Position numbers and translations under genes: made by a program. The notes below the pieces were generated by a model that saw only the letters and a list, made by a program, of their open reading frames with translations, did not search any database and had not been told where the DNA came from. This document shows positions 1 to 64,000 of a stretch of DNA of 64,000 nucleotides, one piece after another. Position 1 is the stretch's first letter, and every line of letters begins with the position of its first letter. Source of the stretch: a virus (lineage: Duplodnaviria > Caudoviricetes); the IMG/VR virus record IMGVR_UViG_3300018405_000011; one strand, written 5' to 3'.

Positions 1-615
1 TTCTTAGTAAACCTAGAAGGGGATTTGTTTACAGAAGTTACGGCTGACGTAGACGCGATGTTGGAAGGTGGTGGGTTATTATCTGGTACAGACTTTACGA
101 CGCGTCAAGACGCGGTGTTTAGTCTAGACATGAGTACGATTTCACCGACTATCTATGGCACGTATGTACATACCCAGAAGACGGATATTACGATTGACCA
201 ACCAGGGGCTATCTCTGGACAAACCTGGTTAATTGACTACATCGGAGATCAAACTAACATGTTTGGTCAAGACCTGAAGGCGTCATGTAATGCTATCGGT
301 GACACCATTAACATTGCTAATGGCATTGGTATTCTAGAGAACTGGTTAACGGAACTCTACTATGCCATCGAACCACTGTACGATAACACGGTACTGACTC
401 AAGCACCAACACCAACGCACTTCTCACTCATCTACGATGACGTCGAGACAGACAAGGTGGTGCTCACTGACTACAGCTCTAATATTCCACTCTCGGTAGG
501 TATGGGTAACTTTACCAACCAAGACACCGTCATGGTACGCTGGATTTTAGAAACTGTAGATGGGGATAAAACCCTAGGTATCACACCGTTGTTTATTAAG
601 AACGACCTAGCCTAA
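1..615 (+). CDS. 3' part of a probable virion structural protein (truncated by window start)
   Basis: Frame 1 is open from base 1, upstream of the track's TTG at 25. It lies directly upstream of terminase, where phiKZ-like phages encode structural proteins. A terminator follows. Confidence 0.5.
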   Translation, partial: FLVNLEGDLFTEVTADVDAMLEGGGLLSGTDFTTRQDAVFSLDMSTISPTIYGTYVHTQKTDITIDQPGAISGQTWLIDYIGDQTNMFGQDLKASCNAIGDTINIANGIGILENWLTELYYAIEPLYDNTVLTQAPTPTHFSLIYDDVETDKVVLTDYSSNIPLSVGMGNFTNQDTVMVRWILETVDGDKTLGITPLFIKNDLA

Positions 616-625
616 ATAAAATCCT

Positions 626-660
626 ATAGAGGGGTGCCTTCGGGTACCCCCTATATTTTT
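626..660 (+). terminator. Rho-independent terminator
   Basis: GGGGTGCC-TTCG-GGTACCCC stem followed by a T run. Confidence 0.75.
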
Positions 661-680
661 ATATCTTAGGAGTGTAAGAG

Positions 681-2819
681 ATGATTCTACATGCCGGAGA
701 CTGGGGATATTATCCTAACGCCATAGCGGATACCACAACTAAGAACGCTAGCTTTCTCCATTATGCGAAAACCCTAACCGCCTTAGGGGTAGAAAACCAC
801 GCATGGCCATTGGCTCTGCATAACCCTGAAATCCAGGGCATAGACCCCTTCAACAGTAAACTCACTGTAGAAGAAGTCGCTGCTATCTCGTATGAATCTA
901 AATTTAACTATTGGTATTTCTTACGGGAAGTCTCTAGGGTTCCACAAACCGGTACCACCATCCCTTCTTGCTATTTAGCAAACCGAGCTAATATGGCACT
1001 GAACTGGTGTTTCTTAAATAACATTGACTTCGCTAACATTATGCCCCGTCAGTGTGGTAAGTCGGTCGGAGCTGACGTATTAAACAACTGGTTAATGCAT
1101 GTTAGTGGCGTTAACTTAAACATACAGCTCATTACGCGCGGTGATGACCTGCGTGTTAAAAACATTAAGCGGCTAAAAGCCATCCGGGATTTACTCCCTC
1201 CTTATCTAAACTTTTACCGTCCAGGCAAGGACGCTAATAACACCGAGCGCTTAACCTGTATGGCGCTTGAGAATGAATATGTGACTGCTGTTGCACAAAA
1301 AGATAAAGCAGCAGCAGATAACCTAGGGCGTGGATTGACATCGTCCATTATTCAGGCGGATGAACCACCATACTGTGCAAACATACATATATCTTTGCCT
1401 GTAGCGCTGGCAGGTGCCGGTACGGCTCGTGATTTGGCTGAAGCGAACGGTACGTTCTATGGTAACATCTATACAACAACGGCTGGTAAAAAGGATACGC
1501 CGGAAGGGAAGTACATGTACGACCTTATCCACTCCGGTATGTACTGGACTGAAAAGCTATTAGATGCCGGTAGCCGTGAACAAGCCTGGGACATGATTGC
1601 ACTGCACAGTAAACGTCGGTTGGTAAACGGTACGTTCTCACATCGCCAGATAGGTAAAGACGATGAATGGTTACGCAAGAAGATTATCGACTCTACAGGG
1701 GATAAAGATGCGGCGGAGCGCGACTATCTGAACCAATGGACATCCGGTAGTGAGAGCTCACCTTTATCAGTAGCGCTTAACAGAGCCGTAGCGCAGTCTA
1801 AGAAAGAAGCTACCTATACGCAACGCTTTAAACAGAACTACCTCTTAGATTGGTTTATAGGGCGTGCCGACATGCAGTCTAGGCTCATGAACAATGAAAT
1901 CATTCTAAACATCGACCCGTCTCAGCTTGTAGGGGAAGACGGTAACGGAGTGGTGATAGAAGACCTGCGTAATATGGAAGTAATTGCCGGTACAGATATT
2001 ACGACTTCTAATATCTTCAGTTTTGCCAGTTGGGTGACTGACATGTTGGTGATGTTTAAGAAAATGACCTTAGTCATTGAGAATGCGGCATCCGGACAAG
2101 CCATACTTGACATCGTGGCACACCAACTCATGCAGTTAGGTATTAACCCATTCAGACGTATCTTTAACCGCGTTATCGATAACCCTATCTCCATGAAGGC
2201 AGCCTATCTTGACGTCGTTGAAAACAGTGACAAGTGTGAACCTGAGCTTTATGAGAAATACAAAAAGTATTTTGGGTTTAATACGAATGGGGCGACTCGC
2301 CCACTACTGTACGGAATGGTACTTCAGAAAGCGGCTAAATCCACTGCTCATTTATGTAACCATCCTGCTCTAGTAGAACAGATACTGAGTTTGGTGAAAA
2401 AGAATGGGCGTGTAGACCACCCATCAGGCGGTCACGATGATATGGTTATCGCGTGGTTGCTTGGACACTGGTTCAGTACTTATGCTCAAAACTTAGCCTG
2501 GTACGGAATCCGCCCAGGGGTCGTGCAGTCACTGGTGAGTGAGTTAGGCGCCGAACTGAGTGACGAAGAGATACGTGACCGTATCTTTAGGGAAGGATTG
2601 ATTAAGCGCATTAACGGCTTAAAAGAGAAACTGGAGACTTGTAATGACATTGTACTGACACAGTCATACTCAATGCAGATTAAGTTGCTGGTGGCTCAAC
2701 TTGACGATACTGACTTTGAAGCTAAGGTTATGGCAGACATCCGGGCTATTAGTGAAGAGAAAGGTAAGGAGAAACGTTCGTTAAGTCAAATCCTTAAAGA
2801 AGAAAATAAGTATTACTAA
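681..2819 (+). CDS. terL: Terminase large subunit (phiKZ gp25-like)
   Basis: Walker A RQCGKS, Walker B IQADEPPY, nuclease motifs NIDPS..GED and GGHDDMVIAW; 712 aa; AGGAG RBS. Confidence 0.92.
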   Translation: MILHAGDWGYYPNAIADTTTKNASFLHYAKTLTALGVENHAWPLALHNPEIQGIDPFNSKLTVEEVAAISYESKFNYWYFLREVSRVPQTGTTIPSCYLANRANMALNWCFLNNIDFANIMPRQCGKSVGADVLNNWLMHVSGVNLNIQLITRGDDLRVKNIKRLKAIRDLLPPYLNFYRPGKDANNTERLTCMALENEYVTAVAQKDKAAADNLGRGLTSSIIQADEPPYCANIHISLPVALAGAGTARDLAEANGTFYGNIYTTTAGKKDTPEGKYMYDLIHSGMYWTEKLLDAGSREQAWDMIALHSKRRLVNGTFSHRQIGKDDEWLRKKIIDSTGDKDAAERDYLNQWTSGSESSPLSVALNRAVAQSKKEATYTQRFKQNYLLDWFIGRADMQSRLMNNEIILNIDPSQLVGEDGNGVVIEDLRNMEVIAGTDITTSNIFSFASWVTDMLVMFKKMTLVIENAASGQAILDIVAHQLMQLGINPFRRIFNRVIDNPISMKAAYLDVVENSDKCEPELYEKYKKYFGFNTNGATRPLLYGMVLQKAAKSTAHLCNHPALVEQILSLVKKNGRVDHPSGGHDDMVIAWLLGHWFSTYAQNLAWYGIRPGVVQSLVSELGAELSDEEIRDRIFREGLIKRINGLKEKLETCNDIVLTQSYSMQIKLLVAQLDDTDFEAKVMADIRAISEEKGKEKRSLSQILKEENKYY

Positions 2820-2826
2820 AACGACA

Positions 2827-2860
2827 TTACTCTCCTTCCCCGTTAAAGGAAGGAGAGTAA
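2827..2860. terminator. Bidirectional terminator between convergent genes
   Basis: 13-bp inverted repeat TTACTCTCCTTCC / GGAAGGAGAGTAA. Confidence 0.75.
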
Positions 2861-2873
2861 TTGTCTATTCTGG

Positions 2874-4100
2874 TTAAGTTGAAGAACTGCCGCCGGATTT
2901 AAGGGTAAAGATACGCAGGATGAGATAGATGTAAAGGGCAACGCCTGTGGCGACCCGCATAGCTGGTCTAGCTCTAGGTACCGCTTCTTCTACGAGTTCA
3001 ACACATAGGCGCTTAATCGTAATCAAATCTTTGCGTTTGGTACGTGAAGAACGATAGTAGTCTCGGCATTTACTAATCATAGCAGGGACATCCGTAAGCG
3101 ATATACCGTCACCACGAGAGACATCAAACAACATGATAACTAGTTCTTCGGATAGCTCATCGAGTTGAGGACGTAAGACACGGCTGTTTTCTGACATGTA
3201 AGATAAGGTATCTCTAAGGTAACGAATGTCAGCAGTTGTGACCACTGTCATTGTGTCTTCTAGTAACGACTCCTTAATGAGTTCGGCTTTAGTCTTGTAG
3301 CGTCCCTTTAAGTCCTCAATGAGTTCTCTTTGGAAGCTACGGACGTTACCGACGACCTTAACACCTTCATGTTCACCTATGCGGCTAAAACTACCAATGC
3401 GTGCTTCTTGGTCTTTAATGCGATGGAAGGATTCCGTTAAAGCGTTTAAGACGTCGGTTAAACGGTCCTGTAGGTCATTTGCCCACTTAGCCACATCATA
3501 GGTGCCTTGGAATGTTTGAAGCTGCTGACGCCATAGGAACTTATCTGAAACGACTTGTTCACCACGCATCTTAAGTAGTTCAAACCAGCTCCCTGCTTTC
3601 TTTAAATCCGACCGATAGTCCAATGACTCATAGTGAGCCATGGCAATGGATTCATTGGCTTTAAATCGAAAACGGTTACGCATGCCTGATGTTAAGTGTT
3701 TCATGTGGGCGCCGATAATGGTGTATACAATACCAATCTCTTTTTCGTCTTGAGAAAGACGGCTGGTAGCAATACGGTGAGCCACATATAGAAACGAAAG
3801 GTTCATGAGACTAGAAGCCACGCGCCAGCGAGATTCAATCCCGTCTAGCTCGTAGATGTCATTCTGGCAATCTTCAATATCGATAATACCACAGATTTCT
3901 TCTAGCCAATAGCGACCGTCGACTTCGTCCATCCATACCGCACGGTAAACCCCTAAGAGGTGCCCACCGAAAAAATTGGTGTGTTCTTCATTTTTGTTTG
4001 CGAACTTCTGGACGAACTGAAGTACGCGATTGATAAATTGCTTATCGACCTCAATGTTGGTATAGGTATCCATTAGGTCTTTGAGTGATGGAAATGCCAT
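2874..4100 (-). CDS. Conserved phiKZ-like protein, probably virion-associated
   Basis: 408-aa ORF convergent with terL; function inferred from synteny only. Confidence 0.5.
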   Translation of the reverse strand: MAFPSLKDLMDTYTNIEVDKQFINRVLQFVQKFANKNEEHTNFFGGHLLGVYRAVWMDEVDGRYWLEEICGIIDIEDCQNDIYELDGIESRWRVASSLMNLSFLYVAHRIATSRLSQDEKEIGIVYTIIGAHMKHLTSGMRNRFRFKANESIAMAHYESLDYRSDLKKAGSWFELLKMRGEQVVSDKFLWRQQLQTFQGTYDVAKWANDLQDRLTDVLNALTESFHRIKDQEARIGSFSRIGEHEGVKVVGNVRSFQRELIEDLKGRYKTKAELIKESLLEDTMTVVTTADIRYLRDTLSYMSENSRVLRPQLDELSEELVIMLFDVSRGDGISLTDVPAMISKCRDYYRSSRTKRKDLITIKRLCVELVEEAVPRARPAMRVATGVALYIYLILRIFTLKSGGSSST

Positions 4101-4165
4101 AAAGTTATCCTATCAGTGAGGATGAATAAAAAGAGTATCTAGAGGATTCGTTTTCGGCACGGGTT

Positions 4166-4179
4166 AAAACCCATATTAC
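4166..4179 (+). promoter_or_regulatory. Phage promoter motif AAAACCYATATTAC
   Basis: Near-identical copies occur upstream of + strand gene blocks at 9439, 15871, 22447, 24158, 31603, 39440 and 44734. The core resembles the phiKZ early-promoter consensus TATATTAC. Confidence 0.65.
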
Positions 4180-4263
4180 CTTAACGCATAAACACTACCT
4201 GTTAACTATAGGGAATACTTATAACCATGTTCAACATTTTAACTTTACTGTGCGAGGCACATT

Positions 4264-5031
4264 ATGAATGCAAAGAAAGAGCAAGAAGCTCGAGTTGCCG
4301 CCATGCGGCTAGTACTCGACCACTACAGGCGAGATACCGTCAGTCCCATTTTTATTACGCCGGAGATACTTAGGGAATACCACTACCAGCTAAAGGATGT
4401 TGACCGTGTAGTTGTGTTTATTGGGTTTGACATTAACAGCCCATTAATGATACCGACAGGAACGCACTTTAAACAAGATGTATGGGTGGTAGAGTCCATC
4501 TATCGCTCCGCAATTGACGTAACTATCGAAGGTGACATGTATTTCATGGACACTGAGATTAGATTACGTTATGGAACCGACATCGTAATTAATACCCACC
4601 CTCTGGCTGAAGTCAAAGGTATCCACCGCTTCGATGCAGTGAGTTGGGAGCACTGGAAGTCTGAAAAGATACGGACACGACTTATGGGTAACAAAGCTGT
4701 TAGAGTCTTTCATAACGAAACCGACGCTAAAGTGTTACAACAGAAGTTCCGCGATGTCTTTTTAGCCCTCCCTACATTTCCACTGAAAGATTTTATTAAA
4801 CTCCTTCCGTCAGTCAAACTTTTGTATAATAAAAATAAGGGGCTACATAAAGTAGTCGGTGATATCATCATAAAAGGACCTTACCGATACACCATACCCG
4901 AAAACCTATTATTCACAGGAGACGTCAGTCATCTAGATTACATCCAGCAAGACTATCCATCAACCACTCGGATAGAAGGCGGTAAAATCGAGATGCTGAG
5001 TTACTTCAACTATGCTGACAACAACCCTTAA
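4264..5031 (+). CDS. Hypothetical protein
   Basis: 255-aa ORF with GAGG RBS downstream of a promoter motif. Confidence 0.7.
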   Translation: MNAKKEQEARVAAMRLVLDHYRRDTVSPIFITPEILREYHYQLKDVDRVVVFIGFDINSPLMIPTGTHFKQDVWVVESIYRSAIDVTIEGDMYFMDTEIRLRYGTDIVINTHPLAEVKGIHRFDAVSWEHWKSEKIRTRLMGNKAVRVFHNETDAKVLQQKFRDVFLALPTFPLKDFIKLLPSVKLLYNKNKGLHKVVGDIIIKGPYRYTIPENLLFTGDVSHLDYIQQDYPSTTRIEGGKIEMLSYFNYADNNP

Positions 5032-5371
5032 TCAAAAGAAACTTATCGTAGTCGGTAATTTCTTCTCCTGTAACGGGGAGATAGGAAACCCACTGCGCGT
5101 GGCCTATACGGGAGCGGATGTTGCCCCGTGGCTAAAAGAAGCCTTTGATAATAACGTATCTGAAGAAGACTATGGCGCACTCGCCCAACACCCAGACCCT
5201 CATGTGAGGTGTCTGGTTGCTCGTAATCTAGAATGTCTGGATATACTGGCAAATGATGTCGATGCTTCAGTACGTCAAATTGCAAAGGAAGCTTTGCGCT
5301 ATACTAGAGGACCCATGCGGGACCCGATTGATATAAAGCGTGAATTTCACCATGAATGGGTGCGGCAGTAA
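5012..5371 (+). CDS. Hypothetical protein with short HEAT/LRV-like repeats
   Basis: LAQHPDPHVRCLVARN and LANDVDASVRQIAKE repeats. Confidence 0.55.
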   Translation: MLTTTLNQKKLIVVGNFFSCNGEIGNPLRVAYTGADVAPWLKEAFDNNVSEEDYGALAQHPDPHVRCLVARNLECLDILANDVDASVRQIAKEALRYTRGPMRDPIDIKREFHHEWVRQ

Positions 5372-5458
5372 TCCCATAGACTCAGGACAATAAATTAAAC
5401 CTTTAATTTATGCCCTCTTCGTATTTTAAACCCACTAATCCGTAAACAGGAGTTTTAC

Positions 5459-6409
5459 ATGAGTAATTGGCAAGGCGGTGGCGGTAACTGGGGCGGTAAA
5501 CGCGCTCCTAAGCCACGTCCACAACACGGTCCAGAGCACGAACTAGAGCCACGCATTGAAGCTATCTTACGCAAAGACCGTAATGTCCCTAAGAACTATC
5601 ACAGTCCAGGTGAATCTCCATCGCGTGAAACCATACTGTTAGAAGGTGACCCAGAACGTCAAAGTATTGAAGTACCAAAAGCGGCAATGTTGTTTAAGCA
5701 AGCAGGCTACCCACTGAACCACGACCAGTATCCACCGATTAAGAAGTTTAATTCTGAATACCCAGATTCAAACTACTACTTCGTACACAGCGGTCCTGTA
5801 TTCTGGAAGAAAGACGAAAACTTCCGTCATATCCCGACATACTCACGTTATGTCATCGACCGCTTCGGTCGTGTACTCAATGCCTGCACTGGTGTTGCTG
5901 TACAACCTGAAAACGATCGTATGTATAAACTGGTGGCTGATGGTCCTGCCTTTAGCAATAACCCATACTGGGCAGCTAAAGACACACTGCTGATGTTAGC
6001 ATTCAGTACCTTACCTGAAAACTTCATTGACTATGGCGGTGGTACATACAGCCATGAGCTTAAAGTTGATGCAGAGAAAGGTGAGTACACATGGGTTGCT
6101 CGTCCAGCAGTGAAAGTCCGCAATGGCGAAACTGGTCAAACGAAGTTATATCGTAATTTCCCTGAGTTTATTGAATGTGCGGTAAAAGACTTCCAGCAAG
6201 CCGGTGATTTACGACGTCAAATCCGTACACCGATTGATGGCGTTCTGACCGTAGGTCCGTTCCAAATCAAGCTAGCAGAAGAAACGGCGATGCCTGAACT
6301 TCCAGTGGCTAGCGAAAGCAGTTCTACTGCGGCAGTCAGTGAGCCTGCTCCAGCAGCAGCCACACAAGAAGAAACCGTCGATATTGATTTCGATGATTTA
6401 GAATTCTAA
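5459..6409 (+). CDS. Protein with a NUMOD4-like motif, Gly-rich N-terminus and acidic SSB-like C-terminal tail
   Basis: FRHIPTYSRYVIDRFGRVLN motif; ends DIDFDDLEF; AGGAG RBS; strong terminator at 6418-6451. Confidence 0.6.
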   Translation: MSNWQGGGGNWGGKRAPKPRPQHGPEHELEPRIEAILRKDRNVPKNYHSPGESPSRETILLEGDPERQSIEVPKAAMLFKQAGYPLNHDQYPPIKKFNSEYPDSNYYFVHSGPVFWKKDENFRHIPTYSRYVIDRFGRVLNACTGVAVQPENDRMYKLVADGPAFSNNPYWAAKDTLLMLAFSTLPENFIDYGGGTYSHELKVDAEKGEYTWVARPAVKVRNGETGQTKLYRNFPEFIECAVKDFQQAGDLRRQIRTPIDGVLTVGPFQIKLAEETAMPELPVASESSSTAAVSEPAPAAATQEETVDIDFDDLEF

Positions 6410-6464
6410 CATGAACTAGTGTACTGTCTGATTTCGGTCAGACAGTACACTAATAGGAGCTTTT

Positions 6465-7742
6465 ATGAAAATATACTTAGTAGGTGGTGCAGTACGTGAC
6501 ATAGCAATGGGCTTAAGTCCAAAGGACTTTGACTATGTGGCTGTTGGCGGTAATCCCGATTATTTTCAGGAATGGAAGATGGTCGGTAAAGACTTTCCGG
6601 TTTTTATTGAACCGGCACATGGATGGGAAGTTGCATTAGCACGTAAAGAAAGTAAGACAGGACTAGGGTATACCGGTTTTTCTATAGAGTGGGAAGGGGT
6701 GACTCTAGAAGAAGATTTAGCTCGACGTGACCTGACCATCAATGCAATGGCGCAGGAAGTTGACTGGGAGCAAACGGTTGAGAAAGGGTACCCTATAACA
6801 ACCGGGGATATCATAGACCCCTACGGTGGCTTAGACAGTCTTAAGAACCGATTGTTGCATCCGACCTCAGTGCGGTTCGAAGAGGACCCAGTGAGGCTAT
6901 TACGCGCCGGGCGCTTTCTAGCACGGTATACTGAGTTTAAGCCGAGTGTCCAGTTAATCGAAGTTTGTAAAAGAATGGCGCGACAGGGTACAATGGGTGA
7001 ACTTAATGCGGCCCGTGTATGGAAAGAAACGGAAAAGGCCCTAACTGAGCACTTTCCAGTGAACTACTTCGACTTCATTACCCAGTTTGACTTTCCCTTT
7101 GTACGGTTCTTACGGGCAATGAAACATACCCGTGAGGACAATGCTTATCATCGTGAAGAGTCTGTCTATGACCATACAATGATGGTATTAGCTCATGCCA
7201 GTCAAACCGATAATAATCCTAGGCTTAACTTTGCCTGCTTAATGCATGACATTGCTAAACCCTATTGTTATGCAACTCAAGGGAATGGACATGGACATGA
7301 AGAGGTAGGAGTAGGGATGGTTAAAGAGTTCTGCTCTACATGGAGTATACCTAAGGCATATCGAGATTCGGCCATTGCAGTTACACGTTACCACCAAATG
7401 GTACATTCTGCACTAGGACGTAATGGCGATAGTCCGCTTAGACCACGCAGTGTTATGACTCTCTTCAATGGCATCCATGCCTTTAATCAACCCGATAATT
7501 TAGAGTTTCTACTGCAAGCATGTTTCGCTGACCATTACGGACGCATTGGCGATGAGCCCCCAGCCGTTTATCGCAATAGCGAGTTTCTAAAGGAGTGTTA
7601 TGCCGCAGCTTCGCAGGTTGACGCACAAGCTTTAGCCGCTCGTCTTATCGAGAAGGGGAACTGCGCAGGACACGTCATTGGTGAACGTATCAATGAAGCG
7701 AGATGTAAAGCTATCTCGGTGGTCCGTAACCAATGGGTTTAA
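6465..7742 (+). CDS. cca: Class II multifunctional CCA tRNA nucleotidyltransferase with HD domain
   Basis: GGAVRD, DFD, EDLARRDLTINAMA and EDPVRLLRAGRF motifs; HD domain HTMMVL...MHDIAK. Confidence 0.93.
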   Translation: MKIYLVGGAVRDIAMGLSPKDFDYVAVGGNPDYFQEWKMVGKDFPVFIEPAHGWEVALARKESKTGLGYTGFSIEWEGVTLEEDLARRDLTINAMAQEVDWEQTVEKGYPITTGDIIDPYGGLDSLKNRLLHPTSVRFEEDPVRLLRAGRFLARYTEFKPSVQLIEVCKRMARQGTMGELNAARVWKETEKALTEHFPVNYFDFITQFDFPFVRFLRAMKHTREDNAYHREESVYDHTMMVLAHASQTDNNPRLNFACLMHDIAKPYCYATQGNGHGHEEVGVGMVKEFCSTWSIPKAYRDSAIAVTRYHQMVHSALGRNGDSPLRPRSVMTLFNGIHAFNQPDNLEFLLQACFADHYGRIGDEPPAVYRNSEFLKECYAAASQVDAQALAARLIEKGNCAGHVIGERINEARCKAISVVRNQWV

Positions 7743-8899
7743 TAAGTTAGATTAGGTTATCTGCGTGATAGCAGATAACCTATCTTTTTAACTTAACTTA
7801 TTTTTCTCTCTATAAAAGCCCAGAAGGCGGTTTAGATATAAATCAACCCACTTGCCTTAGTTAACTAAAATAACCCTCTTAGAAATCGATACAATGCGTT
7901 TTAAGCTATATTTGAATACAAAGATTAAAGTAAGTTAAAAACATCCTGTTAAAGTTATGTTTTCTTAGTAGGTAATTTTGACTCTTGTAAAATACCCAAT
8001 TTTGACCTAAATATTTTTAAGTGCGATGACTTTCTAAAATTAGGACATTTCTCTCTATCCATTGCCCCACCTTTAGTATGCCTTAATTTGTAAAAATTTA
8101 CAGAGCCGATCAAATTAAGATGAGGAGCTTTTCTAGATCTATTTTTTTCTAAAGAAAAAAATAAGTAATTATTAATATATATAGAAAAAAATATTTTAAT
8201 AAGATTAGTCATATAAAGATATTAAAAAAAAACAACTGAAAGTTGTTTTTAAAGAATATAAAACCTAAAAGAAAAAGATCAGGAACTCGAACTACGTTCT
8301 CATTCTGGAAATTAGATCGGTTTAAATATATCTCGAAGAGTCTGCTATGAGTGTAAGCACTCATAGACTCACTAGGAAGATTCTAGAGAAAAGTTTAGTA
8401 GGTTTATATAAAAACTCAACATTTACACTCTACTCCTCCTGAGGACTACCTCAGGAGAGATGAAGTAAACTTTCAAAAAACATTGGATTATAACTGATGC
8501 CTCCCTTGAGGGGAGTCATAGAAAGTCCCGGAGGGAGATCTAAAATAAACAAAATATATTTGGGCCGCGACGCGACGCCGTCGGGCACACCTCTGGCAAA
8601 AATAAAGTCCCTAATGCCCTCTAAAAGTTCCTGTATCGAACGTAGAGCCACGTTAAAGTATTAAGGTGATAGATTGCTTACCTTTTACATTATCGTCGCT
8701 CTAATCGCTTTACAGAGAAGATTTTATATTTTAATCAAAAACAGTAAAAACACATTCCTGTCTCCTTTTACGGAAGACAGGAATGGTTTGTAAACCCCGT
8801 AGGGGAGGTGCCACTAAGATACCAGAGTGTGAAAACAGTGGCACCTCTATTCATCGCTGTAGCTAGGTCTAATAATTACAGCCATACAATTGGTGCGAT

Positions 8900-9355
8900 A
8901 TGAAAACAACCGTAACCTATCTCGAGGACATCTGTGATGTAGCACGGCTACGCACGGGGGATGTTCTTATCAATTTCTGTAACTGTCGCTGTGAATGGCG
9001 GAGTGATTGGCAGCAATCTTTAAAGCGTGCTTGTCAGAACGCATACATTGCCGATTTGAATACCCGTAAGGGAGACGCTACTAAGTTAGGCATGGTAACA
9101 TGGGCTAAAGAACGTAATGGGGTCTTTGTTGTAAACCTATACTGTTACATTGAACATACCAAAGAACCTTTAACCACCATTGAGGAAAACCTCTATCGAG
9201 GACTTAAGGTGGTTCATGCCCTGTTCCCTAAGAGTAGGGTAGTTGTCCCTGCCCATGTGCCTTGTATCCTGCCTCGATGGCATACTTCACTTATGCAGCA
9301 ACTCCATAGCGTACTGCATGACCGAGACCTTGTTTTGTACGTAGACGGTAAATAG
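8900..9355 (+). CDS. Macrodomain-like protein (degenerate)
   Basis: GDVLINFCNC...GDATKLG...VVNLY matches the phage macrodomain pattern, but the glycine-rich loops are altered. Confidence 0.55.
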   Translation: MKTTVTYLEDICDVARLRTGDVLINFCNCRCEWRSDWQQSLKRACQNAYIADLNTRKGDATKLGMVTWAKERNGVFVVNLYCYIEHTKEPLTTIEENLYRGLKVVHALFPKSRVVVPAHVPCILPRWHTSLMQQLHSVLHDRDLVLYVDGK

Positions 9356-9438
9356 AGACCCAGTCACCGAAGTGACTGGGGTACAACAGGCGACTCACGT
9401 GAAGCCACAAAGCTCTCTACTAAATTTGTAAGTTATCT

Positions 9439-9452
9439 AAAACCTATATTAC
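9439..9452 (+). promoter_or_regulatory. Phage promoter motif
   Basis: AAAACCTATATTAC, perfect consensus. Confidence 0.7.
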
Positions 9453-9489
9453 TTCAGTGATATACTCTAATAAACCAAAGGAGACTGTT

Positions 9490-10218
9490 ATGTCTAACGA
9501 ACTTTTAAAACCACAAGAATTATTGGCGCTCTGTAAACAGAACTTTGAATCCGACTCCCTTACCTTGGAAGACAGTGACAGTCTGAAGACAGCCCTGGAA
9601 GGATATGTACAGACTTACCCAGCCGTAGCGAAGGGGTTGTTTTATTCACAGAGCGAGAACGGTGTGTTGTGTACCGAACTTAACGACTATGTGGCTCGAC
9701 TGTTCATGCAGTACCTGGATGACCTGGTTAAGCTGAACCAGACGGTCTATGTGAAAACCTCTACATTCAACATCCAAGATACCGCAATGCCTAAAGCGAT
9801 GCAGGCAGCACTATACAAAGCTATCCCGTATTACCTTAATGGCCCATGGTGCGTTACTGTCGATAAAGACCTACGTCAGTTCAGTCGCCGCTATCTAGCA
9901 GAAGACTCGGTTAGTCAGATTGAAAAGATTAAGCGCATAACCGAGCGTCGTTTGCGTTATATCGCACCCGGCTCACCTGTCAGCATCGTTGGCGGCGGGG
10001 ATAACCAGCACCGTGTAGGCATCCTCTGTGAAGCTAAGGGCGATATCCATTTAGGTTGGACAGAGTGTACTATTGCGTTCAGTGCCGGCGGTAATCTGGT
10101 AGAGTACGCAACCTATCACCGTTCTGAGATACGTCCATTTAGTACCCAGAAGAAAGACCTAGATAAAATCGGTCAGTCTTTATGGGATACCTTAGAAGCT
10201 AAATTGGTAAAGGCGTAA
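9490..10218 (+). CDS. Hypothetical protein
   Basis: AAGGAG RBS before the ATG at 9490; about 242 aa. Confidence 0.7.
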   Translation: MSNELLKPQELLALCKQNFESDSLTLEDSDSLKTALEGYVQTYPAVAKGLFYSQSENGVLCTELNDYVARLFMQYLDDLVKLNQTVYVKTSTFNIQDTAMPKAMQAALYKAIPYYLNGPWCVTVDKDLRQFSRRYLAEDSVSQIEKIKRITERRLRYIAPGSPVSIVGGGDNQHRVGILCEAKGDIHLGWTECTIAFSAGGNLVEYATYHRSEIRPFSTQKKDLDKIGQSLWDTLEAKLVKA

Positions 10219-10265
10219 CTTCAGAACCTATAACCCCCCCCCCATCATGAGAGGAGTATTAAAGC

Positions 10266-10457
10266 ATGCAACCCAGTAAGTCAGAAGCGGATTACGAGCT
10301 TATACGTAAAGGCGAATGCCCTAAGTGTCATGCTGTCGGTACCCTACAGGAAATCTCCTTAGGACATGGCGGCATGATAGCCTGTACCCGCTGTAATCAG
10401 GAATGGGACCTCGTTACCCTCATGCATGGGGCTAACCCCACTAAAACTCAATCTTAG
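10266..10457 (+). CDS. Small zinc-ribbon protein
   Basis: CPKC and CTRC pairs; GAGGAG RBS. Confidence 0.6.
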   Translation: MQPSKSEADYELIRKGECPKCHAVGTLQEISLGHGGMIACTRCNQEWDLVTLMHGANPTKTQS

Positions 10458-10471
10458 AAGGGATATTAATC

Positions 10472-10771
10472 ATGGCGATTATTACAGAATGGTGGTGGCT
10501 AGCGTTACTAGTAGGGCTGCCTGCTGGCATAGCAATCAGTCTCATCAATCACCGCACCATGCGTAATTGTAAATCCCCTGTTTTTCCAGAAACGGAATTA
10601 AAGGAAATTATAGCGACCTGTCGCAGTGAAGGGAAATCCCCTAAGCAAGCCCTTTCATTAGCGAGGGTTTATCTCATCAACCATGGCCATATGGGTTCCA
10701 GTTGTGGTTTCCATTTAGAAAGGCTGGTCTCTGAAGAGTACTACGGTAAACTTCCTTTAAGTACCGGTTAA
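10472..10771 (+). CDS. Small membrane-anchored protein
   Basis: Hydrophobic N-terminus WWWLALLVGLPAGIAISLI. Confidence 0.6.
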   Translation: MAIITEWWWLALLVGLPAGIAISLINHRTMRNCKSPVFPETELKEIIATCRSEGKSPKQALSLARVYLINHGHMGSSCGFHLERLVSEEYYGKLPLSTG

Positions 10772-10861
10772 GGTACTGTGCTATTGCTCCTACTGTCCTT
10801 TACGGGGCAGTAGGAGCTTTATTTCTTTCTATCTTAATTTTTCATAGATTGGAGATAACGC

Positions 10862-11470
10862 ATGTCGTTACTACAACCAAAAATCAAACGGGTATCTGGG
10901 TACGGTAACTTAGACGTAGAGAACCCTGACCCTCAGCGTTATATGCAATGGGCGTGTTTACTACACGCCATAGTAAAGCGAGATAAAATCCCTACGGGTG
11001 ACTTCCTAACCTACAGTGCGTTTTCACACTGGTTAGACAGTGTCGACTATAGACCGAGCCATACTCGCTTGGTTGACCTATCCCCTTTACTGGAACCTGG
11101 AAACTGTCTAGGTACAGAGCACTATGTTTGTTTACCTGTAGACGAAGCTTATCAGGTTCGAATTACAGTTAAGCAGAGTAAGGCAGGGTTACCTCGATGG
11201 GTACGTCGGTCTAACAGTCACCGTACCGCTTATGCGTTTACTATTACTCAGTATTTGAAAACGGGTAATCGTGTTATACGTGGTACTCGTAATACTCCCT
11301 TAGAAGCTCACAATGAAGCTCTAAGGGTTTTTATTGGTAATCTTAAACGTATCTACCAGGGTAATTCTAATTCGTTAAATAGAGCTGTTTTAGAGCGTTC
11401 TATTGAAGTACTAGAATCTCGTTATAAAAGTAATCTTACTCTTATTGAGAATAAGGTATTTTTTATTTAA
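10862..11470 (+). CDS. Degenerate homing-endonuclease-like protein
   Basis: VSGYGNLD...YMQWACLL...FLTYSAFSHWL resembles the VxGxGIND...YxxW..ML...FSxF..W family of phage endonucleases. Confidence 0.45.
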   Translation: MSLLQPKIKRVSGYGNLDVENPDPQRYMQWACLLHAIVKRDKIPTGDFLTYSAFSHWLDSVDYRPSHTRLVDLSPLLEPGNCLGTEHYVCLPVDEAYQVRITVKQSKAGLPRWVRRSNSHRTAYAFTITQYLKTGNRVIRGTRNTPLEAHNEALRVFIGNLKRIYQGNSNSLNRAVLERSIEVLESRYKSNLTLIENKVFFI

Positions 11471-11797
11471 CTTTACTTGCCTAATATTTTGAGGGGGGTA
11501 CCGAGCAGAGCGAGGTGGGGGGAGATACCCCCCTCTATCTAATATTAGAAATAGTATTATGAAACTGTGAGTACTCAATACTCACAGAGGAGATCATGAA
11601 CACTGTGTACTGATAGACAGTACACACATGAGAGACATTTAAGCCCTACTATCGTACTATAACCTGATGATTCTATCTACTCTCCTAGAAAGAGAGTAGA
11701 TAGGGTTATAGACTGTATTTAGGGATATTATGATTTATCTGTTTACTTTGAGTAAACAGAGTAGTAAGTACTGAATACTTAGAAAAGGAGAAAAGAG

Positions 11798-12391
11798 ATG
11801 AGTCGATTAGTATGTGGATTGGGTATCAATGACATAGAGAACCCTGTCGTGATTAAAGACAATGGTCTGATTGTCTATCGATGTCCATTCTACGCCAGAT
11901 GGCACCATATGTTAAGTTTGGCTAAAAAGCGTGGCTATGACGTGTGTCCTGAGTTTCTTAAGTTTAGTGGATATAAGGCCTTTTTAAAGCGCAGTGGGTA
12001 TACTGACGGTAAACTCGTCCTGTTACTGCCGGCTTATCTAAGCACCTCAGTCATTGACCCTACCTCCGTTGCCGTATTAGACGCTCACCAGGTTCGCTAC
12101 ATTACGAATATCCGTTGGAGTCGTAAAGCCCTACCTTGGGTAACAGCACGTAACAGAGGCTACGTAGGTGACTTAACCCTACACTATCCAGTCACGCATC
12201 GTGCTACCCATCGTGGGGATAACGAGCTGGATATTCATCTACGATGCTTAGCGGATAAGATTAAAGACTTAACTCACTTAGCTGAGGAGTATCGTACTAA
12301 CCCATGGACCTTTCACAGCTTACGTCGGCTAGTTTCCCATATGGAGAATTCCTTTAAGGAATGTCTCCCTTATGCCCCTGACCCATTTTAA
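11798..12391 (+). CDS. Degenerate homing-endonuclease-like protein
   Basis: LVCGLGIND...CPFYARWHHML...VCPEFLKFSGYKAFL; the downstream catalytic segment is not recognisable. Confidence 0.55.
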   Translation: MSRLVCGLGINDIENPVVIKDNGLIVYRCPFYARWHHMLSLAKKRGYDVCPEFLKFSGYKAFLKRSGYTDGKLVLLLPAYLSTSVIDPTSVAVLDAHQVRYITNIRWSRKALPWVTARNRGYVGDLTLHYPVTHRATHRGDNELDIHLRCLADKIKDLTHLAEEYRTNPWTFHSLRRLVSHMENSFKECLPYAPDPF

Positions 12392-12657
12392 TCAATTCTC
12401 CCTCTTTACGGAGGGAGTTTCCTATTTCTTTTTTTGTAATTATTATTTACAGACTCGTGTTATATAGGTAGTGGATAACCGACATTTGCCTCCAGCAAAT
12501 GGGTAGGGGATTATGATCTTAAAAGAATCTAGAAAGATCTTGTAAATAGATCGTGAAAATTAACAAGGTAATCCTATGTAGGTTTTACCTAAAACAACGT
12601 CGTTATTCACTCAGCCTCAATCGACTAAGGGTATCCATTTACCCTAGGAGAATGATC

Positions 12658-13041
12658 ATGCTCACAGGAAACTACATAGAAATGTTTGAAGTATTAGGAA
12701 TTAGTCTAGGGTACCTTATCCTCATCGTGCTATTTCTGACGATTGCCGTAGGCAGCTTCATTGCTGCAGGGCCATTTAATCAAAATGCCATGGATGCCGT
12801 CAAAGAAGAAGAGATAGAGCGGTTAGCACTAATCCTCAAAACCAAACTCATCTATAGTCCTCGCTTATCTAACCCTAAGCGATGGATACAACACCGATGT
12901 TCCAAACACTGTAAGAACACTTCCCTAGAATCTAAGTTTACGTCACACGACATTGACACCATTGTCATGAAGGCACGGGTATTAGTCCATGACTATCGTC
13001 GTACCGTAGGTCGCCTAAAAGAGGAAGGTAAACTCATATAA
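12658..13041 (+). CDS. Small membrane-anchored protein
   Basis: AGGAG RBS 7 nt before the ATG at 12658; TM segment ISLGYLILIVLFLTIAVGSFIA. Confidence 0.6.
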   Translation: MLTGNYIEMFEVLGISLGYLILIVLFLTIAVGSFIAAGPFNQNAMDAVKEEEIERLALILKTKLIYSPRLSNPKRWIQHRCSKHCKNTSLESKFTSHDIDTIVMKARVLVHDYRRTVGRLKEEGKLI

Positions 13042-13059
13042 CAACTAAGTAGGCTAGCT

Positions 13060-13446
13060 ATGGACGCGGAGCGCGAACTCATCTACCAACTCCTCTCCAT
13101 TGCCGGTATTATCGCCGGTGGCATCTTTGCGATATGGAAGGGGTATTTACAAAAAAAGAATACTCGCCTGGAACTCATCACCGTCAATAAGAAACGGGAG
13201 ATTCAGAAAGAGAAAGTATTCATTGCAAAATTCATTGCCTCTATCGCCTTAATGCTGGCACGTACTGAAAATGCCCCTTTAGGAGGGCGTCATTTCTCTA
13301 GAGCAAAGGAGTTCTATCTAGAGTATGGACATCTATTAGGTCATGAGCCTAAGGTGTACCCTGGACTGTTTAAGCTTGCTAAGAAGATAGCGGTACGTGA
13401 CTTGTCTCAGGGAGTAGACCCGGAGTCTTACTACGATGAAGATTAA
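13060..13446 (+). CDS. Small membrane-anchored protein
   Basis: TM segment LLSIAGIIAGGIFAIW followed by a basic stretch. Confidence 0.6.
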   Translation: MDAERELIYQLLSIAGIIAGGIFAIWKGYLQKKNTRLELITVNKKREIQKEKVFIAKFIASIALMLARTENAPLGGRHFSRAKEFYLEYGHLLGHEPKVYPGLFKLAKKIAVRDLSQGVDPESYYDED

Positions 13447-13489
13447 CCGGGTACTATAATTAAATGTGTGAAACTGACAGTAGGGAAGG

Positions 13490-13783
13490 TTGTCAATGAT
13501 AGTACGCTTGAGTTTAGTGCTCCTTGCGTTATGGTCATTCTACAGCTTGTCTGTCTTCGTACATACGCGTGTTATTCCAGTTGATAGCCCATGGGTAGTT
13601 GCTTTAGAAAGCAATTCCCATGATAGTGCTATCATTCCAGCCGGAATAGCGCTGGAGCGACGAATTGAATCCGGGATTATCCAATCTTGTGTAGACCACA
13701 AGAAGAATGGCCCGGCATTCGTAGATGGACATAGATGTGACCATAACACACAACAATACCGGTTGGTTTGGGAAACAGGCTGA
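13490..13783 (+). CDS. Small membrane or secreted protein
   Basis: Signal/TM-like N-terminus; two Cys in the C-terminal part. Confidence 0.5.
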   Translation: MSMIVRLSLVLLALWSFYSLSVFVHTRVIPVDSPWVVALESNSHDSAIIPAGIALERRIESGIIQSCVDHKKNGPAFVDGHRCDHNTQQYRLVWETG

Positions 13784-13974
13784 ATGTATGGTTAATCTAT
13801 ACGACGCCTAAAATGGCTTAAGTCCCATATATCTTTTTGTTTATTAGACCGTCCATAGATAGGTCAGCCTTAAATGGCAAAACAAAACAGTCCGTCAATA
13901 CTGAGAGATTGATATAAGACCTCCTAGGGAGATAGCTAATGCTATCTCCCTAGGCACTCTTATCTTTTTTCTTT

Positions 13975-14751
13975 TTAATAGATACCGCCTAACATGATAC
14001 CGATATGTTCACGGCTGGCTTCAGGGTCACTGAAGATGGCGATGCGATGGAACGTGTCCTCGATGAATTCTTGATATCGCACATACGCGTCTTCCATCTG
14101 GTCTAGCCGACTCAGTAAACGGTCGTTAGGCGTACCACCAGTCGATGAACCACTGCCAATTTGAATGGATACGCGGTTGTAGACAATGGCTTCGGTCGCC
14201 ATCACGCAGAGGTTAGCAAAGTCTCTCCAGTAAGCTTTATCGACAGTAGAGAACTGCTCGTCATAGGAAAGAACGCATTTTAACCAAGCAATACCGCCTA
14301 GCGTTTCATGTACCAGTACGGTATTCGGACCGACTAATCGTACATTCGAAATTCCTGCACTTTCAAAAGGTGTAGAGGACGCCAACATGGCATTCGCGGC
14401 ATTAGTTAATGGGTCTGACCCAGTATCGAAGTTATTCCTACGTGCCCCGTACTCGATGGCCATTACTCTGGAGATTTCGCGTCCTTGAGTCATAGAGGTA
14501 GGTATGCGGTAGATGTAGGCGCCTTCAGCAACAGTCGGTGTTAGTCCAGACAAATCAATGTTCGTGTGTTGACCACCGATGGTGTTAAGGTCTGGTAATA
14601 CAAACTGGTCAATGACTTCACTCTTAATGAGCCATTCCAAAGAAGTCGTGTTATGTCGTTGATAGAGGGAATGTTGTTTAAAGGCCATATTAAGTAAATC
14701 GTAAGGAATACGGTTTCTAATATGGGATATGACGTAATCGATTAATTCCAT
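13975..14751 (-). CDS. Conserved phiKZ-like protein, divergent from phuZ
   Basis: 258-aa ORF; position matches the conserved gene beside phuZ in phiKZ-like phages. Confidence 0.55.
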   Translation of the reverse strand: MELIDYVISHIRNRIPYDLLNMAFKQHSLYQRHNTTSLEWLIKSEVIDQFVLPDLNTIGGQHTNIDLSGLTPTVAEGAYIYRIPTSMTQGREISRVMAIEYGARRNNFDTGSDPLTNAANAMLASSTPFESAGISNVRLVGPNTVLVHETLGGIAWLKCVLSYDEQFSTVDKAYWRDFANLCVMATEAIVYNRVSIQIGSGSSTGGTPNDRLLSRLDQMEDAYVRYQEFIEDTFHRIAIFSDPEASREHIGIMLGGIY

Positions 14752-14844
14752 TGCTCTCGGCCCCTTTGTGGTCTTTTACGGGTGACGTGAATAGGATAGG
14801 GTATGGGCCCTAGTATACATAATGTTTAAAAGGAAAACAACACA

Positions 14845-15846
14845 ATGAAAACCAAACTAATGATTTACGGCTGTGGTGGTACAGGACTTAACCTACTGCA
14901 GGATGTGATTGACCACCCTAATCTACCGACTCAATCACCGGTAGATGCTGTACGTATTGACCTGTCTAACGCAAACGAGCGTAAGGACTGTCCTCTACCA
15001 AATTACTCTATTCCTGGTACCGGCGCTGGTAAAGACCGTGCTTTAGCACTCGAACAAACACGTCCTCACATTGACGACATCCTTAAGCAGCACTTACCTG
15101 GCACCAACAACATCGTACTGTTCAGTGCCGCAGGCGGTACGGGTTCAGTCGTTGGTCCTCTTATTATCGCTGAACTGTTACGTCGCGGACATTCTGTAAC
15201 AGCCTTTGTAGTAGGTTCTACCTTAACGGGTAAGCACTGTAAGAACACACATAAAACATTGCTTACCTTACAGCAGCAAGTACGCAACATTAAAGTGCCT
15301 TTAGCATTGGCGTATTATGAGAACGCAGAAACTGAGACTGAGACAGGTCGTAAAGGTAATCGCCCTATGGTCGATAAGACGATTGCTAACGATATTTACC
15401 GTATGTCTCTTCTTTCTTCAGAAACACATCGTGAGCTTGACCGTAACGACTTTAAGAACTTCTTAGACTATCGTAAAGTTACCGATGTACCACCACAGCT
15501 TACCGAAATTATCTTTGGTGTAGTGGGCGATGAGAACGCGAATGACTTTAGCGCATACCAAGGTTCCGTTATCAGTTCTGTCTCTGTGCTACGCTCTAAA
15601 GCCGATACGGGTCCTGACTTAGGTCAGCCTTATGGCGCCGAAGGTTACTATCAAGAAGAAGTCGTAGAAGAGTACGGTGATAAAGCCCATGGCCAATGTG
15701 CGATTCTGACAACATTGAATCTAAGCACCTATATGGATAATGTGCTGGCACGACTACAGCATTTAGAAGAAGTGGAAGAAAACCTAAAGCGCGATAACGG
15801 TTTCCGCTGTGATATTGCTTCTGATGACGATGACGTCCTACTATAA
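14845..15846 (+). CDS. phuZ: Phage tubulin PhuZ (TubZ/FtsZ family)
   Basis: GCGGTGLN, tubulin signature AAGGTGS, acidic C-terminal tail DIASDDDDVLL; 333 aa. Confidence 0.93.
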   Translation: MKTKLMIYGCGGTGLNLLQDVIDHPNLPTQSPVDAVRIDLSNANERKDCPLPNYSIPGTGAGKDRALALEQTRPHIDDILKQHLPGTNNIVLFSAAGGTGSVVGPLIIAELLRRGHSVTAFVVGSTLTGKHCKNTHKTLLTLQQQVRNIKVPLALAYYENAETETETGRKGNRPMVDKTIANDIYRMSLLSSETHRELDRNDFKNFLDYRKVTDVPPQLTEIIFGVVGDENANDFSAYQGSVISSVSVLRSKADTGPDLGQPYGAEGYYQEEVVEEYGDKAHGQCAILTTLNLSTYMDNVLARLQHLEEVEENLKRDNGFRCDIASDDDDVLL

Positions 15847-15870
15847 CCATTAAAATCCAAATAATTCTGT

Positions 15871-15882
15871 TACCTATATTAC
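15871..15882 (+). promoter_or_regulatory. Phage promoter motif embedded in an inverted repeat
   Basis: TACCTATATTAC flanked by AATAATTCTG / CAGAATTATT. Confidence 0.6.
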
Positions 15883-15901
15883 CTGGGTAGCAGAATTATT
15901 A

Positions 15902-16282
15902 ATGGAGTTTCTTATGCATACTGCATATATTCAATCTTTAACCCCTGAGCAAATACAGTTATTAAACCACGTTATACAAACCTATGACTCTTCCTTTGTG
16001 CCGTCCTCCTCGCGTCATGTATCATACCGCTTACGCATCTACGAACAAATCATTGGAACGCTATTAGCGGAACACTGGGGGGCGAGGTTTAAACCCCATC
16101 TTACCCAGAGCTATGTCCAGCTACAGCAGTATGTCAGAACCTGTACCAATAAAGAAATACTTTTAAGTGTTTTAAAACCCATTCCATTGTGGCAAGTAAC
16201 TTTCCATGTGGAGTTTATTGACCCTGTGTCGTTTATTGTCTATGAAGAAGGAGCAAGAAGGCCATGCGCCCCGATTATTTAA
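15902..16282 (+). CDS. Hypothetical protein (small-gene array)
   Basis: First of about 11 tightly overlapping ORFs; probable start 15914. Confidence 0.65.
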   Translation: MEFLMHTAYIQSLTPEQIQLLNHVIQTYDSSFVPSSSRHVSYRLRIYEQIIGTLLAEHWGARFKPHLTQSYVQLQQYVRTCTNKEILLSVLKPIPLWQVTFHVEFIDPVSFIVYEEGARRPCAPII

Positions 16283-16761
16283 AATCCATGGTACTGGATA
16301 CCTACACTCTCGCTTCTAGACTACTGTCCCATGCTGACTATATGCAACACGAACTAATGCAGCCATGGCCATTTCCTTTTAAGCCCACTATCGAAGTCTT
16401 CCAAGGAATGCTAGTAGCCCATGCTAAAGACATCGTAGAGTATAGTCTATGTGCCCACATTCGTGGACATCATGATTCTCAGCTAGAGCTATGCTGTCAA
16501 TCCCTAACGGGACGTAATAATCCAGAACAGGCTCAGTCCTTAAAGCGCTTCTATAATGAAATCGCAGGAATGGACTGGCATGAGCGAATCATTGCTTTAG
16601 TCGGTACACAAACCTACGACATCTGGAATATTGATGCGACACCCGACACAGTAGTCATCGTACATATAGGTGATTTTCGAATAATGGAGTGGGAACGAGA
16701 CCATATGGAAAACGGAGAGTATTATGCAGACCCCATTACTATTAGGAATTCACGACGTTAA
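16264..16761 (+). CDS. Hypothetical protein (small-gene array)
   Basis: AAGGAG RBS; overlaps both neighbours. Confidence 0.7.
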   Translation: MRPDYLKSMVLDTYTLASRLLSHADYMQHELMQPWPFPFKPTIEVFQGMLVAHAKDIVEYSLCAHIRGHHDSQLELCCQSLTGRNNPEQAQSLKRFYNEIAGMDWHERIIALVGTQTYDIWNIDATPDTVVIVHIGDFRIMEWERDHMENGEYYADPITIRNSRR

Positions 16762-17125
16762 GGAGTGCCTGGGTGCGACTCTAGAGACCTATGGGTTTGT
16801 GTTCCATGGGCCTCTAGAAGAAATCGTTAAGCACGAATTCGAATGTCATTTCTATGGTAAGACCTTTCGTGACCTCACGGTATCTCCGTTAGAAGAGTAC
16901 TTTGACAATAACCGTGTTCCTACCGATTACCGCCACTACATATACTCCGTGTTAGCAGAACAGTTCAGTCGCCTTATTGACCGCATTGTTGATAGCCAAG
17001 CACGTGAGTATTACCATTACCAATTAGAATGGGTAGATAACCTTACCGTCTATTTACATAGATTGGAACCTACTCTTACCGATACATCTAGTTCATCACT
17101 GGAGGGACTGTTATGCAGTTATTAG
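16724..17125 (+). CDS. Hypothetical protein (small-gene array)
   Basis: GGAG RBS; overlapping arrangement. Confidence 0.65.
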   Translation: MQTPLLLGIHDVKECLGATLETYGFVFHGPLEEIVKHEFECHFYGKTFRDLTVSPLEEYFDNNRVPTDYRHYIYSVLAEQFSRLIDRIVDSQAREYYHYQLEWVDNLTVYLHRLEPTLTDTSSSSLEGLLCSY

Positions 17126-17811
17126 TAAACCACCACGATGCAGGTAGTCCGTATTATCGTAATAAAGCACTAGCCGCGGTTGCGGCTAGTGCTTTATATT
17201 CTTTAGCACAGACTTTTCTTTGCAGAACGTATAATCGTCATCAGGACTTGAATGAAGTGAACGGCATGTTCCGTCACGCTATTTCTGCCCTATTGAACGA
17301 AACCCCGGTCGAGCACTACTACGACCCAGAACCATGTAGCTGTACCACACATTATGTCCAGTGCCCCCAATGTTTAGATAAACAAAATACATTAAGTGCG
17401 TCTGGCCTAGTATTAGATAGTCTACCCTTTGCTGATTTACATGTCCAGAACTGCGAGTGTTATGACCAAGAAAGCATTTGCCAGTCATGTCTGATGAACG
17501 AGCAATATGAACGTGAAATTGAAATGATCATTTACGAGTTGTCTAACAACATGATGATTACACGCGAAATGATAGACTTTCTAATGGCTTACCCGTCACC
17601 AAACGTTTATCTGATTGACGATAATACCATCATGTTAACTGACCAAAACTTGCCTCAGTACAGCCTGCCTGCGTATAATAACACTGCTCCTGGATTTGGA
17701 GTATTCCGTAATGCAATGGTGGGTGGTCCAGTGCAGAGCATAAAGTCCTATCTTAACGCTACACCAACACATGTCTTTTATCCTCATGCGCTAATGGATG
17801 CAGAGTTATGA
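17113..17811 (+). CDS. Hypothetical protein with two CxC-x6-CxxC motifs
   Basis: CSCTTHYVQCPQC and CECYDQESICQSC; GGAGGG RBS. Confidence 0.7.
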   Translation: MQLLVNHHDAGSPYYRNKALAAVAASALYSLAQTFLCRTYNRHQDLNEVNGMFRHAISALLNETPVEHYYDPEPCSCTTHYVQCPQCLDKQNTLSASGLVLDSLPFADLHVQNCECYDQESICQSCLMNEQYEREIEMIIYELSNNMMITREMIDFLMAYPSPNVYLIDDNTIMLTDQNLPQYSLPAYNNTAPGFGVFRNAMVGGPVQSIKSYLNATPTHVFYPHALMDAEL

Positions 17812-18149
17812 AGTTAGTCATCCATTTTAAACATATTCACCTCCTACAGGGCATTCCTGTAGGGAGTGACTTATGGGAGATGTGGAAACTGGCAATAGAG
17901 ATGCACTGCTGGAATATTCCGCATAGTGAGATACGCGCTGAGTTACAGGAATTTGAAGGGTGTTTTAATAATGGTAATGTAGACTGGAAGGTAGAATTTA
18001 CAGACATTATAGATACCATAATCCACACACTAGCATCCTCAGCTAAACAAGACCACAGCGCGCTATTATGTGAGTATGATGGTCTAACGCTGGATGACAT
18101 CGATGTGTTGGATTCGGAAAGTCTAATATTGGAGTTTAACAATGAGTAA
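17808..18149 (+). CDS. Hypothetical acidic protein (small-gene array)
   Basis: ATGA overlap with the upstream gene. Confidence 0.7.
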   Translation: MKLVIHFKHIHLLQGIPVGSDLWEMWKLAIEMHCWNIPHSEIRAELQEFEGCFNNGNVDWKVEFTDIIDTIIHTLASSAKQDHSALLCEYDGLTLDDIDVLDSESLILEFNNE

Positions 18150-18501
18150 CTTTATTGTATTGTTGCACCATGAAGACATCATGGACTACATCGAAGGCAC
18201 TGACTATACCTTTAAGCATGCCTTAGGGGTCTGGGTACGTGGTCTTATTATGGGTCGGTCAGAAATGGCCATCTTTAAAGACGTTGAGACTCTCTTTAGT
18301 GGACCAGAAGAAGAGTTTGAAGACTTCTGTGATGATGTCACTACGATTATGGCCAATATCGATGAGGGTAGTCTCAGGCGAGTTAAGTCTCTTTACTGTG
18401 CCAAGGAAGAAGAGATAGGCGCCAGTGCCTTAGCGTGCTATGTCGAGGTTAATGCTATTGACCAGCATACGCTAGGCTTTACCGTAACAGGGATAAAGTA
18501 A
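18142..18501 (+). CDS. Hypothetical acidic protein (small-gene array)
   Basis: GGAG RBS; 8-nt overlap with the upstream gene. Confidence 0.7.
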   Translation: MSNFIVLLHHEDIMDYIEGTDYTFKHALGVWVRGLIMGRSEMAIFKDVETLFSGPEEEFEDFCDDVTTIMANIDEGSLRRVKSLYCAKEEEIGASALACYVEVNAIDQHTLGFTVTGIK

Positions 18502-18858
18502 ATGTCTAAATACTTACACCGAGTCGTGGCCCCGTCTAATGGCGTACTAGAGCAAATCCTAGGAAGGTTCTGCAGTAGTAATGTTCCACCGGACGATTTT
18601 GAGACTCGTCTCAGGGATGTTCTTAGCTTTACCTACTCTACAGTTCGTGGAATAGAATGCGAACCGTTCCCTTTCGAAACCCTAGAAGGAGATAAAATCG
18701 TTAAGGCAAGACTTCAGCTATTTAAGCAAATCATAAGTAGCCTTAGTGAGGCTGCCCTAGTCGAACTGAGGTATGACTCTTCTGTGGGTAATGACCTCAT
18801 CTTTTTAACGGTGACCTATGAGCCAAAACCCAACATCCCCAACCCCCACTATCGGTAA
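18502..18858 (+). CDS. Hypothetical protein (small-gene array)
   Basis: Abuts the upstream stop codon. Confidence 0.65.
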   Translation: MSKYLHRVVAPSNGVLEQILGRFCSSNVPPDDFETRLRDVLSFTYSTVRGIECEPFPFETLEGDKIVKARLQLFKQIISSLSEAALVELRYDSSVGNDLIFLTVTYEPKPNIPNPHYR

Positions 18859-19255
18859 CCTTCAGCAAATGATAATCCAGGTCATAGGGATACAGAAACT
18901 GATTAACCTTTATCCAGAGGGATTTTCAGTGATGATTAAACCTACCCTGGACTGTCTATTGCAAGGCATCCGTGATAGAGATGATATATTAGAACATCTC
19001 TACGAAGATACCTGTGAAGGGTTATTGGTCCGTGTTTGCCACTGTCACTCCATGCGCATGGACTGTGCTGACTGTGAAGACATGGCCCACGTTGATAGTC
19101 TAGCCATCGGGCTGTTAGACGCCCTTTTAGAACTACTGTTAAAATCGGACTTAGTATTGGATGAGATGGCAGTCTTTCTTTCACCGAGTCATTTCTTTGA
19201 CTACCAAGTCCGTGTATTGGACAATGATAGTCTAGTACTTGATAAGAGGCTATAA
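18818..19255 (+). CDS. Hypothetical protein with a CxC-x6-CxxC motif
   Basis: CHCHSMRMDCADC. Confidence 0.65.
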   Translation: MSQNPTSPTPTIGNLQQMIIQVIGIQKLINLYPEGFSVMIKPTLDCLLQGIRDRDDILEHLYEDTCEGLLVRVCHCHSMRMDCADCEDMAHVDSLAIGLLDALLELLLKSDLVLDEMAVFLSPSHFFDYQVRVLDNDSLVLDKRL

Positions 19256-19257
19256 CA

Positions 19258-19605
19258 ATGGAACCCTTTGAAAAGGTCTCTTTAATCATAAGAGACCCCT
19301 CTTTAAGTGAATATGTCACTAAACTCAAAGAGATACACTGGTATGACTTACCCATTGAAAACGAAGTCGACCCATTCGTGTACGCTCAAGAAATGTTCTT
19401 AAAGTTAAATAACGACATTTATGGCGCCACTCAAGGTAAGTACTGTGACCCTGAAATTGTAGATGCCTTCTTAGAGTTTAAAGCCAAACTCGAGCACTCC
19501 ATTGCATCCAATCATTACTTACCTCTCTATCGCTTAGAACACCTTACACTGGCTAGTGTAGAGTTTGTTTCCATGGACGGCGATGTTGTCGCTGTCTTTG
19601 ATTAA
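19258..19605 (+). CDS. Hypothetical protein (small-gene array)
   Basis: GAGG RBS; 115 aa. Confidence 0.65.
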   Translation: MEPFEKVSLIIRDPSLSEYVTKLKEIHWYDLPIENEVDPFVYAQEMFLKLNNDIYGATQGKYCDPEIVDAFLEFKAKLEHSIASNHYLPLYRLEHLTLASVEFVSMDGDVVAVFD

Positions 19606-19635
19606 AAGAATCTAGTAGGATTAAGGAGATTACCC

Positions 19636-20052
19636 ATGACCATTTATGACATTGTCCCTGGACAGAAACTGAAGTTTTCAATCTATGGACAGATTAACAG
19701 CGTGAAGAACTTCGAAGGAACAATTGCCGGGCTAGTACTCGGCAGCTATGTTCCACAAACCGAAGACCCTTCCATTAACCATGCTAACATTTACCCAACC
19801 TTACCGGACTCTCGTAAAGAAGCGTTCCAAGACCTTTATACTTCATACCAGTATGTTCAGCTAGTACGTGCGGATAACAGCATTGTATATATCGGACTAC
19901 CATGGATTAATGATGCAACCATTGAGTCTTTAGAAAACGTTATTTGTGACATCCGCCTAACTAACTTTAAAGCTTCTCGTCGTGACGAACTCGTTCTCAA
20001 GTTAGCACAGTGGAACTTTGATGTAGAAAAGATAACGGTATCGACCGAGTAA
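19636..20052 (+). CDS. Conserved phiKZ gp49-like protein
   Basis: AAGGAG RBS; HANIYPTLP...YVQL...IGLPWIN pattern; located just upstream of the DNA polymerase gene. Confidence 0.55.
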   Translation: MTIYDIVPGQKLKFSIYGQINSVKNFEGTIAGLVLGSYVPQTEDPSINHANIYPTLPDSRKEAFQDLYTSYQYVQLVRADNSIVYIGLPWINDATIESLENVICDIRLTNFKASRRDELVLKLAQWNFDVEKITVSTE

Positions 20053-20253
20053 TTATTTTAAATGGGCTTGTCTTATAGCATAGGTAAAGGCGGGTCCAGT
20101 TCATGATCGCACATGAATGGCTTTACCAATTGGGTTTGGACAACAAAGTGTTGTTATTTTTCAGATACTCTAGGCTTCGTGCTTAGGGTATCTGTTTTTT
20201 TTTTTGCTTTTTTACAAGACATGGGAATAGATTAGACCCAAAAGGAGATAACC

Positions 20254-22419
20254 ATGTCCGCCTTTGTAAAACCTTTAGATTACTATAGCCGAGATTATGA
20301 CATCATCGGTAACTATAAGCAGTCCATGTCACAGGTCATTCATCTGTGCACTGGCGCAACAGTAGAAGAAGCACGTTCATTTTTAGATGTCAAAATGGAT
20401 AATGAGTGGAAACCTAAATCCCCTCAAATGAAAGCTCTGATGCGTGAACCCCGCGCTGACCGTGCTAAAAAGAAAATCGATTTTTTATCTTACATGGACT
20501 GGGTGTCAGCACAGAACCATATCTTAGCCCCAAACCTTATCTGTTACGCTAACCCTAACATTGAAGAATCTTTCCTTTCTGGCTTTATCTCCAACAACCT
20601 AGCAACTCGTTCTGCGGTTAAGAAGGAAGGTCAAGCAGCCGGTATGGCTGGGGATAAGGAACATGAGAAGTTTTGTGACCTATTACAAGCTAACTATAAA
20701 ATCCGAAACAACTCTATCAGTGGCGCACTATCGAGTCCGTTCAACCCATTGTACTACGCTTCGTCTCATACATCCTTAACCAGTGTGTGTCGTACGATTA
20801 CGTCGTATGCCAATGCCTGCAATGAAAAGTTAATGGCCTCTAACCGCCATTACTATAGCCCTGAGGTTACAATAGAGAACATTGCCTATGTTACCTCCCA
20901 TGCTGACCTAACTGCCGTGTCAATGGCAATGGATGCGTTTAACATTAGTCCGCCATCGGTTGACTTTGTGTTAAACCAAATCTTTGAATCTACCAGACTG
21001 TACTGGAATCAGGAATCGTCAGAAGCCATGATTGAAACCATGGTTCGCAATATGACGGATGTTGAACGCGCTGCCTTTAGCTTTACAGGTGACCTACACG
21101 CGCTCCATCAGTCTAACGATACTGTGGTTCGTTTATTCTATGATAAACTTTCTACGCGCACTGCGCCGGTCATGGATAAGGCAGAGCAGGAAAAATGGCT
21201 AGGTGTCGCTGAAGATAATGAAATCGCTCTAGCGTCTTTATTGTGTTCAGACTTTATGAAAGGTAAAAAACCAAAAGACCTAGACCCAGAAGGTTATGGG
21301 GTTTGGATTGGACACATCAAGAATGTACTGACGGTGCTGGATGAATATCAGCTCTTTATTGACGCATTCATCAGTACTCGTCTAATGGTAGGGGCTATCC
21401 ATAGTTTACCCACGATTGTACGTAAGGTCGTCGTAGGGTCAGACACAGACTCTTCTATCTTTAGTACGCAGAAGCAAGTGAAGTGGTATACTGGCGCGAT
21501 AGACTTTAGTCATGCTGCCGTGCAAGCCGGAGCCATTACGTCGTATCTCGCTTCACAACACATTGTGCATACCTTAGCACTGCTGTCAGGGCAGATGGCT
21601 GTTAAGAAAGACTTACTATTTAAACTCTCTATGAAATCAGAGTTCTATAGTAAAGGATACTCGCAAACCGGGGTCACAAAGGTATACACTATGTCAATAG
21701 ACGCTCAGGAAGGAAACGTTTTTGGTAAACCTAAACTTGAGGTGAAAGGTGTACTATTAAAGAGCTCTAAACTCCCAGGTCCTGTGCGTGATGAAATTGA
21801 GAAATTCATCTGGTACTGCATGGGTGCCCCTGGTGTAAAAGGAGGAATATCCCCACTGCAACCTGCTGCCATTTTAGCCAAGATAGAGCATCGCATTATG
21901 CATCACTTACGTAGTGGTAATACGACGTACTTTAAAACCGAACAGATTAAGACTACAGCTACTTATGCAGCAGAAGACAGTGCTGCGCAGGTGGTGTGTA
22001 AAGACATATGGAATGAACTGTTTGGGGCAGAGAAAGGGTATATCGAGCAACTGCCGGCGGATGCCTATAAGGTTAACGTTGATTTAAGCAAGATGGATAA
22101 GCTTATGGCATGGGGTGACATGTTAGGACAAGATAAGAAGAACAAACTTCGTGAGTTCTTACATCAGCGAGGTAAGTCGTCCATGACACAGCTATTAGCC
22201 CCTACAGAGCTAATGGAAGGAGGCGTGATACCTAAAGAGTTGCTAATGGTAATGGATACGAGAAAGGTACTCTTTTCTCTGATGCAGCCATTTTATATTC
22301 TGAGTAACGCATTAAGCCTTAATATCGCTAACTCTAAGTTCACCCATTTCTGGAGTGATGACTTTACAGAAGAACAGGCAGATAAACATTTGCCAGAAGG
22401 ATACACCATAGAAATCTAG
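20254..22419 (+). CDS. Family B DNA polymerase, polymerase (palm) subunit (phiKZ gp50-like)
   Basis: Catalytic VGSDTDSSIF motif, KIRNNSISGA motif and LEVKGV; 721 aa. Confidence 0.88.
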   Translation: MSAFVKPLDYYSRDYDIIGNYKQSMSQVIHLCTGATVEEARSFLDVKMDNEWKPKSPQMKALMREPRADRAKKKIDFLSYMDWVSAQNHILAPNLICYANPNIEESFLSGFISNNLATRSAVKKEGQAAGMAGDKEHEKFCDLLQANYKIRNNSISGALSSPFNPLYYASSHTSLTSVCRTITSYANACNEKLMASNRHYYSPEVTIENIAYVTSHADLTAVSMAMDAFNISPPSVDFVLNQIFESTRLYWNQESSEAMIETMVRNMTDVERAAFSFTGDLHALHQSNDTVVRLFYDKLSTRTAPVMDKAEQEKWLGVAEDNEIALASLLCSDFMKGKKPKDLDPEGYGVWIGHIKNVLTVLDEYQLFIDAFISTRLMVGAIHSLPTIVRKVVVGSDTDSSIFSTQKQVKWYTGAIDFSHAAVQAGAITSYLASQHIVHTLALLSGQMAVKKDLLFKLSMKSEFYSKGYSQTGVTKVYTMSIDAQEGNVFGKPKLEVKGVLLKSSKLPGPVRDEIEKFIWYCMGAPGVKGGISPLQPAAILAKIEHRIMHHLRSGNTTYFKTEQIKTTATYAAEDSAAQVVCKDIWNELFGAEKGYIEQLPADAYKVNVDLSKMDKLMAWGDMLGQDKKNKLREFLHQRGKSSMTQLLAPTELMEGGVIPKELLMVMDTRKVLFSLMQPFYILSNALSLNIANSKFTHFWSDDFTEEQADKHLPEGYTIEI

Positions 22420-22446
22420 TTAGTAAAATGTGTTTCAGTGCAAAGT

Positions 22447-22460
22447 AAAACCTATATTCC
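22447..22460 (+). promoter_or_regulatory. Phage promoter motif
   Basis: AAAACCTATATTCC. Confidence 0.55.
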
Positions 22461-22556
22461 CATAGTGTATATGAGTAAATAAAACAATGACTCTGTGTCC
22501 CTTAAGCCTTCGCTTAAGGGACACTCGGTCTTTTTTCTTTTTTAGGGAGTATAAAA

Positions 22557-22841
22557 ATGCGCATTTCAAATATGGAAATCAATGAAGACTTTACCGTTCA
22601 ATGTATTAAAGGCAGTCTGGTTGCAGTTATTACCATTGGCCTATTTAAAACCAGTGATATTAAAACTGAACGAGTCGTGGTTCAGTTACAGCGTAAGGGT
22701 AAGTTAGACACTATCTACGATGCTGTAACTCGTAAAGCCTTAGCTATCTCTTTACGTGATAAAGGCATTAAGTCAGCTACTGATGTAGAAGCTTACTTAT
22801 ATGAAGAGATGTTAAAGCGATACGCGATATTCGAAGCATAA
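22557..22841 (+). CDS. Hypothetical protein
   Basis: GGGAG RBS; 94 aa; followed by a bidirectional terminator. Confidence 0.65.
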   Translation: MRISNMEINEDFTVQCIKGSLVAVITIGLFKTSDIKTERVVVQLQRKGKLDTIYDAVTRKALAISLRDKGIKSATDVEAYLYEEMLKRYAIFEA

Positions 22842-22878
22842 ATAGAGAGGAGGGCAAACCCGTCCTCTCTATTTTTTT

Positions 22879-23961
22879 TTAGTTAAACGAGAAAGCAACG
22901 TCTGTATAGCCTAAGGTGATTAAGTCCACAATATCTCGGTTAGGGGCTTTTTCAATCACGCGTTGCGACCTTAATACACGGTCGTATTTGCGCCATAGGT
23001 TTTCCTGTGTAGTCTGCTCTGGGTTATTAGGAGTAAACTTAAGGCATACCTGAATAGAAGGGATAATCGCCGCAAACTGAACCCAGTGATTCTGTGGACT
23101 AATGTCAGTGGCCAATTCAGGTAGCCCTATACCCATGTCCGGATACACAAACGAAGGTACATGGGATAGTATTTTCTCCCATGTAGCAGAACGGTTGGAT
23201 ACGTCCTCTAGAAGCCCATAAAGGGTTTCGAGTAACTCACTGGTGCGGTTAGGAATAGCGAGATGAGTAGGAAAGCTCCCACTATCCATCTCCCATGCCC
23301 CCTTACCTATTACTAGGCTGCGCATCATGATGGCGTCCATCTGTGACCACATCATAGATGGGTATACGTATTGTCCGATAAAGTGCTCAATCCGACGCTG
23401 ATATTCTACAGGCAGCTTTTGGTTTTCCAGATGCCAACCTAAATACATGTAGGCGAGTAGTCCTATGTCGATGCTTACGACACAGTAGTTAATGTCTCCC
23501 TCATCAATGAGGTCTGGGCGAACATATGACCCTTTAACGCCCGCTCGGTCGATTACGCGTAGAGGTTGGAGGGTTTTCCATGGAGCTTGACTAAATACAC
23601 GGTGGCGGTTTTTCACCACGGTCTCTGCGACTAGTATTGTCTGTGTGCGCTCTCCGTAAAAGAGGCCACTGAATGCTTCACCCGAATTCTGCGATGTGGT
23701 AATGCCAACACTAAAAGCAAGCTCTTCAATGTTCTCATTAACCTTATTATACAGCCCTAAGGAATCGGTTGTCAATAGCCCTTGTAGTCGATAGCATAGA
23801 CGTACAATAGGACTGGACATGTCAATCGGCACATACTTGTTGTTATAGTAGTTAATTGCCGTTGCTATGTTTTTGGCTTGAAGTTTTACCAAGCGGTCAA
23901 GCCCTGCCTCTATTGTGAGTCCACGAGACAGGCCAGTAAATGTTTTAAAAAGGGGTAACAT
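22879..23961 (-). CDS. Conserved phiKZ gp52-like protein
   Basis: 360-aa ORF between DNA polymerase and chmA on the opposite strand; synteny. Confidence 0.55.
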   Translation of the reverse strand: MLPLFKTFTGLSRGLTIEAGLDRLVKLQAKNIATAINYYNNKYVPIDMSSPIVRLCYRLQGLLTTDSLGLYNKVNENIEELAFSVGITTSQNSGEAFSGLFYGERTQTILVAETVVKNRHRVFSQAPWKTLQPLRVIDRAGVKGSYVRPDLIDEGDINYCVVSIDIGLLAYMYLGWHLENQKLPVEYQRRIEHFIGQYVYPSMMWSQMDAIMMRSLVIGKGAWEMDSGSFPTHLAIPNRTSELLETLYGLLEDVSNRSATWEKILSHVPSFVYPDMGIGLPELATDISPQNHWVQFAAIIPSIQVCLKFTPNNPEQTTQENLWRKYDRVLRSQRVIEKAPNRDIVDLITLGYTDVAFSFN

Positions 23962-24157
23962 GACATGGCCTCTAGTAATAAAAAATATGGATGTCCTATA
24001 GGATGTGGACGATGCACTTTGGTGTTATCGCCCAGTGCAAAAATGCTATTAGAGGAATAAGTAACTATACTTTGCCTAATAGTATGTTAGAGTTTATCCT
24101 TGATTGGGTAAACCTAACAGGTAGACTGTCCACTTTTCTGTTTTTCAAGAAAACGTG

Positions 24158-24170
24158 ACACCTATATTCC
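24158..24170 (+). promoter_or_regulatory. Phage promoter motif upstream of chmA
   Basis: ACACCTATATTCC about 105 nt before the chmA start. Confidence 0.55.
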
Positions 24171-24274
24171 CCATATGCTTTAACATCATTAAAACAATTG
24201 ATGTTAGCGGAAATAAGCCATACACGGCTTTTTCTTTTATTTAAATTATCATATCTCACCAGAGGATATTTACT

Positions 24275-26152
24275 ATGTTCGATCCAAATGAAAACAAAGC
24301 ACCTAAAGCAACTAAAGTTCCAGCAGGCGACAATACTCAAGCAACATCGCAATCAAGCGACTTTTTCTCTGACTATCTAGCCGGTGCTTCTGACGTAGCA
24401 TCACGTTCTTCTGAAATCGTAGTTAAGGCAGTTGAGTTCCTAAACAAACGTTCTGAAGACGCTAAGCGTCTAAACGCTGACCGTGTAGGTCTACGTTTCA
24501 CTCACATCGATGACGAAACAGCGCTAGGTCTACCTGTTATCATCGCTTACAACACTAAAGGTCCGGTTAACGGTTTCTTCACTATCATCGTTGAAGAAGG
24601 CGCATACGACGGTAAGTTAAAAGGTCGTGAAGTACATGTACTGAACGAACAGATTGTTATCGACCAATCGACTTCTGATTATTGGGATGGTATCTTAGTT
24701 ACAACTATCGCTAAGCATCTGAAGCAGCTTACTCAAAAAGACTATGCGCACAATAGCTACATGGTTGCACGCGAGTGCATGGACTTGTCTAACGAGAAGT
24801 ACCTAGGTGCACTATACGCGACATCAGAGCGTAACCTAATGTCTCTGTCTGTAGTTAATGTCCCAACAATCGAAAACTTGAACCAACACGGTCTGTCATT
24901 GGAAATAAGCCATGACGTATCACCTGGTGCAACAGTTGAAGATTTAGAAGGTAACCCTGTTTACTGTGACGTTGAATCAACCGTAAGTCTAGGTGTGCCA
25001 CGTGACCGCAACAACAAAAACCGTTCACACAATGCCCGTGAGCGTCGTGCTACTCTTGTAAACGTACGTAGTTACCTAGACTTCGTGTTCCAACCAGCAA
25101 GTCAAGTCGCTACGTTACCTGGCACTCAAGAAATGATTCGCCCAGCATACCACCCAGTATTGATTCAAGCAGACAGCTCAGGTATCGATGCTCAAACTGG
25201 TAAAGCATTTGAATCACGTGAAACTGCACTGTTCGCATTGCTAGCAATGGCAGAGCTGGCGGCTAACCGTAACTACATCAACATTCTGCGTCGTAACCAC
25301 GGCGGTAAACCAGAAATTGGTGTATTAGGCTACCGTTGGGAAGGTCGCTACGGTGTACAAGACTGGGTACCGGCCGAAGTAGAAATCGATAAAGGTATCG
25401 CTACTGGCATGAACTCAGGTCGTCAAACACTGGATGCTTACCTAAAACGTAACGTACACGACACTATTACAGTAGCAGTCGACGTACTACGCGGTGGTCG
25501 TAACGCATGGATCTATGAACCATACGTACAGTCAGTGCTAGCGAACAACCCAAATGACCGTCTAGAAGCGAACACCAATATTGTTCGTATGATTGACGCG
25601 TTCACTAAAGGTCACTTCTCTGCACTATGGCCAGAAAACAAACCTATCTTCCAAGAGTCTGTTGTTGCAGTACACTCAGCAACTTACTTAGACAAAGATG
25701 GTCACGTACATGACGTACGTGAATGTGGTACGCTACAGCTACACCAACTTTACAAAGAGCAAACTGATGCACGCATGGCTGAGTTTGAAAAATCAATGGC
25801 ACCGGGTGGTTCTAACGGTGATGTTGGTCTAGTCAACATTCACAATCGTCGTCAAGTACTAAAACAAGTACTAGGTGCAGAAATCAATGGTATGATTGAA
25901 CGTCTGTTCTACATGCCTGACTTCTTCCCTGTGTTCTTAGAAGCGTGTGGTCGCGCTGGTCTTCGTGTTAGCTCTGAAGGTCTACACGACACAACTGTAG
26001 CTGGTAACATGGGCGTGGATAACTTCCACGCTGGTCAAATGCCTACAATGACAGGTATTTACCAAACCTCTACAGGTGGTTATGCAAACGGCCAAGGTCA
26101 ATACATCGGTGGCAACTACAGCTACGGTGCATATGGTGCCTACAACGGTTAA
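24275..26152 (+). CDS. chmA: Chimallin, phage nuclear shell protein (phiKZ gp54-like)
   Basis: 625 aa; flexible N-terminus and G/Y-rich C-terminal tail; strongly biased codon usage; canonical position between DNA polymerase and the nvRNAP beta-prime gene; strong terminator at about 26182-26217. Confidence 0.85.
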   Translation: MFDPNENKAPKATKVPAGDNTQATSQSSDFFSDYLAGASDVASRSSEIVVKAVEFLNKRSEDAKRLNADRVGLRFTHIDDETALGLPVIIAYNTKGPVNGFFTIIVEEGAYDGKLKGREVHVLNEQIVIDQSTSDYWDGILVTTIAKHLKQLTQKDYAHNSYMVARECMDLSNEKYLGALYATSERNLMSLSVVNVPTIENLNQHGLSLEISHDVSPGATVEDLEGNPVYCDVESTVSLGVPRDRNNKNRSHNARERRATLVNVRSYLDFVFQPASQVATLPGTQEMIRPAYHPVLIQADSSGIDAQTGKAFESRETALFALLAMAELAANRNYINILRRNHGGKPEIGVLGYRWEGRYGVQDWVPAEVEIDKGIATGMNSGRQTLDAYLKRNVHDTITVAVDVLRGGRNAWIYEPYVQSVLANNPNDRLEANTNIVRMIDAFTKGHFSALWPENKPIFQESVVAVHSATYLDKDGHVHDVRECGTLQLHQLYKEQTDARMAEFEKSMAPGGSNGDVGLVNIHNRRQVLKQVLGAEINGMIERLFYMPDFFPVFLEACGRAGLRVSSEGLHDTTVAGNMGVDNFHAGQMPTMTGIYQTSTGGYANGQGQYIGGNYSYGAYGAYNG

Positions 26153-26273
26153 TTTGTAGTATTAAACCTACGTAAGAAATAAGCTGAAGGCTGCGGTGAA
26201 AGCCGTGGTCTTCAGCTTTCTTATCTTTTTTCTTTTTCTGTATAAAGCACTACTACTAACAAGGATAGCACGA

Positions 26274-27023
26274 ATGCCAAAAATCTTTTATCTCTCTACT
26301 GACACGGAAACCTTAGGGTTTAATGGACCGGTACGATTGCCAGATGGCACTATAGTCCAAGGTTGTGCATATTACCCTATCGTACAGATTGCAGGTAAGT
26401 TATTAGACGGACATTTAAACGAACTAGCCCACTTTAATTATTTCATTCAACCTACCGCAGCACAAATGGCACGTGCCCTACCTGAAACTGTAGAATTTCA
26501 TATTAAAAATGGTTTTGACAAAGCATGGGACTCGGCCGAGCGCTTAAGTATCGAAGATGCACAGGTGGCTATCTACCAGTTCCTAGTCAGTCATCTGTCT
26601 ATTCACTGCCCTGAGTACATTAAAGAAGGGAAACTTCCTGAATACAAATACGATAACCCTGCAGTTATTATACTGCATGGTAAGTCTGTTAATTTCGATC
26701 GTACCTTTTTAAACTGCCAGTTACCTGAAATCGGTATGATACTAGGGCATCAAACCGCGGATGTCTCCGCTATCCGTACGTTAATGTACCCAGTAAAGCA
26801 TTTACCTAACCGACTCTCTAAGACAACGTCTACCCATGATGCACTCGATGACGTCAATGCAGCGATTGCTGACCATAAGGCCATCTTAGATTTCTTAAAC
26901 CTCGTCCCTGTACCCAAAGGCAAGTATCACTATTTAGAAGATGTCACTAACGTAGTATCTGAACAAAACAAAACCTATATTGCTAAAGTGATAACCTTCC
27001 TAAAAACCCACCTCTTTAAATAA
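26274..27023 (+). CDS. DEDDh 3'-5' exonuclease, oligoribonuclease-like
   Basis: STDTETLG (ExoI), GKSVNFDRTFL (ExoII), THDALDDV (ExoIII). Confidence 0.8.
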   Translation: MPKIFYLSTDTETLGFNGPVRLPDGTIVQGCAYYPIVQIAGKLLDGHLNELAHFNYFIQPTAAQMARALPETVEFHIKNGFDKAWDSAERLSIEDAQVAIYQFLVSHLSIHCPEYIKEGKLPEYKYDNPAVIILHGKSVNFDRTFLNCQLPEIGMILGHQTADVSAIRTLMYPVKHLPNRLSKTTSTHDALDDVNAAIADHKAILDFLNLVPVPKGKYHYLEDVTNVVSEQNKTYIAKVITFLKTHLFK

Positions 27024-27033
27024 GGAGTTTTAC

Positions 27034-28365
27034 ATGATAGGTGCCCGTGTCTTTAACTTCGTTAACTTAGACAATGTTATCCAGCGGATGGATAAACCTC
27101 CCATTATCATTAACCAGCTTGCGCTCGATACGGAAGAAGACAGAAAACTCTTAGAGTCTTTAACCGTAACACGCTATGAAGCTACTGACGTGTTTTCTAC
27201 TGTCCCTATGTGTTCCTGCCGCCGCACTAAGGTCGCTGAAGCCTTAGGGACTATCTGTGAGCACTGTGGTACAGAAGTCGTGTCTCACCACAACCAAGCC
27301 ATGGAATCCGAACTGTGGATATCCGTCCCAGACGGGATTGAGTATTTCCTTTCTCCTCTGCCATGGATATTCTTAAATCAACGCCTCTCTGCTCGAGGCT
27401 TTAACGGCTTACAATGGGCCATGGATTCTAAAATCCCAGACCCAGAAGAGTCTAACAAGAAAGCCTCTTCTATTGTTAACCGCTTTAAACAAGCGGGTTT
27501 TGTTCGTGGGTTATCTCACCTCAAAGACCAATTCGACACTATAGTCGATGTTGCTATTAGAGAAACCCAATCGGCTCAAAAGCGAGTTGAGTTACTAAAC
27601 TTCATTGACTACTACAAGGATGCCCTGTTTGTCAAACACATCCCTATTCCGTCTAAGGTCGCGTTTACCATAGAGAATACCGCCTATGGTAACTATTTCG
27701 ACCGTACAATGACTTCCGCAATAGAAGCCATCTTCTCAGCAGCAGGTACGTCCTCTATGCGTAACATCAAACGCTTAGAGTCACGCTTTACCTCTATCTT
27801 AGTTAACCTAACGGCTTACTATGAAGACGTGGTTACCAATAACCTGTCATCTAAGTCAGGATGGCTGCGCCGAGTAAACTACGGCACTCGTATGAACTAT
27901 TCCTTCCGGAATATCATTACGTCCTACCATGGTCTACATGAGGTCGATACGATATTGGTTCCGTACCATCAGCTATTAACGGTGTTAGAACCTTTAGTCG
28001 TGGCTCACCTCATCCGTGAGTATAACCATACCCACAGTCAGGCTCAAGCCTATGTAATCCAACACGCTACCGATAAAGACCCACTGTTGTGGGAAATATT
28101 GGAAATGTTCATTGACGAAACGCCACCTGTGCCTGTATCGGAAACAGCGCACGTAGTGACGCTAGATAAGGGAGGAAGACCGGTACTCACGGATTTACCG
28201 TGTACACTTACTACACGTAAGGTTAGAACCGGTGGAGGTATACGCTGTGCCCTTACGCGCTATCCCTCATTATCCCGTTCTAGCACGCAGGGCGTTAGGA
28301 TAGTTGGATTAAGTGACTGCGAGATAAGGATTTCAGTCCTTGCTCTACGTGGTCCAAACGCCGAC
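27034..28365 (+). CDS. Non-virion RNAP beta-prime N-terminal subunit, exon 1 (phiKZ gp55-like)
   Basis: N-terminal Zn ribbon CSC...CEHC, KSGWLRR, and RYPSL...LRGPNAD ending at the split NADFDGD motif. Confidence 0.88.
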
Positions 28366-29740
28366 AAACTAAAGTACAGTTTGCTCCATTAAGGAGAAAC
28401 TCGTGGAAATTAAACTACACGGAGACACTTTCAGAAAATCTTTAGAACATCCTTCTATTGTCGTTTCTCGGACCGGCAAACTCTTTAATCTAAAAGAAAA
28501 CGCTTACATTGAAATCAATCCTCCTAAAGAAGATTGGTACTTGACGTTTACTTCTCCTGACACAGGCAAGACATCATTACTCCATCGCTTAGTTGGGGAA
28601 TGCTGGGTGTCTAACCCTAGCCCGGAAACGTTCACCCTGATTAACCATAAGAACGGTAATAAACATGACCCGCACTTTGGAAATCTAGAGTGGACCGACC
28701 ATAGTGGTAATATACGTCACGCCTATGAACATGGTCTACGTACCGAAATGCAGACACTCGAAGTTTTCGATAAAGTAACACAGAAATGGTTTAAATCTAA
28801 AGGTCTAAATAAGACCGCGGCCTTAATCGACCTATCTCCGGCGCAACTGTCTTATCACCTTAAGGCAAAGGGCTGGTTTGAAAATGCCAATTTCATCACT
28901 CAGCTTTCTAACCTGGAAAGCCGTAAGGTGGCTGACCGTACTTTGTTTCCAGTAGGTGTTTTCGCCAAAGATATCGAAACAGGGAAGGTCGTTATAGCTG
29001 AAAACATTTCGCGCCTATCTAAAACCATAGGGGTTCCGAAGTCCAATATAAGACGTTGCATAGTGAAGGGAAAAGAATACCCCTCCAATGGCTACTTGTT
29101 TAGTTTGGACGGTGAGTTCCCAGAGACATGGAAAGATAACCATCGGACTAAAAAAGCCGTGGTCTACTTACATGAAGACGGGCGTAGAGTAATTGCCGTT
29201 TCGGATAGAGAAGCACAGAAACTGACAGGTATTAATGCTAAGCGTATAGTTAGAATGAAGAAAGAAGGTTCATCCTTTAAAGGTTGGAAAGTGCAAACTG
29301 GATAAGTCCGCCTCTATGGTGACATACAGGTGAGAATACGTGAATTGCTGGTAAAGTCTAAAGCCTAACACCAAAACGGATAGCGAAAGCTAAAACGGTA
29401 ACGGTGACGAAAGTCAGAAAAGACGTTAGGATGACCTATGGTGAGAGCCTAAGGGTTTTGACAATGGACAGCTCAGCAGCCAAGCGCCTACGGATTGTTG
29501 TGATAACAAGCTATGGTGAAGGTTCAACGACTATTACTGGGTACGGCACCCGATGTAGGAGAGCAAGCGCCTCCGAAGTGCGTATATCTGGAGTTGACTG
29601 AAGAAGTCTTATTCTCCAGAACTGATATAGTCTCGGCGTATCGCAAGATACCTGCTAGCCTGTGATGGTTAGTCGTCCGGTGAAACCCCGGAGCAGCATT
29701 AAGTTGCGGGTAAGGGATAGCATCCTTACTGAAGATAACG
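28366..29740 (+). mobile_element. Group I intron (1375 nt) in the nvRNAP beta-prime gene
   Basis: P GAATTGCTGG (29342), Q TCAGCAGC (29473), R GTTCAACGACTA (29522), S GATATAGTCT (29624); terminal G at 29740; removal joins NAD to FDGDQ. Confidence 0.92.
28403..29305 (+). CDS. Intron-encoded HNH homing endonuclease
   Basis: LHRLVGECW...INHKNGNKHDPHFGNLEW HNH motif; C-terminal NUMOD1-like repeats; AAGGAG RBS before GTG. Confidence 0.88.
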   Translation: MEIKLHGDTFRKSLEHPSIVVSRTGKLFNLKENAYIEINPPKEDWYLTFTSPDTGKTSLLHRLVGECWVSNPSPETFTLINHKNGNKHDPHFGNLEWTDHSGNIRHAYEHGLRTEMQTLEVFDKVTQKWFKSKGLNKTAALIDLSPAQLSYHLKAKGWFENANFITQLSNLESRKVADRTLFPVGVFAKDIETGKVVIAENISRLSKTIGVPKSNIRRCIVKGKEYPSNGYLFSLDGEFPETWKDNHRTKKAVVYLHEDGRRVIAVSDREAQKLTGINAKRIVRMKKEGSSFKGWKVQTG

Positions 29741-29932
29741 TTCGACGGTGACCAAATGACAGGGTCTATTGCTTTAGATGAATACATGGCTGAACGCATG
29801 AGTTTACTCGCGCCTCACTATGACGTTTATTCTACGGCATACCCTTTAACATTAAAGCATAACATCGGTTTACCGTCTGTTACTGTTACAAACAAAGCAG
29901 AATGGATGGCATCCGAAGTTATGGTTATTTAA
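29741..29932 (+). CDS. Non-virion RNAP beta-prime N-terminal subunit, exon 2 (not in ORF track)
   Basis: TTC GAC GGT GAC CAA ATG = FDGDQM, open to TAA at 29930-29932; spliced protein 507 aa. Confidence 0.9.
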   Translation, partial: FDGDQMTGSIALDEYMAERMSLLAPHYDVYSTAYPLTLKHNIGLPSVTVTNKAEWMASEVMVI

Positions 29933-29998
29933 ATTAGAAAAAAAGAATAGTCTGCAGGTAGTGACTACTACCTGCGGTTGTTCTATCTATAAAGAGAA

Positions 29999-30538
29999 GT
30001 GTATAGGATGATAGTAACTAAACTCAAGTTTTATTACGGAGCGTGTACAGGTTTCTTCCATCGGAACATGCGCAAGATCATTCCTAAATGGAATCAAGCT
30101 GCAATCGATAAGGCATCAGAATGGCCTGGTATTACCCTTATTCCGCTTGTGGCTGAACGAATAGGTATTGTATCTGGATGCCCATTACCGGGATACGTAA
30201 TGATGCTGCAACCTATTCGGGACTATGACCTTTTGCTCCAAGAACAATGGAAGGTCAATAACATCTGTCTAGACGAGTGGGTCTATTCGTCCGCCTGGCT
30301 AACAATGGTACAGTCTAAAACTATCACTGAAGATTCCTACTTTAGATATCTAAAGTACTTCCATGACCTAGACGTACAGTGGAAAGCGGGTACGTTAAAA
30401 GGAATGCCTACTTTAAGCCAAAATGTCTATAACGATTATGGAGCCGACGAGATGGCTTTAGTCATTGATATAAAGAATGCTTTATTCGAGATATTCAATA
30501 GTAAAGCCCTCACCGATAAACCCTACGTGATGTTATAA
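29999..30538 (+). CDS. Hypothetical protein
   Basis: 179-aa ORF; exact start uncertain. Confidence 0.6.
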   Translation: MYRMIVTKLKFYYGACTGFFHRNMRKIIPKWNQAAIDKASEWPGITLIPLVAERIGIVSGCPLPGYVMMLQPIRDYDLLLQEQWKVNNICLDEWVYSSAWLTMVQSKTITEDSYFRYLKYFHDLDVQWKAGTLKGMPTLSQNVYNDYGADEMALVIDIKNALFEIFNSKALTDKPYVML

Positions 30539-30711
30539 GGCTATCTTACCTTAACACCCACATTATGTTTAAGCTAATTTGCAGGAGTACAGTAAATGCA
30601 ACCGTGTCTATGGGAAAGAATTAAAATTTGGTTTTGTGAGAATTTCGAACATAAGTTTGATAAGTCTAAGGCATGGGTCTTTAATGGTCATCGGCATAAT
30701 ACATGTAAGCG

Positions 30712-30918
30712 ATGTCGCCGAGTTATTTCTACCACGCTGGAGAACGATTAATGTGCTATTCCCTGCTAGAGTGTTATTTCGACGGAACATTAGTCATTAT
30801 AATAGTAGCACTTATAGCCATCGCGGCCCTAGCCATGGCTCTAAGCCCATATCGCCGTAAAGTATATGTCACTTTGGCACCCTTCAGGAGAATACCAACC
30901 ATTGATAAAAGGGAATAA
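30712..30918 (+). CDS. Small membrane protein
   Basis: TM segment LVIIIVALIAIAALAMAL; real start probably internal. Confidence 0.5.
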   Translation: MSPSYFYHAGERLMCYSLLECYFDGTLVIIIVALIAIAALAMALSPYRRKVYVTLAPFRRIPTIDKRE

Positions 30919-30922
30919 GTAA

Positions 30923-31174
30923 ATGAAGCATGACCCCGCAGAAGATGAGCTGTCAACGCATGATTTTAAAGGAGAATTTATTAGAAATGGAATCCGTTAT
31001 GTCACTTACTGGAATTATGGCCAAAATATACCACATGGTGTTATTCCTGACACCATAAAGGATCTTCGTCGACGTGGCGCACCATTGACCGGAACGATTA
31101 CTGTCGAAGGACTGAGTGACTACTTAAATAAATATGTCAGAGGTTCAAATGAAGTGGTGGAAAGGAACAATTAG
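30923..31174 (+). CDS. Hypothetical protein
   Basis: 83 aa, in an operon-like run. Confidence 0.55.
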   Translation: MKHDPAEDELSTHDFKGEFIRNGIRYVTYWNYGQNIPHGVIPDTIKDLRRRGAPLTGTITVEGLSDYLNKYVRGSNEVVERNN

Positions 31175-31604
31175 AAGACTTCAGGAAGACATGGTGTTAG
31201 TCGTAGGAACGAACCCAGCCGGGAGACATGGCAAGGGTGCTGCTAAGTTTGCGATGCAGTTCGGTGCTAAATACGGTCAAGGGAGAGGGATGATGGGGCA
31301 GACTTATGGTCTTGTTACTAAGAACCTCAATAAAGACTTTATAGAGCAACACGGTAACCGAGAGATACATTACGACAAGACTGGCCCACGTTCTTTATCT
31401 AAGGAACAGGTTGAAGAGAATATCTTTGATATGTACACCATCGCGATGACCCTTCCTGCATTGCGCTTCATCGTTATCTATCAGGCTACAGACGACAATC
31501 TAAACGGATACACTGCTAAAGAAATGTGGGAGATGTTTACTCACGTAGACCCACCCGATAACATCTATTTCCATGTTAGCTTTAAAAAGTTCTTAACAGA
31601 ATAA
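31149..31604 (+). CDS. A1S_2505-like (macro-related) phage protein
   Basis: VVGTNPAGRHGKGAAKFA..FGAKYGQGRGMMGQTYGLVT motif. Confidence 0.65.
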   Translation: MKWWKGTIRRLQEDMVLVVGTNPAGRHGKGAAKFAMQFGAKYGQGRGMMGQTYGLVTKNLNKDFIEQHGNREIHYDKTGPRSLSKEQVEENIFDMYTIAMTLPALRFIVIYQATDDNLNGYTAKEMWEMFTHVDPPDNIYFHVSFKKFLTE

Positions 31605-31616
31605 AACCTATATTAC
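31603..31616 (+). promoter_or_regulatory. Phage promoter motif
   Basis: AAAACCTATATTAC, perfect consensus. Confidence 0.7.
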
Positions 31617-31698
31617 TTATGTGACCCAGCCTTCTTAGCAATAAGAAGTATCTTTTAACCAATACCTCTTATGCTATGAAACCCAATTGGAGAACACA

Positions 31699-32328
31699 AT
31701 GCTTAATACCATTTATGCCGATAGCGACGTCGGCATTGCCAGTTTGTTTGGTCGGCCCAGCCAAGCCTTACAAGCTAGAATCAATCAAGGGGTACAGGCT
31801 TTCTTAGAAAGAACCAGCCCCTATTGTTCAGACTTAGCGGCATCGGTAGCCCACCGTTTCCATGAATATACACATGGTGACTTTGCCCGCCGTGTAAATA
31901 GCGTCCGTGGGTACATTAATCAAAGCTTTAAATCTGATGGAATCCGTTATCTATCTAATGTAGAAGAGTTACAGAATGCCCCTGCATCAATGCGTCATTA
32001 TGTAATGGCACATCCTGGCATGCGTGAACTCTATCAGCAAAACTGTATCGAAGGCTATGGCGATGCTTATCGTGATGCTTCGCCAACAGGTATTGGTCGC
32101 ACTCACTACGACTATCGCGTCATTACTAATGGTGTTGTACAAGCAGAAGAAATGGATGACGGAGAAACAAGAATGATAGCTCGTCGTTATTACGAAGCGG
32201 TAGTGCCTGAGTACACGCCTACGTTAAGCGATAAGGCCGCAGTACAGATTACCTACGATGTACTGACTCGTCATTTACGTGACTCATTGCTTGACCCTAG
32301 TTCTGAAAACAATGCCTTAATCGGCTAA
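31699..32328 (+). CDS. phiKZ gp59-like conserved protein (Imp3 candidate)
   Basis: LQNAPASMRHYVMAHPGMRELY...EGYGDAY...HYDYRVI pattern plus synteny. Confidence 0.55.
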   Translation: MLNTIYADSDVGIASLFGRPSQALQARINQGVQAFLERTSPYCSDLAASVAHRFHEYTHGDFARRVNSVRGYINQSFKSDGIRYLSNVEELQNAPASMRHYVMAHPGMRELYQQNCIEGYGDAYRDASPTGIGRTHYDYRVITNGVVQAEEMDDGETRMIARRYYEAVVPEYTPTLSDKAAVQITYDVLTRHLRDSLLDPSSENNALIG

Positions 32329-32357
32329 TAAAAGAAAGGGCGTTTGTCCTTTCTTTT

Positions 32358-32795
32358 TTGTCAACTATAGGAACCACCATCATGCCCGTACCTGCAATAG
32401 GCACTCTATCGTCAGACGGTTACGTTACTGACCCTAAAAAACAACTTTCGTATATGTTTGCCCACATATTCGAAACCCGTCATAATGACACCATCCTTTT
32501 CACAGGACAACTTACTTCGATTCAGTTACTGACCGCTAAGTACGCTAAAGACAGTGCGGTGTTTCGTACCGAACTTACGGCAGCATTAACAAAATACTTT
32601 TCTCGTGTCTTTGATAGTGCTAAAGTTATCGTTACCACTGAAGATATCGATGAGTCTAGCTACATGGCTTCTATAGACGTCAAGGTGACGCGTAATGGCG
32701 AACTTTATAGCTTAGGTGCTGAGCTGTCTATAGACCCCTTAAAATCCATTACACGCCTGATTAAGGAGATTAACCAGTCAATAACCTCCCCCTAA
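32358..32795 (+). CDS. Conserved phiKZ gp62-like protein; stop codon supplied by the IscB element left end
   Basis: 145 aa; the last codons (SITSP*) lie inside the element beginning at 32777. Confidence 0.6.
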   Translation: MSTIGTTIMPVPAIGTLSSDGYVTDPKKQLSYMFAHIFETRHNDTILFTGQLTSIQLLTAKYAKDSAVFRTELTAALTKYFSRVFDSAKVIVTTEDIDESSYMASIDVKVTRNGELYSLGAELSIDPLKSITRLIKEINQSITSP

Positions 32796-33023
32796 AGGGG
32801 TAGGCTTGTAAAAGCCTAATTGACCAGCCTTAGTTCTTAACAGAACTACGTTATCTTAGTTATCATACCCTGGGGTGGCCGGTCCAGCCCCAGGCTCTAT
32901 GCAGGCTCTGTAAACAGTTCTAGAGGTAAGAACCGTCAACCTGGTGAGCCGATTACGGTAAGCTTTGATAACATTGGCGAGGACCACTTAACTGCTTAAA
33001 TGCACGTAAACAGGAACGATATT
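32777..33023 (+). ncRNA. omegaRNA (HEARO-type) scaffold 1
   Basis: 247 nt directly upstream of the iscB ATG; conserved GTCA..., GACCAGCC, CTACGTT and ACATTGGCGAGG elements; multiple stems covary with copy 2. Confidence 0.88.
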
Positions 33024-34481
33024 ATGTCTAATTCCGTATTCGTCTTAAATGACGATAAAACGCCCTTAATGCCGTGTAAGCCGGCTAGGGCGAGATTATT
33101 ATTAAAACAAGGTAGGGCGGCTGTGTTTAGAACCCATCCCTTTACTATCATTCTAAAAGAACAGATAGAGAACCCTGTACTGGAAACGATAAGGGTAAAG
33201 GTAGACCCCGGTAGTAAAACCACCGGGATAGCCTTAACAGTTCACTATAAAAGAGGAGTAAAGTGCATCTGGGGAGCCAACCTAGAACACCGAGGTCATG
33301 CTATAAAAGATGCATTACTATCTAGAGCACAGTGTCGTAGAGGGAGGCGTGGCCGAAAGTTACGCCACCGTAAACCTAGATTCTTAAATCGGTTTAAACC
33401 TGAGGGATGGCTTGCACCAAGCATTATGTCTAGAGTAGATAATACACTAACTTGGGTAAATCGCTTGATGCGGTACTGTCCTGTGGGACAGGCCTCTGTA
33501 GAACTTGTTAAGTTTGATATGCAGAAGATGGAAAATCCTGAGGTTACAGGTAAAGGATACCAACAAGGTACTTTACACAACTATGAAGTTAAAGAATACT
33601 TACTGTATCGCTATAACCATACTTGTCAGTATTGCAAAGGCGTCAGTAAAGACCATATTCTAGAGATAGAGCACATTGTACCTAAATCTAAAGGAGGCAC
33701 GAATAGTATTGGTAATCTAACTTTAGCCTGTTCGAGCTGTAACCGACATAAGAATAACCATACTTTGAAAGACTGGTTAGAAATAAACCGTGGTCTAAAA
33801 ACACCTCTGGCTAAAGCCAGGGTACGTAACATCCCTAGTGTGATATCAAGACGTAAACCTACGCTTAGAGACGCTGCCGCTGTCAATGCGACGAGACATA
33901 GGCTAGTAGAAGAGCTAGGGTTTTTAGGACTACCGACGGAGTCGGAGGGAGGGCATGTTACGAAGTATAACCGCCGCCGGCAAGGCTATCCGAAGGACCA
34001 CTGGATAGATGCTGCGCTAGTAGGTGATACGGGCAGTAACGTGCACATACCGAAATCTACGCATCCGTTACTTATTAAAAAGACTAAAGTTAATAACCGT
34101 CAAATGACTAGGCCGGATAAGTATGGTTTTCCTAGAACTAAACCTAAAGGCCCGTCTAAAGCCTTCGGGTTTAAAACAGGTGATGTGGCTAAGCATGGTA
34201 GGCTTATTGGCCGCGTAGCGATAAGAACATGCGGTTACTTTAACTTTTTAGGTAAAGGCTGCAGTTACCGGCACTTAAAACGTATCCAGTCAGTAGATGG
34301 TTACCAGTACACCGACGGTAAGTTAACAAGTCTAATAACAGAAACCGACTACTTGCCATGGTTTACTTATGTACATTCCGTTACTAAAATAGATGGTAGT
34401 GCTAAAAAGATAACTGGCAAGCTTAATAAGGAGGGAAAGAGATTTTTATGTACACCAAAAAATACATCAGGCACGTCCTGA
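33024..34481 (+). CDS. iscB: IscB RNA-guided endonuclease 1 (485 aa)
   Basis: PLMP motif, RuvC-I VDPGSKTTG, Arg-rich bridge helix RRGRRGRKLRHR, RuvC-II VELVKFD, HNH EHIVPKSKGGTNSIGNL...CN, RuvC-III HWIDA. Confidence 0.95.
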   Translation: MSNSVFVLNDDKTPLMPCKPARARLLLKQGRAAVFRTHPFTIILKEQIENPVLETIRVKVDPGSKTTGIALTVHYKRGVKCIWGANLEHRGHAIKDALLSRAQCRRGRRGRKLRHRKPRFLNRFKPEGWLAPSIMSRVDNTLTWVNRLMRYCPVGQASVELVKFDMQKMENPEVTGKGYQQGTLHNYEVKEYLLYRYNHTCQYCKGVSKDHILEIEHIVPKSKGGTNSIGNLTLACSSCNRHKNNHTLKDWLEINRGLKTPLAKARVRNIPSVISRRKPTLRDAAAVNATRHRLVEELGFLGLPTESEGGHVTKYNRRRQGYPKDHWIDAALVGDTGSNVHIPKSTHPLLIKKTKVNNRQMTRPDKYGFPRTKPKGPSKAFGFKTGDVAKHGRLIGRVAIRTCGYFNFLGKGCSYRHLKRIQSVDGYQYTDGKLTSLITETDYLPWFTYVHSVTKIDGSAKKITGKLNKEGKRFLCTPKNTSGTS

Positions 34482-34526
34482 TTCCTCAGGGGACTAAAGT
34501 CCCCGGTATTCTCAGGAGAAAATAAA

Positions 34527-35003
34527 ATGAGTGGTTTTATAGTCCCAGAAAACGTTTTTCCTTCTATTAAGGAAAGTTTGTTCCGTGACCGTTATTTGCC
34601 TGCCTTCATTAATAACGATAAAGAGCTTTGCTTAGAGTGGGTAGAGCGCATCTCTATCTCTCCCTTTGCAAAAGTACGTGTAGTCGATGATTCGGATATG
34701 GATAAGATTCTATTTGAAGTCCCGCCACTAGTACGTGGTCCAGAGACTCAGATAGGCGGAAACTTCAATGCCGTAATGCAAACCGCTAGCCGTATTGCAG
34801 AAAACTACAACAGTAAAGTGACTGAGCGCTATATCCGTGATACGTTAAATGGGCGCTTTGTCTGTGAAACCGAATCCGACGCTGACATGGAAGCGTGGAT
34901 TGACATTGCAATTCGTTATGGATATAGTCGTCCAGATACACCACAATCTACTGCCTCAGGAAACAATAATGGATTGGTTAACGAAGAAGAAGACTGGGAT
35001 TAA
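34527..35003 (+). CDS. Conserved phiKZ gp64-like protein
   Basis: 158 aa, acidic C-terminus; RBS AGGAG lies in the element's right end. Confidence 0.6.
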   Translation: MSGFIVPENVFPSIKESLFRDRYLPAFINNDKELCLEWVERISISPFAKVRVVDDSDMDKILFEVPPLVRGPETQIGGNFNAVMQTASRIAENYNSKVTERYIRDTLNGRFVCETESDADMEAWIDIAIRYGYSRPDTPQSTASGNNNGLVNEEEDWD

Positions 35004-36141
35004 CATCCTTTACTTTTCCGATGTACATATGCTTCATCCCCGTGTACGCAGTCGAGATATTGCTGACCGATTACAAAAGCTAATCCTTAATGTTATCAAA
35101 CACCATGTGTTAGACTATATCATCATTGCTGGGGACTTTTATGATGAAAGTGGCTATTTACCCGATGAAGATGTATTTGTAGTAGAAGAGTTTATACGTG
35201 TGCTGATTCATCTATGTGCACATAATCATATCAAGCTTCGGATACTAGAAGGTACCCCGTCCCACGATAGAAAGCAATCTCGCCACTTCGTTAAGGTAAA
35301 TAATTTCCTTAGTGGAAAAGAAAAGGCCGACTTAAAATACATCGAGACATTGGACATTGTTAAGGAAGAAGATGGTTCGACATGGCTTTATGTCCCAGAT
35401 GAATGGCATCATGACCCAGATGTTGTCTGGAAGCAGGTACGGGATAGGCTGAATCAGGAAGGTTTAACTCAGGTAGACTTTTCCGTAACACACGGGATGT
35501 ATAAGCACCATGTACCACATGGACTGGATTTAAAAGCCCATGACCCTGACCGGTATCTGGATATCACCCGTTACTATGTAGACAATGGGCATATCCATAC
35601 AAAGTCTGTCTACAAAGACAGGTTCATTACCAATGGGTCACCTGACCGTTTGGCTATGGGGGAAGAGGAAAGTAAAGGGATATGGATGGCTCATGTAAGT
35701 AGTCACTCACGTATGGAAGACAAATTGTTTTTCTTTGAAAATAAAGAAGCCACGTATATGGTAACTTTAGACATTAAAGAACATACCTTTGAGAGAAGTA
35801 AAGAAGTCATCGAGTCCCATTGCCATCCTACAGAAAGACGCTTTATTCGTCTGGAAATCTCAGAAGAGCTTTATAGTCAAGGACTGATGAGTTATTTCCA
35901 AGACTTATACCCTAATATAGTCTGGACAAAAAAGGTCACTCGCAATGACAATATGCAAGTCTCTTTTTTAGAGGCATTAAATGCTAAAGTGCACAATAGA
36001 CCTATTAATGCCAACACAATCGAAGACCTTTTCTTAGAAGAAGCACGTCTTCGTAATGTAGACGAGAATGAGGTTATAGATGCCTTAGCTTTTTTGAAAT
36101 CCCAACCCTTTTATGTCAGTAACCTCCCCCTAAAGGGGTAG
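34969..36141 (+). CDS. sbcD: SbcD/Mre11-like metallophosphoesterase nuclease (phiKZ gp65-like)
   Basis: FSDVH, AGDFYD, EGTPSHD, THG and GHIH motifs; probable start ATG 34969; stop codon lies inside IscB element 2. Confidence 0.85.
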   Translation: MDWLTKKKTGINILYFSDVHMLHPRVRSRDIADRLQKLILNVIKHHVLDYIIIAGDFYDESGYLPDEDVFVVEEFIRVLIHLCAHNHIKLRILEGTPSHDRKQSRHFVKVNNFLSGKEKADLKYIETLDIVKEEDGSTWLYVPDEWHHDPDVVWKQVRDRLNQEGLTQVDFSVTHGMYKHHVPHGLDLKAHDPDRYLDITRYYVDNGHIHTKSVYKDRFITNGSPDRLAMGEEESKGIWMAHVSSHSRMEDKLFFFENKEATYMVTLDIKEHTFERSKEVIESHCHPTERRFIRLEISEELYSQGLMSYFQDLYPNIVWTKKVTRNDNMQVSFLEALNAKVHNRPINANTIEDLFLEEARLRNVDENEVIDALAFLKSQPFYVSNLPLKG

Positions 36142-36361
36142 GCATGTAAGTGCCTAACTGACCAGCCTTAGTCCCGTTAGGGACTACGTTATCTTAGTTA
36201 TCATACCCCGGTGTGGCCGGTCCAGCACCGGGCGCTATGCAGGCTCTGTAAACATACCTAGAGGTAGGGTAAGTCAACCTGGAGAGCCGATTACGGTAAG
36301 CTTTGATAACATTGACGAGGACCACGTAACTGCCCTACGGGCACGTAAAGGGAACGATATT
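36115..36361 (+). ncRNA. omegaRNA (HEARO-type) scaffold 2
   Basis: 247 nt upstream of the iscB2 ATG; colinear with copy 1, with compensatory changes. Confidence 0.88.
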
Positions 36362-37834
36362 ATGTCTAATTCCGTATTCGTCTTAAATGACGATAAAACG
36401 CCATTAATGCCGTGTAAACCGGCACGGGCGAGATTATTATTAAAACAAGGTAGGGCAGCAGTTTTCAGAAAGCAGCCCTTTACTATCATTATGAAAGAAC
36501 AGATAGAAAACCCTGTTCTTGAGAACATTGAGGTAAAGATAGACCCCGGTAGTAAAACCACCGGGATAGCGCTAGTAATGAATACTAAACGTGGAGCTAG
36601 ATGTATCTGGGGTGCCAACCTTAAGCACCGAGGTCAGCAGATACGTGATGCCTTATTGTCCCGCGCTCAAACGCGACGGGGGCGACGCAGTCGTAAACTG
36701 CGCTACCGTAAGCCTCGATTTTTAAACCGAGTTAAATCTAAAGGGTGGTTGGCGCCCAGTATTTACACTCGAGTAGATAATACCCTCACTTGGGTTAACC
36801 GTCTTATGCGCTATTCGCCAGTGACGTCGGCAGTGGTTGAACTCGTTAAGTTTGATATGCAAAAGATGGAAAACCCGGAGATTGCAGGTAAGGCGTATCA
36901 GCGAGGAAGTCTCTTTAACTATGAAGTTAAAGAGTATTTACTGTATCGATATAACCACACCTGTCAGTATTGTTCTGGTGCATCTAAAGACCCCATTTTG
37001 GAGATTGAACATATTGTTCCTAGAGCATCAGGTGGTAGCAATCGACTGAGTAACCTGACACTCTCCTGTGCGACATGTAACCGAGAGAAAGGGAAACTGT
37101 CTTTGGCTGACTGGAAGGATAAATGTACCCACCGAAAAAACCCTATTGACATGAAGCGATTAAAAGGTATTGTTCGAGTGGGACAGAACATTAAGCCCGC
37201 ACTGAAAGATGCGGCTGCCGTGAACGCTACTCGATATCGTCTAGTAGCTGAGCTGGACTATCTGGGACTACATACGGAAACCTCAGGAGGACACATTACC
37301 AAATATAATCGTAAGCAACAGGGTTATCCGAAGGACCATTGGATAGATGCTGCTTTAGTCGGAGAAAGGGGTTCTCACGTTCATATCCCTCCGGAGTTAC
37401 ATCCTTTAATCATTAAAAAGGTAAAAGTTAATAACCGCCAGATGACAAAGCCTGACAAATATGGCTTCCCTCGAACGAAAGCTAAAGGTCCTTCCCGAGC
37501 TTTCGGTTTTAAGACAGGAGATATCGCGGCTTCCCCGTTTGGCGTGGGGAGGGTGGTCATCCGGACCTCGGGTACTTTTAACGTATTAGGAAGAGATGTT
37601 AGCTGGAAGCGTTTAGTCCATCTCTCCTTTACTGACGGTTACGAATATGTGGACCAACGCATCGTCAAGATGATTGTTGATAAGCATACTGTAATTAAAG
37701 AGGTGTTTGAGAGAGTCATATCAAAAACATTAATTGACGCCGATTCCCTTCTCATAGAAGGTACATTGAATCGTAAAGTAGTTCATGGTATCCGTAGGGA
37801 CAGTAAAACTAGAGACCATACTAAACTATATTAA
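36362..37834 (+). CDS. iscB: IscB RNA-guided endonuclease 2 (490 aa)
   Basis: PLMP, IDPGSKTTG, RRGRRSRKLRYR, VELVKFD, EHIVPRASGGSNRLSNL...CN and HWIDA all intact. Confidence 0.95.
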   Translation: MSNSVFVLNDDKTPLMPCKPARARLLLKQGRAAVFRKQPFTIIMKEQIENPVLENIEVKIDPGSKTTGIALVMNTKRGARCIWGANLKHRGQQIRDALLSRAQTRRGRRSRKLRYRKPRFLNRVKSKGWLAPSIYTRVDNTLTWVNRLMRYSPVTSAVVELVKFDMQKMENPEIAGKAYQRGSLFNYEVKEYLLYRYNHTCQYCSGASKDPILEIEHIVPRASGGSNRLSNLTLSCATCNREKGKLSLADWKDKCTHRKNPIDMKRLKGIVRVGQNIKPALKDAAAVNATRYRLVAELDYLGLHTETSGGHITKYNRKQQGYPKDHWIDAALVGERGSHVHIPPELHPLIIKKVKVNNRQMTKPDKYGFPRTKAKGPSRAFGFKTGDIAASPFGVGRVVIRTSGTFNVLGRDVSWKRLVHLSFTDGYEYVDQRIVKMIVDKHTVIKEVFERVISKTLIDADSLLIEGTLNRKVVHGIRRDSKTRDHTKLY

Positions 37835-37850
37835 TCATAAGGAGTAAACG

Positions 37851-38627
37851 ATGACTCCACGTACCGTAGGAGAAAAGTTAGCGTTTTCAGTAGGGACAGC
37901 TATCCCTTTAGAGGAACACGTTGTTTCAGATGGGTATAAAGCCGACGCTATTCTGTTAAACGTGAAAACGTTATTTAGAAACTTCTGGGGGGCGTGGCCA
38001 AATACCGACCGTCCTCCAGTACAGCAAATGTTTGAGCTTTTTGTAGAAGAAGTTAGAGACATTATGGCACTGTGTCAAACGATGGGAATAACACCTGTCC
38101 TATATCACTTGACTTATGCCTCACTGAGCAATCGTTATCCGAATGCTACGTTAGTAGTTCCTAAGACCGATAACCAGAAGGCCTATGCCAGCGCCGAAGC
38201 AGCTATGATGAAGGTAGCCATTAGTCAGTTCCCAGAAATGGTAAAGAGCGATTTAACATTACCGTCTTTTAACGGAAACGTTTATCTGTTAAGTTCATAC
38301 CCAGTAGACTTACTTAATGCGCATCGCTATGTATCGTTAAAGTTACTCGAGAGCCATACGGGGAATGTGAAAGGACGCGCTGAGTGGTTTAGTAAACTCA
38401 GTAACGCTCCTGAACTACAACACCTTCCATTTAACCATTTCATGTTACAGGTATTTGGTGACCGGGCTACTCAGTTTGTAGGCCAATCCCAGAAGATAAA
38501 GAAAGCCGTCATTAAACTAGCACTTTCTCGTAACTGGAATCAGTCTACTACCCTTACCCGTATACGTGAAAATCTCACATCGATTGAAGACAGTGACTTG
38601 CGCAAACAGTGCCTGTCATTTGTCTAA
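37851..38627 (+). CDS. Conserved phiKZ gp66-like protein
   Basis: 258 aa; AAGGAG RBS; synteny after sbcD. Confidence 0.55.
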   Translation: MTPRTVGEKLAFSVGTAIPLEEHVVSDGYKADAILLNVKTLFRNFWGAWPNTDRPPVQQMFELFVEEVRDIMALCQTMGITPVLYHLTYASLSNRYPNATLVVPKTDNQKAYASAEAAMMKVAISQFPEMVKSDLTLPSFNGNVYLLSSYPVDLLNAHRYVSLKLLESHTGNVKGRAEWFSKLSNAPELQHLPFNHFMLQVFGDRATQFVGQSQKIKKAVIKLALSRNWNQSTTLTRIRENLTSIEDSDLRKQCLSFV

Positions 38628-38647
38628 CCCGACAATAAGGATACCCT

Positions 38648-39334
38648 ATGACAGGCTATGTAAAAACCCCACTGAGTCATCGTAAGCTGGCACTTCGAGG
38701 TGTTCCCTACTCCGAAGACAGTTATAAGGCACCGCAGTTTGTACCCGACATGTTCGCTGGTAACCCGCAGTTAGTTGCCTGGGCAGAGTTTCCAGAAGAA
38801 AAAGACAAAGTCGATAGCCGCACTGGAAAGTCCATGTGGAAGGTACCCATTAAGGCCTCTACAAGCTGGCCTAGACTGCGCAGCTTATTGATGGACATAA
38901 AGTCATTGATTGGTAACAGTGACCCCGTAGTGAGACGCGTAGAGACCCTTACACTACCACCGGACGAAAGCGGTGAAGGAGTAGGCACTGGACGAGTGCA
39001 TCAGGCCTACATCTATTATGGCCGAGCCAAATCTGGGCACTTGTTCATTGCTCTAGAAAACGCAGACCGACCACGATGTACTTTCTTGTTTGAAGAAGAC
39101 AGTTGGCATAATTACCAAAGTAAAGAAGACAGTCAGCAGGCTGCCTCTGTACGTTCGGATAATGTGGCGCTGGGGTATATTGATACGCTTATCGATACAT
39201 ACCAGTGGGTCTTTACTAACAAGTATGACCCTGACTTCGTTCCAAAACGAAAACCACGCATTCCGCCAAACCCTGTGTACGAAGAGCAACCTAAAACGGA
39301 AACGACTCCTGTTGTAACAGAAGGCTGGGAATAA
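38648..39334 (+). CDS. phiKZ gp67-like protein (ChmC/Imp6 nucleic-acid-binding candidate)
   Basis: 228 aa directly upstream of the gp68-like subunit; YYGRAKSGHLFIAL...RPRCTFLF pattern; assignment mainly by synteny. Confidence 0.5.
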   Translation: MTGYVKTPLSHRKLALRGVPYSEDSYKAPQFVPDMFAGNPQLVAWAEFPEEKDKVDSRTGKSMWKVPIKASTSWPRLRSLLMDIKSLIGNSDPVVRRVETLTLPPDESGEGVGTGRVHQAYIYYGRAKSGHLFIALENADRPRCTFLFEEDSWHNYQSKEDSQQAASVRSDNVALGYIDTLIDTYQWVFTNKYDPDFVPKRKPRIPPNPVYEEQPKTETTPVVTEGWE

Positions 39335-39439
39335 AGCGATCATTAGCTACGTCCTTTTAAAGGACGTAGCTATCCTTCTTTTGCCTTATTTAACGAGGCG
39401 CGTGAATTCTCTGGAAGGTGGCTATTTTCAGCCATTTTT

Positions 39440-39453
39440 AAAACCTATATTAC
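39440..39453 (+). promoter_or_regulatory. Phage promoter motif
   Basis: AAAACCTATATTAC, perfect consensus. Confidence 0.7.
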
Positions 39454-39490
39454 TCTTATGTATACCCACTATTAACATTAGGAGAACACC

Positions 39491-40930
39491 ATGTCTTTAG
39501 CCATATCTATCATACCCGCCACTAAGCGGCTATCGACTTCCTATAAAGGAAAGGAGATTACGTGGCAGTATAGCGTATGGGGACGGTTAAACACTGAGCC
39601 AACCGAGCGTATTTTCGGTGCGACCAACGACTATCTGGCAACTCTACCCGAAGCCGTTCAAGATGACCTATGGGCGTGTTACGAAGAAGCCAATGATTTA
39701 TTACTGTCTATTGGTAACTTAAAAACCTTAGAGTCTGACTTGATTACTATTGTTAACCGTATGTCACAACATTTTGATTTTGACCATCTGCTTAACTGGG
39801 CAGTTACCAAAGGTAATATTCTACCAGACACTAATATTGAAGAGCGCAACAACACGACTAACCCTGACTCAATGCACTATGTTCGCCAAGACGCTCATGA
39901 AATGGCGGTGTTCTGCGTACTGGTAAAACTCATTACGCCAATCTGGGGACCATACATCAACCATGTTAAAGACGAAGTAGGCAATCTACAAAAAGAACGT
40001 ATTGCTGCGCGTATCTTTGCAAAGTCTGCGTTTTCTGAAATGCGCCCATATGTACGCATTCAAGATTACCTAACCATACTTGCAGAAGTCAAAACCAAAA
40101 ACATCAATACAGCAATGATGTATGGCCTGCCAAAAACAGACCTAGACAGTTTCCTGATGGGGTTAACACTGACTCGTCGTTTTACGGTTATCCCGCTGCG
40201 TGCAAAGGGACAGCCGTCAATTGTAGCCTATGTCTTTAAGTTCCTAGAAGACAAAATCACGCAATTAGGAAACGGACCATATCGTGACAAGTTCCCATTA
40301 GGACAAGGGACATCACAGGAATCCGACAGCTTTGCTGACCAGTACCGTATCTCTCAAGATGTATCGGACATGATACCGATTGAGATAGAGTACTATTTGG
40401 AAGATGTTCCTCGTATCTGTGAAACCATGGGACTCGATGAAACAGGCCTAGAAGACGTCGTAGCACTGCGCCGTGCTCTAAAGGAAAACAAACGTTTTAA
40501 AATTATTGACGTTATCCATGAAGTGATTCCGGCGTTAGTGTTTAGACACGTTGTCTCACCTGCCCTGCATCGTCATCTATGCCGTGACGCACGATTAACC
40601 TTAATCGCCGTTACTGCGGTATACTGCCATGTACGTGGCTTAACAGATATCACTCGACTGCTTACGGCAGTTAAACAACCATTAGACCTTACTGAAATGG
40701 AGATGGGGACTCAAAATGGTCAACAGTTACGTCGGATGAGTAAAGAACTTGAAGATGCACTTAATGACCGCTACCCACATCGACAACCCAGTGATTTAAG
40801 AAACGGCACTAACCCAGGCCGTAACATAATCGAAGAAATCGTCAAATTCATTAATGCCCATGACTGGCTAGGTTTAGACGATGTCTCTGAAATTCGTAAC
40901 TCTTTAGCTACACTCTTTATTGAAAAGTAA
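39491..40930 (+). CDS. Non-virion RNAP sigma-like promoter-specificity subunit (phiKZ gp68-like)
   Basis: 479 aa; position in the gp66-gp74 block; helical character. Confidence 0.6.
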   Translation: MSLAISIIPATKRLSTSYKGKEITWQYSVWGRLNTEPTERIFGATNDYLATLPEAVQDDLWACYEEANDLLLSIGNLKTLESDLITIVNRMSQHFDFDHLLNWAVTKGNILPDTNIEERNNTTNPDSMHYVRQDAHEMAVFCVLVKLITPIWGPYINHVKDEVGNLQKERIAARIFAKSAFSEMRPYVRIQDYLTILAEVKTKNINTAMMYGLPKTDLDSFLMGLTLTRRFTVIPLRAKGQPSIVAYVFKFLEDKITQLGNGPYRDKFPLGQGTSQESDSFADQYRISQDVSDMIPIEIEYYLEDVPRICETMGLDETGLEDVVALRRALKENKRFKIIDVIHEVIPALVFRHVVSPALHRHLCRDARLTLIAVTAVYCHVRGLTDITRLLTAVKQPLDLTEMEMGTQNGQQLRRMSKELEDALNDRYPHRQPSDLRNGTNPGRNIIEEIVKFINAHDWLGLDDVSEIRNSLATLFIEK

Positions 40931-40960
40931 TCCACCATACACTCTTAGGAGAACAACACG

Positions 40961-42457
40961 ATGTATCACCAAAACCCATTAACTGAAGGCATCCAAGCAG
41001 CAAACTCTATTCAAGTAGACGTTGTTAAGGCATTCTTCATTGCGGTACCTGGAGAACACCCGATGCATTACCGTCCAATGGTGATGACCTTCGATGATAA
41101 CAGTTTCCGTCAGATGCGAGATATTACTGCCAATGGTTTAACCCTAGACCATGCGGCACTTCGTCAAGTCTCACGTAACATTATTTCGCAATCACGTCAG
41201 TCCCAAGGCGTAATCGGTATCGATAACGGATGGGGCACTCAGCGCTTTGCATTCTATATCCTTTTCCGCATTACTACACCCGCTCGTACGTCAGATGAGA
41301 TTTTAACAGGTTATACCGACCATTTAGGTATGTCTGAACTAAATGGCCCATCATCACGTGTATGGGACCAGAACATGACATTGTCTATTAATAGCCATAT
41401 GCGTGTTCATACTACGGAAACCTATGGTACACATGGCAGTCAGTTAGTTTATGCCGGCCGTGACGTCAATCAGGTCTTACGCCCTACTTACGTCCAGCTC
41501 AATGACCAGCCGATTAATATGACTGAGTCATCCATTGCAATGCGCCCAGTGGACACGTTGCATCGTTTACAAGTTGAAAAGATGGGAGGTGCTGACACGG
41601 TACATGACGTTCGCGGACGAATTGCTATCGGCGATGGTTCTTACGGCGTATCTAGCTCACGTAAAAACGAATTATCTTCCCAGTATCTGTCTAAGATTCT
41701 ACAGTCGTACTCAAACGCTCACCGTCAAACCAACGGTATGGGAGGTGAAGTTATGACTACGGGTACAGCGGCATCCTATGCTCGTGAGATATCTCTAGAT
41801 AGCTCAGTACTGTTCCGCCATCTAGGACAGTACAGTTCGTATGCTCATGCTGGCTACCTAACCTTTGGTGAGCTAGTTCGCATGTTCCCGTATGTCGAGC
41901 AAAACATCCAAGTAGTTATGCCTGGACGCGGCTCAATCGTGAGCAACGCCGAAGATACACATGGCTGGGGTGCCCCTGATGAAATCACTAACGTGGCACA
42001 TGCCCTGTCACATACTATCCCGGCTATACTCTCAGACTGCTTAGCAGTTAGCTCAACCTTTACTATTCATAACCGTACCATTAATGGTCAGCCAGACATT
42101 GCGGTAGAAGCACTCCAACCTATGTTTGACAGTGTTGCGGATGAGCGCATTTATCCTGCGTTTTGTGAGAGTATCCTAAATGACGTTATTCCGGAACTCT
42201 TCCCATATAACGAAACCGACTTCCTTATCCAGATGCGCTGCTCGCTTTTTGGCTCATCACGTATCGAAGTTAGTATTAACGGTTCTCCACTGACACCCTA
42301 TACTGCACCTAACTATGCCGATGGTTTAACTGCCTCGTCTATTGGTGCTAACGACGCACAGCTTGCTGACACGGCTATTAAAACCGGTGGCATGTTAGAC
42401 GCTGTGTTCTCAAATGCCATTGACCCTGGTTTAGCGACACGCCAGTACACGTACTAA
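40961..42457 (+). CDS. phiKZ gp69-like nuclear import factor (PicA/Imp1 candidate)
   Basis: 498 aa; GIDNGWGTQRFAF and LTGYTD motifs; directly after the gp68-like gene. Confidence 0.6.
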   Translation: MYHQNPLTEGIQAANSIQVDVVKAFFIAVPGEHPMHYRPMVMTFDDNSFRQMRDITANGLTLDHAALRQVSRNIISQSRQSQGVIGIDNGWGTQRFAFYILFRITTPARTSDEILTGYTDHLGMSELNGPSSRVWDQNMTLSINSHMRVHTTETYGTHGSQLVYAGRDVNQVLRPTYVQLNDQPINMTESSIAMRPVDTLHRLQVEKMGGADTVHDVRGRIAIGDGSYGVSSSRKNELSSQYLSKILQSYSNAHRQTNGMGGEVMTTGTAASYAREISLDSSVLFRHLGQYSSYAHAGYLTFGELVRMFPYVEQNIQVVMPGRGSIVSNAEDTHGWGAPDEITNVAHALSHTIPAILSDCLAVSSTFTIHNRTINGQPDIAVEALQPMFDSVADERIYPAFCESILNDVIPELFPYNETDFLIQMRCSLFGSSRIEVSINGSPLTPYTAPNYADGLTASSIGANDAQLADTAIKTGGMLDAVFSNAIDPGLATRQYTY

Positions 42458-42514
42458 TTACTATTTTAACTTAAATGGATGGGGTAGAGATACCTGCCCC
42501 ATCAGGAGAAGACA

Positions 42515-44293
42515 ATGAAACTATCTGACCTATATCTAGCATTAGCCGCGGCACTGGACGTGTTCCCTAACGAAGAAACCAAGTACCTGTGTGCGAACTA
42601 TGGTGAAGAAATCGTACCGATTACAGTACCTGTTGTACGCAATGGTCAAACCGTAAACCTGCCAGTTATTATTCCTGACGATGAAGTCATGAAGGTGGAA
42701 GAAGACGGTACAACCATTAAGTTCCATCCATATGCCGAAAGTCCATTCGGTGGTCAAAGCGAAATGTTAAATCGCTTAATCATCCTTGCAGGTGGTAAAC
42801 TATGTACTACTGTTATCAGTCTGGTAAGTCAGCTCATTAACCTATCGGTTAACTACGAAGAGTTCGACAAGTACAGCAACAAAACCATGCAGCTTATCGG
42901 TAAGTTACCTCCTGTGAAGAAAGACAAGTCGCGTGAGAAAATCCTAGAGTATGCCAATAAAGTTATGCGTGCTAACACCGCCATTGCAGGCCAGCATCCA
43001 TTGCTGCGTATTAACGTAGGTCGTCGTGAGCGCAGTGACATTAAAGCACTGCGTTGGTGTGAGCTTTCATTGCCTGTACTAAAAGACGATGGCGATATGC
43101 GTATCTTTGGTGTTAAAGCACCTTCTAAGTTAGCATACGATACCGTTTACGGTGCATTTGCAACCGTACTAGGGCATGACAGTTTAACTGAAGACAACAA
43201 AGTCTTTCTAAACGGTTCCCTATCGCAAACTGCACCATACTTTCAGGCGCTATTAAAGACACTGAAAGAAGCGACAGAACACTTTAACCATGTCCTGTCA
43301 CAAATGGGCCGTCAAGGCGATAAGTCTGCAAAACTTAATACGGACTGGTTTGGTTTACTGGATGACCCTGATACTCTAGTAAAAGAAATCCCAGTACCAT
43401 TTGAAGGTAACGTAGGCAAAGCCGATGGTAAGTCTGCATCTATTGCAGTAGCCGAAGGCACTCAAGCCCCTAAACCTGCAGCAATTAATATGGAACTGAG
43501 TTCCAAAGCTAAAGCACCGGCGCCTGTTACACAATCGGTTGCTCAGACGACCACTATCGACCATAAGGATACCATGAACACTATGCGCAAACAGACTATG
43601 TCCGCGTTACACAAAACCAATGCCAGTGCCGCTAGCACTTCTATGCGTAAACAGCCAGCACAATCTGCTGTACGTGATGAAGCGCCTGTGGAGGTGGCCG
43701 AGACGGCAAAAAAGCCTCAACTGGAAATTGGAACCCGTTCTCGGGAAGTAGCTTCCGCAAATAACCAGTTGCAGATAGGTGCACGTGTTCGTGAAACGCA
43801 AGTACACGATGCTTTAGGTGAACCAGTGTTTACACGTAACGGTCAGCCACTGATGATGCCTTCTACGGATAAAATCCATAAGGAGCTTTTCATCATTGCA
43901 CGTGAACCTAATGGTACGATTGCATGGAATGGGGATGTTCCTCACTTAGACCCAATCACACGTATCGAAGTCGACCGTCTAAAGCAACAGCGTCAAGGTA
44001 ACGGTGCGTATGGTGCAGGTCCTGCTCGTATGGGCTACCAACCTCAACCGGCCGCCTTTGCAAACCCTAATGACCCACGCAATCGCTATCAACTAGCTGC
44101 GCCTCCGGCTCAGCCTGGCTATGGTCAGCCAGCGGCTCCTGGATACGGTCAACCTGGTTATGGTCAGCCCGGTTATGGACAACCTGCAGCACCAGTCTAT
44201 GGAACCGCACCGGCCTATGGCACGGCTCCTGGGTATGGTTATACATCACAGCCAATCGTCCAGGGTACAGGCTATGCAGGACGTGTAAGATAA
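42515..44293 (+). CDS. phiKZ gp70-like protein with a low-complexity GYGQP tail
   Basis: 592 aa; FHPYAESPFGGQSEML motif; C-terminal G/Y/Q/P repeats. Confidence 0.55.
   Translation: MKLSDLYLALAAALDVFPNEETKYLCANYGEEIVPITVPVVRNGQTVNLPVIIPDDEVMKVEEDGTTIKFHPYAESPFGGQSEMLNRLIILAGGKLCTTVISLVSQLINLSVNYEEFDKYSNKTMQLIGKLPPVKKDKSREKILEYANKVMRANTAIAGQHPLLRINVGRRERSDIKALRWCELSLPVLKDDGDMRIFGVKAPSKLAYDTVYGAFATVLGHDSLTEDNKVFLNGSLSQTAPYFQALLKTLKEATEHFNHVLSQMGRQGDKSAKLNTDWFGLLDDPDTLVKEIPVPFEGNVGKADGKSASIAVAEGTQAPKPAAINMELSSKAKAPAPVTQSVAQTTTIDHKDTMNTMRKQTMSALHKTNASAASTSMRKQPAQSAVRDEAPVEVAETAKKPQLEIGTRSREVASANNQLQIGARVRETQVHDALGEPVFTRNGQPLMMPSTDKIHKELFIIAREPNGTIAWNGDVPHLDPITRIEVDRLKQQRQGNGAYGAGPARMGYQPQPAAFANPNDPRNRYQLAAPPAQPGYGQPAAPGYGQPGYGQPGYGQPAAPVYGTAPAYGTAPGYGYTSQPIVQGTGYAGRVR
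44111..44242 (+). repeat. Coding tandem repeats (GYGQP / PAYGTA)
   Basis: QPGYGQPAAPGYGQPGYGQPGYGQPAAPVYGTAPAYGTAPGYGY with synonymous variation between units. Confidence 0.8.
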
Positions 44294-44367
44294 AATAGAG
44301 TTTATTAACCCACAGACGTAATGGTCTGTGGGTTAATATTAATTGTCTCTATAAATTTTTCTTTTTC

Positions 44368-44712
44368 TTAGCGTAAACTATTTTTGTATCGCTGTAACAA
44401 GGTATCGAGATAACTTAGACTAGGGAGTAAAAAGGAAGTCTTAACCCCGTTATAGGCAGAAGGATGTGTTAACCCATTTAACCGAGCAATGACCCAATGA
44501 TAGTCTTCACGCACCCCACGTGATATTAGCCATCCGCCTAAGTCACCTCTATATTTTAAATTATCATTTCGGTCCATTATTACCGTGGTGGTATTAGAGT
44601 GACTAGCGATAACTTTTAGTTGTGCCTCTATGGCATTTCTAAAACCTTGAGAGTTAAACCCATCTACGTCCTCATCCACGGTAGGGATGAGCTTATTTAA
44701 AGAAAATGTCAT
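44368..44712 (-). CDS. Small conserved hypothetical protein
   Basis: Probable start ATG 44712 (MTFSLNKL...) with AAAGGGG RBS; HWVIARLNGL...Y motif. Confidence 0.6.
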   Translation of the reverse strand: MTFSLNKLIPTVDEDVDGFNSQGFRNAIEAQLKVIASHSNTTTVIMDRNDNLKYRGDLGGWLISRGVREDYHWVIARLNGLTHPSAYNGVKTSFLLPSLSYLDTLLQRYKNSLR

Positions 44713-44733
44713 AATTGCCCCTTTACCATAAAT

Positions 44734-44747
44734 AAAACCTATATTAT
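44734..44747 (+). promoter_or_regulatory. Phage promoter motif
   Basis: AAAACCTATATTAT upstream of the nvRNAP beta gene. Confidence 0.6.
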
Positions 44748-44815
44748 CTTTTATGAATGCGTTGATAGTAACGCATGGTGTTCTAAAAGATTCACAACAG
44801 CACAAGGAGAAACCA

Positions 44816-46015
44816 GTGGGAACCATCGAAAAGTTACTCAATCGTTCTGAGTTAACAGGTACAACCGATCTTATTACCCCATATGGAAGTCCAGACTCCA
44901 GCCCGCGTTTACACATGGTCGCCGCCCAGTCCCAACAGGCAATGCAGCCATTACGCCCAGATATCCCTATCTCTTTGACAGGTTACGAAGTACAGATGTC
45001 TAAGACGACAATGGCCATCACGATGCCCTGTGACGCTATTATCGAGGACATCATCTCGCATCACGTATCCGCCGTTATGTCACAGCGTGACACGGTAACC
45101 AAAACGATAGTCTATCAAGACGTAGATACGGGTGAGTATGGGAGTATTGAGCTAGAAGGGTATTTCCGAGCACACGACGTGTTTGGGGCACGTTTAAACC
45201 TAACCCCAGAAGGTCAGCGTCTGCGCCCTGGCATGCAGGTCAAAAAGGATACAATTCTCGCTCACTCAAATGGCGCTAATGTTGGTGGTGTGTATACTAC
45301 GTCATTAACCACTGAAGTGGCTAACCTATCATTAAACGGCGTTATAGAAGACGGACTGATTGTTTCTGAAGAGTTCCTGAAAAGAGCTGCGCCTGTGGCG
45401 ATGGCATCGCGTGATATTGAAACCGGAAAAGAGCGTTATTTCGTTGGAGTATATAGCGAAGGTGGCGTATTCCGTGCCTTTCCCGGACCAGGCGAAAAGA
45501 TACGTGACGACAACTTAGTTTTCGCTACGCGTAACTATGACCCATTGTTAGACTGTGTCTATATGCTAGAAGACATGGTTGATACTGTGGACTTTGCCTA
45601 TGACGAATGCGTCTTTGCACCACCAGAGTGTGAAAATGCTAAAGTGGTAGATGTTACTGTATATAGCTCACCTTCAACCTCGCGCTTACGTCAGACTCCA
45701 CCTACCATGGAAGAGTCCTTAAACGTTTACCGTGAACAGAAAGGACACTACTGTAATAAACTGGTTGATATCTACCGTCGGCTAAGAAAGCAAGAAGGGA
45801 ATCGCTTAAAGCTATCACCGAAGCTAGAAGAGCTACTTACCTATGCGCTGGCAGATAAGCCGAATGACCAACCTCGTTCAAACAACTATTCTGGTGCAGG
45901 TACGGTTCAGTACACCTATAAGGCTAAGCAGATTGATGAGTGGTACGTATCAATTGAATTAGCCTGGATGTACGATTTAAGCTACGGTGCAAAATTCGCG
46001 GACTTACACGGATGT
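44816..46015 (+). CDS. Non-virion RNAP beta C-terminal subunit, exon 1 (phiKZ gp71-like)
   Basis: SSPRLHM..QSQQA, IEDGLIVSE and GAKFADLHGC; AAGGAG RBS before GTG 44816. Confidence 0.85.
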
Positions 46016-47903
46016 TTCTCTATAAGGACTGATTTTAATTAGTAACAAATGTACCAATAGTATGTATTTAAATTTTAATAGTGCGAGAATACAACTATGT
46101 TTTGGTACATTCCAGGAACAAACGATTGGGCGATTGATGAAGAACATATTCTTCGTAGTCCAGAAGGAAAACTCATCCGGCCGAGTGTTAACCAAAGGGT
46201 TAGATTAACCCTGTACGGTAAACCAACGGCTACTTCATTGAAGCGTCTATTCCTTTTAGCGCATCATGACATGTTTTTACCAGATAGAAGTCTAGAGGGG
46301 CTCCAAAACGTTAAGTTTGTCCCTCAAGAGAAATCTGGCTTTACTGAAAGTAGTGGGTTCATGCCTATCTTCAAGGAACCCATTCACATTAATAAGGATT
46401 TTCGCGTATGTCCACTATGCCCAAGTCTGGCCGTAAATAAGGAGGGTACTAAAATTTATTGCTGGAGGACTGATAAGTATCTAAATGTTTATAGTCTCGC
46501 CGGTTACCGATACCTTACTCACTACGGCCGAAATTACAGGGTTCATAGATTAGTAGCATCGGCATGGGTAGAAAATCCAAATCCTCGGACTAAACCGGTT
46601 GTTAATCACATTGACCACAATAGAGATAACCCGCATTATCTTAACTTAGAATGGTGTACCCAGCAAGAAAATGCCGAGGCTATGGTGGAATATGGAAACA
46701 GCGCTACAGCCATCGAGTGTAAAGTTAGAGACTTTGTAACGGGCGTGGTAACTATTTATCCTAGTGTCAATGCCGTCGCTAAGGCGTTAGGTTTAAAACC
46801 ACCAATACATTTAAGTACTTTAATGTCTACCAACCCTTATCGTCTTTATATGGACCGCTACGAAATAAAGCCACTGATGGATCAGACCCCATGGAAAAAG
46901 ATATCTCCAGGAGAATCCAGGAAGTCCCAGTACACATTTGCAGTCTACGAGTCACCTGGTAATGCCTTGATTTATCATGATCGTATGCAGGTACAGAAAA
47001 ACTATAAGATATGGAACGTTCCTAACATCGAGCGCCTAATCGATAAGTTTTCTGAACTCCATCCTGACAAACGTATCTATTATTGCAAAAACTATATACA
47101 TGAGACTATACAGTCGATGCGTATAGGCACATGGGAAATTAAGGAGTGGGCTTCAATACGAGAAGCCTCTAGAAAACTTAATGTCAGTTTTTCGGCCATA
47201 CATGGAGTTATCCGTGATAACGCTTCTTCTAGAGAAGTTAAAGGTTACCTCTTTAGAACAACATCCTCGTTGCCGTGGGAACGCAATGTAGATGCATTTA
47301 AAAGTAAAAAAATGAGTTTAAAAGCAGTGCACGAAAAGGACGGAAGTACAATCAACTTTGTATCTCTGCGTGCCGCCGCCACCCACTTTAACTGTGATAG
47401 AAGCACCGTTAAAAGATGGATACGTAAAAAAATTGTTTTGTTCGGTTACTTTTTAAACAAAAGTTAATAGCATCCCTTAGCCAGTAATGGCTTTGAACAA
47501 ACTCCTCTAATTGCGGGAAGTTCTTGGTGAAACTTACTACCAACTTAATGCGGAAACGTAATTAAGGGCGCAGCTAATCACTGCGGTATGGTAAAAAGGT
47601 AAGTGGAAAGAAAATCGACGCAGCGAAGTTCCTAAGTCTATTAACAGATATGGAATGAGTTCAACGACTATCGAAAGGATAGCCATAGTGGTGACATTAT
47701 GGTGAATAACTGAGTAGAGTACAGCCACAGGCTTATGGTGGCCCTGGAGAACAGGATAGCGCACATGCGTAATGGAAACGGGGAGCCCCTACCTCATCTT
47801 TATAAAGATGTCGAGGGTGATGATATAGTCTGCCCCTTATGGCGACATAAGGCGGGTGTCTGAGCACACCGGGTCAACAATTGCACGTTGATTGGACAAA
47901 GGG
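46016..47903 (+). mobile_element. Group I intron (1888 nt) in the nvRNAP beta gene
   Basis: P AATTGCGGGAA (47509), Q AATCGACGCAGC (47613), R GTTCAACGACTA (47659), S GATATAGTCT (47822). Exon end GGATGT pairs with GCATCC (47470-47475) with a terminal U.G. Terminal G at 47903. Splicing gives HGCKGVV. Confidence 0.9.
46097..47467 (+). CDS. Intron-encoded HNH homing endonuclease
   Basis: RVHRLVASAW...VNHIDHNRDNPHYLNLEWCT; NUMOD1-like repeats WASIREASRKL and FVSLRAAATHF. Confidence 0.9.
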   Translation: MFWYIPGTNDWAIDEEHILRSPEGKLIRPSVNQRVRLTLYGKPTATSLKRLFLLAHHDMFLPDRSLEGLQNVKFVPQEKSGFTESSGFMPIFKEPIHINKDFRVCPLCPSLAVNKEGTKIYCWRTDKYLNVYSLAGYRYLTHYGRNYRVHRLVASAWVENPNPRTKPVVNHIDHNRDNPHYLNLEWCTQQENAEAMVEYGNSATAIECKVRDFVTGVVTIYPSVNAVAKALGLKPPIHLSTLMSTNPYRLYMDRYEIKPLMDQTPWKKISPGESRKSQYTFAVYESPGNALIYHDRMQVQKNYKIWNVPNIERLIDKFSELHPDKRIYYCKNYIHETIQSMRIGTWEIKEWASIREASRKLNVSFSAIHGVIRDNASSREVKGYLFRTTSSLPWERNVDAFKSKKMSLKAVHEKDGSTINFVSLRAAATHFNCDRSTVKRWIRKKIVLFGYFLNKS

Positions 47904-48785
47904 AAAGGCGTAGTCTGTGAAATTCGTCCACGTAGCCAAATGCCACGTGATGACTTCGGCAATATTGCCGATGTAGTACAATCAGGAATCTCTGTCTTTG
48001 CCCGTATGAATATCGGGCAAGAATATGAGCGTTACATTAATGCCGCATGTCGAGACGTGTCTAAAGATATGCGTAGAATGAATGCAGAAGGAGAATGGCT
48101 AGAAGCATTTAACCATGGTATGGGACTAATCCGTATTGTCTCACCGGAACAATACGAGCACTATCTTAAGGTTAAAAATACTGACCTTAAGAAACGTGAA
48201 TGGGTAGACAGTGTTGCTGAAGATATACTGCGTCTATTAGTGCGTCCGGATTCCGGAATACTAAGCAAAGAGCTTATCACTGCGATTCGAGAATATCGTC
48301 GTCCCGATAAGTCACCTATTACTTATTATAACTATGACGGTAATCTTATCCGCACTGAAAAGACGGCTTTAATCGGTCCTAAACAAATGATTGTCTTAGA
48401 TAAGTCATCGTTTAAACCAATGGCGGTAGCCGTATCCCGACGTCAACAACATGGTTTACCAGCGACCACCAACAAACGCACCAAGGTTGCCTTCCCGACT
48501 AACCGACAGCCGCCGAGAAGTTGGGGTGAAACCGAAAACCGAAATCTGTGTGCCGCAATGGGAGGTGAAGCCGTATTGTACCAAACAGACCAATCCACTA
48601 ACCCAGACGCAACGCGCAATGCATTAGAGAGCATGTTACGTAAACCTAAGCCATTTAAAACCTTTAAGCACTTAGACCGCACTAAGGTACCTGAAGGTGG
48701 GTCACGCACGATTCAGTTCGTTAAGAACTTATTAGGCGCGATGGCGATTAAATTTACCACACTGATACCAAAAGGAAATCGATGA
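47904..48785 (+). CDS. Non-virion RNAP beta C-terminal subunit, exon 2 (phiKZ gp73-like)
   Basis: KGVVCEIRPRSQMPRD, RMNIGQEYE and GETENRN motifs; spliced protein about 693 aa. Confidence 0.85.
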   Translation, partial: KGVVCEIRPRSQMPRDDFGNIADVVQSGISVFARMNIGQEYERYINAACRDVSKDMRRMNAEGEWLEAFNHGMGLIRIVSPEQYEHYLKVKNTDLKKREWVDSVAEDILRLLVRPDSGILSKELITAIREYRRPDKSPITYYNYDGNLIRTEKTALIGPKQMIVLDKSSFKPMAVAVSRRQQHGLPATTNKRTKVAFPTNRQPPRSWGETENRNLCAAMGGEAVLYQTDQSTNPDATRNALESMLRKPKPFKTFKHLDRTKVPEGGSRTIQFVKNLLGAMAIKFTTLIPKGNR

Positions 48786-50731
48786 TGAATCGGCACTATC
48801 ATGTACGCGACATATTGGCAATGCCGAAAAATGAAGTATGGGCTCTTCCTGATGGGGGGCTCTTTCTCACCTTTGATAATGGAGAAGAACTTAAAGTACC
48901 GACCCGAAGTACCATAGAGAGCAGCTATTACTGGAAGCTCTTTAAGTACTGGCCCGGTGCTCAGATTCTGCCCAGACACCATTTCCAAGATAAGTTCTAT
49001 AAAGCCGATAGTCACGACAAAATGTCAACACTGGTTTTACAGGACGTTTTCTTTGGCCACCATACTGAGTACCTCATGGGGGAAGGTAACGAGACCATAT
49101 GGGAAATGGCACGTAAAATCTACGAAATCACCAATGAGCTTTACAACGACAGTATCTGTATGATAGGACAGCATGTAGTCGGACTAGACATTGAAGACAT
49201 CGTGGACATATTAAACCATCCTGGAGTCATTAAAGCCAAGACGGATTATGAACATGGTCGTATCGATGTAGAAGAAGCCCATAATACAGTGTTTTCTATT
49301 GTAGCTGACACTGAAGGAGACCTTAAAGGAAACGTTGTATCCAATGGCATGGCTTCAGATAACTTAAACCGCCGTCAAGCTACCCAGGTGATTGGTCCTC
49401 GTGCCTATGTCCCTGACATTAACGGTGAGTCCTGTAAGACACCTATCTATGTCGGTTATGCAGATGGCTTACATACGCTCTATGACCGCTTCCGTGAGTC
49501 ACGTGCCGCAGCTATCTCACTGTATATGGCATCAGGTCCACTGGAGCAATCCGAATACAACAACCGCATGTGTCAGTTCCTATGTGGTGTAATTACGGGC
49601 GTGTACTATGGTGACTGCGGTGGTAGTGTTACGTTACCATGGAAGGTCGCCCCTGATGATTTAAAATACCTTCAGGGTAAAGTGCATATGGTAGAAGGTA
49701 AACAGAAAGTTATTTTCGGCCACGAGACGGACCTTATTGGTAAAACAATTAACTTACGGTCAATCACGACATGTACCCATCATGACCCGTCTAAACCGTG
49801 TTCGGTCTGTCTAGGCCTCAATGCATTAACCGTACCGCCCGGTACCAACTTAGGCCACCATCTATCGACGGAACCACTTGCTCGTATTTCGCAGACCATC
49901 TTATCCACCAAACACGTATTGGCTTCTACAAAGTCTGTCTATTTGGAGATTAACGAAGGGAATGCAAGATACCTAAGACTGGACCCGAACGATAACTTTA
50001 AAGTACTCTTTACTAAAGATGTGGTGGAGGGCAACATCTCTTTAAGAATACCTTTAGAGCAAGCCGCCTTTGTTAATGACATTTTAGCTGAGGTGGATAT
50101 TGATGAGTTATCCCCAGAACGCATATCCGCCTTAGAAACCATTCAGTTTATTGAATACGATAAACACGGCGGTATTCGTAGCACGATGGATGTCAGTGTG
50201 GATATTGGTGGTAAAGGCTCCCCGTTAACATTAGCGTTCCTAAGTTACATGCGGGATGTAAAGTGGGACTATGTCGGACAATCACTGGAGGTGAAACTGA
50301 ACGAATGGGATTATACCCAACCCTTCATTAAGACACCGCGTCGTGGTGAAGACATCATGTCAATCCTTAAAATCACAACGCAGTTCTTACATTCACCAAA
50401 CGACTCTGGGTCGGTTCGAGCAGTAGACTTTACTAAGCCAGGTCCTGCTCTACGTGGGTTACTGGATGGCATGTCATCTAAAATCCATGTAAACTTGACA
50501 CACGTGGAAGTATTTGTACGTGCTTTAATGGCATTGGGGGAAGACTCATATGCGCTTCCTAAAGGCGGGGAACCTTTCCGTTTCATCCGTCTAAAAGAAG
50601 CCATTCAGAAACGTGGACTAGGTGCGGCACTGGCGTTTGAAGGTGTCTCTGATTTAATCAAAGACCCATCGACATACATGCGACATATGGATGACATTCC
50701 GTCACATCCACTAGAACATCTCGTTATGTAG
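48782..50731 (+). CDS. Non-virion RNAP beta-prime C-terminal subunit (phiKZ gp74-like)
   Basis: SGPLEQSEYNNR, DCG, LRSITTC...CSVCLG zinc site, SQTILSTKH. Confidence 0.85.
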   Translation: MMNRHYHVRDILAMPKNEVWALPDGGLFLTFDNGEELKVPTRSTIESSYYWKLFKYWPGAQILPRHHFQDKFYKADSHDKMSTLVLQDVFFGHHTEYLMGEGNETIWEMARKIYEITNELYNDSICMIGQHVVGLDIEDIVDILNHPGVIKAKTDYEHGRIDVEEAHNTVFSIVADTEGDLKGNVVSNGMASDNLNRRQATQVIGPRAYVPDINGESCKTPIYVGYADGLHTLYDRFRESRAAAISLYMASGPLEQSEYNNRMCQFLCGVITGVYYGDCGGSVTLPWKVAPDDLKYLQGKVHMVEGKQKVIFGHETDLIGKTINLRSITTCTHHDPSKPCSVCLGLNALTVPPGTNLGHHLSTEPLARISQTILSTKHVLASTKSVYLEINEGNARYLRLDPNDNFKVLFTKDVVEGNISLRIPLEQAAFVNDILAEVDIDELSPERISALETIQFIEYDKHGGIRSTMDVSVDIGGKGSPLTLAFLSYMRDVKWDYVGQSLEVKLNEWDYTQPFIKTPRRGEDIMSILKITTQFLHSPNDSGSVRAVDFTKPGPALRGLLDGMSSKIHVNLTHVEVFVRALMALGEDSYALPKGGEPFRFIRLKEAIQKRGLGAALAFEGVSDLIKDPSTYMRHMDDIPSHPLEHLVM

Positions 50732-50854
50732 CTACATTCCTCCTACTCTTAACCGGGTAGGAGGAATAGCTTCTTTTCTTTGTAAAACATTAATAGGAGT
50801 GCGAATCTAATAAGGATAAGGTTTTATGCCGCCATACGGCATAAACGACGATAA

Positions 50855-52399
50855 ATGGAGCCTACCTTTGTGATTAACATTACTGTCGGTAATCATGGTT
50901 GTAAGATAGTGCCAGAAAACAGGTCGGAGTTATTAGCCGTGCTCGGCTATATCCGTCAACATCTTGTGCAATCTGAACAAACCTTTAATCCGCGTACTCG
51001 CCAATACGAAGTTGAGCAGAAAGCCATCTTTGCATCTGCAACTTCAGACAAAAGCGAGTTAAGAATATTACGTTCCGACTTAGAGCCCCTATTGTCCCAT
51101 CTTGACTTCATGGGGTATGACTCAAGTCGCTATACCCTACAGGAGAATCTATCTACCGATGTTTATGAAACCATTGACATCGAAATGCACCCTAACTTTA
51201 CCCCTAGAAACAGCCAGCAACAACAAGCCGTAGACTTTGCTCTAGTCCCTAACAAAATCACAAGGGTACTGCAAGCCGCTACTGGTTTTGGTAAAACGTT
51301 CTGTGGGTATTGGACAGCCTGTCAGCTTAAGCGCCGTACAGGCTTTATCATGGAACCTTCTCATATAAAGACCTGGTTAAAAGACGCTAAGGCCTATTGT
51401 ACTATACGAGACAAAGAAATCCTTGTAATCCAGGGCTCAGAGTCTTTACGTGCAGTAATGGAACTTAAAGCACTAGGGCAGTTAACCCATAAGTTTATCT
51501 TTTTCTCCGCCGTGACTTTACGTAACTACATTACGGACTATGAGAATAAAGACGAGCCCTTTCCATTCGATGTTAAACCTGAAGACCTAATGTCCTATTT
51601 AGGCATTGGGTATCTCATACGTGACGAAGCACATGAGGCTATCCACGCCCTCTGTAAGCAGACTATGTACTTTAACGTCCCTAAGATACTGTTTCTATCT
51701 GCGACACTTGTTAGTGACAATCGCTTTATTAATACTATCTATGACAGAGTCTATCCAAAAGAAGACATGTGGGTATCAGAGCCTAATAAGCACATCCATG
51801 TAAGGAGCTGCTTCTATCATGCCTCTTCTAAAATTGGATTAACTGGTAAAGGACCTCGTGGTTATAGTCATGCTAACTATGAGAAGACCATTCTTAAGAA
51901 AGCGTCTTTGAAGAAAGAGTATTGGGAACTCATCCGTCAATGTGTCACCGTCTCTTACATAAAGAGCCATAAGCCTAAACTTAAATGCCTCGTCATTGTA
52001 GCTACCATTAAAATGGCAGAATATCTGTCTAAGATGGCACGGGAACAGTGGCCACAGTTTACAGTAGGCTGTTATGTCGCTGGAGCTAAGTCAGAAGAAC
52101 TCTATGAAAGAGACATTGTCTTCTCAACTCCTAAAGGAGCAGGTACTGGCGTAGATATTCCAAACCTTTATGTAGGTTGGAATACGGTGGCTATTGGCTC
52201 TACTCAGCTACAGAGACAAATCATGGGTCGATTAAGGGAAGTAAAAGCTTACCCTGATATGTCGCCTTACTTCTTCATGTTGTTTAATGAAGACGTACCA
52301 CAGCACCGTGCCTATGAAAAGAAACGTCAGATTGACAACGTCGGTCGATGTAAGTCTTATCAGAAGGTACCGCTAGGAGTTACACTAGGATTAAAATAA
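50855..52399 (+). CDS. SF2 DEAH-box helicase (phiKZ gp75/UvsW-like)
   Basis: AATGFGKT, RDEAH, LSATL, GTGVDIP and QIMGRLR motifs. Confidence 0.9.
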   Translation: MEPTFVINITVGNHGCKIVPENRSELLAVLGYIRQHLVQSEQTFNPRTRQYEVEQKAIFASATSDKSELRILRSDLEPLLSHLDFMGYDSSRYTLQENLSTDVYETIDIEMHPNFTPRNSQQQQAVDFALVPNKITRVLQAATGFGKTFCGYWTACQLKRRTGFIMEPSHIKTWLKDAKAYCTIRDKEILVIQGSESLRAVMELKALGQLTHKFIFFSAVTLRNYITDYENKDEPFPFDVKPEDLMSYLGIGYLIRDEAHEAIHALCKQTMYFNVPKILFLSATLVSDNRFINTIYDRVYPKEDMWVSEPNKHIHVRSCFYHASSKIGLTGKGPRGYSHANYEKTILKKASLKKEYWELIRQCVTVSYIKSHKPKLKCLVIVATIKMAEYLSKMAREQWPQFTVGCYVAGAKSEELYERDIVFSTPKGAGTGVDIPNLYVGWNTVAIGSTQLQRQIMGRLREVKAYPDMSPYFFMLFNEDVPQHRAYEKKRQIDNVGRCKSYQKVPLGVTLGLK

Positions 52400-52506
52400 G
52401 ATGATTGAGGTACCTTAACCGGTACCTCAATGCTTTGTCTATTTTTTTTTTTGTCAAATCTTGTAGCTTTACCTAACCTTTATTTACCACAACAAGGAAA
52501 TGCATT

Positions 52507-53094
52507 ATGTATCGTCAACATGTACTTTGTGACGGGACATCATTAATGGCCTTTTTTCTAGAACTAGAAAAAGATAATGAGTCCAGACTGGAAAAAGGGA
52601 AAGAACCTTTAATTCCGTGTTTACTTCTAACGGGTCCTATTAGTAGTCCTTGGGCTATGTTAGGCATCTACGACATCATTCGCCAGAATGCACATCTAAA
52701 TCCCGTGCTACGCATTATGGCAAATATGTTTATTCATAACCTTATCTTTGCACTGGCCGTAGGCAAAGACAATACCTATGTGACCGAATCTATAATCGTA
52801 CTTCCGTTCGAGTTGACTTACTTTGACTACGCTACCTTAACGGACATGGAAATCGCTACAGAAGCAAACGTTCGCCTTATTGAACGTATCTATGGCATTT
52901 TGGGTGAAGGCTATTCATGGGAAACCGAAAAGCTTATCGATTTTAATATCGAGAAAGACGTGCTGCTTTATAAAGAGCTTTCAGCAATGGGCTATAAACT
53001 CTTCCCAGGTAACCCAGTTGGCATTGAGAACGAAGTTATTGATGAAGATGACGCGTTAGATGATGATGCTGACGTGCCACAGCCAGCGATTTAA
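52507..53094 (+). CDS. ClpP-fold pseudoprotease (ClpR-like)
   Basis: Colinear with ClpP by eye (GIYDII, TDMEI, EKDVLL, MGY) but lacks the catalytic Ser and His motifs; acidic tail. Confidence 0.55.
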   Translation: MYRQHVLCDGTSLMAFFLELEKDNESRLEKGKEPLIPCLLLTGPISSPWAMLGIYDIIRQNAHLNPVLRIMANMFIHNLIFALAVGKDNTYVTESIIVLPFELTYFDYATLTDMEIATEANVRLIERIYGILGEGYSWETEKLIDFNIEKDVLLYKELSAMGYKLFPGNPVGIENEVIDEDDALDDDADVPQPAI

Positions 53095-53103
53095 GGAGCG
53101 ACC

Positions 53104-53610
53104 ATGAAACGAACACTAGTTTTAAGTGGTAATGTTGAGATGGACCATATCCTATTCATTATTTCTGAAATGGAACGAATGGACGCCGAGTCTAACGATG
53201 ACATATTCCTCATTGTAGATAGCTTTGGTGGCTGTGTAGCATCAGCTCTAGCCCTGTATGAAGCATCACGTAATATCAAGTCTGACATCGTTACGATTGG
53301 TGTCGGTAAGGTAATGTCTGCGGGCTTGTTCATCGTTGCGACGATTGGAACCGAAGCAAAACGTCTAGCTATGCCAAACACACAGTTTATGTATCATGAA
53401 GTGCGTGGGTTTGGTATGATGGATGTTTCATCCGTAAGAGTACGTCGCATTTACAACCAGCGCCTACTGGAACTGTTTTCTAAACATACAGGCAGCCCAG
53501 TAGAGACCTTACGTGAACTGGGTAAGCGTGACACTTATAAGTTCCCTGAAGAAATCATCAATGAAGGCTTAGGCTGGATTGATGCCATTGTGCAGCCACA
53601 GACAGCATAA
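53104..53610 (+). CDS. clpP: ClpP-family serine protease
   Basis: DSFGG, GKVMSAG (Ser), FMYHE (His), KRDTY (Asp). Confidence 0.88.
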   Translation: MKRTLVLSGNVEMDHILFIISEMERMDAESNDDIFLIVDSFGGCVASALALYEASRNIKSDIVTIGVGKVMSAGLFIVATIGTEAKRLAMPNTQFMYHEVRGFGMMDVSSVRVRRIYNQRLLELFSKHTGSPVETLRELGKRDTYKFPEEIINEGLGWIDAIVQPQTA

Positions 53611-53626
53611 TAAGACCTCCTATGCC

Positions 53627-54124
53627 CTAGGGCATAGGAGTGTCCTTTTTACCGTGTTGGGTGGCATTGATGGCTGCTTGCACGTCTTTATCATGGCCTT
53701 GCATCGCATTAGCGGCGAGTTCGTTTTCACGTCTTAGTACTCGCTCACACTTATCCATGATGTCTTCAAAATCCTGTACACAGGTTTCATACAGTAAAGT
53801 GTGTATCGACATCCCTGTCTTTTCCGTAATCCCTGCGTCTATGATACGGTCAATCATCGCTTTCTTAGCCCAGTCTCTGGCACGCTTCTTTTTAATGGTT
53901 ACCAAAGGAAAAGGGTCAGTCGCATTGACGACATTGTGATTATGAATGTTAAAAGACGTTTCAAATATTTCCCTAGCCAGCAGTTGCCGTAAGACGGCAT
54001 CGGTGGTACCTATCTCTAGGAACTTTATCCAATGCCGCTCACGTTCTTCTAGGGTAGGGACGAAGTCTAAGGCACTTAACGTGTCCCTTAGCGCCTCTGG
54101 CCTGAACTCAATACCATTATAACG
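53627..54124 (-). CDS. Start-less -1 frame extension of the upstream gene (candidate frameshift product)
   Basis: The frame is open from 54166 to the stop at 53627. The first start codon is TTG at 53905. It overlaps the upstream gene at T TTT TTC. Confidence 0.6.
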   Translation of the reverse strand, partial: RYNGIEFRPEALRDTLSALDFVPTLEERERHWIKFLEIGTTDAVLRQLLAREIFETSFNIHNHNVVNATDPFPLVTIKKKRARDWAKKAMIDRIIDAGITEKTGMSIHTLLYETCVQDFEDIMDKCERVLRRENELAANAMQGHDKDVQAAINATQHGKKDTPMP

Positions 54125-55677
54125 AAAAAATAGTGCACCACTGGGATAGGGATGATCCCCGGACGCTTATCCGACTTACGAGACTGACCTCGCCCACAGG
54201 CAGGGCATTTATAGTTAGGAATCCCCACAAAGGCATGAGTGTACTTCGCCTTAAAATCTTCGACTGCGTCAATCAGCGCATCGCTGACTTCGTCAGACGC
54301 CGATAGGTCGCCTAGACGGTCCATGACTTCTTCACGGGTTTTCCAGCCCATCTCACCTACGTTTTCGCCGCCACATGTCCATGTTGTCCCAGTAGACTCT
54401 TCAATAATTTCACGAATCCAACTACTGTGACGCTGTGCAGTCAATCGTGAAATTAACATGCGTATTGCGTTCTGACGACGTTCGGTAGACGCTTTAAGAC
54501 CTAAGTCAGGAGCGGTTTCTAAAGCACGGTCTACTGACATCACGACGTCCGATAACCAGCGTTTACATTCTAGTCGGTAGTCTTTGTACATAGGCGCACG
54601 GATAACAACTTTATAAATCGCTTTACCTTGTTCGTTTAAAGGACCCGATGTAATAGCAAGGTCTTTAAAGTCATTGCGGTAATCTTCGATGTCCTTTAAC
54701 GTAACAGACTGCATCGGCATATTAATGAGGCGGGCTTGTTTGGCAGTAAATCTGTCTGTGTCAATATGTGTCACCATACGAAAATCTAGACGCACGAGTT
54801 CGTCTACATTCTTAACGGCTTTTAAGGTACTCCAGTCACAGCTCCCTTCGCTATCGAACTTATAGGTACAGTCACGCACAAAAGGATATCCACGTGGATA
54901 CATCGCGGCTAAGCCACCCACTAGTAGCGTATAGAGGTCACGCACATCAAGATGTTCTTCGATAATGGCCTTAGTCCATCCCTTAATCGTAGTATCTGTT
55001 ACGTGGTCTAGTACAAAGTCCGTCATGTGACACAATAAGTGAGCGTCATCGGCTGAAATGATTTGCCCATTGGTTTTCATACCTACATCTTCAACCATCG
55101 TAAGCAGTTGAGTCTGGAAGGTAAAGATTTCACCAGGAGTAAAACCTCCCAATTGCACGGTAAAGCCGCTGTGCCATAAACGCCATACTACGTTTTCACC
55201 CGTACCCAGCATTGCTTGAATGCGACGCCGCGCAGCATCACCAGAAAGTCTATCAGTGCCTTCGGCTACCGCACTACTTAAGAAGGTGTTGGTTACGCGC
55301 TTAGCATCGGACATCAGATACTGAGCAAGCTTCTTATCGCCAACCATATCATCGTAGCGTTCAGTAAGTGTCATATGGCTTAAACGCAAAAGGTAGTCAC
55401 CTATCTCTTTACGTCGAGCTGGACTGAGGGTATCGTCTTTAGCGATTTCTTCAATCAGCCCTTTAATCGTTACGATGTCTGCTTGACCAGACGGAAGAGG
55501 TAATACTTCATCAGGGTCGAGTTTATCGTCCACTTCTAAAGGGTTATGGTAACTATAGCCCTCGGGCATATCCCATTCGTCAATAATAGGGGATGTTGCT
55601 TCCTCCACCTTGGCAGTATCGTCTTCCGATATTAATGGGGTAATATCTTCAGGTTGATATTCAAATTCATCACTCAT
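54088..55677 (-). CDS. Conserved phiKZ gp77-like protein; possible baseplate/tail assembly chaperone
   Basis: 529 aa; C-terminal YKCPACG zinc knuckle followed by IIPIPVVHYFF. Confidence 0.55.
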   Translation of the reverse strand: MSDEFEYQPEDITPLISEDDTAKVEEATSPIIDEWDMPEGYSYHNPLEVDDKLDPDEVLPLPSGQADIVTIKGLIEEIAKDDTLSPARRKEIGDYLLRLSHMTLTERYDDMVGDKKLAQYLMSDAKRVTNTFLSSAVAEGTDRLSGDAARRRIQAMLGTGENVVWRLWHSGFTVQLGGFTPGEIFTFQTQLLTMVEDVGMKTNGQIISADDAHLLCHMTDFVLDHVTDTTIKGWTKAIIEEHLDVRDLYTLLVGGLAAMYPRGYPFVRDCTYKFDSEGSCDWSTLKAVKNVDELVRLDFRMVTHIDTDRFTAKQARLINMPMQSVTLKDIEDYRNDFKDLAITSGPLNEQGKAIYKVVIRAPMYKDYRLECKRWLSDVVMSVDRALETAPDLGLKASTERRQNAIRMLISRLTAQRHSSWIREIIEESTGTTWTCGGENVGEMGWKTREEVMDRLGDLSASDEVSDALIDAVEDFKAKYTHAFVGIPNYKCPACGRGQSRKSDKRPGIIPIPVVHYFFVIMVLSSGQRR

Positions 55678-55688
55678 GTGGGTGCTCC

Positions 55689-56024
55689 TTAAGAAATCAG
55701 TTTAGACAGTTCATTTCCGAGGTCTTCAACCTCAGTCATAATTGAGCAAAGTTCGCTATAGGTATTGTAATAGCGCATCATGTCTGCTTCACCTACTAAC
55801 ATCTTAGCCGTAGGCAATGCATTAATTCTTAGCAGTGCATGCCTCTGACAGCACTGATTCAATCGCTTCATTAGGTTATGGATGCTTGCCTTTTTCTCAG
55901 TAGTATTGGCAATGGTATCTAATGCGGTAATGCCGGTTAAGACATGCTGACATCCAGCGAGTACATTGCCCGACTGAGAGTGGACATCTGCCCACGTTAC
56001 CGGCTTACGTTTCTTTTGTTTCAT
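55689..56024 (-). CDS. Hypothetical helical protein
   Basis: 111 aa; AAGGA RBS. Confidence 0.65.
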   Translation of the reverse strand: MKQKKRKPVTWADVHSQSGNVLAGCQHVLTGITALDTIANTTEKKASIHNLMKRLNQCCQRHALLRINALPTAKMLVGEADMMRYYNTYSELCSIMTEVEDLGNELSKLIS

Positions 56025-56126
56025 TGGTTAAATCCTTTTCGTGATTAAATTAAAGTTATTCTCTATATGGGATGGTACTCCTATGTAAAGAAAGAACAAA
56101 TTCTCTAGAATCTAGGAGTATAGACG

Positions 56127-56957
56127 ATGCTTAATACCTTATATGTCTACACAGGGTTACTCAAACCCTCTGTATTAGAATCCTTAGTAAAACTGGAAGG
56201 TTTATTCGAAACCCTTAACTATACCGACCATGAAATTGAAACCAGTGAAATTGAAATGTTAGAAGGCATGTCGGACGAAGACAAAGCCCATCGAGTTACC
56301 AACGCCTATGAAAAACACATCGATGTTTTGTTGTTATTGTTAGGGGTTTTCTTAGTCCCCGATGATGACCGAATTACGTTACCTTTTAAAGTGTCTCTGC
56401 TAGAAGGGGTATTCTCACTGGAAGATACCGATAACCTAGATATCGTAACCTCTACACTGCTAGAGATGGACGATGCTGATGCACTGATGGTCTTTGTAGA
56501 GTTACTGGTACAAGTCACCGCATTCCAGCCTGCTTTCTTACTAGCGCGCATTGAAGATGTTGAGACAAAGCTGATTCAGCGCTTAAAGAAAAAGACTGCG
56601 TTACCCGACCTACAAGCTTCTGTAGAACACGTACGTCATGATATCCGTGACCGTATCTTAGCGGTCGATGGGGCTAAAGAAGGTATCATTTACCGTACCA
56701 TAGCTCGTACGTCACAGCTTCCTTTAAGTTGGTCTGTTGCAAGTGCTGCTATCCTAAGACACGCTGAAGATACAGCCCCCGACGTACTAGGAAGAGAAGT
56801 CTATTTAGCCACCTTAGCTGCCGATATTGACCCCATTGCCCAAAGGCAAGAAGCCATTACTTTACTGGACGATGTCTACGGAGATAACCCTTCATACTCA
56901 TTCGCCCTAGACAGCCTACTGAGCTATCTAAAGGAATCTACCCATGTTAAAGAGTGA
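56127..56957 (+). CDS. Conserved phiKZ gp79-like protein
   Basis: 276 aa, acidic; directly precedes the vRNAP subunit. Confidence 0.5.
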   Translation: MLNTLYVYTGLLKPSVLESLVKLEGLFETLNYTDHEIETSEIEMLEGMSDEDKAHRVTNAYEKHIDVLLLLLGVFLVPDDDRITLPFKVSLLEGVFSLEDTDNLDIVTSTLLEMDDADALMVFVELLVQVTAFQPAFLLARIEDVETKLIQRLKKKTALPDLQASVEHVRHDIRDRILAVDGAKEGIIYRTIARTSQLPLSWSVASAAILRHAEDTAPDVLGREVYLATLAADIDPIAQRQEAITLLDDVYGDNPSYSFALDSLLSYLKESTHVKE

Positions 56958-58182
56958 TTATTTTAAAATGGCCTTAAAGGAAGGTTGGTATCGTGACCGC
57001 CAGTGGATACTGCGCGTCAATACCATCCAGAAGGCCGATAGAGCCCCTACGGATACCCTTCCTGGTTTTAAAGAGGGACAGTTCTACATCCTCTTAGAGG
57101 GCGCAGAAGAACCCATTACGGATACTGTACCAGACCAACCTCTCTTCCCTATTAAAGAAGTCCTCAGTCTAACCCCAGATGACTTAAAGTGCGTAAAAGA
57201 ACCTATTACGACCAACTATGGCGAAGCCACGATTAACGCCATTATCTTTGAGTACGGCAGTGCAGGTAAACTCCCTTTTATCCGGGGAGAAATCACCGGT
57301 AAACTTCTTTCTAAAGTGGTTGCTCGTGCTTTAGAAACGGATGTGATTACCGTCGATGACTACTTACGCATTATTGAAGGCATGAATTTCATTACGATGT
57401 TTGCAGACATCCATGTTGTCGCCTATACTCCTCGGTCTCTACAGGCATCTCCAGAAGCTTTACGTATACGAGATGAACTCTTAGCTAAGTTTAAAGACCA
57501 GCTCCATGACCCTGCGATTGTGGCGATGATAGACGAGGCCATTGTAGCTGCAGATAAAGAGTTTATGGAAGGTGACCCAGCCGCTAAGTTCTACTTAGCC
57601 GATAAAGCCTACGCTGTCGTTCGTAAGAAACTCTTCCATGTTCAAGGCGGGTTAACTCGACTGGATGACCCTTCTAAGATGGACTATATTCCACGAAGCT
57701 TAGATGAAGGGTATGCACCAGAAGACTTACCGGCTATCATTAACTCTCTGCGTAGTGGCTCTTATGACCGTGGTGCGTCTACCGCACTGGGTGGTGAAGC
57801 CGCTAAGTTCTCTAACCGTGTGTTCCAGAACTTAAAGATTGCTGAAGAGGACTGCGGGACTAAAGTAGGTAAACCAGAAACGGTCTCAGCAGAACGTAAC
57901 TTAGTCGGACGGTATATTGTCGGACGTGACACGCCAATTACCGAAGCGGAGTTTGAGACACTGATAGGTAAGCGCATTATCCTACGAGACCCTACGGGGT
58001 GTAAAACGGCAAACCGTGCGTACTGTGGCAAGTGCATGGGGGATAAAGAAGTGGAGTCTGAATTAGGACTAGGCCCCCGTCTGTCCGAGGTCTGTTCGGT
58101 ATTCTTGTCTGTTAGTCTTGCCGCATTCCACTCGGTTGCCTCTAAACTGGTAGTCTTCGACCCCAGTAAAGATATACATTAG
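56944..58182 (+). CDS. Virion RNAP beta-prime middle subunit (phiKZ gp80-like)
   Basis: SLDEGY, RSGSYDRGASTALGGEAAK, DCGT, LRDPTGC...YCGKCMG. Confidence 0.85.
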   Translation: MLKSDYFKMALKEGWYRDRQWILRVNTIQKADRAPTDTLPGFKEGQFYILLEGAEEPITDTVPDQPLFPIKEVLSLTPDDLKCVKEPITTNYGEATINAIIFEYGSAGKLPFIRGEITGKLLSKVVARALETDVITVDDYLRIIEGMNFITMFADIHVVAYTPRSLQASPEALRIRDELLAKFKDQLHDPAIVAMIDEAIVAADKEFMEGDPAAKFYLADKAYAVVRKKLFHVQGGLTRLDDPSKMDYIPRSLDEGYAPEDLPAIINSLRSGSYDRGASTALGGEAAKFSNRVFQNLKIAEEDCGTKVGKPETVSAERNLVGRYIVGRDTPITEAEFETLIGKRIILRDPTGCKTANRAYCGKCMGDKEVESELGLGPRLSEVCSVFLSVSLAAFHSVASKLVVFDPSKDIH

Positions 58183-58261
58183 TCATTGTTTAATAGATTT
58201 TTTGTATAGAAAGATATTGCCTAACTAATCATATAATAATTACGATTAATGGGACTATCTT

Positions 58262-59449
58262 ATGACTATTCGTTATCCGGAAAAAACCGCAGCCTTTATT
58301 GAAAGAGCAAGGAAAAAGCACGGTGATAAATATGATTACAGTAAGACGGATTTTATCTCTTGTAGAAAGAAGGTAATTATAACCTGCCACGTTCATGGGG
58401 ACTTCGAACAAGTCCCCATTTACCACCAGTCTAAAAATGGTTGTCCTAAGTGCGCTATAGATAGCATGAAGAAGTCTAAGTTTCACGGCATCGAGCGATT
58501 CATTGAAAAGGCCCGGAAAGTGCACGGTACTAAGTATGACTATTCCAGGTCTAAGTATATTGGTGCTCTTAAAAAGCTCACGGTAACTTGCCCTGAACAC
58601 GGAGACTTCTCCGTACAGGCTTCTAACCACCTAGAGGGACTAGGCTGTGCGAAATGCAGCTACGATGCTCAGCGTGAGCGCTATCGACGAGAGTTCTTTG
58701 AGAAGGCTAAACGCGTGCATGGTAATCGTTATGACTACTCTAAAACGGAGTTCGTTAACCGTAGCACATTAGCAACCATTACTTGCCCTGTCCACGGTAA
58801 TTTCCAGATGCGCCCAGGTAACCACCTAATGGGGCAGGGCTGTCCCAAGTGTGGAATTACTAAAAATACAGAGAGGATGACCGGCAATACAAAAGACTTT
58901 ATCTGTAAAGCCAAGGAAGTCCATGGCCCGTGGTATGATTATGGCAAGGTCAAATACACTAAAGCCCTGGAACCAGTGACTATCACTTGTCCTTTGCATG
59001 GGGACTTCGAGCAAACTGCTAGTCGTCATCTTTCAGGCCATAACTGTCCGAGATGTGAAACTGACCCAGATTCTGGCATTAGACGGTATGTGTATATTCT
59101 AGAATTGGGTAAGATAAATGGTTTGACGGTGTACAAAATCGGTAAAGCCATTGCGCCTAAGGTTCGCCAGCGTACTCTAACCAAAAGGTTGAAACTAGAT
59201 AATGGCGTGGAGGATGTTAAGCAGGTGTGGCTTTATACAACAACCTCGAAGCAAACACAAACGACTGTAGAAAACATGCTACTTGAAAGTATCAATTATC
59301 CTAAGCTTCAGAAACATGAGTTGCCTGATGGCTATTTTGAATCACGGATTACTAACTTAACCAATAGTGAGATATGTGGCTTTGCCGATAAGTTGGTGGA
59401 GAACATCAAGAAAACGATTGCCGGATTTAAAATTGGACAGGCTTCATGA
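58262..59449 (+). CDS. Free-standing homing endonuclease with zinc-ribbon repeats and a GIY-YIG/T5orf172-like domain
   Basis: Four full repeats of HG.KYDYSK...ITCP.HGDF.Q...H..G.GCPKC; C-terminal YVYIL...YKIG. Confidence 0.75.
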   Translation: MTIRYPEKTAAFIERARKKHGDKYDYSKTDFISCRKKVIITCHVHGDFEQVPIYHQSKNGCPKCAIDSMKKSKFHGIERFIEKARKVHGTKYDYSRSKYIGALKKLTVTCPEHGDFSVQASNHLEGLGCAKCSYDAQRERYRREFFEKAKRVHGNRYDYSKTEFVNRSTLATITCPVHGNFQMRPGNHLMGQGCPKCGITKNTERMTGNTKDFICKAKEVHGPWYDYGKVKYTKALEPVTITCPLHGDFEQTASRHLSGHNCPRCETDPDSGIRRYVYILELGKINGLTVYKIGKAIAPKVRQRTLTKRLKLDNGVEDVKQVWLYTTTSKQTQTTVENMLLESINYPKLQKHELPDGYFESRITNLTNSEICGFADKLVENIKKTIAGFKIGQAS

Positions 59450-59670
59450 TGGCATTTCTAAGACCGTTATTTTTAATCCTACACAGGACATACGTTAATC
59501 CATAAAAGACATAGCATGCTTTAGAGTACACACGCTATAATAAAGAGGTAGTTTCATTACTGCCTTTTTAATAAACCTTAGTAAACAATCCTATGGCTAT
59601 AGATAGGACGCATGCACCCTAACTATATTCTCTATTTTTAAACCATTAACGATCGTAAGGTAATATAATC

Positions 59671-60525
59671 ATGGCTAAAAGACAAGTACGTACTAAAACT
59701 GAAACGCCAGTTGCAGATAAGCAAACGGCAGAAACTAAAAACGAAACAGTGGTTGTAAAAGAGACCCCTGTGGTCGAAGGTACAGACGCTGGCACTGAAA
59801 CTGTTACGCCAACAGGTGATAGTGCCGGTACTGATAGCGATACTGACGGTGGTGACACCACGAGTACTGAAGGTACAACTGCTACTACAGAAGGTTCGGA
59901 ATCTACAGGCGACTCAGGTCCCGTAGATACTGATTCTAAAGAAGACCCTGCGGATAACACCCCAGATGTCGTTCCTCCAGTTGACCCTACGCCAGCCGCT
60001 AATCCAGCTCCGGATGCAGCAGCAACACCGGCAGAAACACAAGAAGCTCGTCATGCCCGTATTCGCGCGGAAGCAAAAGAAAAAGCACGTTTAGTCCCGT
60101 GGTCACATGTGGAAGAGTACTTGGATAAAATGCATCCATCTCGACCTAATAATCGCGATACTATTGTGGGCCATCAGTCTCGTCTATCTCAAGCGTTCAT
60201 ATTGCTACTGGCAGAAGAGAGCGATGATACCGTGGCAATCGAGTCTATTAAGAAACTCGTAGCGATTATTCGTGAGCGCCGTAAGCCAGGCTCGGTGTTC
60301 CATGACAGCATGTGCATGCGCTTTGTCAATGATCTAGGTGCGGCTGGCATGACCACGGTTCGTATTACTGAGTTCCAAAACATCCTTTTTGCATTGCTGG
60401 AAATTGCAGATAAAGGAAGTAAGGTAGTACTAGACTGGGAAGTCTTTGCTCAGCGCTGCATTAAAGGACGCGGTGAAATCATCGCTTCTCGTCTACAGCG
60501 TGCATGTAACGTTAAAATCGACTAA
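59671..60525 (+). CDS. Hypothetical protein with a long acidic Thr-rich disordered N-terminus
   Basis: About 120 aa rich in T/E/D/G/P, followed by a helical domain. Confidence 0.7.
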   Translation: MAKRQVRTKTETPVADKQTAETKNETVVVKETPVVEGTDAGTETVTPTGDSAGTDSDTDGGDTTSTEGTTATTEGSESTGDSGPVDTDSKEDPADNTPDVVPPVDPTPAANPAPDAAATPAETQEARHARIRAEAKEKARLVPWSHVEEYLDKMHPSRPNNRDTIVGHQSRLSQAFILLLAEESDDTVAIESIKKLVAIIRERRKPGSVFHDSMCMRFVNDLGAAGMTTVRITEFQNILFALLEIADKGSKVVLDWEVFAQRCIKGRGEIIASRLQRACNVKID

Positions 60526-60589
60526 ACCAGGTTCCTCTCTCCTTATGGGGGAGAGGATACCTTTTTTATACTATTAAGGAGCCTGCTTT

Positions 60590-61000
60590 ATGTTAAAATT
60601 ACTAAAGGCGAAAGTTACCCCTTACATGACCTATATTGTCCTTGCTGTCATTATAGCCATGGCGGTGGCGTTATTCGCGCTTACGAATTTATACAGCGAC
60701 GCTTTAACTGAAAATGGAAAGTTAAATACTCAGCTAGAAGCCAGCAAAGCACAAGTCGTTACCTTGACCGACCAACTCGCCCGTGAAAGGGACAGTCGGG
60801 CATCTATACGTGAATCCGAAGAAGTCTTAGATACTAAATATGAGGGTATCCGAAATGAAGCACAACATATCCCTACTGTGGAAACTACCCCTGGTTTGGA
60901 CACTGACGCTGTTGCTCAGCTCCTGTGCGCTAATGGACTGGCTACAGCCGAAGCCTGCAGTCGTGCCAATAGACCCAGAAACGATTCGTCCAGTCACTAA
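60590..61000 (+). CDS. Inner-membrane spanin (Rz-like)
   Basis: N-terminal TM YIVLAVIIAMAVALFAL followed by a coiled coil. Confidence 0.7.
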   Translation: MLKLLKAKVTPYMTYIVLAVIIAMAVALFALTNLYSDALTENGKLNTQLEASKAQVVTLTDQLARERDSRASIRESEEVLDTKYEGIRNEAQHIPTVETTPGLDTDAVAQLLCANGLATAEACSRANRPRNDSSSH

Positions 61001-61190
61001 ACCTTTAGCAAAGGGATTTACTCCAGACCTATTGTTTGATTGGGCATTAGAAAGTGCAGAAGCCATTGATAAAGCGAATTGCCGGTTGTTTGAAGCCCGT
61101 AAGCTAAACACGAACCTAGCGGGTTTAACCTTCAGTGAGGAAAAGCCTGTCTACTGTTTAAAGCCTACGAATCCAGTGGATTCTAAATAA
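60855..61190 (+). CDS. Outer-membrane spanin lipoprotein (Rz1-like)
   Basis: Lipobox LLSSC; Pro-rich; overlaps the i-spanin 3' end in another frame. Confidence 0.7.
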   Translation: MKHNISLLWKLPLVWTLTLLLSSCALMDWLQPKPAVVPIDPETIRPVTKPLAKGFTPDLLFDWALESAEAIDKANCRLFEARKLNTNLAGLTFSEEKPVYCLKPTNPVDSK

Positions 61191-61215
61191 ACCTTTTTCT
61201 TTTTAGGGAGTCACC

Positions 61216-62547
61216 ATGACTTTATTAACTCGCTTCGTTAAAGGCGAAGCCGACATCGAAGCCCTGTACCGTGAACTCGATATGTTGAGTACGGCTAGGG
61301 ATATGGCGACGTCATTACAAACCGCCGTTCAGGCACTGGATACACCTCAGGCGCAACACGACACGCTACAGCTAGGCTTTACCCTCATTAGTCAGCGCTT
61401 AGGGTTTGAAAGTGCCGACATGATGTTTAACGAGTTTGATGTCGAGCGTCTAGAGATAGGCATGGAGAGTATCCGTGAGCTACCAGGTCGCATCTATCGA
61501 ACGATTGCAGATTTAATCAATGAACTGATTAAAAAGGCAAAAGCCCTATACCGTTTGATTGTAGATAAACTCACAGACAATACGGTTAAGGTTTCTAGCG
61601 GAATGGATAAGCTAGAAGCTCGTATTGCAGAGAACGAAAGCACTATTGCGATGTTCTCATTAGAACCAGGTGCGAAACTCAGTGATGCTGACCGCGAGAA
61701 AATTGAGCAGGCAGGTCGAGAAATCATTCTTGATACGCAAGGACGTATCCTTAATAAAGTCATGATTGAAAGTGACCTAACCCTTCTTATCCCATCGGAA
61801 TACCGAGGTGGTACTGAGATGCTTCGTGCACTAGTAATGGGTAATAAGTGGGGCGATGTTACCGTGGGCATTAAAGGAGCACTAGAGTGGTCTACATTGC
61901 TATTGTCTAAAATAGACCGTACGCCGTATACTGACCTGATTGATGCGTTGATGACTATCTCTAGCGAGAAAGACATTACAGACATTCTAGAGGTAAAACT
62001 GCCAGCGATTGAAGCACTGGATAAAAGCCAAATAGAAAGTCTACCAGTACGTGGTAAAGACTTTAAGTCAGCTCGTCCATTAATCGGGGATATCTATCCT
62101 ACGTTCCTAGTCGAGCGTGCTGGCGGTGTACGTATGAGCACATTGGTGTACTCGTATACTGAACAGCGCTTAACCATGCAGCCGACTCAGAAGCTACCTA
62201 AAGGGCTTCCCGAAATGTCACTGTCTCGCGCTAATGAAGTTAGAGAACTGATTGCCCGCTTAAGTACCGTTCGTACCCAGTACAGTAATGCATTAACCAC
62301 GCATTTAGACCAGCTTGAAAAACTGGGCGCTAATGACCATCGTAAGCTAGCAACGGCAGGTGAGCTCGTATTGCAGTATGAAACACCACGTAATGGAAAT
62401 GAAATTAAGGAAGTTCAAGCACTACAGAAATCCTTACCTAAACTCCATCGCATGGCGACTACCTACTTAGATGCTACTGAGCGTTATTTACGTACATTGA
62501 TTGCGACACTAAACGCTTACCTCGTTCTTATTGCAGGTAAAAGCTAA
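61216..62547 (+). CDS. Probable internal head (inner-body family) virion protein
   Basis: Acidic propeptide with GFE/GME sites matching the S/A/G-X-E head-protease cleavage motif, then a long helix. Confidence 0.55.
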   Translation: MTLLTRFVKGEADIEALYRELDMLSTARDMATSLQTAVQALDTPQAQHDTLQLGFTLISQRLGFESADMMFNEFDVERLEIGMESIRELPGRIYRTIADLINELIKKAKALYRLIVDKLTDNTVKVSSGMDKLEARIAENESTIAMFSLEPGAKLSDADREKIEQAGREIILDTQGRILNKVMIESDLTLLIPSEYRGGTEMLRALVMGNKWGDVTVGIKGALEWSTLLLSKIDRTPYTDLIDALMTISSEKDITDILEVKLPAIEALDKSQIESLPVRGKDFKSARPLIGDIYPTFLVERAGGVRMSTLVYSYTEQRLTMQPTQKLPKGLPEMSLSRANEVRELIARLSTVRTQYSNALTTHLDQLEKLGANDHRKLATAGELVLQYETPRNGNEIKEVQALQKSLPKLHRMATTYLDATERYLRTLIATLNAYLVLIAGKS

Positions 62548-62589
62548 AAGACATATCTCCTATCCCTCAGCGAGGGATAGGAGATAGTA

Positions 62590-64000
62590 TTATGCTGCTT
62601 CTTTTTCTAGCATCTGTTTAATAAAGGTCTTTTCACCGCGTTCTTCTAAGTACACATCAATGACTTGTTTGGCTGTAGGTAAACCTAGTAGAGTATGACC
62701 TAGGTCAATTGCGTTAGCGGGCACACATGTAATGTTAACCGCGCAACGACGTAACTCTATTTCCAGTAATCCTACAATGCCACATATCTCGGCCAATGTC
62801 GTTTCAGGTGACACATTTAGTGCCCACTGTCCAGATGGGTACCCAGAGGTGATATCAATGTCGTATACGTGTGTCGCAATACGACTTAATAGGTCTCCTC
62901 TATGTTCTGGCTTCCATATGTCTGCCCCTATCTCTCTAGTAAGCTCATTGGCTAAGGTAACAATCCAATCCCGCTTACCTAATACCTCTTTGTCAAATTC
63001 ATGAGTCATGTCTGAAGACGTAGACGCAATGACTTTATCTTCAGCATCTAGATAGAAGTGTAGGGCGTTAGCTAACCGCTTAGGGTTAGACTTAAGAGTT
63101 GAGAACTCAGAGCCATCGGCATATAAAGAGATTTTCTTTGATAAATCCCCTGTCTTATCGTCCAGTAGCTCTACCGAGATACAGTCAAACAAGTTATACA
63201 CTAAATAGATGAGTTTATGATAGCGCTGCATCGCCCGGTGCCAACTCACGTTGTGATTACCAGAGGCTTCTTCTGCTTCATACTCCAGTTTTCTAAACCC
63301 TAGCTCTTCTTCTAGAATAGCATCTAGAGAGTAAGAGCGTCGCATCCCTTCTACCACCCGCAACATCTTAAATACGGACATTGCATCAATGACATAGAAC
63401 GAAGCGGGAGCTTCCACGATATGCCATAGGTCGGCATTATGAAAGTTCATCTTCTTGCCAGAAGCTGTAATCTTGTTTGCTTTACCTTCACGAAAGTTAA
63501 ACTTTCGAAACTCCGGTGGGATAGAAGGGTCACAGAAAATGTTAGCTGGGTCTACGCCTTTACGTTCACAAGCAAGCAATATCTTTTTAATATCAAAGCT
63601 CATGTTCCAGAAAACCAAAAAGTCAGGTTTTAGGATATGAGCCGTTTGCATTAAGCGAGCAGCGACTTCAAAGTCATCTTTACAGACGACGACTTTTAAA
63701 CGAATATTCCGTGTCGTCATATCGCGCTCTAGGTAGTGCATAGCCAGCTTGTTGATTTCGGCCTCTATAGTCTCCTTAGTCGCAGCGCCTTTTATAAAGT
63801 CTTCCGTGACTGCAATTACGGCTTTGTCTTTGAATGTAATCGCCCCAGAGATAATCTGCTCGGTCCCGTTTAACATGTCTGTTTCAAAGTCCATTACCGC
63901 AATGGACATATCAGGGTTCCATGTTGCATTCTGTTTAGCAGAGGCTTGGTCAGCCTCGTACTTATACAGAACTGGAGATGTAATGTCGGCTCCGTAAACA
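62590..64000 (-). CDS. DNA polymerase exonuclease/N-terminal subunit (phiKZ gp82-like), truncated by window end
   Basis: MDFETD, FWNMSFD, YNLFDC and DIDITSGYP motifs; the frame stays open to base 64000 (VYGADI...). Confidence 0.85.
   Translation of the reverse strand, partial: VYGADITSPVLYKYEADQASAKQNATWNPDMSIAVMDFETDMLNGTEQIISGAITFKDKAVIAVTEDFIKGAATKETIEAEINKLAMHYLERDMTTRNIRLKVVVCKDDFEVAARLMQTAHILKPDFLVFWNMSFDIKKILLACERKGVDPANIFCDPSIPPEFRKFNFREGKANKITASGKKMNFHNADLWHIVEAPASFYVIDAMSVFKMLRVVEGMRRSYSLDAILEEELGFRKLEYEAEEASGNHNVSWHRAMQRYHKLIYLVYNLFDCISVELLDDKTGDLSKKISLYADGSEFSTLKSNPKRLANALHFYLDAEDKVIASTSSDMTHEFDKEVLGKRDWIVTLANELTREIGADIWKPEHRGDLLSRIATHVYDIDITSGYPSGQWALNVSPETTLAEICGIVGLLEIELRRCAVNITCVPANAIDLGHTLLGLPTAKQVIDVYLEERGEKTFIKQMLEKEAA

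Follow-up and report, generated by a model that had tools for sequence, protein, structure and literature searches.

The question raised by this locus is what two RNA-guided nucleases of the IscB type, small ancestors of Cas9 and each accompanied by its own omegaRNA, do among the core genes of a nucleus-forming phage. The phage nucleus reportedly shields phage DNA from DNA-targeting CRISPR nucleases and restriction enzymes (Mendoza et al. 2020; Malone et al. 2020). The window, by which the whole stretch of DNA that was analysed is meant, comprises 64,000 nucleotides of a 215,216 bp contig from a freshwater, chimallin-encoding, phiKZ-like jumbo phage. A chimallin shell protein, split multisubunit RNA polymerases and a genome of more than 200 kb place this phage among the Chimalliviridae-like phages. 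The polymerases are recognised in the window by RNAP beta-subunit PHROGs, and terminase and DNA polymerase are encoded there as well. Vibrio phage Yong XC31 is the nearest named relative of the element-bearing phage, and a Megablast search with 32000-39000 against GenBank phages returned zero matches. Two group I introns with HNH genes were found in RNA polymerase genes of the same window.

The two IscB-omegaRNA elements are 1.74-1.75 kb each (32777-34526 and 36115-37850), and both copies have the orientation of the surrounding operon. The features are the following:

24275-26152: chimallin/nuclear-shell protein (PHROG match, 1.4e-35; Pfam Chimallin_Phikzvirus)
32358-32795, + strand: upstream core gene A (PHROG 3294), native end at about 32776, last 5 codons and stop supplied by the omegaRNA scaffold
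32761-32776, + strand: predicted guide 1, 16 nt, directly 5' of the HEARO scaffold; final bases of gene A, including the former ribosome-binding site of gene B
32777-32992, + strand: omegaRNA 1 scaffold (HEARO), beginning GTCAATAACC, which is the left end of element 1
33024-34481, + strand: iscB1, 485 aa; translation probably does not begin at the in-frame ATG at 33000
34466-34504, + strand: two hairpins at the right end of element 1, left over from a subterminal structure of IS200/IS605 type
34514-34518, + strand: Shine-Dalgarno AGGAG carried by element 1, 8 nt before the gene B ATG; the same sequence ends element 3 elsewhere
34526: final base of element 1
34527-34530, + strand: ATGA, putative TAM of element 1 and start codon of gene B
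34527-35003, + strand: gene B (PHROG 5171)
34969-36141, + strand: SbcD-like core gene (PHROG 100), last 8 codons and stop supplied by omegaRNA 2
36099-36114, + strand: predicted guide 2, 16 nt, tail of the SbcD-like gene; boundary uncertain by 1 nt
36115-36330, + strand: omegaRNA 2 scaffold (HEARO), left end of element 2
36362-37834, + strand: iscB2, 490 aa
37839-37844, + strand: Shine-Dalgarno AAGGAG at the right end of element 2, where the hairpin is gone; the final base of this element is 37850
37851-37854, + strand: ATGA, putative TAM of element 2 and start codon of the downstream gene
37851-38627, + strand: downstream core gene (PHROG 3229)

Both IscB-omegaRNA systems are confirmed as real and complete, as was noticed at the outset. 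Pfam recognised RRXRR (4e-71 and 9e-72) and HNH domains in the two open reading frames. The PLMP motif, the Arg-rich bridge helix, RuvC-I (DPGS), RuvC-II (VELVKFD) and RuvC-III (KDHWIDA) were found in both proteins, as was an HNH site (EIEHIVP..N..N) with CxxC pairs, all aligning to OgeuIscB (7xht); the catalytic residues of RuvC and HNH are retained in IscB1 and IscB2. The domain order is that of an IscB: an N-terminal PLMP/RRXRR part, a RuvC domain split by the bridge helix and the HNH insert, and a C-terminal TAM-interaction domain. The phage IscBs have, in addition, a C-terminal extension of ~50 aa. IscB1 and IscB2 are 68% identical. Sequence matches in the PDB were to six IscB structures, and solved IscB-omegaRNA complexes were the best PDB matches of an AlphaFold model of IscB1 (pLDDT 80; 8csz, E 8e-23). 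The Rfam family HEARO (RF02033, gathering score 83) was matched over its full length (1-211 of 211) at 32777-32992 with 139 bits and at 36115-36330 with 117 bits. Thus the initial annotation was right in describing intact proteins with PLMP, all RuvC motifs, bridge helix and HNH site, and a full omegaRNA for each. It was also right in placing both elements within the chimallin/RNAP core block and in deriving the guide from the flanking phage gene, each predicted guide being the final 16 nt of the upstream gene.

A third element, consisting of IscB3 (87% identical to IscB1) and a HEARO RNA, is carried by phage L022, whose terminase is 92% identical to that of this phage. Comparison of IscB1 with IscB3 gave dN 0.088 and dS 0.43, and comparison of IscB1 with IscB2 gave dN 0.29 with saturated dS; by these rates the IscB proteins are evolving under purifying selection. 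Among the 65 base pairs of the omegaRNA, compared in three copies, 9 showed compensatory double changes and 2 were broken. Phylogenetic analysis placed IscB1, IscB2 and IscB3 in one clade (support 1.0), nested in a clade of 19-23 members of which all eight examined for genomic context lie on phiKZ-like phage contigs. The nearest cellular IscBs, of Dongshaea and Vibrio rotiferianus, are only 53% identical. IscB homologues also occur in Ralstonia phages (Adzire and similar), in Microcoleus and Nodularia phages and in the 484 kb uncultured phage LR756508, and a Staphylococcus Silviavirus carries one together with an annotated HEARO RNA (PMC13346280). These differ from the present proteins in being at most 47% identical, none of them in a chimallin-encoding phage. 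No chimallivirus record with an IscB match was found among 50,697 GenBank phage records. IMG/VR relatives L002-L011 (44-49% identical) lie in records classed as provirus and were dropped as a guide to this lineage, chimallin being absent from the four largest records, which were searched. The exact 5' motif of the omegaRNA was not found in IMG/VR, nor did IMG/VR searches with the SbcD-like protein reveal close relatives.

Presence and absence of the elements could be compared at the same exact sites. Sites 1 and 2 are empty in three lineages, namely Yong XC31, the L023 lineage and the close relative L022, and the flanking genes there abut or overlap at ATGA. Site 3 is occupied in L022 and empty in this phage. 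The elements are genuine presence/absence polymorphisms among related phages, as would be expected if they were homing elements. Reconstruction of the ancestral site 2 is not exact to the base, one extra T being unexplained. In the empty site 1 of L022, 13 of the 16 positions match guide 1, and both TAM-proximal bases are mismatched. Site 2 of L022 is unrelated to guide 2, and guide 3 of L022 matches the empty site of this phage at 10/16 positions. That the seed mismatches in L022 represent a selected escape was considered and rejected: gene A ends in a different codon in each of the four lineages (Q, A, R and T), and this codon is therefore simply unconstrained. Searches of JGI metagenome contigs and IMG/VR for exact reconstructions of the empty sites 1 and 2 found neither. 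IscB1 precedes gene B in every contig with an identical gene B, so that near-identical genomes include no empty variant. Logan contigs of four freshwater runs showed occupied sites only and no joints skipping an element, in assemblies that drop rare variants. It had been proposed that each guide would target element-free alleles in co-infecting relatives. The polymorphism behind this proposal is real, but the sampled empty alleles match at 13/16 or 10/16 positions or are unrelated. Because L022 site 1 is mismatched, site 2 is unrelated and the exact empty allele is absent from JGI and IMG/VR, such targeting would hold only for very close, as yet unsampled siblings.

All three phage elements end immediately 5' of an ATGA with which the downstream gene starts, and ATGA(A) also adjoins the right ends of seven copies in two bacterial genomes and of one further phage copy. 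ATGA is the likely TAM of these elements, because it adjoins the right ends of the phage elements and of their bacterial relatives. This rule does not cover all members of the phage clade: in L066, L068, L069 and L070, whose right ends are undefined, the next gene starts with ATGT, ATGG or ATGC. Of 351 ATGA sites on the plus strand, only 21 begin a gene. The right-end ribosome-binding site is the same in elements 1 and 3, which occupy different loci. The sequence of these ends shows an adaptation of the phage copies to a gene-dense genome, in that they bring their own ribosome-binding site for the downstream gene. The right-end hairpin has a z of -4.3 in bacteria, -2.9 in element 1, -1.3 in element 3 and -0.6 in element 2, in which it is gone; the hairpins thus decay across the phage copies while IscB and omegaRNA remain intact. 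Insertion was without target duplication at the three loci (empty versus occupied), with ATGA at every right end, as in IS200/IS605 (ISC) elements. The Y1 (HUH) TnpA that belongs within such an element is missing. As queries for a tnpA gene, six Y1 transposases encoded in the genomes of IscB relatives were used with phmmer and hmmsearch, and nothing better than E 0.2 was found in six-frame ORFs of the window or in ~90 kb of phage loci (this phage and a relative), in keeping with the earlier statement that the window has no tnpA.

Taken together, these data make it rather probable that these are OMEGA elements without a transposase that persist by homing, through RNA-guided cutting of empty alleles. 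They would be non-autonomous, tnpA-less IS200/IS605-type (ISC) elements consisting of omegaRNA, iscB and a short right end. Each insertion would have landed exactly 5' of an ATGA at which a conserved phage gene begins. Transcripts reading through from the gene upstream would yield an omegaRNA that starts with the final 16 nt of that gene. Loaded with this RNA, IscB would then cut those copies of the phage genome in which the 16-nt match is directly followed by ATGA. Such copies are the element-free allele and would be met with in co-infecting sibling phages or once an element has been excised. The layout of the element makes its left flank the guide and, in the occupied allele, moves the TAM away from it: GTCA follows the guide match there, and this allele would be spared. 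Repair of the break by recombination with an element-bearing genome would copy the element in. The outcome would be a non-restorative 'transposon homing' that amounts to a gene drive in the population of phages. Moves to new sites would have needed a Y1 transposase in trans, probably host-derived. Against this reading stand the imperfect guide matches of the sampled empty alleles, the freshwater contigs with occupied sites only, and the need for IscB to be active inside the chimallin shell, which is known to exclude Cas9. A scan for sigma-70 promoters and terminators gave nothing usable, because phages of this type use their own polymerases. In a wastewater run labelled RNA-Seq, the phage is represented by two short identical pieces at low depth, probably DNA; none of the sequencing runs listed was an RNA dataset containing the phage. 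IscB has been reported to cleave donor joints (Meers et al., bioRxiv 10.1101/2023.03.14.532601), and a review mentions an IS605 insertion reported to spread through a plasmid population independently of TnpA (PMC13565253). A more far-reaching version can be offered only tentatively: a phage-adapted IscB clade, with insertion at ATGA, its own ribosome-binding site, a clade-specific, beta-rich C-terminal extension and its dependence on transposase shed, might act inside the shell as RNA-programmed gene drives or competition weapons.

The elements may also be passive passengers, dropped by a host TnpA into replicating phage DNA and surviving because they are harmless, with IscB activity irrelevant to their persistence. 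Most IscB loci everywhere are without tnpA (Meers et al., bioRxiv 10.1101/2023.03.14.532601), the insertions lie at harmless gene junctions, both elements look fixed in the population of the sampled runs, and a natural cleavable target was not found in the L022 sites, JGI metagenomes or IMG/VR. We nevertheless regard this explanation as fairly unlikely. Purifying selection has preserved both the proteins and the RNA structure across a divergence at which synonymous sites are saturated, the clade is phage-borne in every context examined, the elements bear a phage-specific ribosome-binding site, and it is the transposase-recognition hairpins that decay, not the nuclease and its RNA.

Classical restorative homing, in which a TnpA of the host or of the phage outside the window still excises the element and IscB re-installs it from sister copies within one infection, as in bacterial IS605, is unlikely. 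Three distinct sites with exact ends at ATGA speak for it in so far as a transposase must therefore have acted at least three times, and element 1 retains its right-end hairpins. Element 2, however, has lost the right-end structure while its nuclease and RNA are intact. The failure to find tnpA in ~90 kb of this phage and its relative likewise argues against continued excision, although ~150 kb of the phage genome lay outside that search.

It is improbable that the IscBs are mainly domesticated weapons that destroy diverged competitor phages, by interference competition as with PhiPA3 gp210, instead of copying the element. The targets are indeed junctions of core genes that occur in ~300 phiKZ-like records, and the HNH-bearing group I introns of the RNA polymerase genes share the window. 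The guides, however, end in the least conserved bases of these junctions, with TAM-proximal mismatches to every relative sampled, and a 16-nt guide fixed by its flank cannot track a diverging competitor. An assembly chimera, in which bacterial IscB elements were mis-joined into a phage contig, can practically be dismissed: repeated omegaRNA and iscB sequence does fragment some short-read assemblies, but all four junctions are crossed without differences by contigs from three further freshwater runs of separate studies, the upstream genes continue in frame into the scaffold and the GC content of the elements equals that of the phage.

Homing, the preferred reading, bears on the biology of the phage nucleus. 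An IscB lineage under selection in such phages would imply that an RNA-guided nuclease either is active within the shell or does its work at a stage of infection that lacks this protection, and either answer would be informative on nuclear import. If the former is true, IscB would be a natural RNA-guided nuclease entering a compartment that excludes Cas9. If homing is true, the elements would provide a natural case of 'non-restorative transposon homing' between co-infecting phages, which a 2026 review still treats as theoretical (PMC13565253). The use of a start codon as TAM, together with a replacement ribosome-binding site, suggests a way for mobile elements to reside between essential genes and cause no polar damage. 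On the practical side, these are compact IscBs with ATGA as a probable, simple TAM. New here are the empty sites in three lineages, the third element in L022, the ATGA placement, the carried ribosome-binding site, the decaying end hairpins and the phage-only contexts (8/8 examined).

OgeuIscB and GstIscB are reportedly IscB-omegaRNA (OMEGA) elements of the IS200/IS605 or ISC type (Altae-Tran et al. 2021; Meers et al., bioRxiv 10.1101/2023.03.14.532601). The phage copies share with them the domain order, the catalytic residues, a HEARO omegaRNA 5' of the gene and a guide from the left flank. As in other OMEGA elements of this kind, they are oriented as the upstream gene, lack tnpA (as do most IscB loci) and have a fixed short motif at the right end. 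Unlike OgeuIscB and GstIscB, they reside in a nucleus-forming jumbo phage, their predicted TAM is also where the next gene starts, their right end carries a ribosome-binding site instead of a strong nested hairpin, and their proteins have the ~50 aa C-terminal extension. DtIsrB, an OMEGA nickase, uses an NTGA TAM and so accepts ATGA (PMC9581776). This enzyme is without HNH domain and only nicks, and the ATGA TAM of the phage IscBs, deduced from their flanks, shares TGA with it. PhiPA3 gp210 is an HNH endonuclease encoded in an intron of a chimallivirus (Birkholz et al. 2024, as cited in PMC13565253). It too is a selfish nuclease encoded among the core genes of a phage that forms a nucleus, and relatives infecting the same cell are expected to carry its target. 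Two intron/HNH units of this kind lie in the present window as well. The target of gp210 is recognised by protein and the gp210 gene is housed in a self-splicing intron, whereas the phage IscBs lie between genes and would rely on a 16-nt RNA guide and TAM. The free-standing homing endonuclease genes of T-even phages (SegF, Mob) are described as 'intronless homing' (reviewed in PMC13565253). As proposed for these, a nuclease cassette between conserved genes, present or absent among relatives, would spread via break repair in co-infection. The occupied allele is spared by nearby sequence polymorphism in the case of SegF and Mob, and in the phage IscB elements it would be spared by loss of the TAM beside the guide match.

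The two insertions in the window, element 1 (32777-34526) and element 2 (36115-37850), each carry one HEARO RNA, the Rfam family of IscB omegaRNAs (gathering score 83), 5' of an iscB ORF on the same strand. Their components and predicted guides are as follows.

32761-32776, plus strand: predicted guide 1, 16 nt, the last bases of gene A (32358-32795, upstream of element 1)
32777-32992, plus strand: omegaRNA 1, full-length Rfam HEARO match, 139 bits
33024-34481, plus strand: iscB1 ORF, Pfam RRXRR (E 4e-71), then HNH
36099-36114, plus strand: predicted guide 2, 16 nt, the last bases of the SbcD-like gene upstream of element 2 (boundary of site 2, its insertion point, +/- one base)
36115-36330, plus strand: omegaRNA 2, full-length Rfam HEARO match, 117 bits
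36362-37834, plus strand: iscB2 ORF, Pfam RRXRR (E 9e-72), then HNH

An in-frame ATG at 33000, upstream of 33024, is probably not the start of iscB1. The encoded proteins, IscB1 and IscB2, share 68% identity across ~430 residues, while their last 55-60 residues are strongly diverged. Both retain the PLMP motif, the Arg-rich bridge helix, the RuvC-I Asp (DPGS), RuvC-II Glu (VELVKFD) and RuvC-III His/Asp (KDHWIDA) residues, and an HNH motif (EIEHIVP..N..N) with two CxxC pairs. The PLMP, bridge helix, RuvC and HNH motifs line up with their counterparts in OgeuIscB (7xht). The top PDB matches of an AlphaFold model of IscB1 (pLDDT 80) were IscB-omegaRNA-DNA complexes (8csz, E 8e-23). Domains, motifs, HEARO matches and this structural match together confirm the two complete IscB-omegaRNA systems reported in the initial annotation.

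The genome harbouring these elements encodes a chimallin/nuclear-shell protein (24275-26152; PHROG 4795, 1.4e-35; Pfam Chimallin_Phikzvirus), several phiKZ-type RNA polymerase beta-subunit pieces, a terminase and a DNA polymerase, and the window DNA is contained in a 215,216-bp ENA metagenome contig. Among named phages, Vibrio phage vB_VmeM-Yong XC31 is nearest, with one RNAP subunit 66% identical at the protein level; no DNA-level match was found among GenBank phages. Four freshwater metagenome runs (2017-2018) contain 96-97% of the region, and one of them may be the origin of the window DNA. An assembly artefact is ruled out, since contigs of the three other runs, which come from separate studies, cross all four element junctions without differences. 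Loose ends at 32803-32871 in runs X2-X4 represent another HEARO-type RNA with a different 5' hairpin; this RNA belongs to another genome, since its depth relative to the phage is not constant (ratios 1.7, 1.9 and 0.6).

Comparison of occupied and empty sites identifies the elements, at sequence level, as discrete insertions. At both sites the flanking genes are immediate neighbours in Yong XC31: the homologues of gene A and gene B (34527-35003, downstream of element 1) overlap at ATGA, and the homologue of 37851-38627 directly adjoins the SbcD-like gene. Both sites are likewise empty in a second lineage (L023) and in a close relative, a 92,927-bp Logan contig with a terminase 92% and an SbcD-like protein 82% identical to those of the window phage. 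This relative harbours a third copy, element 3, which has a full HEARO RNA, encodes a protein (IscB3) 87% identical to IscB1 and is flanked by a PhiKZ_VTX-like gene and a DUF7193 gene. The window phage is empty at this position (site 3), with 18 nt between the two genes. Element presence and absence are thus reciprocal between two related phages.

Every left end is GTCA(A/G)TAACC, with which the omegaRNA scaffold begins, and every right end lies directly 5' of the ATGA at which the downstream gene starts; no target duplication was seen between occupied and empty sites. At site 1 the insertion splits an ancestral stop/start overlap (…CA|ATGA). The ancestral state of site 2 cannot be rebuilt, because the SbcD tail of the relative is unrelated. 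The scaffold supplies five extra codons to gene A and eight to the SbcD-like gene. The longest ORF of the latter overlaps gene B by 155 nt (34849-35003); gene callers and the Yong XC31 homologue place its start at 34969. The former ribosome-binding site of gene B falls within predicted guide 1, and elements 1 and 3, which have homologous right ends at different loci, carry a replacement, AGGAG, 8 nt 5' of the ATG. Element 2 has AAGGAG at the equivalent position.

The flanking ATGA is probably the TAM of these elements, judging from their boundaries. It belongs to the flank and not to the element, because it is already present in the empty phage sites. In IS200/IS605 elements the motif beside the element end is both transposase target and nuclease TAM. 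Related bacterial multi-copy elements, in a Pseudomonadota MAG and Thiomargarita nelsonii, were compared: mutual similarity begins at GTCAACAACC and stops right after a nested hairpin with …ATATTTT ATGAA, beyond which the flanks differ. Another phage-borne IscB locus (L065) ends beside ATGAAT, again a start codon, and measurements on the related nickase DtIsrB gave NTGA as its TAM (PMC9581776). Of the 351 ATGA sites on the plus strand of the window, just 21 begin a gene, and all three insertions lie at a start-codon ATGA (~2e-4 by chance), which points to selection against gene-breaking insertions. A near-copy of guide 1 with one mismatch lies 5' of another start codon (19621-19636); it is probably not a target, because TGAC, not ATGA, comes next, and it reflects common ribosome-binding-site-like sequence.

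When the 120 best homologues from a 5.8-billion-protein collection were placed in a tree, IscB1, IscB2 and IscB3 grouped in one clade (support 1.0). Six proteins of 489-501 aa are sister to it (support 0.80), and all are nested in a clade of 19-23 leaves (support 0.92-1.0). All five further members examined for context lie on phiKZ-like phage contigs: two encode PhuZ tubulin (6e-66, 7e-94), one phiKZ_gp29PR and PhiKZ_VTX, and the remainder a phiKZ-type polymerase and PHROG families from the series also present in the window. A full HEARO RNA accompanies four of these five members. Most clade members, unlike typical bacterial relatives, have a ~50-residue C-terminal extension past the DGYxY motif, modelled in IscB1 as a small beta-rich unit with moderate confidence (pLDDT 55-72). 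In the window it covers residues ~430-485 of IscB1 (34311-34481) and ~430-490 of IscB2 (37650-37834), tails that are 31-35% identical. The closest cellular IscBs, from Dongshaea marina, Vibrio rotiferianus and Endozoicomonas, are 51-53% identical.

Transposase-serving structures decay in these elements while nuclease and guide RNA are conserved, as predicted for transposase-independent, nuclease-dependent persistence. dN/dS is ~0.2 for IscB1 versus IscB3 and ~0.1 for IscB1 versus IscB2, with synonymous sites saturated in the latter pair. Among 65 predicted pairs in the three omegaRNAs, nine show compensatory double changes and two are broken. The right-end hairpin weakens from z -4.3 in bacterial copies to -2.9 in element 1, -1.3 in element 3 and -0.6 (absent) in element 2. 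No Y1 transposase was found in the window, in line with the tnpA absence already annotated, or in the other fetched parts of the window phage and close relative. Element lineages recombine, since element 3 (L013 9754-11500) is mosaic, resembling element 2 over its first ~100 nt (96% identity) and element 1 over the remainder (82-95%).

The sequences show intact parts, exact insertion beside ATGA, reciprocal polymorphism and selection without a transposase. Read-through transcription would yield an omegaRNA carrying a flank-derived guide, and the ribonucleoprotein may cut the empty allele, in which ATGA follows the 16-mer. The element would then be copied into the cut genome by recombination with an occupied one. 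The occupied allele would be immune, because GTCA follows the guide match. A transposase, probably host-derived, would have been required at some time to colonise three sites. For bacterial elements it was shown experimentally that IscB cuts empty donor joints (Meers et al., bioRxiv 10.1101/2023.03.14.532601). An IS605 insertion has been reported to spread through a plasmid population without TnpA, and a 2026 review treats homing between co-infecting phages as a theoretical possibility only (PMC13565253).

The initial annotation also proposed interference competition with co-infecting relatives, as with the PhiPA3 intron endonuclease. The predicted guides are indeed flank-derived, but the sampled relatives are not clean targets: site 1 of the close relative matches guide 1 at 13/16 positions with both TAM-proximal bases mismatched, its site 2 is unrelated to guide 2, and guide 3, that of element 3, matches the empty site 3 of the window phage at 10/16. 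The TAM-proximal bases of guide 1 lie within the last codon of gene A, which encodes a different residue in each of the four lineages (Q, A, R, T); cutting across lineages is therefore unlikely, and homing would be confined to very close siblings. Searches of JGI metagenomes and IMG/VR yielded no exact empty allele, and the sampled freshwater populations appear fixed for elements 1 and 2, as judged from contigs, which hide rare variants. Given these mismatches and the negative searches for exact empty alleles, interference ranks below homing.

Two further mobile units in the window are group I introns (Rfam RF00028, 52 and 75 bits; 28403-29653 and 46097-47852), each preceded by an HNH endonuclease ORF and lying inside a gene for a phiKZ-type RNA polymerase subunit; one such gene, PHROG 3295, is divided at 402/403 into 44753-46042 and 47892-48785. 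These intron/HNH pairs are units of the PhiPA3 gp210 intron type. At the first of the two positions the close relative likewise has an intron, but its ORF differs (L022 835-2111); next to this intron region lies a 458-aa ORF with a faint NUMOD1 match (L022 1-349). The region 5' of the IscB sites is a hotspot of varied homing-type genes. Phage-borne IscB is not in itself new, since it is known from Ralstonia and cyanobacterial phages, a 484-kb uncultured phage and, with a HEARO RNA, Staphylococcus phage Silviavirus (PMC13346280). No chimallin phage is among the 84 GenBank phage records matching IscB, and in the full-text literature no paper was found linking IscB or TnpB with Chimalliviridae, chimallin or the phage nucleus. 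The biochemistry of the window elements is that of OMEGA; new are the jumbo-phage-resident clade and the element-borne ribosome-binding site, probably the start-codon TAM, and an apparent loss of transposase dependence.

Follow-up and report, generated by a model that had tools for sequence, protein, structure and literature searches.

Two IscB-omegaRNA modules reside in a single phage genome, and their guide-RNA scaffolds and nuclease genes have diverged at many positions. Has this divergence respected the fold of the RNA, and are both copies maintained by selection or is one of them decaying? The window (the whole 64-kb stretch of DNA that was analysed) comes from a chimallin-encoding, nucleus-forming jumbo phage, in which the two modules lie on either side of a gene for an SbcD-like nuclease, within a conserved block of replication and transcription genes. 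RNA polymerase genes in the window also carry two group I introns that contain HNH ORFs. A megablast of window positions 30000-40000 against GenBank phages gave zero matches. The reading preferred here, at a probability of about 0.8, is that the modules are functional paralogs that were duplicated within the phage lineage and then diverged, selection having kept both the nuclease and the scaffold fold.

Two scaffolds and two nucleases

The features of the two modules are as follows.

32777 to 33023, + strand: omegaRNA 1 scaffold (RF02033, 139.1 bits; core 32777-32992, 3-bp terminal hairpin, RBS)
33024 to 34481, + strand: iscB1, 485 aa (RRXRR/PLMP-RuvC and HNH by Pfam, with the invariant residues)
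36115 to 36361, + strand: omegaRNA 2 scaffold (RF02033, 117.2 bits; core 36115-36330, 5-bp terminal hairpin, RBS)
36362 to 37834, + strand: iscB2, 490 aa, intact (RRXRR and HNH by Pfam, with the invariant residues)

The original prediction placed two HEARO/omegaRNA scaffolds at these positions, and the Rfam HEARO covariance model (RF02033) finds both, each spanning model positions 1-211 of 211 and scoring well above the gathering score of 83. Each scaffold lies directly 5' of an intact iscB on the same strand, with a 31-nt spacer from HEARO core to ATG in both copies; in the HEARO family the mode of this spacer is about 30 nt. Homology between the copies begins exactly at G32777 and G36115, and the sequence 5' of these points is unrelated. 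Each scaffold had been described as exactly 247 nt, which holds when measured to the start codons at 33024 and 36362, but the last 31 nt hide two 1-nt indels that cancel in length, and the equality is therefore partly coincidence. The terminal hairpin of omegaRNA 1 (32993-33004) is weak, with 3 bp only, whereas of 34 terminal spacers in the family 33 reach a folding energy of -3 kcal/mol or lower, for the most part with a capped stem of 4-5 bp.

The proteins are IscBs by domain content, with an N-terminal PLMP/RRXRR, a split RuvC and an inserted HNH. PF14239 (RRXRR) matches IscB1 and IscB2 with 239 and 241 bits (3.9e-71 and 9.2e-72), PF01844 (HNH) matches them at 8e-13 and 6e-12, and PDB IscB chains match the window proteins. 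In an alignment of 30 sequences that includes both copies, D61, E160, H217, N240, H326 and D329 are invariant, as are the zinc cysteines C201, C204, C236 and C239. The two proteins are 68% identical to each other. The closest relative of IscB1, a protein designated P0002 and encoded on a 92.9-kb contig, is 87% identical to it. IscB1, IscB2 and P0002 are nearer to one another than to the rest of about 7,900 matches, none of which exceeds 54% identity. IscB1 is also carried by three further contigs. A late frameshift in an A-run of iscB1 alters the last ~8-13 residues relative to P0002; read in the alternative frame, the iscB1 tail is QKIHQARPDSSGD*, which matches the tail of P0002. The C-terminal ~90 residues of IscB2 are strongly diverged from those of IscB1 (C-terminal pN 0.53).

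Paired changes in the omegaRNA

The scaffolds were compared over their first 216 nt, using a structure derived from RF02033. These cores differ at 29 positions. Eighteen of the differences make up nine pairs that have changed on both sides, every one from one Watson-Crick pair to another; two more are one-sided changes giving a wobble-compatible G-U, and eight fall at unpaired positions. The remaining one breaks a pair, the pseudoknot pair 52-201, which goes from C-G to C-A in copy 2 (36166/36315). Pairing is thus kept at 20 of 21 changed paired positions, which runs counter to the outcome named beforehand as refuting, that stems would be broken as often as preserved. In scaffold numbering, the compensated pairs are 5/44 (A-U to G-C), 30/37 (U-A to A-U), 59/68 and 61/66 (both U-A to C-G), 95/116 (U-A to C-G), 98/113 (G-C to U-A), and 141/157, 142/156 and 143/155. 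Eight of the nine are Rfam's own pairs, and 61/66 is an extension made in the present analysis. All lie in helices P1, P3, P4, P6 and P7 (P1-P7 are the Rfam helices as numbered here from the 5' end). Unpaired and core nucleotides of the scaffold are nearly constant between the copies, and the compensation is found in peripheral helices.

The double changes are not an effect of chance placement or of register. With 29 changes placed randomly, nine or more double-changed pairs arose in 0 of 200,000 trials (maximum 7). When partner strands were slid by 1-3 columns, 0-2 double-changed pairs were found and 26-44% of cells were paired, versus 90% in register. The claim that stem differences are mostly compensatory is borne out: the first five stem pairs that had been listed are all real. 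The sixth, TGC..GCA versus TGCCC..GGGCA, has to be dropped, being a 3-bp versus a 5-bp terminal hairpin without compensation. Since the changes at paired positions almost all keep the fold, both copies look functional.

A model built from the window pair recovered 76 further omegaRNAs, giving a family set of 78 sequences. In this set 62 of 65 pairs have changed on both sides, and the family fold pairs 91.5% of cells versus 65% when shuffled. Pair 52-201, which is C-A in omegaRNA 2, is kept paired in 74 of 76 family members (CG 33, AU 25, UA 11, GC 5). Two alternative pairings of the 3' pseudoknot strand (197-203) were rejected, one with the 5' end (1-6), where 2-201 is paired in only 45 of 76, and one with GUCAA at 159-163, where 162-199 is paired in 6 of 68. 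Unlike these two, the pseudoknot of the Rfam model is supported by the family counts. A pairing of CCUC 9-12 with GAGG 203-206 was set aside as well, being mostly invariant and so uninformative. Covariation in the window pair and in the family of 78 supports the HEARO helices, including the pseudoknot. Both guide-RNA scaffolds keep the known fold, and no new RNA structure is revealed. The pair was originally put forward as a built-in covariation proof of structure; the compensation is real, but what it yields is the published HEARO/omegaRNA fold over again.

Selection on iscB and the condition of each copy

Of the differences between iscB1 and iscB2, about 244 are synonymous and 278 non-synonymous, with a pS of 0.73, in line with the many synonymous changes first reported. 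Pairwise dN/dS (Nei-Gojobori) is ~0.10 overall, an imprecise value given that dS is saturated, for which raw pN/pS sets an upper bound of 0.34; in the unsaturated first 100 codons it is 0.17. These values are far from the dN/dS near 1 that would have spoken for decay, and by this measure iscB is under strong purifying selection, although a pairwise ratio leaves room for very recent loss of function in one copy. Deviations at conserved columns are no higher in the window IscBs than in the family (10 of 143 versus a baseline of 0-15), and a relative-rate test against the 87%-identical relative counts 12 versus 9 unique changes, with no acceleration. The low dN/dS, the invariant catalytic residues and the lack of acceleration together support the view that both copies are under selection and not decaying.

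The divergence is not uniform along the gene. The copies resemble each other to an unusual degree in the 5' third of iscB, with pS of 0.44 in codons 1-100 versus 0.79 in codons 101-400, and an identical run of 52 nt extends across the start codon. Among 116 family pairs of similar identity none has a pS as low as 0.44 in codons 1-100. A general synonymous constraint, or an extension of the omegaRNA into the 5' end of iscB, was considered and rejected, as these pairs show pS 0.81 in codons 1-100 versus 0.84 in codons 101-400. The mosaic, together with the clustering of scaffold changes in five helices, could point to recombination, in which helices came in whole from other omegaRNA lineages and stepwise compensation played no part; if so, the pair would not amount to nine independent tests. 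Such an origin is nonetheless unlikely. Within one helix, changed pairs alternate with unchanged pairs, and the collections searched yielded neither an IscB relative above 54% identity, P0002 apart, nor any omegaRNA DNA that matched; exact scans of IMG/VR and JGI metagenomes with two invariant omegaRNA segments gave zero matches. Helix swaps, too, would show pairing as what selection retains.

It is also improbable that one of the copies lost its activity recently and survives as a relic, its apparent selection reflecting past constraint only. Each module does have its blemishes. In module 2 these are the C-A at 52-201 and a missing far-end hairpin (see below), and in module 1 the 3-bp terminal hairpin and the frameshifted iscB1 tail. 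Against this, both ORFs are full length and keep every invariant residue, their Pfam profile scores are equal, neither has a relative-rate excess, and pairing survives at nearly all changed paired positions of the scaffolds. The blemishes themselves amount to a tolerable A-C pair, a hairpin at the periphery and a tail that is not conserved. On the preferred reading of two functional paralogs, the pair is a clean check from within that both omegaRNAs fold as published and both nucleases are being kept. It is also a natural experiment on which omegaRNA helices tolerate change, with one pseudoknot mismatch apparently tolerated.

Junctions, predicted guides and relation to known systems

If both modules are functional, what might they cut? 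Three further features bear on this question.

32761 to 32776, + strand: predicted guide 1, 16 nt (from known IscB geometry (Meers 2023) and the end of homology)
36099 to 36114, + strand: predicted guide 2, 16 nt (homology of the copies starts at 36115)
34482 to 34526, + strand: far end of element 1 (from the DNA fold; a hairpin, and GGAG in place of the downstream gene's own RBS)

Guide 1 is made up of the codons that end the phage gene before it (32358-32795) and of the native RBS of the downstream gene; guide 2 consists of the final codons of the SbcD-like gene and is unique within the window. With up to 3 mismatches allowed, the sole other near match in the 64-kb window is a 15/16 match to guide 1, which is followed by a different motif. 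The right boundary of element 1 lies before ATGAGT at 34527, and its subterminal hairpin, GGGGAC-TAAA-GTCCCC, is at 34489-34504. In Yong MS32, a related Vibrio jumbo phage, the gene order is the same but both elements are absent. The joined flanks of element 1, AAGGAGATTAACCA followed by ATGAGT, mirror GAGGAGATTAACCGATGA in that phage, and this matching junction places element 1 within an ATGA overlap of stop and start codons; 3 of 16 positions in Yong MS32 differ from guide 1. ATAAR was weighed as the far-side motif of element 1 and rejected, ATGA being more parsimonious given the Yong MS32 junction. Hairpins near both ends of element 1 (32785-32804 and 34489-34504) share a CTAAAG loop with the stem polarity swapped. 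Element 2 has a hairpin on the scaffold side only; none follows iscB2, and its right boundary is ambiguous within 37832-37850. TnpA, the Y1 transposase, is absent, element 1 (1,750 nt) consisting of omegaRNA and iscB only, and the neighbouring ORFs all match phage families. A missing TnpA is usual for non-autonomous IscB elements (Meers 2023, doi 10.1101/2023.03.14.532601).

These junctions suggest a mechanism. Each scaffold would be read into RNA along with the 16 nt that end the phage gene before it, and this stretch, of predicted length, would act as the guide. The target cut by the complex would be a phage genome where this gene end runs into the native junction (ATGAG for element 1) and not into the scaffold's GTCA(A/G)T, and repair of the break by recombination from the element-bearing genome would bring about RNA-guided homing or retention, with exclusion of co-infecting relatives as a possible further effect. 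With no transposase, and with element 2 lacking a far-end hairpin, at least element 2 would spread by homing only. Tentatively, then, the modules may be active RNA-guided homing endonucleases, lodged at stop/start junctions within the conserved block of core genes, that restore the displaced stop and RBS, cut co-infecting relatives free of the elements inside the phage nucleus and copy themselves into them. The diverged C-terminal regions might give different TAMs, so that the RNAs and proteins may be on the way to becoming orthogonal. This fuller account is somewhat doubtful as a whole; if true, intact transposase-less IscB modules at ATGA-type junctions would represent natural RNA-guided homing between phages, which a 2026 OMEGA review regards as theoretically possible (PMC13565253). 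Among the papers searched, none on RNA-guided IscB homing in jumbo phages was found. A 341-kb IMG/VR phage with two IscB copies (L002 and L007) is no parallel case, since nothing in it matches chimallin and it is listed as a provirus. Domestication for a non-homing function, for instance guided cleavage of rival or host DNA or the regulation of transcription, with a guide that comes from the flank only incidentally, would accord with the absent transposase, the missing transposon end of element 2, the diverged C-terminal parts and the position of both modules around the SbcD-like gene, but it is quite improbable, as the guides are simply flanks like those of ordinary IscB elements, the window offers just the one near match with its different motif, and intact catalytic residues count against a binding-only role.

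The modules stand close to several known systems. They share with HEARO/omegaRNA (RF02033; OgeuIscB-omegaRNA cryo-EM structures 7xht, 7utn and 8csz) the same helices, the pseudoknot and the place 5' of iscB, as well as the family's ~30-nt spacer with a terminal hairpin. There is no architectural difference; omegaRNA 2 has its C-A in a 3-bp pseudoknot core, omegaRNA 1 its shortened hairpin, and an 11-nt insertion (168-178) makes a small additional hairpin.

Like ISGst5 of G. stearothermophilus (Meers 2023), the elements are non-autonomous omegaRNA-iscB units, co-oriented with the upstream gene and with a guide drawn from the flank adjoining the scaffold, although the proteins are only distantly related. 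The TAM of GstIscB is TTCAT on the left-end strand, or ATGAA when read in the iscB sense, and the enzyme targets the empty site (Meers 2023, doi 10.1101/2023.03.14.532601); the far-side motif of element 1, ATGAG, resembles this TAM. A subterminal hairpin at the far end is shared by element 1 but not by element 2. Unlike ISGst5, the window elements belong to a phage genome and have no TnpA, either inside them or adjacent, and their likely target is the element-free allele of a co-infecting phage and not a sister chromosome after excision.

Phage homing endonucleases, whether free-standing or intron-borne (such as T4 Seg/Mob and the intron endonucleases of nucleus-forming jumbo phages), are likewise selfish nuclease genes between conserved phage genes, and like them the window modules are predicted to cut the allele that lacks the element. 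Those enzymes recognize DNA by protein and protect themselves through sequence polymorphism. The window modules, in contrast, would find their target through an RNA that updates itself, the guide being the flank, and their self-protection would come from loss of the adjacent motif.

Two IscB modules in a jumbo phage genome

The window is part of the genome of a nucleus-forming jumbo phage and is filled with tightly packed genes on the + strand, including DNA polymerase and split RNA polymerase beta-type subunits. A match to phrog_4795 places the phage among those that form a nucleus, so that a phage-encoded IscB would need to act within that compartment. Two modules, separated by an SbcD-like gene, each consist of a HEARO RNA, which is the omegaRNA of IscB, and an iscB gene. 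Since the two group I introns have adjoining HNH-like ORFs, both protein-guided and RNA-guided selfish nucleases are present in the window.

Features of the window
24275-26152, + strand: nuclear shell protein ORF (PHROG phrog_4795, 1.4e-35)
28403-29305 and 46097-47467: HNH-endonuclease-like ORFs (phrog_59) adjoining the two introns
29264-29653: group I intron, RNA polymerase gene region (Rfam RF00028, 52 bits)
47386-47852: group I intron, RNA polymerase gene region (RF00028, 74.8 bits)
32777-32992: omegaRNA 1 core, full-length match to Rfam HEARO RF02033 (139.1 bits; gathering score 83)
36115-36330: omegaRNA 2 core, full-length match to RF02033 (117.2 bits; gathering score 83)
33024-34481: iscB1, 485 aa, RRXRR and HNH domains, beginning 31 nt after the HEARO match
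36362-37834: iscB2, 490 aa, RRXRR and HNH domains, beginning 31 nt after the HEARO match

Similarity between the copies starts exactly at G32777 and G36115, and the sequences 5' of these positions are unrelated. An in-frame ATG at 33000, which lies within the RNA, was rejected as the iscB1 start because it disagrees with the family N-terminus and with copy 2.

Compensatory changes in the omegaRNAs

Base pairs were taken from the Rfam consensus structure, which is independent of both sequences, with three local extensions of our own, and were counted on the ungapped 216-nt alignment of the two cores. The copies differ at 29 positions, 18 of which make up nine base pairs altered on both sides (5/44, 30/37, 59/68, 61/66, 95/116, 98/113, 141/157, 142/156 and 143/155), all nine being standard pairs in both copies. 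Two further differences, at positions 36 and 153, are one-sided shifts to G-U. Another eight fall at unpaired positions (four within one loop, plus 120, 158, 169 and 212), and one, at position 201, disrupts a pair. Random placement of 29 changes, repeated 200,000 times, yielded at most 7 doubly changed pairs and never nine, and sliding the partners by 1-3 columns left 0-2 such pairs, with 26-44% pairing versus 90% in register. The original prediction that the differences are mostly compensatory is thus borne out, and the first five stem comparisons on which it drew are all correct; the prediction overlooked the uncompensated change at 201 in copy 2, and its sixth stem (TGC..GCA vs TGCCC..GGGCA) differs in length rather than by compensation. 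The scaffolds are of equal length, 247 nt, as noted, but do not align without gaps, there being two offsetting single-base indels in the last 31 nt.

The pair was used to build a covariance model, which picked up 76 more omegaRNAs 5' of IscB genes in loci from viruses and metagenomes. Over all 78 aligned sequences, pairing holds in 91.5% of cells (65% in shuffles), and 62 of 65 pairs are altered on both sides. The covariation score is 0.55, whereas shuffles reach 0.15 and slid partners 0.04-0.07; the alignment was fitted to the model and is biased towards structure, but the margin is very large and agrees with the published family. The pair of RNAs therefore does cleanly confirm a fold within one genome, as had been proposed, although that fold is the known HEARO/omegaRNA fold and nothing new.

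The two RNAs carry one blemish each. In the family, the three-pair core of the pseudoknot shows strong covariation, and its pair 52-201 is CG in 33 sequences, AU in 25, UA in 11 and GC in 5, with non-pairs in only 2 of 76; omegaRNA 2 is one of these two (C-A, window 36166/36315). Alternative partners for the 3' pseudoknot strand lacked family support and were rejected. Of 34 relatives, 33 have a spacer from the Rfam model end to the RBS with a folding energy of -3 kcal/mol or better, mostly through a stem of 4-5 bp, closed by a tetraloop-type cap, that immediately follows the model end; this terminal hairpin is as in the family in omegaRNA 2 and is down to 3 bp in omegaRNA 1.

Selection on the proteins and origin of the pair

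IscB1 and IscB2 are 68% identical. Nei-Gojobori counts over the whole genes give pS 0.73 and pN 0.25, and a dN/dS of ~0.10 with dS saturated, for which the raw pN/pS of 0.34 is an upper bound; the first 100 codons, which are unsaturated, give 0.17. In a 30-sequence alignment both proteins have every invariant residue (RuvC D61, E160, H326 and D329; HNH H217 and N240; four zinc cysteines), and each deviates at 10 of 143 conserved columns, mostly the same ones (family range 0-15). With IscB2 as outgroup, IscB1 has 12 unique changes and its relative P0002 has 9, with no acceleration. These values uphold the prediction that both copies are under selection. Divergence varies along the protein: pN is 0.53 from residue 401 on, and beyond DGY(Q/E)Y the two tails have essentially no similarity. 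Solved IscBs suggest, by analogy, that the C-terminal part would be the TAM-reading end.

Among ~7,900 homologues, identity above 54% is restricted to the two window proteins and P0002, which is 87% identical to IscB1, so the modules are paralogues specific to this lineage. Synonymous divergence falls towards the 5' end, pS being 0.79 in codons 101-400, 0.44 over the first 100 codons and zero over the first 12, and a 52-nt run covering the RBS, start codon and 13 codons is identical between 33013-33064 and 36351-36402. A general RNA or translational constraint on the 5' end of iscB is unlikely, because 116 family pairs with a comparable degree of protein identity lack the dip (0.81 vs 0.84) and none has a pS as low in codons 1-100. 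The pair is mosaic, which a putative short recombination or gene-conversion tract between the copies would explain better.

Insertion sites and proposed activity

Among GenBank sequences, the SbcD-like gene is closest to one (53% identity) in Vibrio phage vB_VmeM-Yong MS32, which has the gene order of the window without either element. Its first junction, GAGGAGATTAACCGATGA, is an ATGA stop/start overlap and is matched by the window flanks joined over element 1, AAGGAGATTAACCA+ATGAGT, which delimits the element to 32777-34526 with one-base ambiguity. To judge from this junction, element 1 went into an ATGA overlap; the upstream gene gets a new stop six codons further on, from the scaffold, and the downstream gene a new GGAG RBS from the far end. 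A subterminal hairpin lies 22 nt from the far boundary of element 1, and none was found at the far end of element 2, whose right boundary is ambiguous within TAATCATAAGGAGTAAACG. The elements have no transposase in or beside them.

Beyond an A-run, the iscB1 tail (34456-34497) is in a different frame from P0002. The other frame encodes QKIHQARPDSSGD*, in agreement with the tail of P0002, and its stop falls in the hairpin loop at the far end; iscB1 stops 4 codons earlier because the A-run is longer by one base. The tail is not conserved, and the shift is either a sequencing error in the homopolymer or a frameshift of cosmetic effect.

Another record, IMGVR_UViG_3300011202_000010 (341 kb; loci L002 and L007), carries two IscB-omegaRNA copies at different sites with 93% protein identity, sharp ends and similar C-rich hairpins at both ends. 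This record, which is classed as a provirus, lacks a chimallin match.

The structure of omegaRNA, its covariation and the mechanism of IscB are already published, and the compensatory pairs are a correct but ordinary finding. What may be new is the context, in which a jumbo phage that encodes chimallin has intact IscB modules at the junctions between its genes; a literature search found no study of it.

In ISGst5, the IscB guide is the flank adjoining the scaffold and the empty site is the target (Meers et al. 2023, doi 10.1101/2023.03.14.532601). The anatomy of the modules suggests, as what they most likely do, RNA-guided homing or retention between phage genomes in co-infection. In the element-bearing genome GTCAAT follows the guide match, so that this genome would be spared. 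A 15/16 match to the putative guide of omegaRNA 1 (TTAAGGAGATTACCCA, the 16 nt at 32761-32776) also occurs at 19621-19636, at the RBS of a gene starting at 19636; the sequence after it is TGACCA instead of ATGAGT, and this near-cognate self site probably escapes through its adjacent motif. The TAM of ISGst5 IscB is TTCAT on the transposon left-end strand, that is, ATGAA in the iscB sense (Meers et al. 2023, doi 10.1101/2023.03.14.532601), and the far-side motif of element 1, ATGAG, fits it well.
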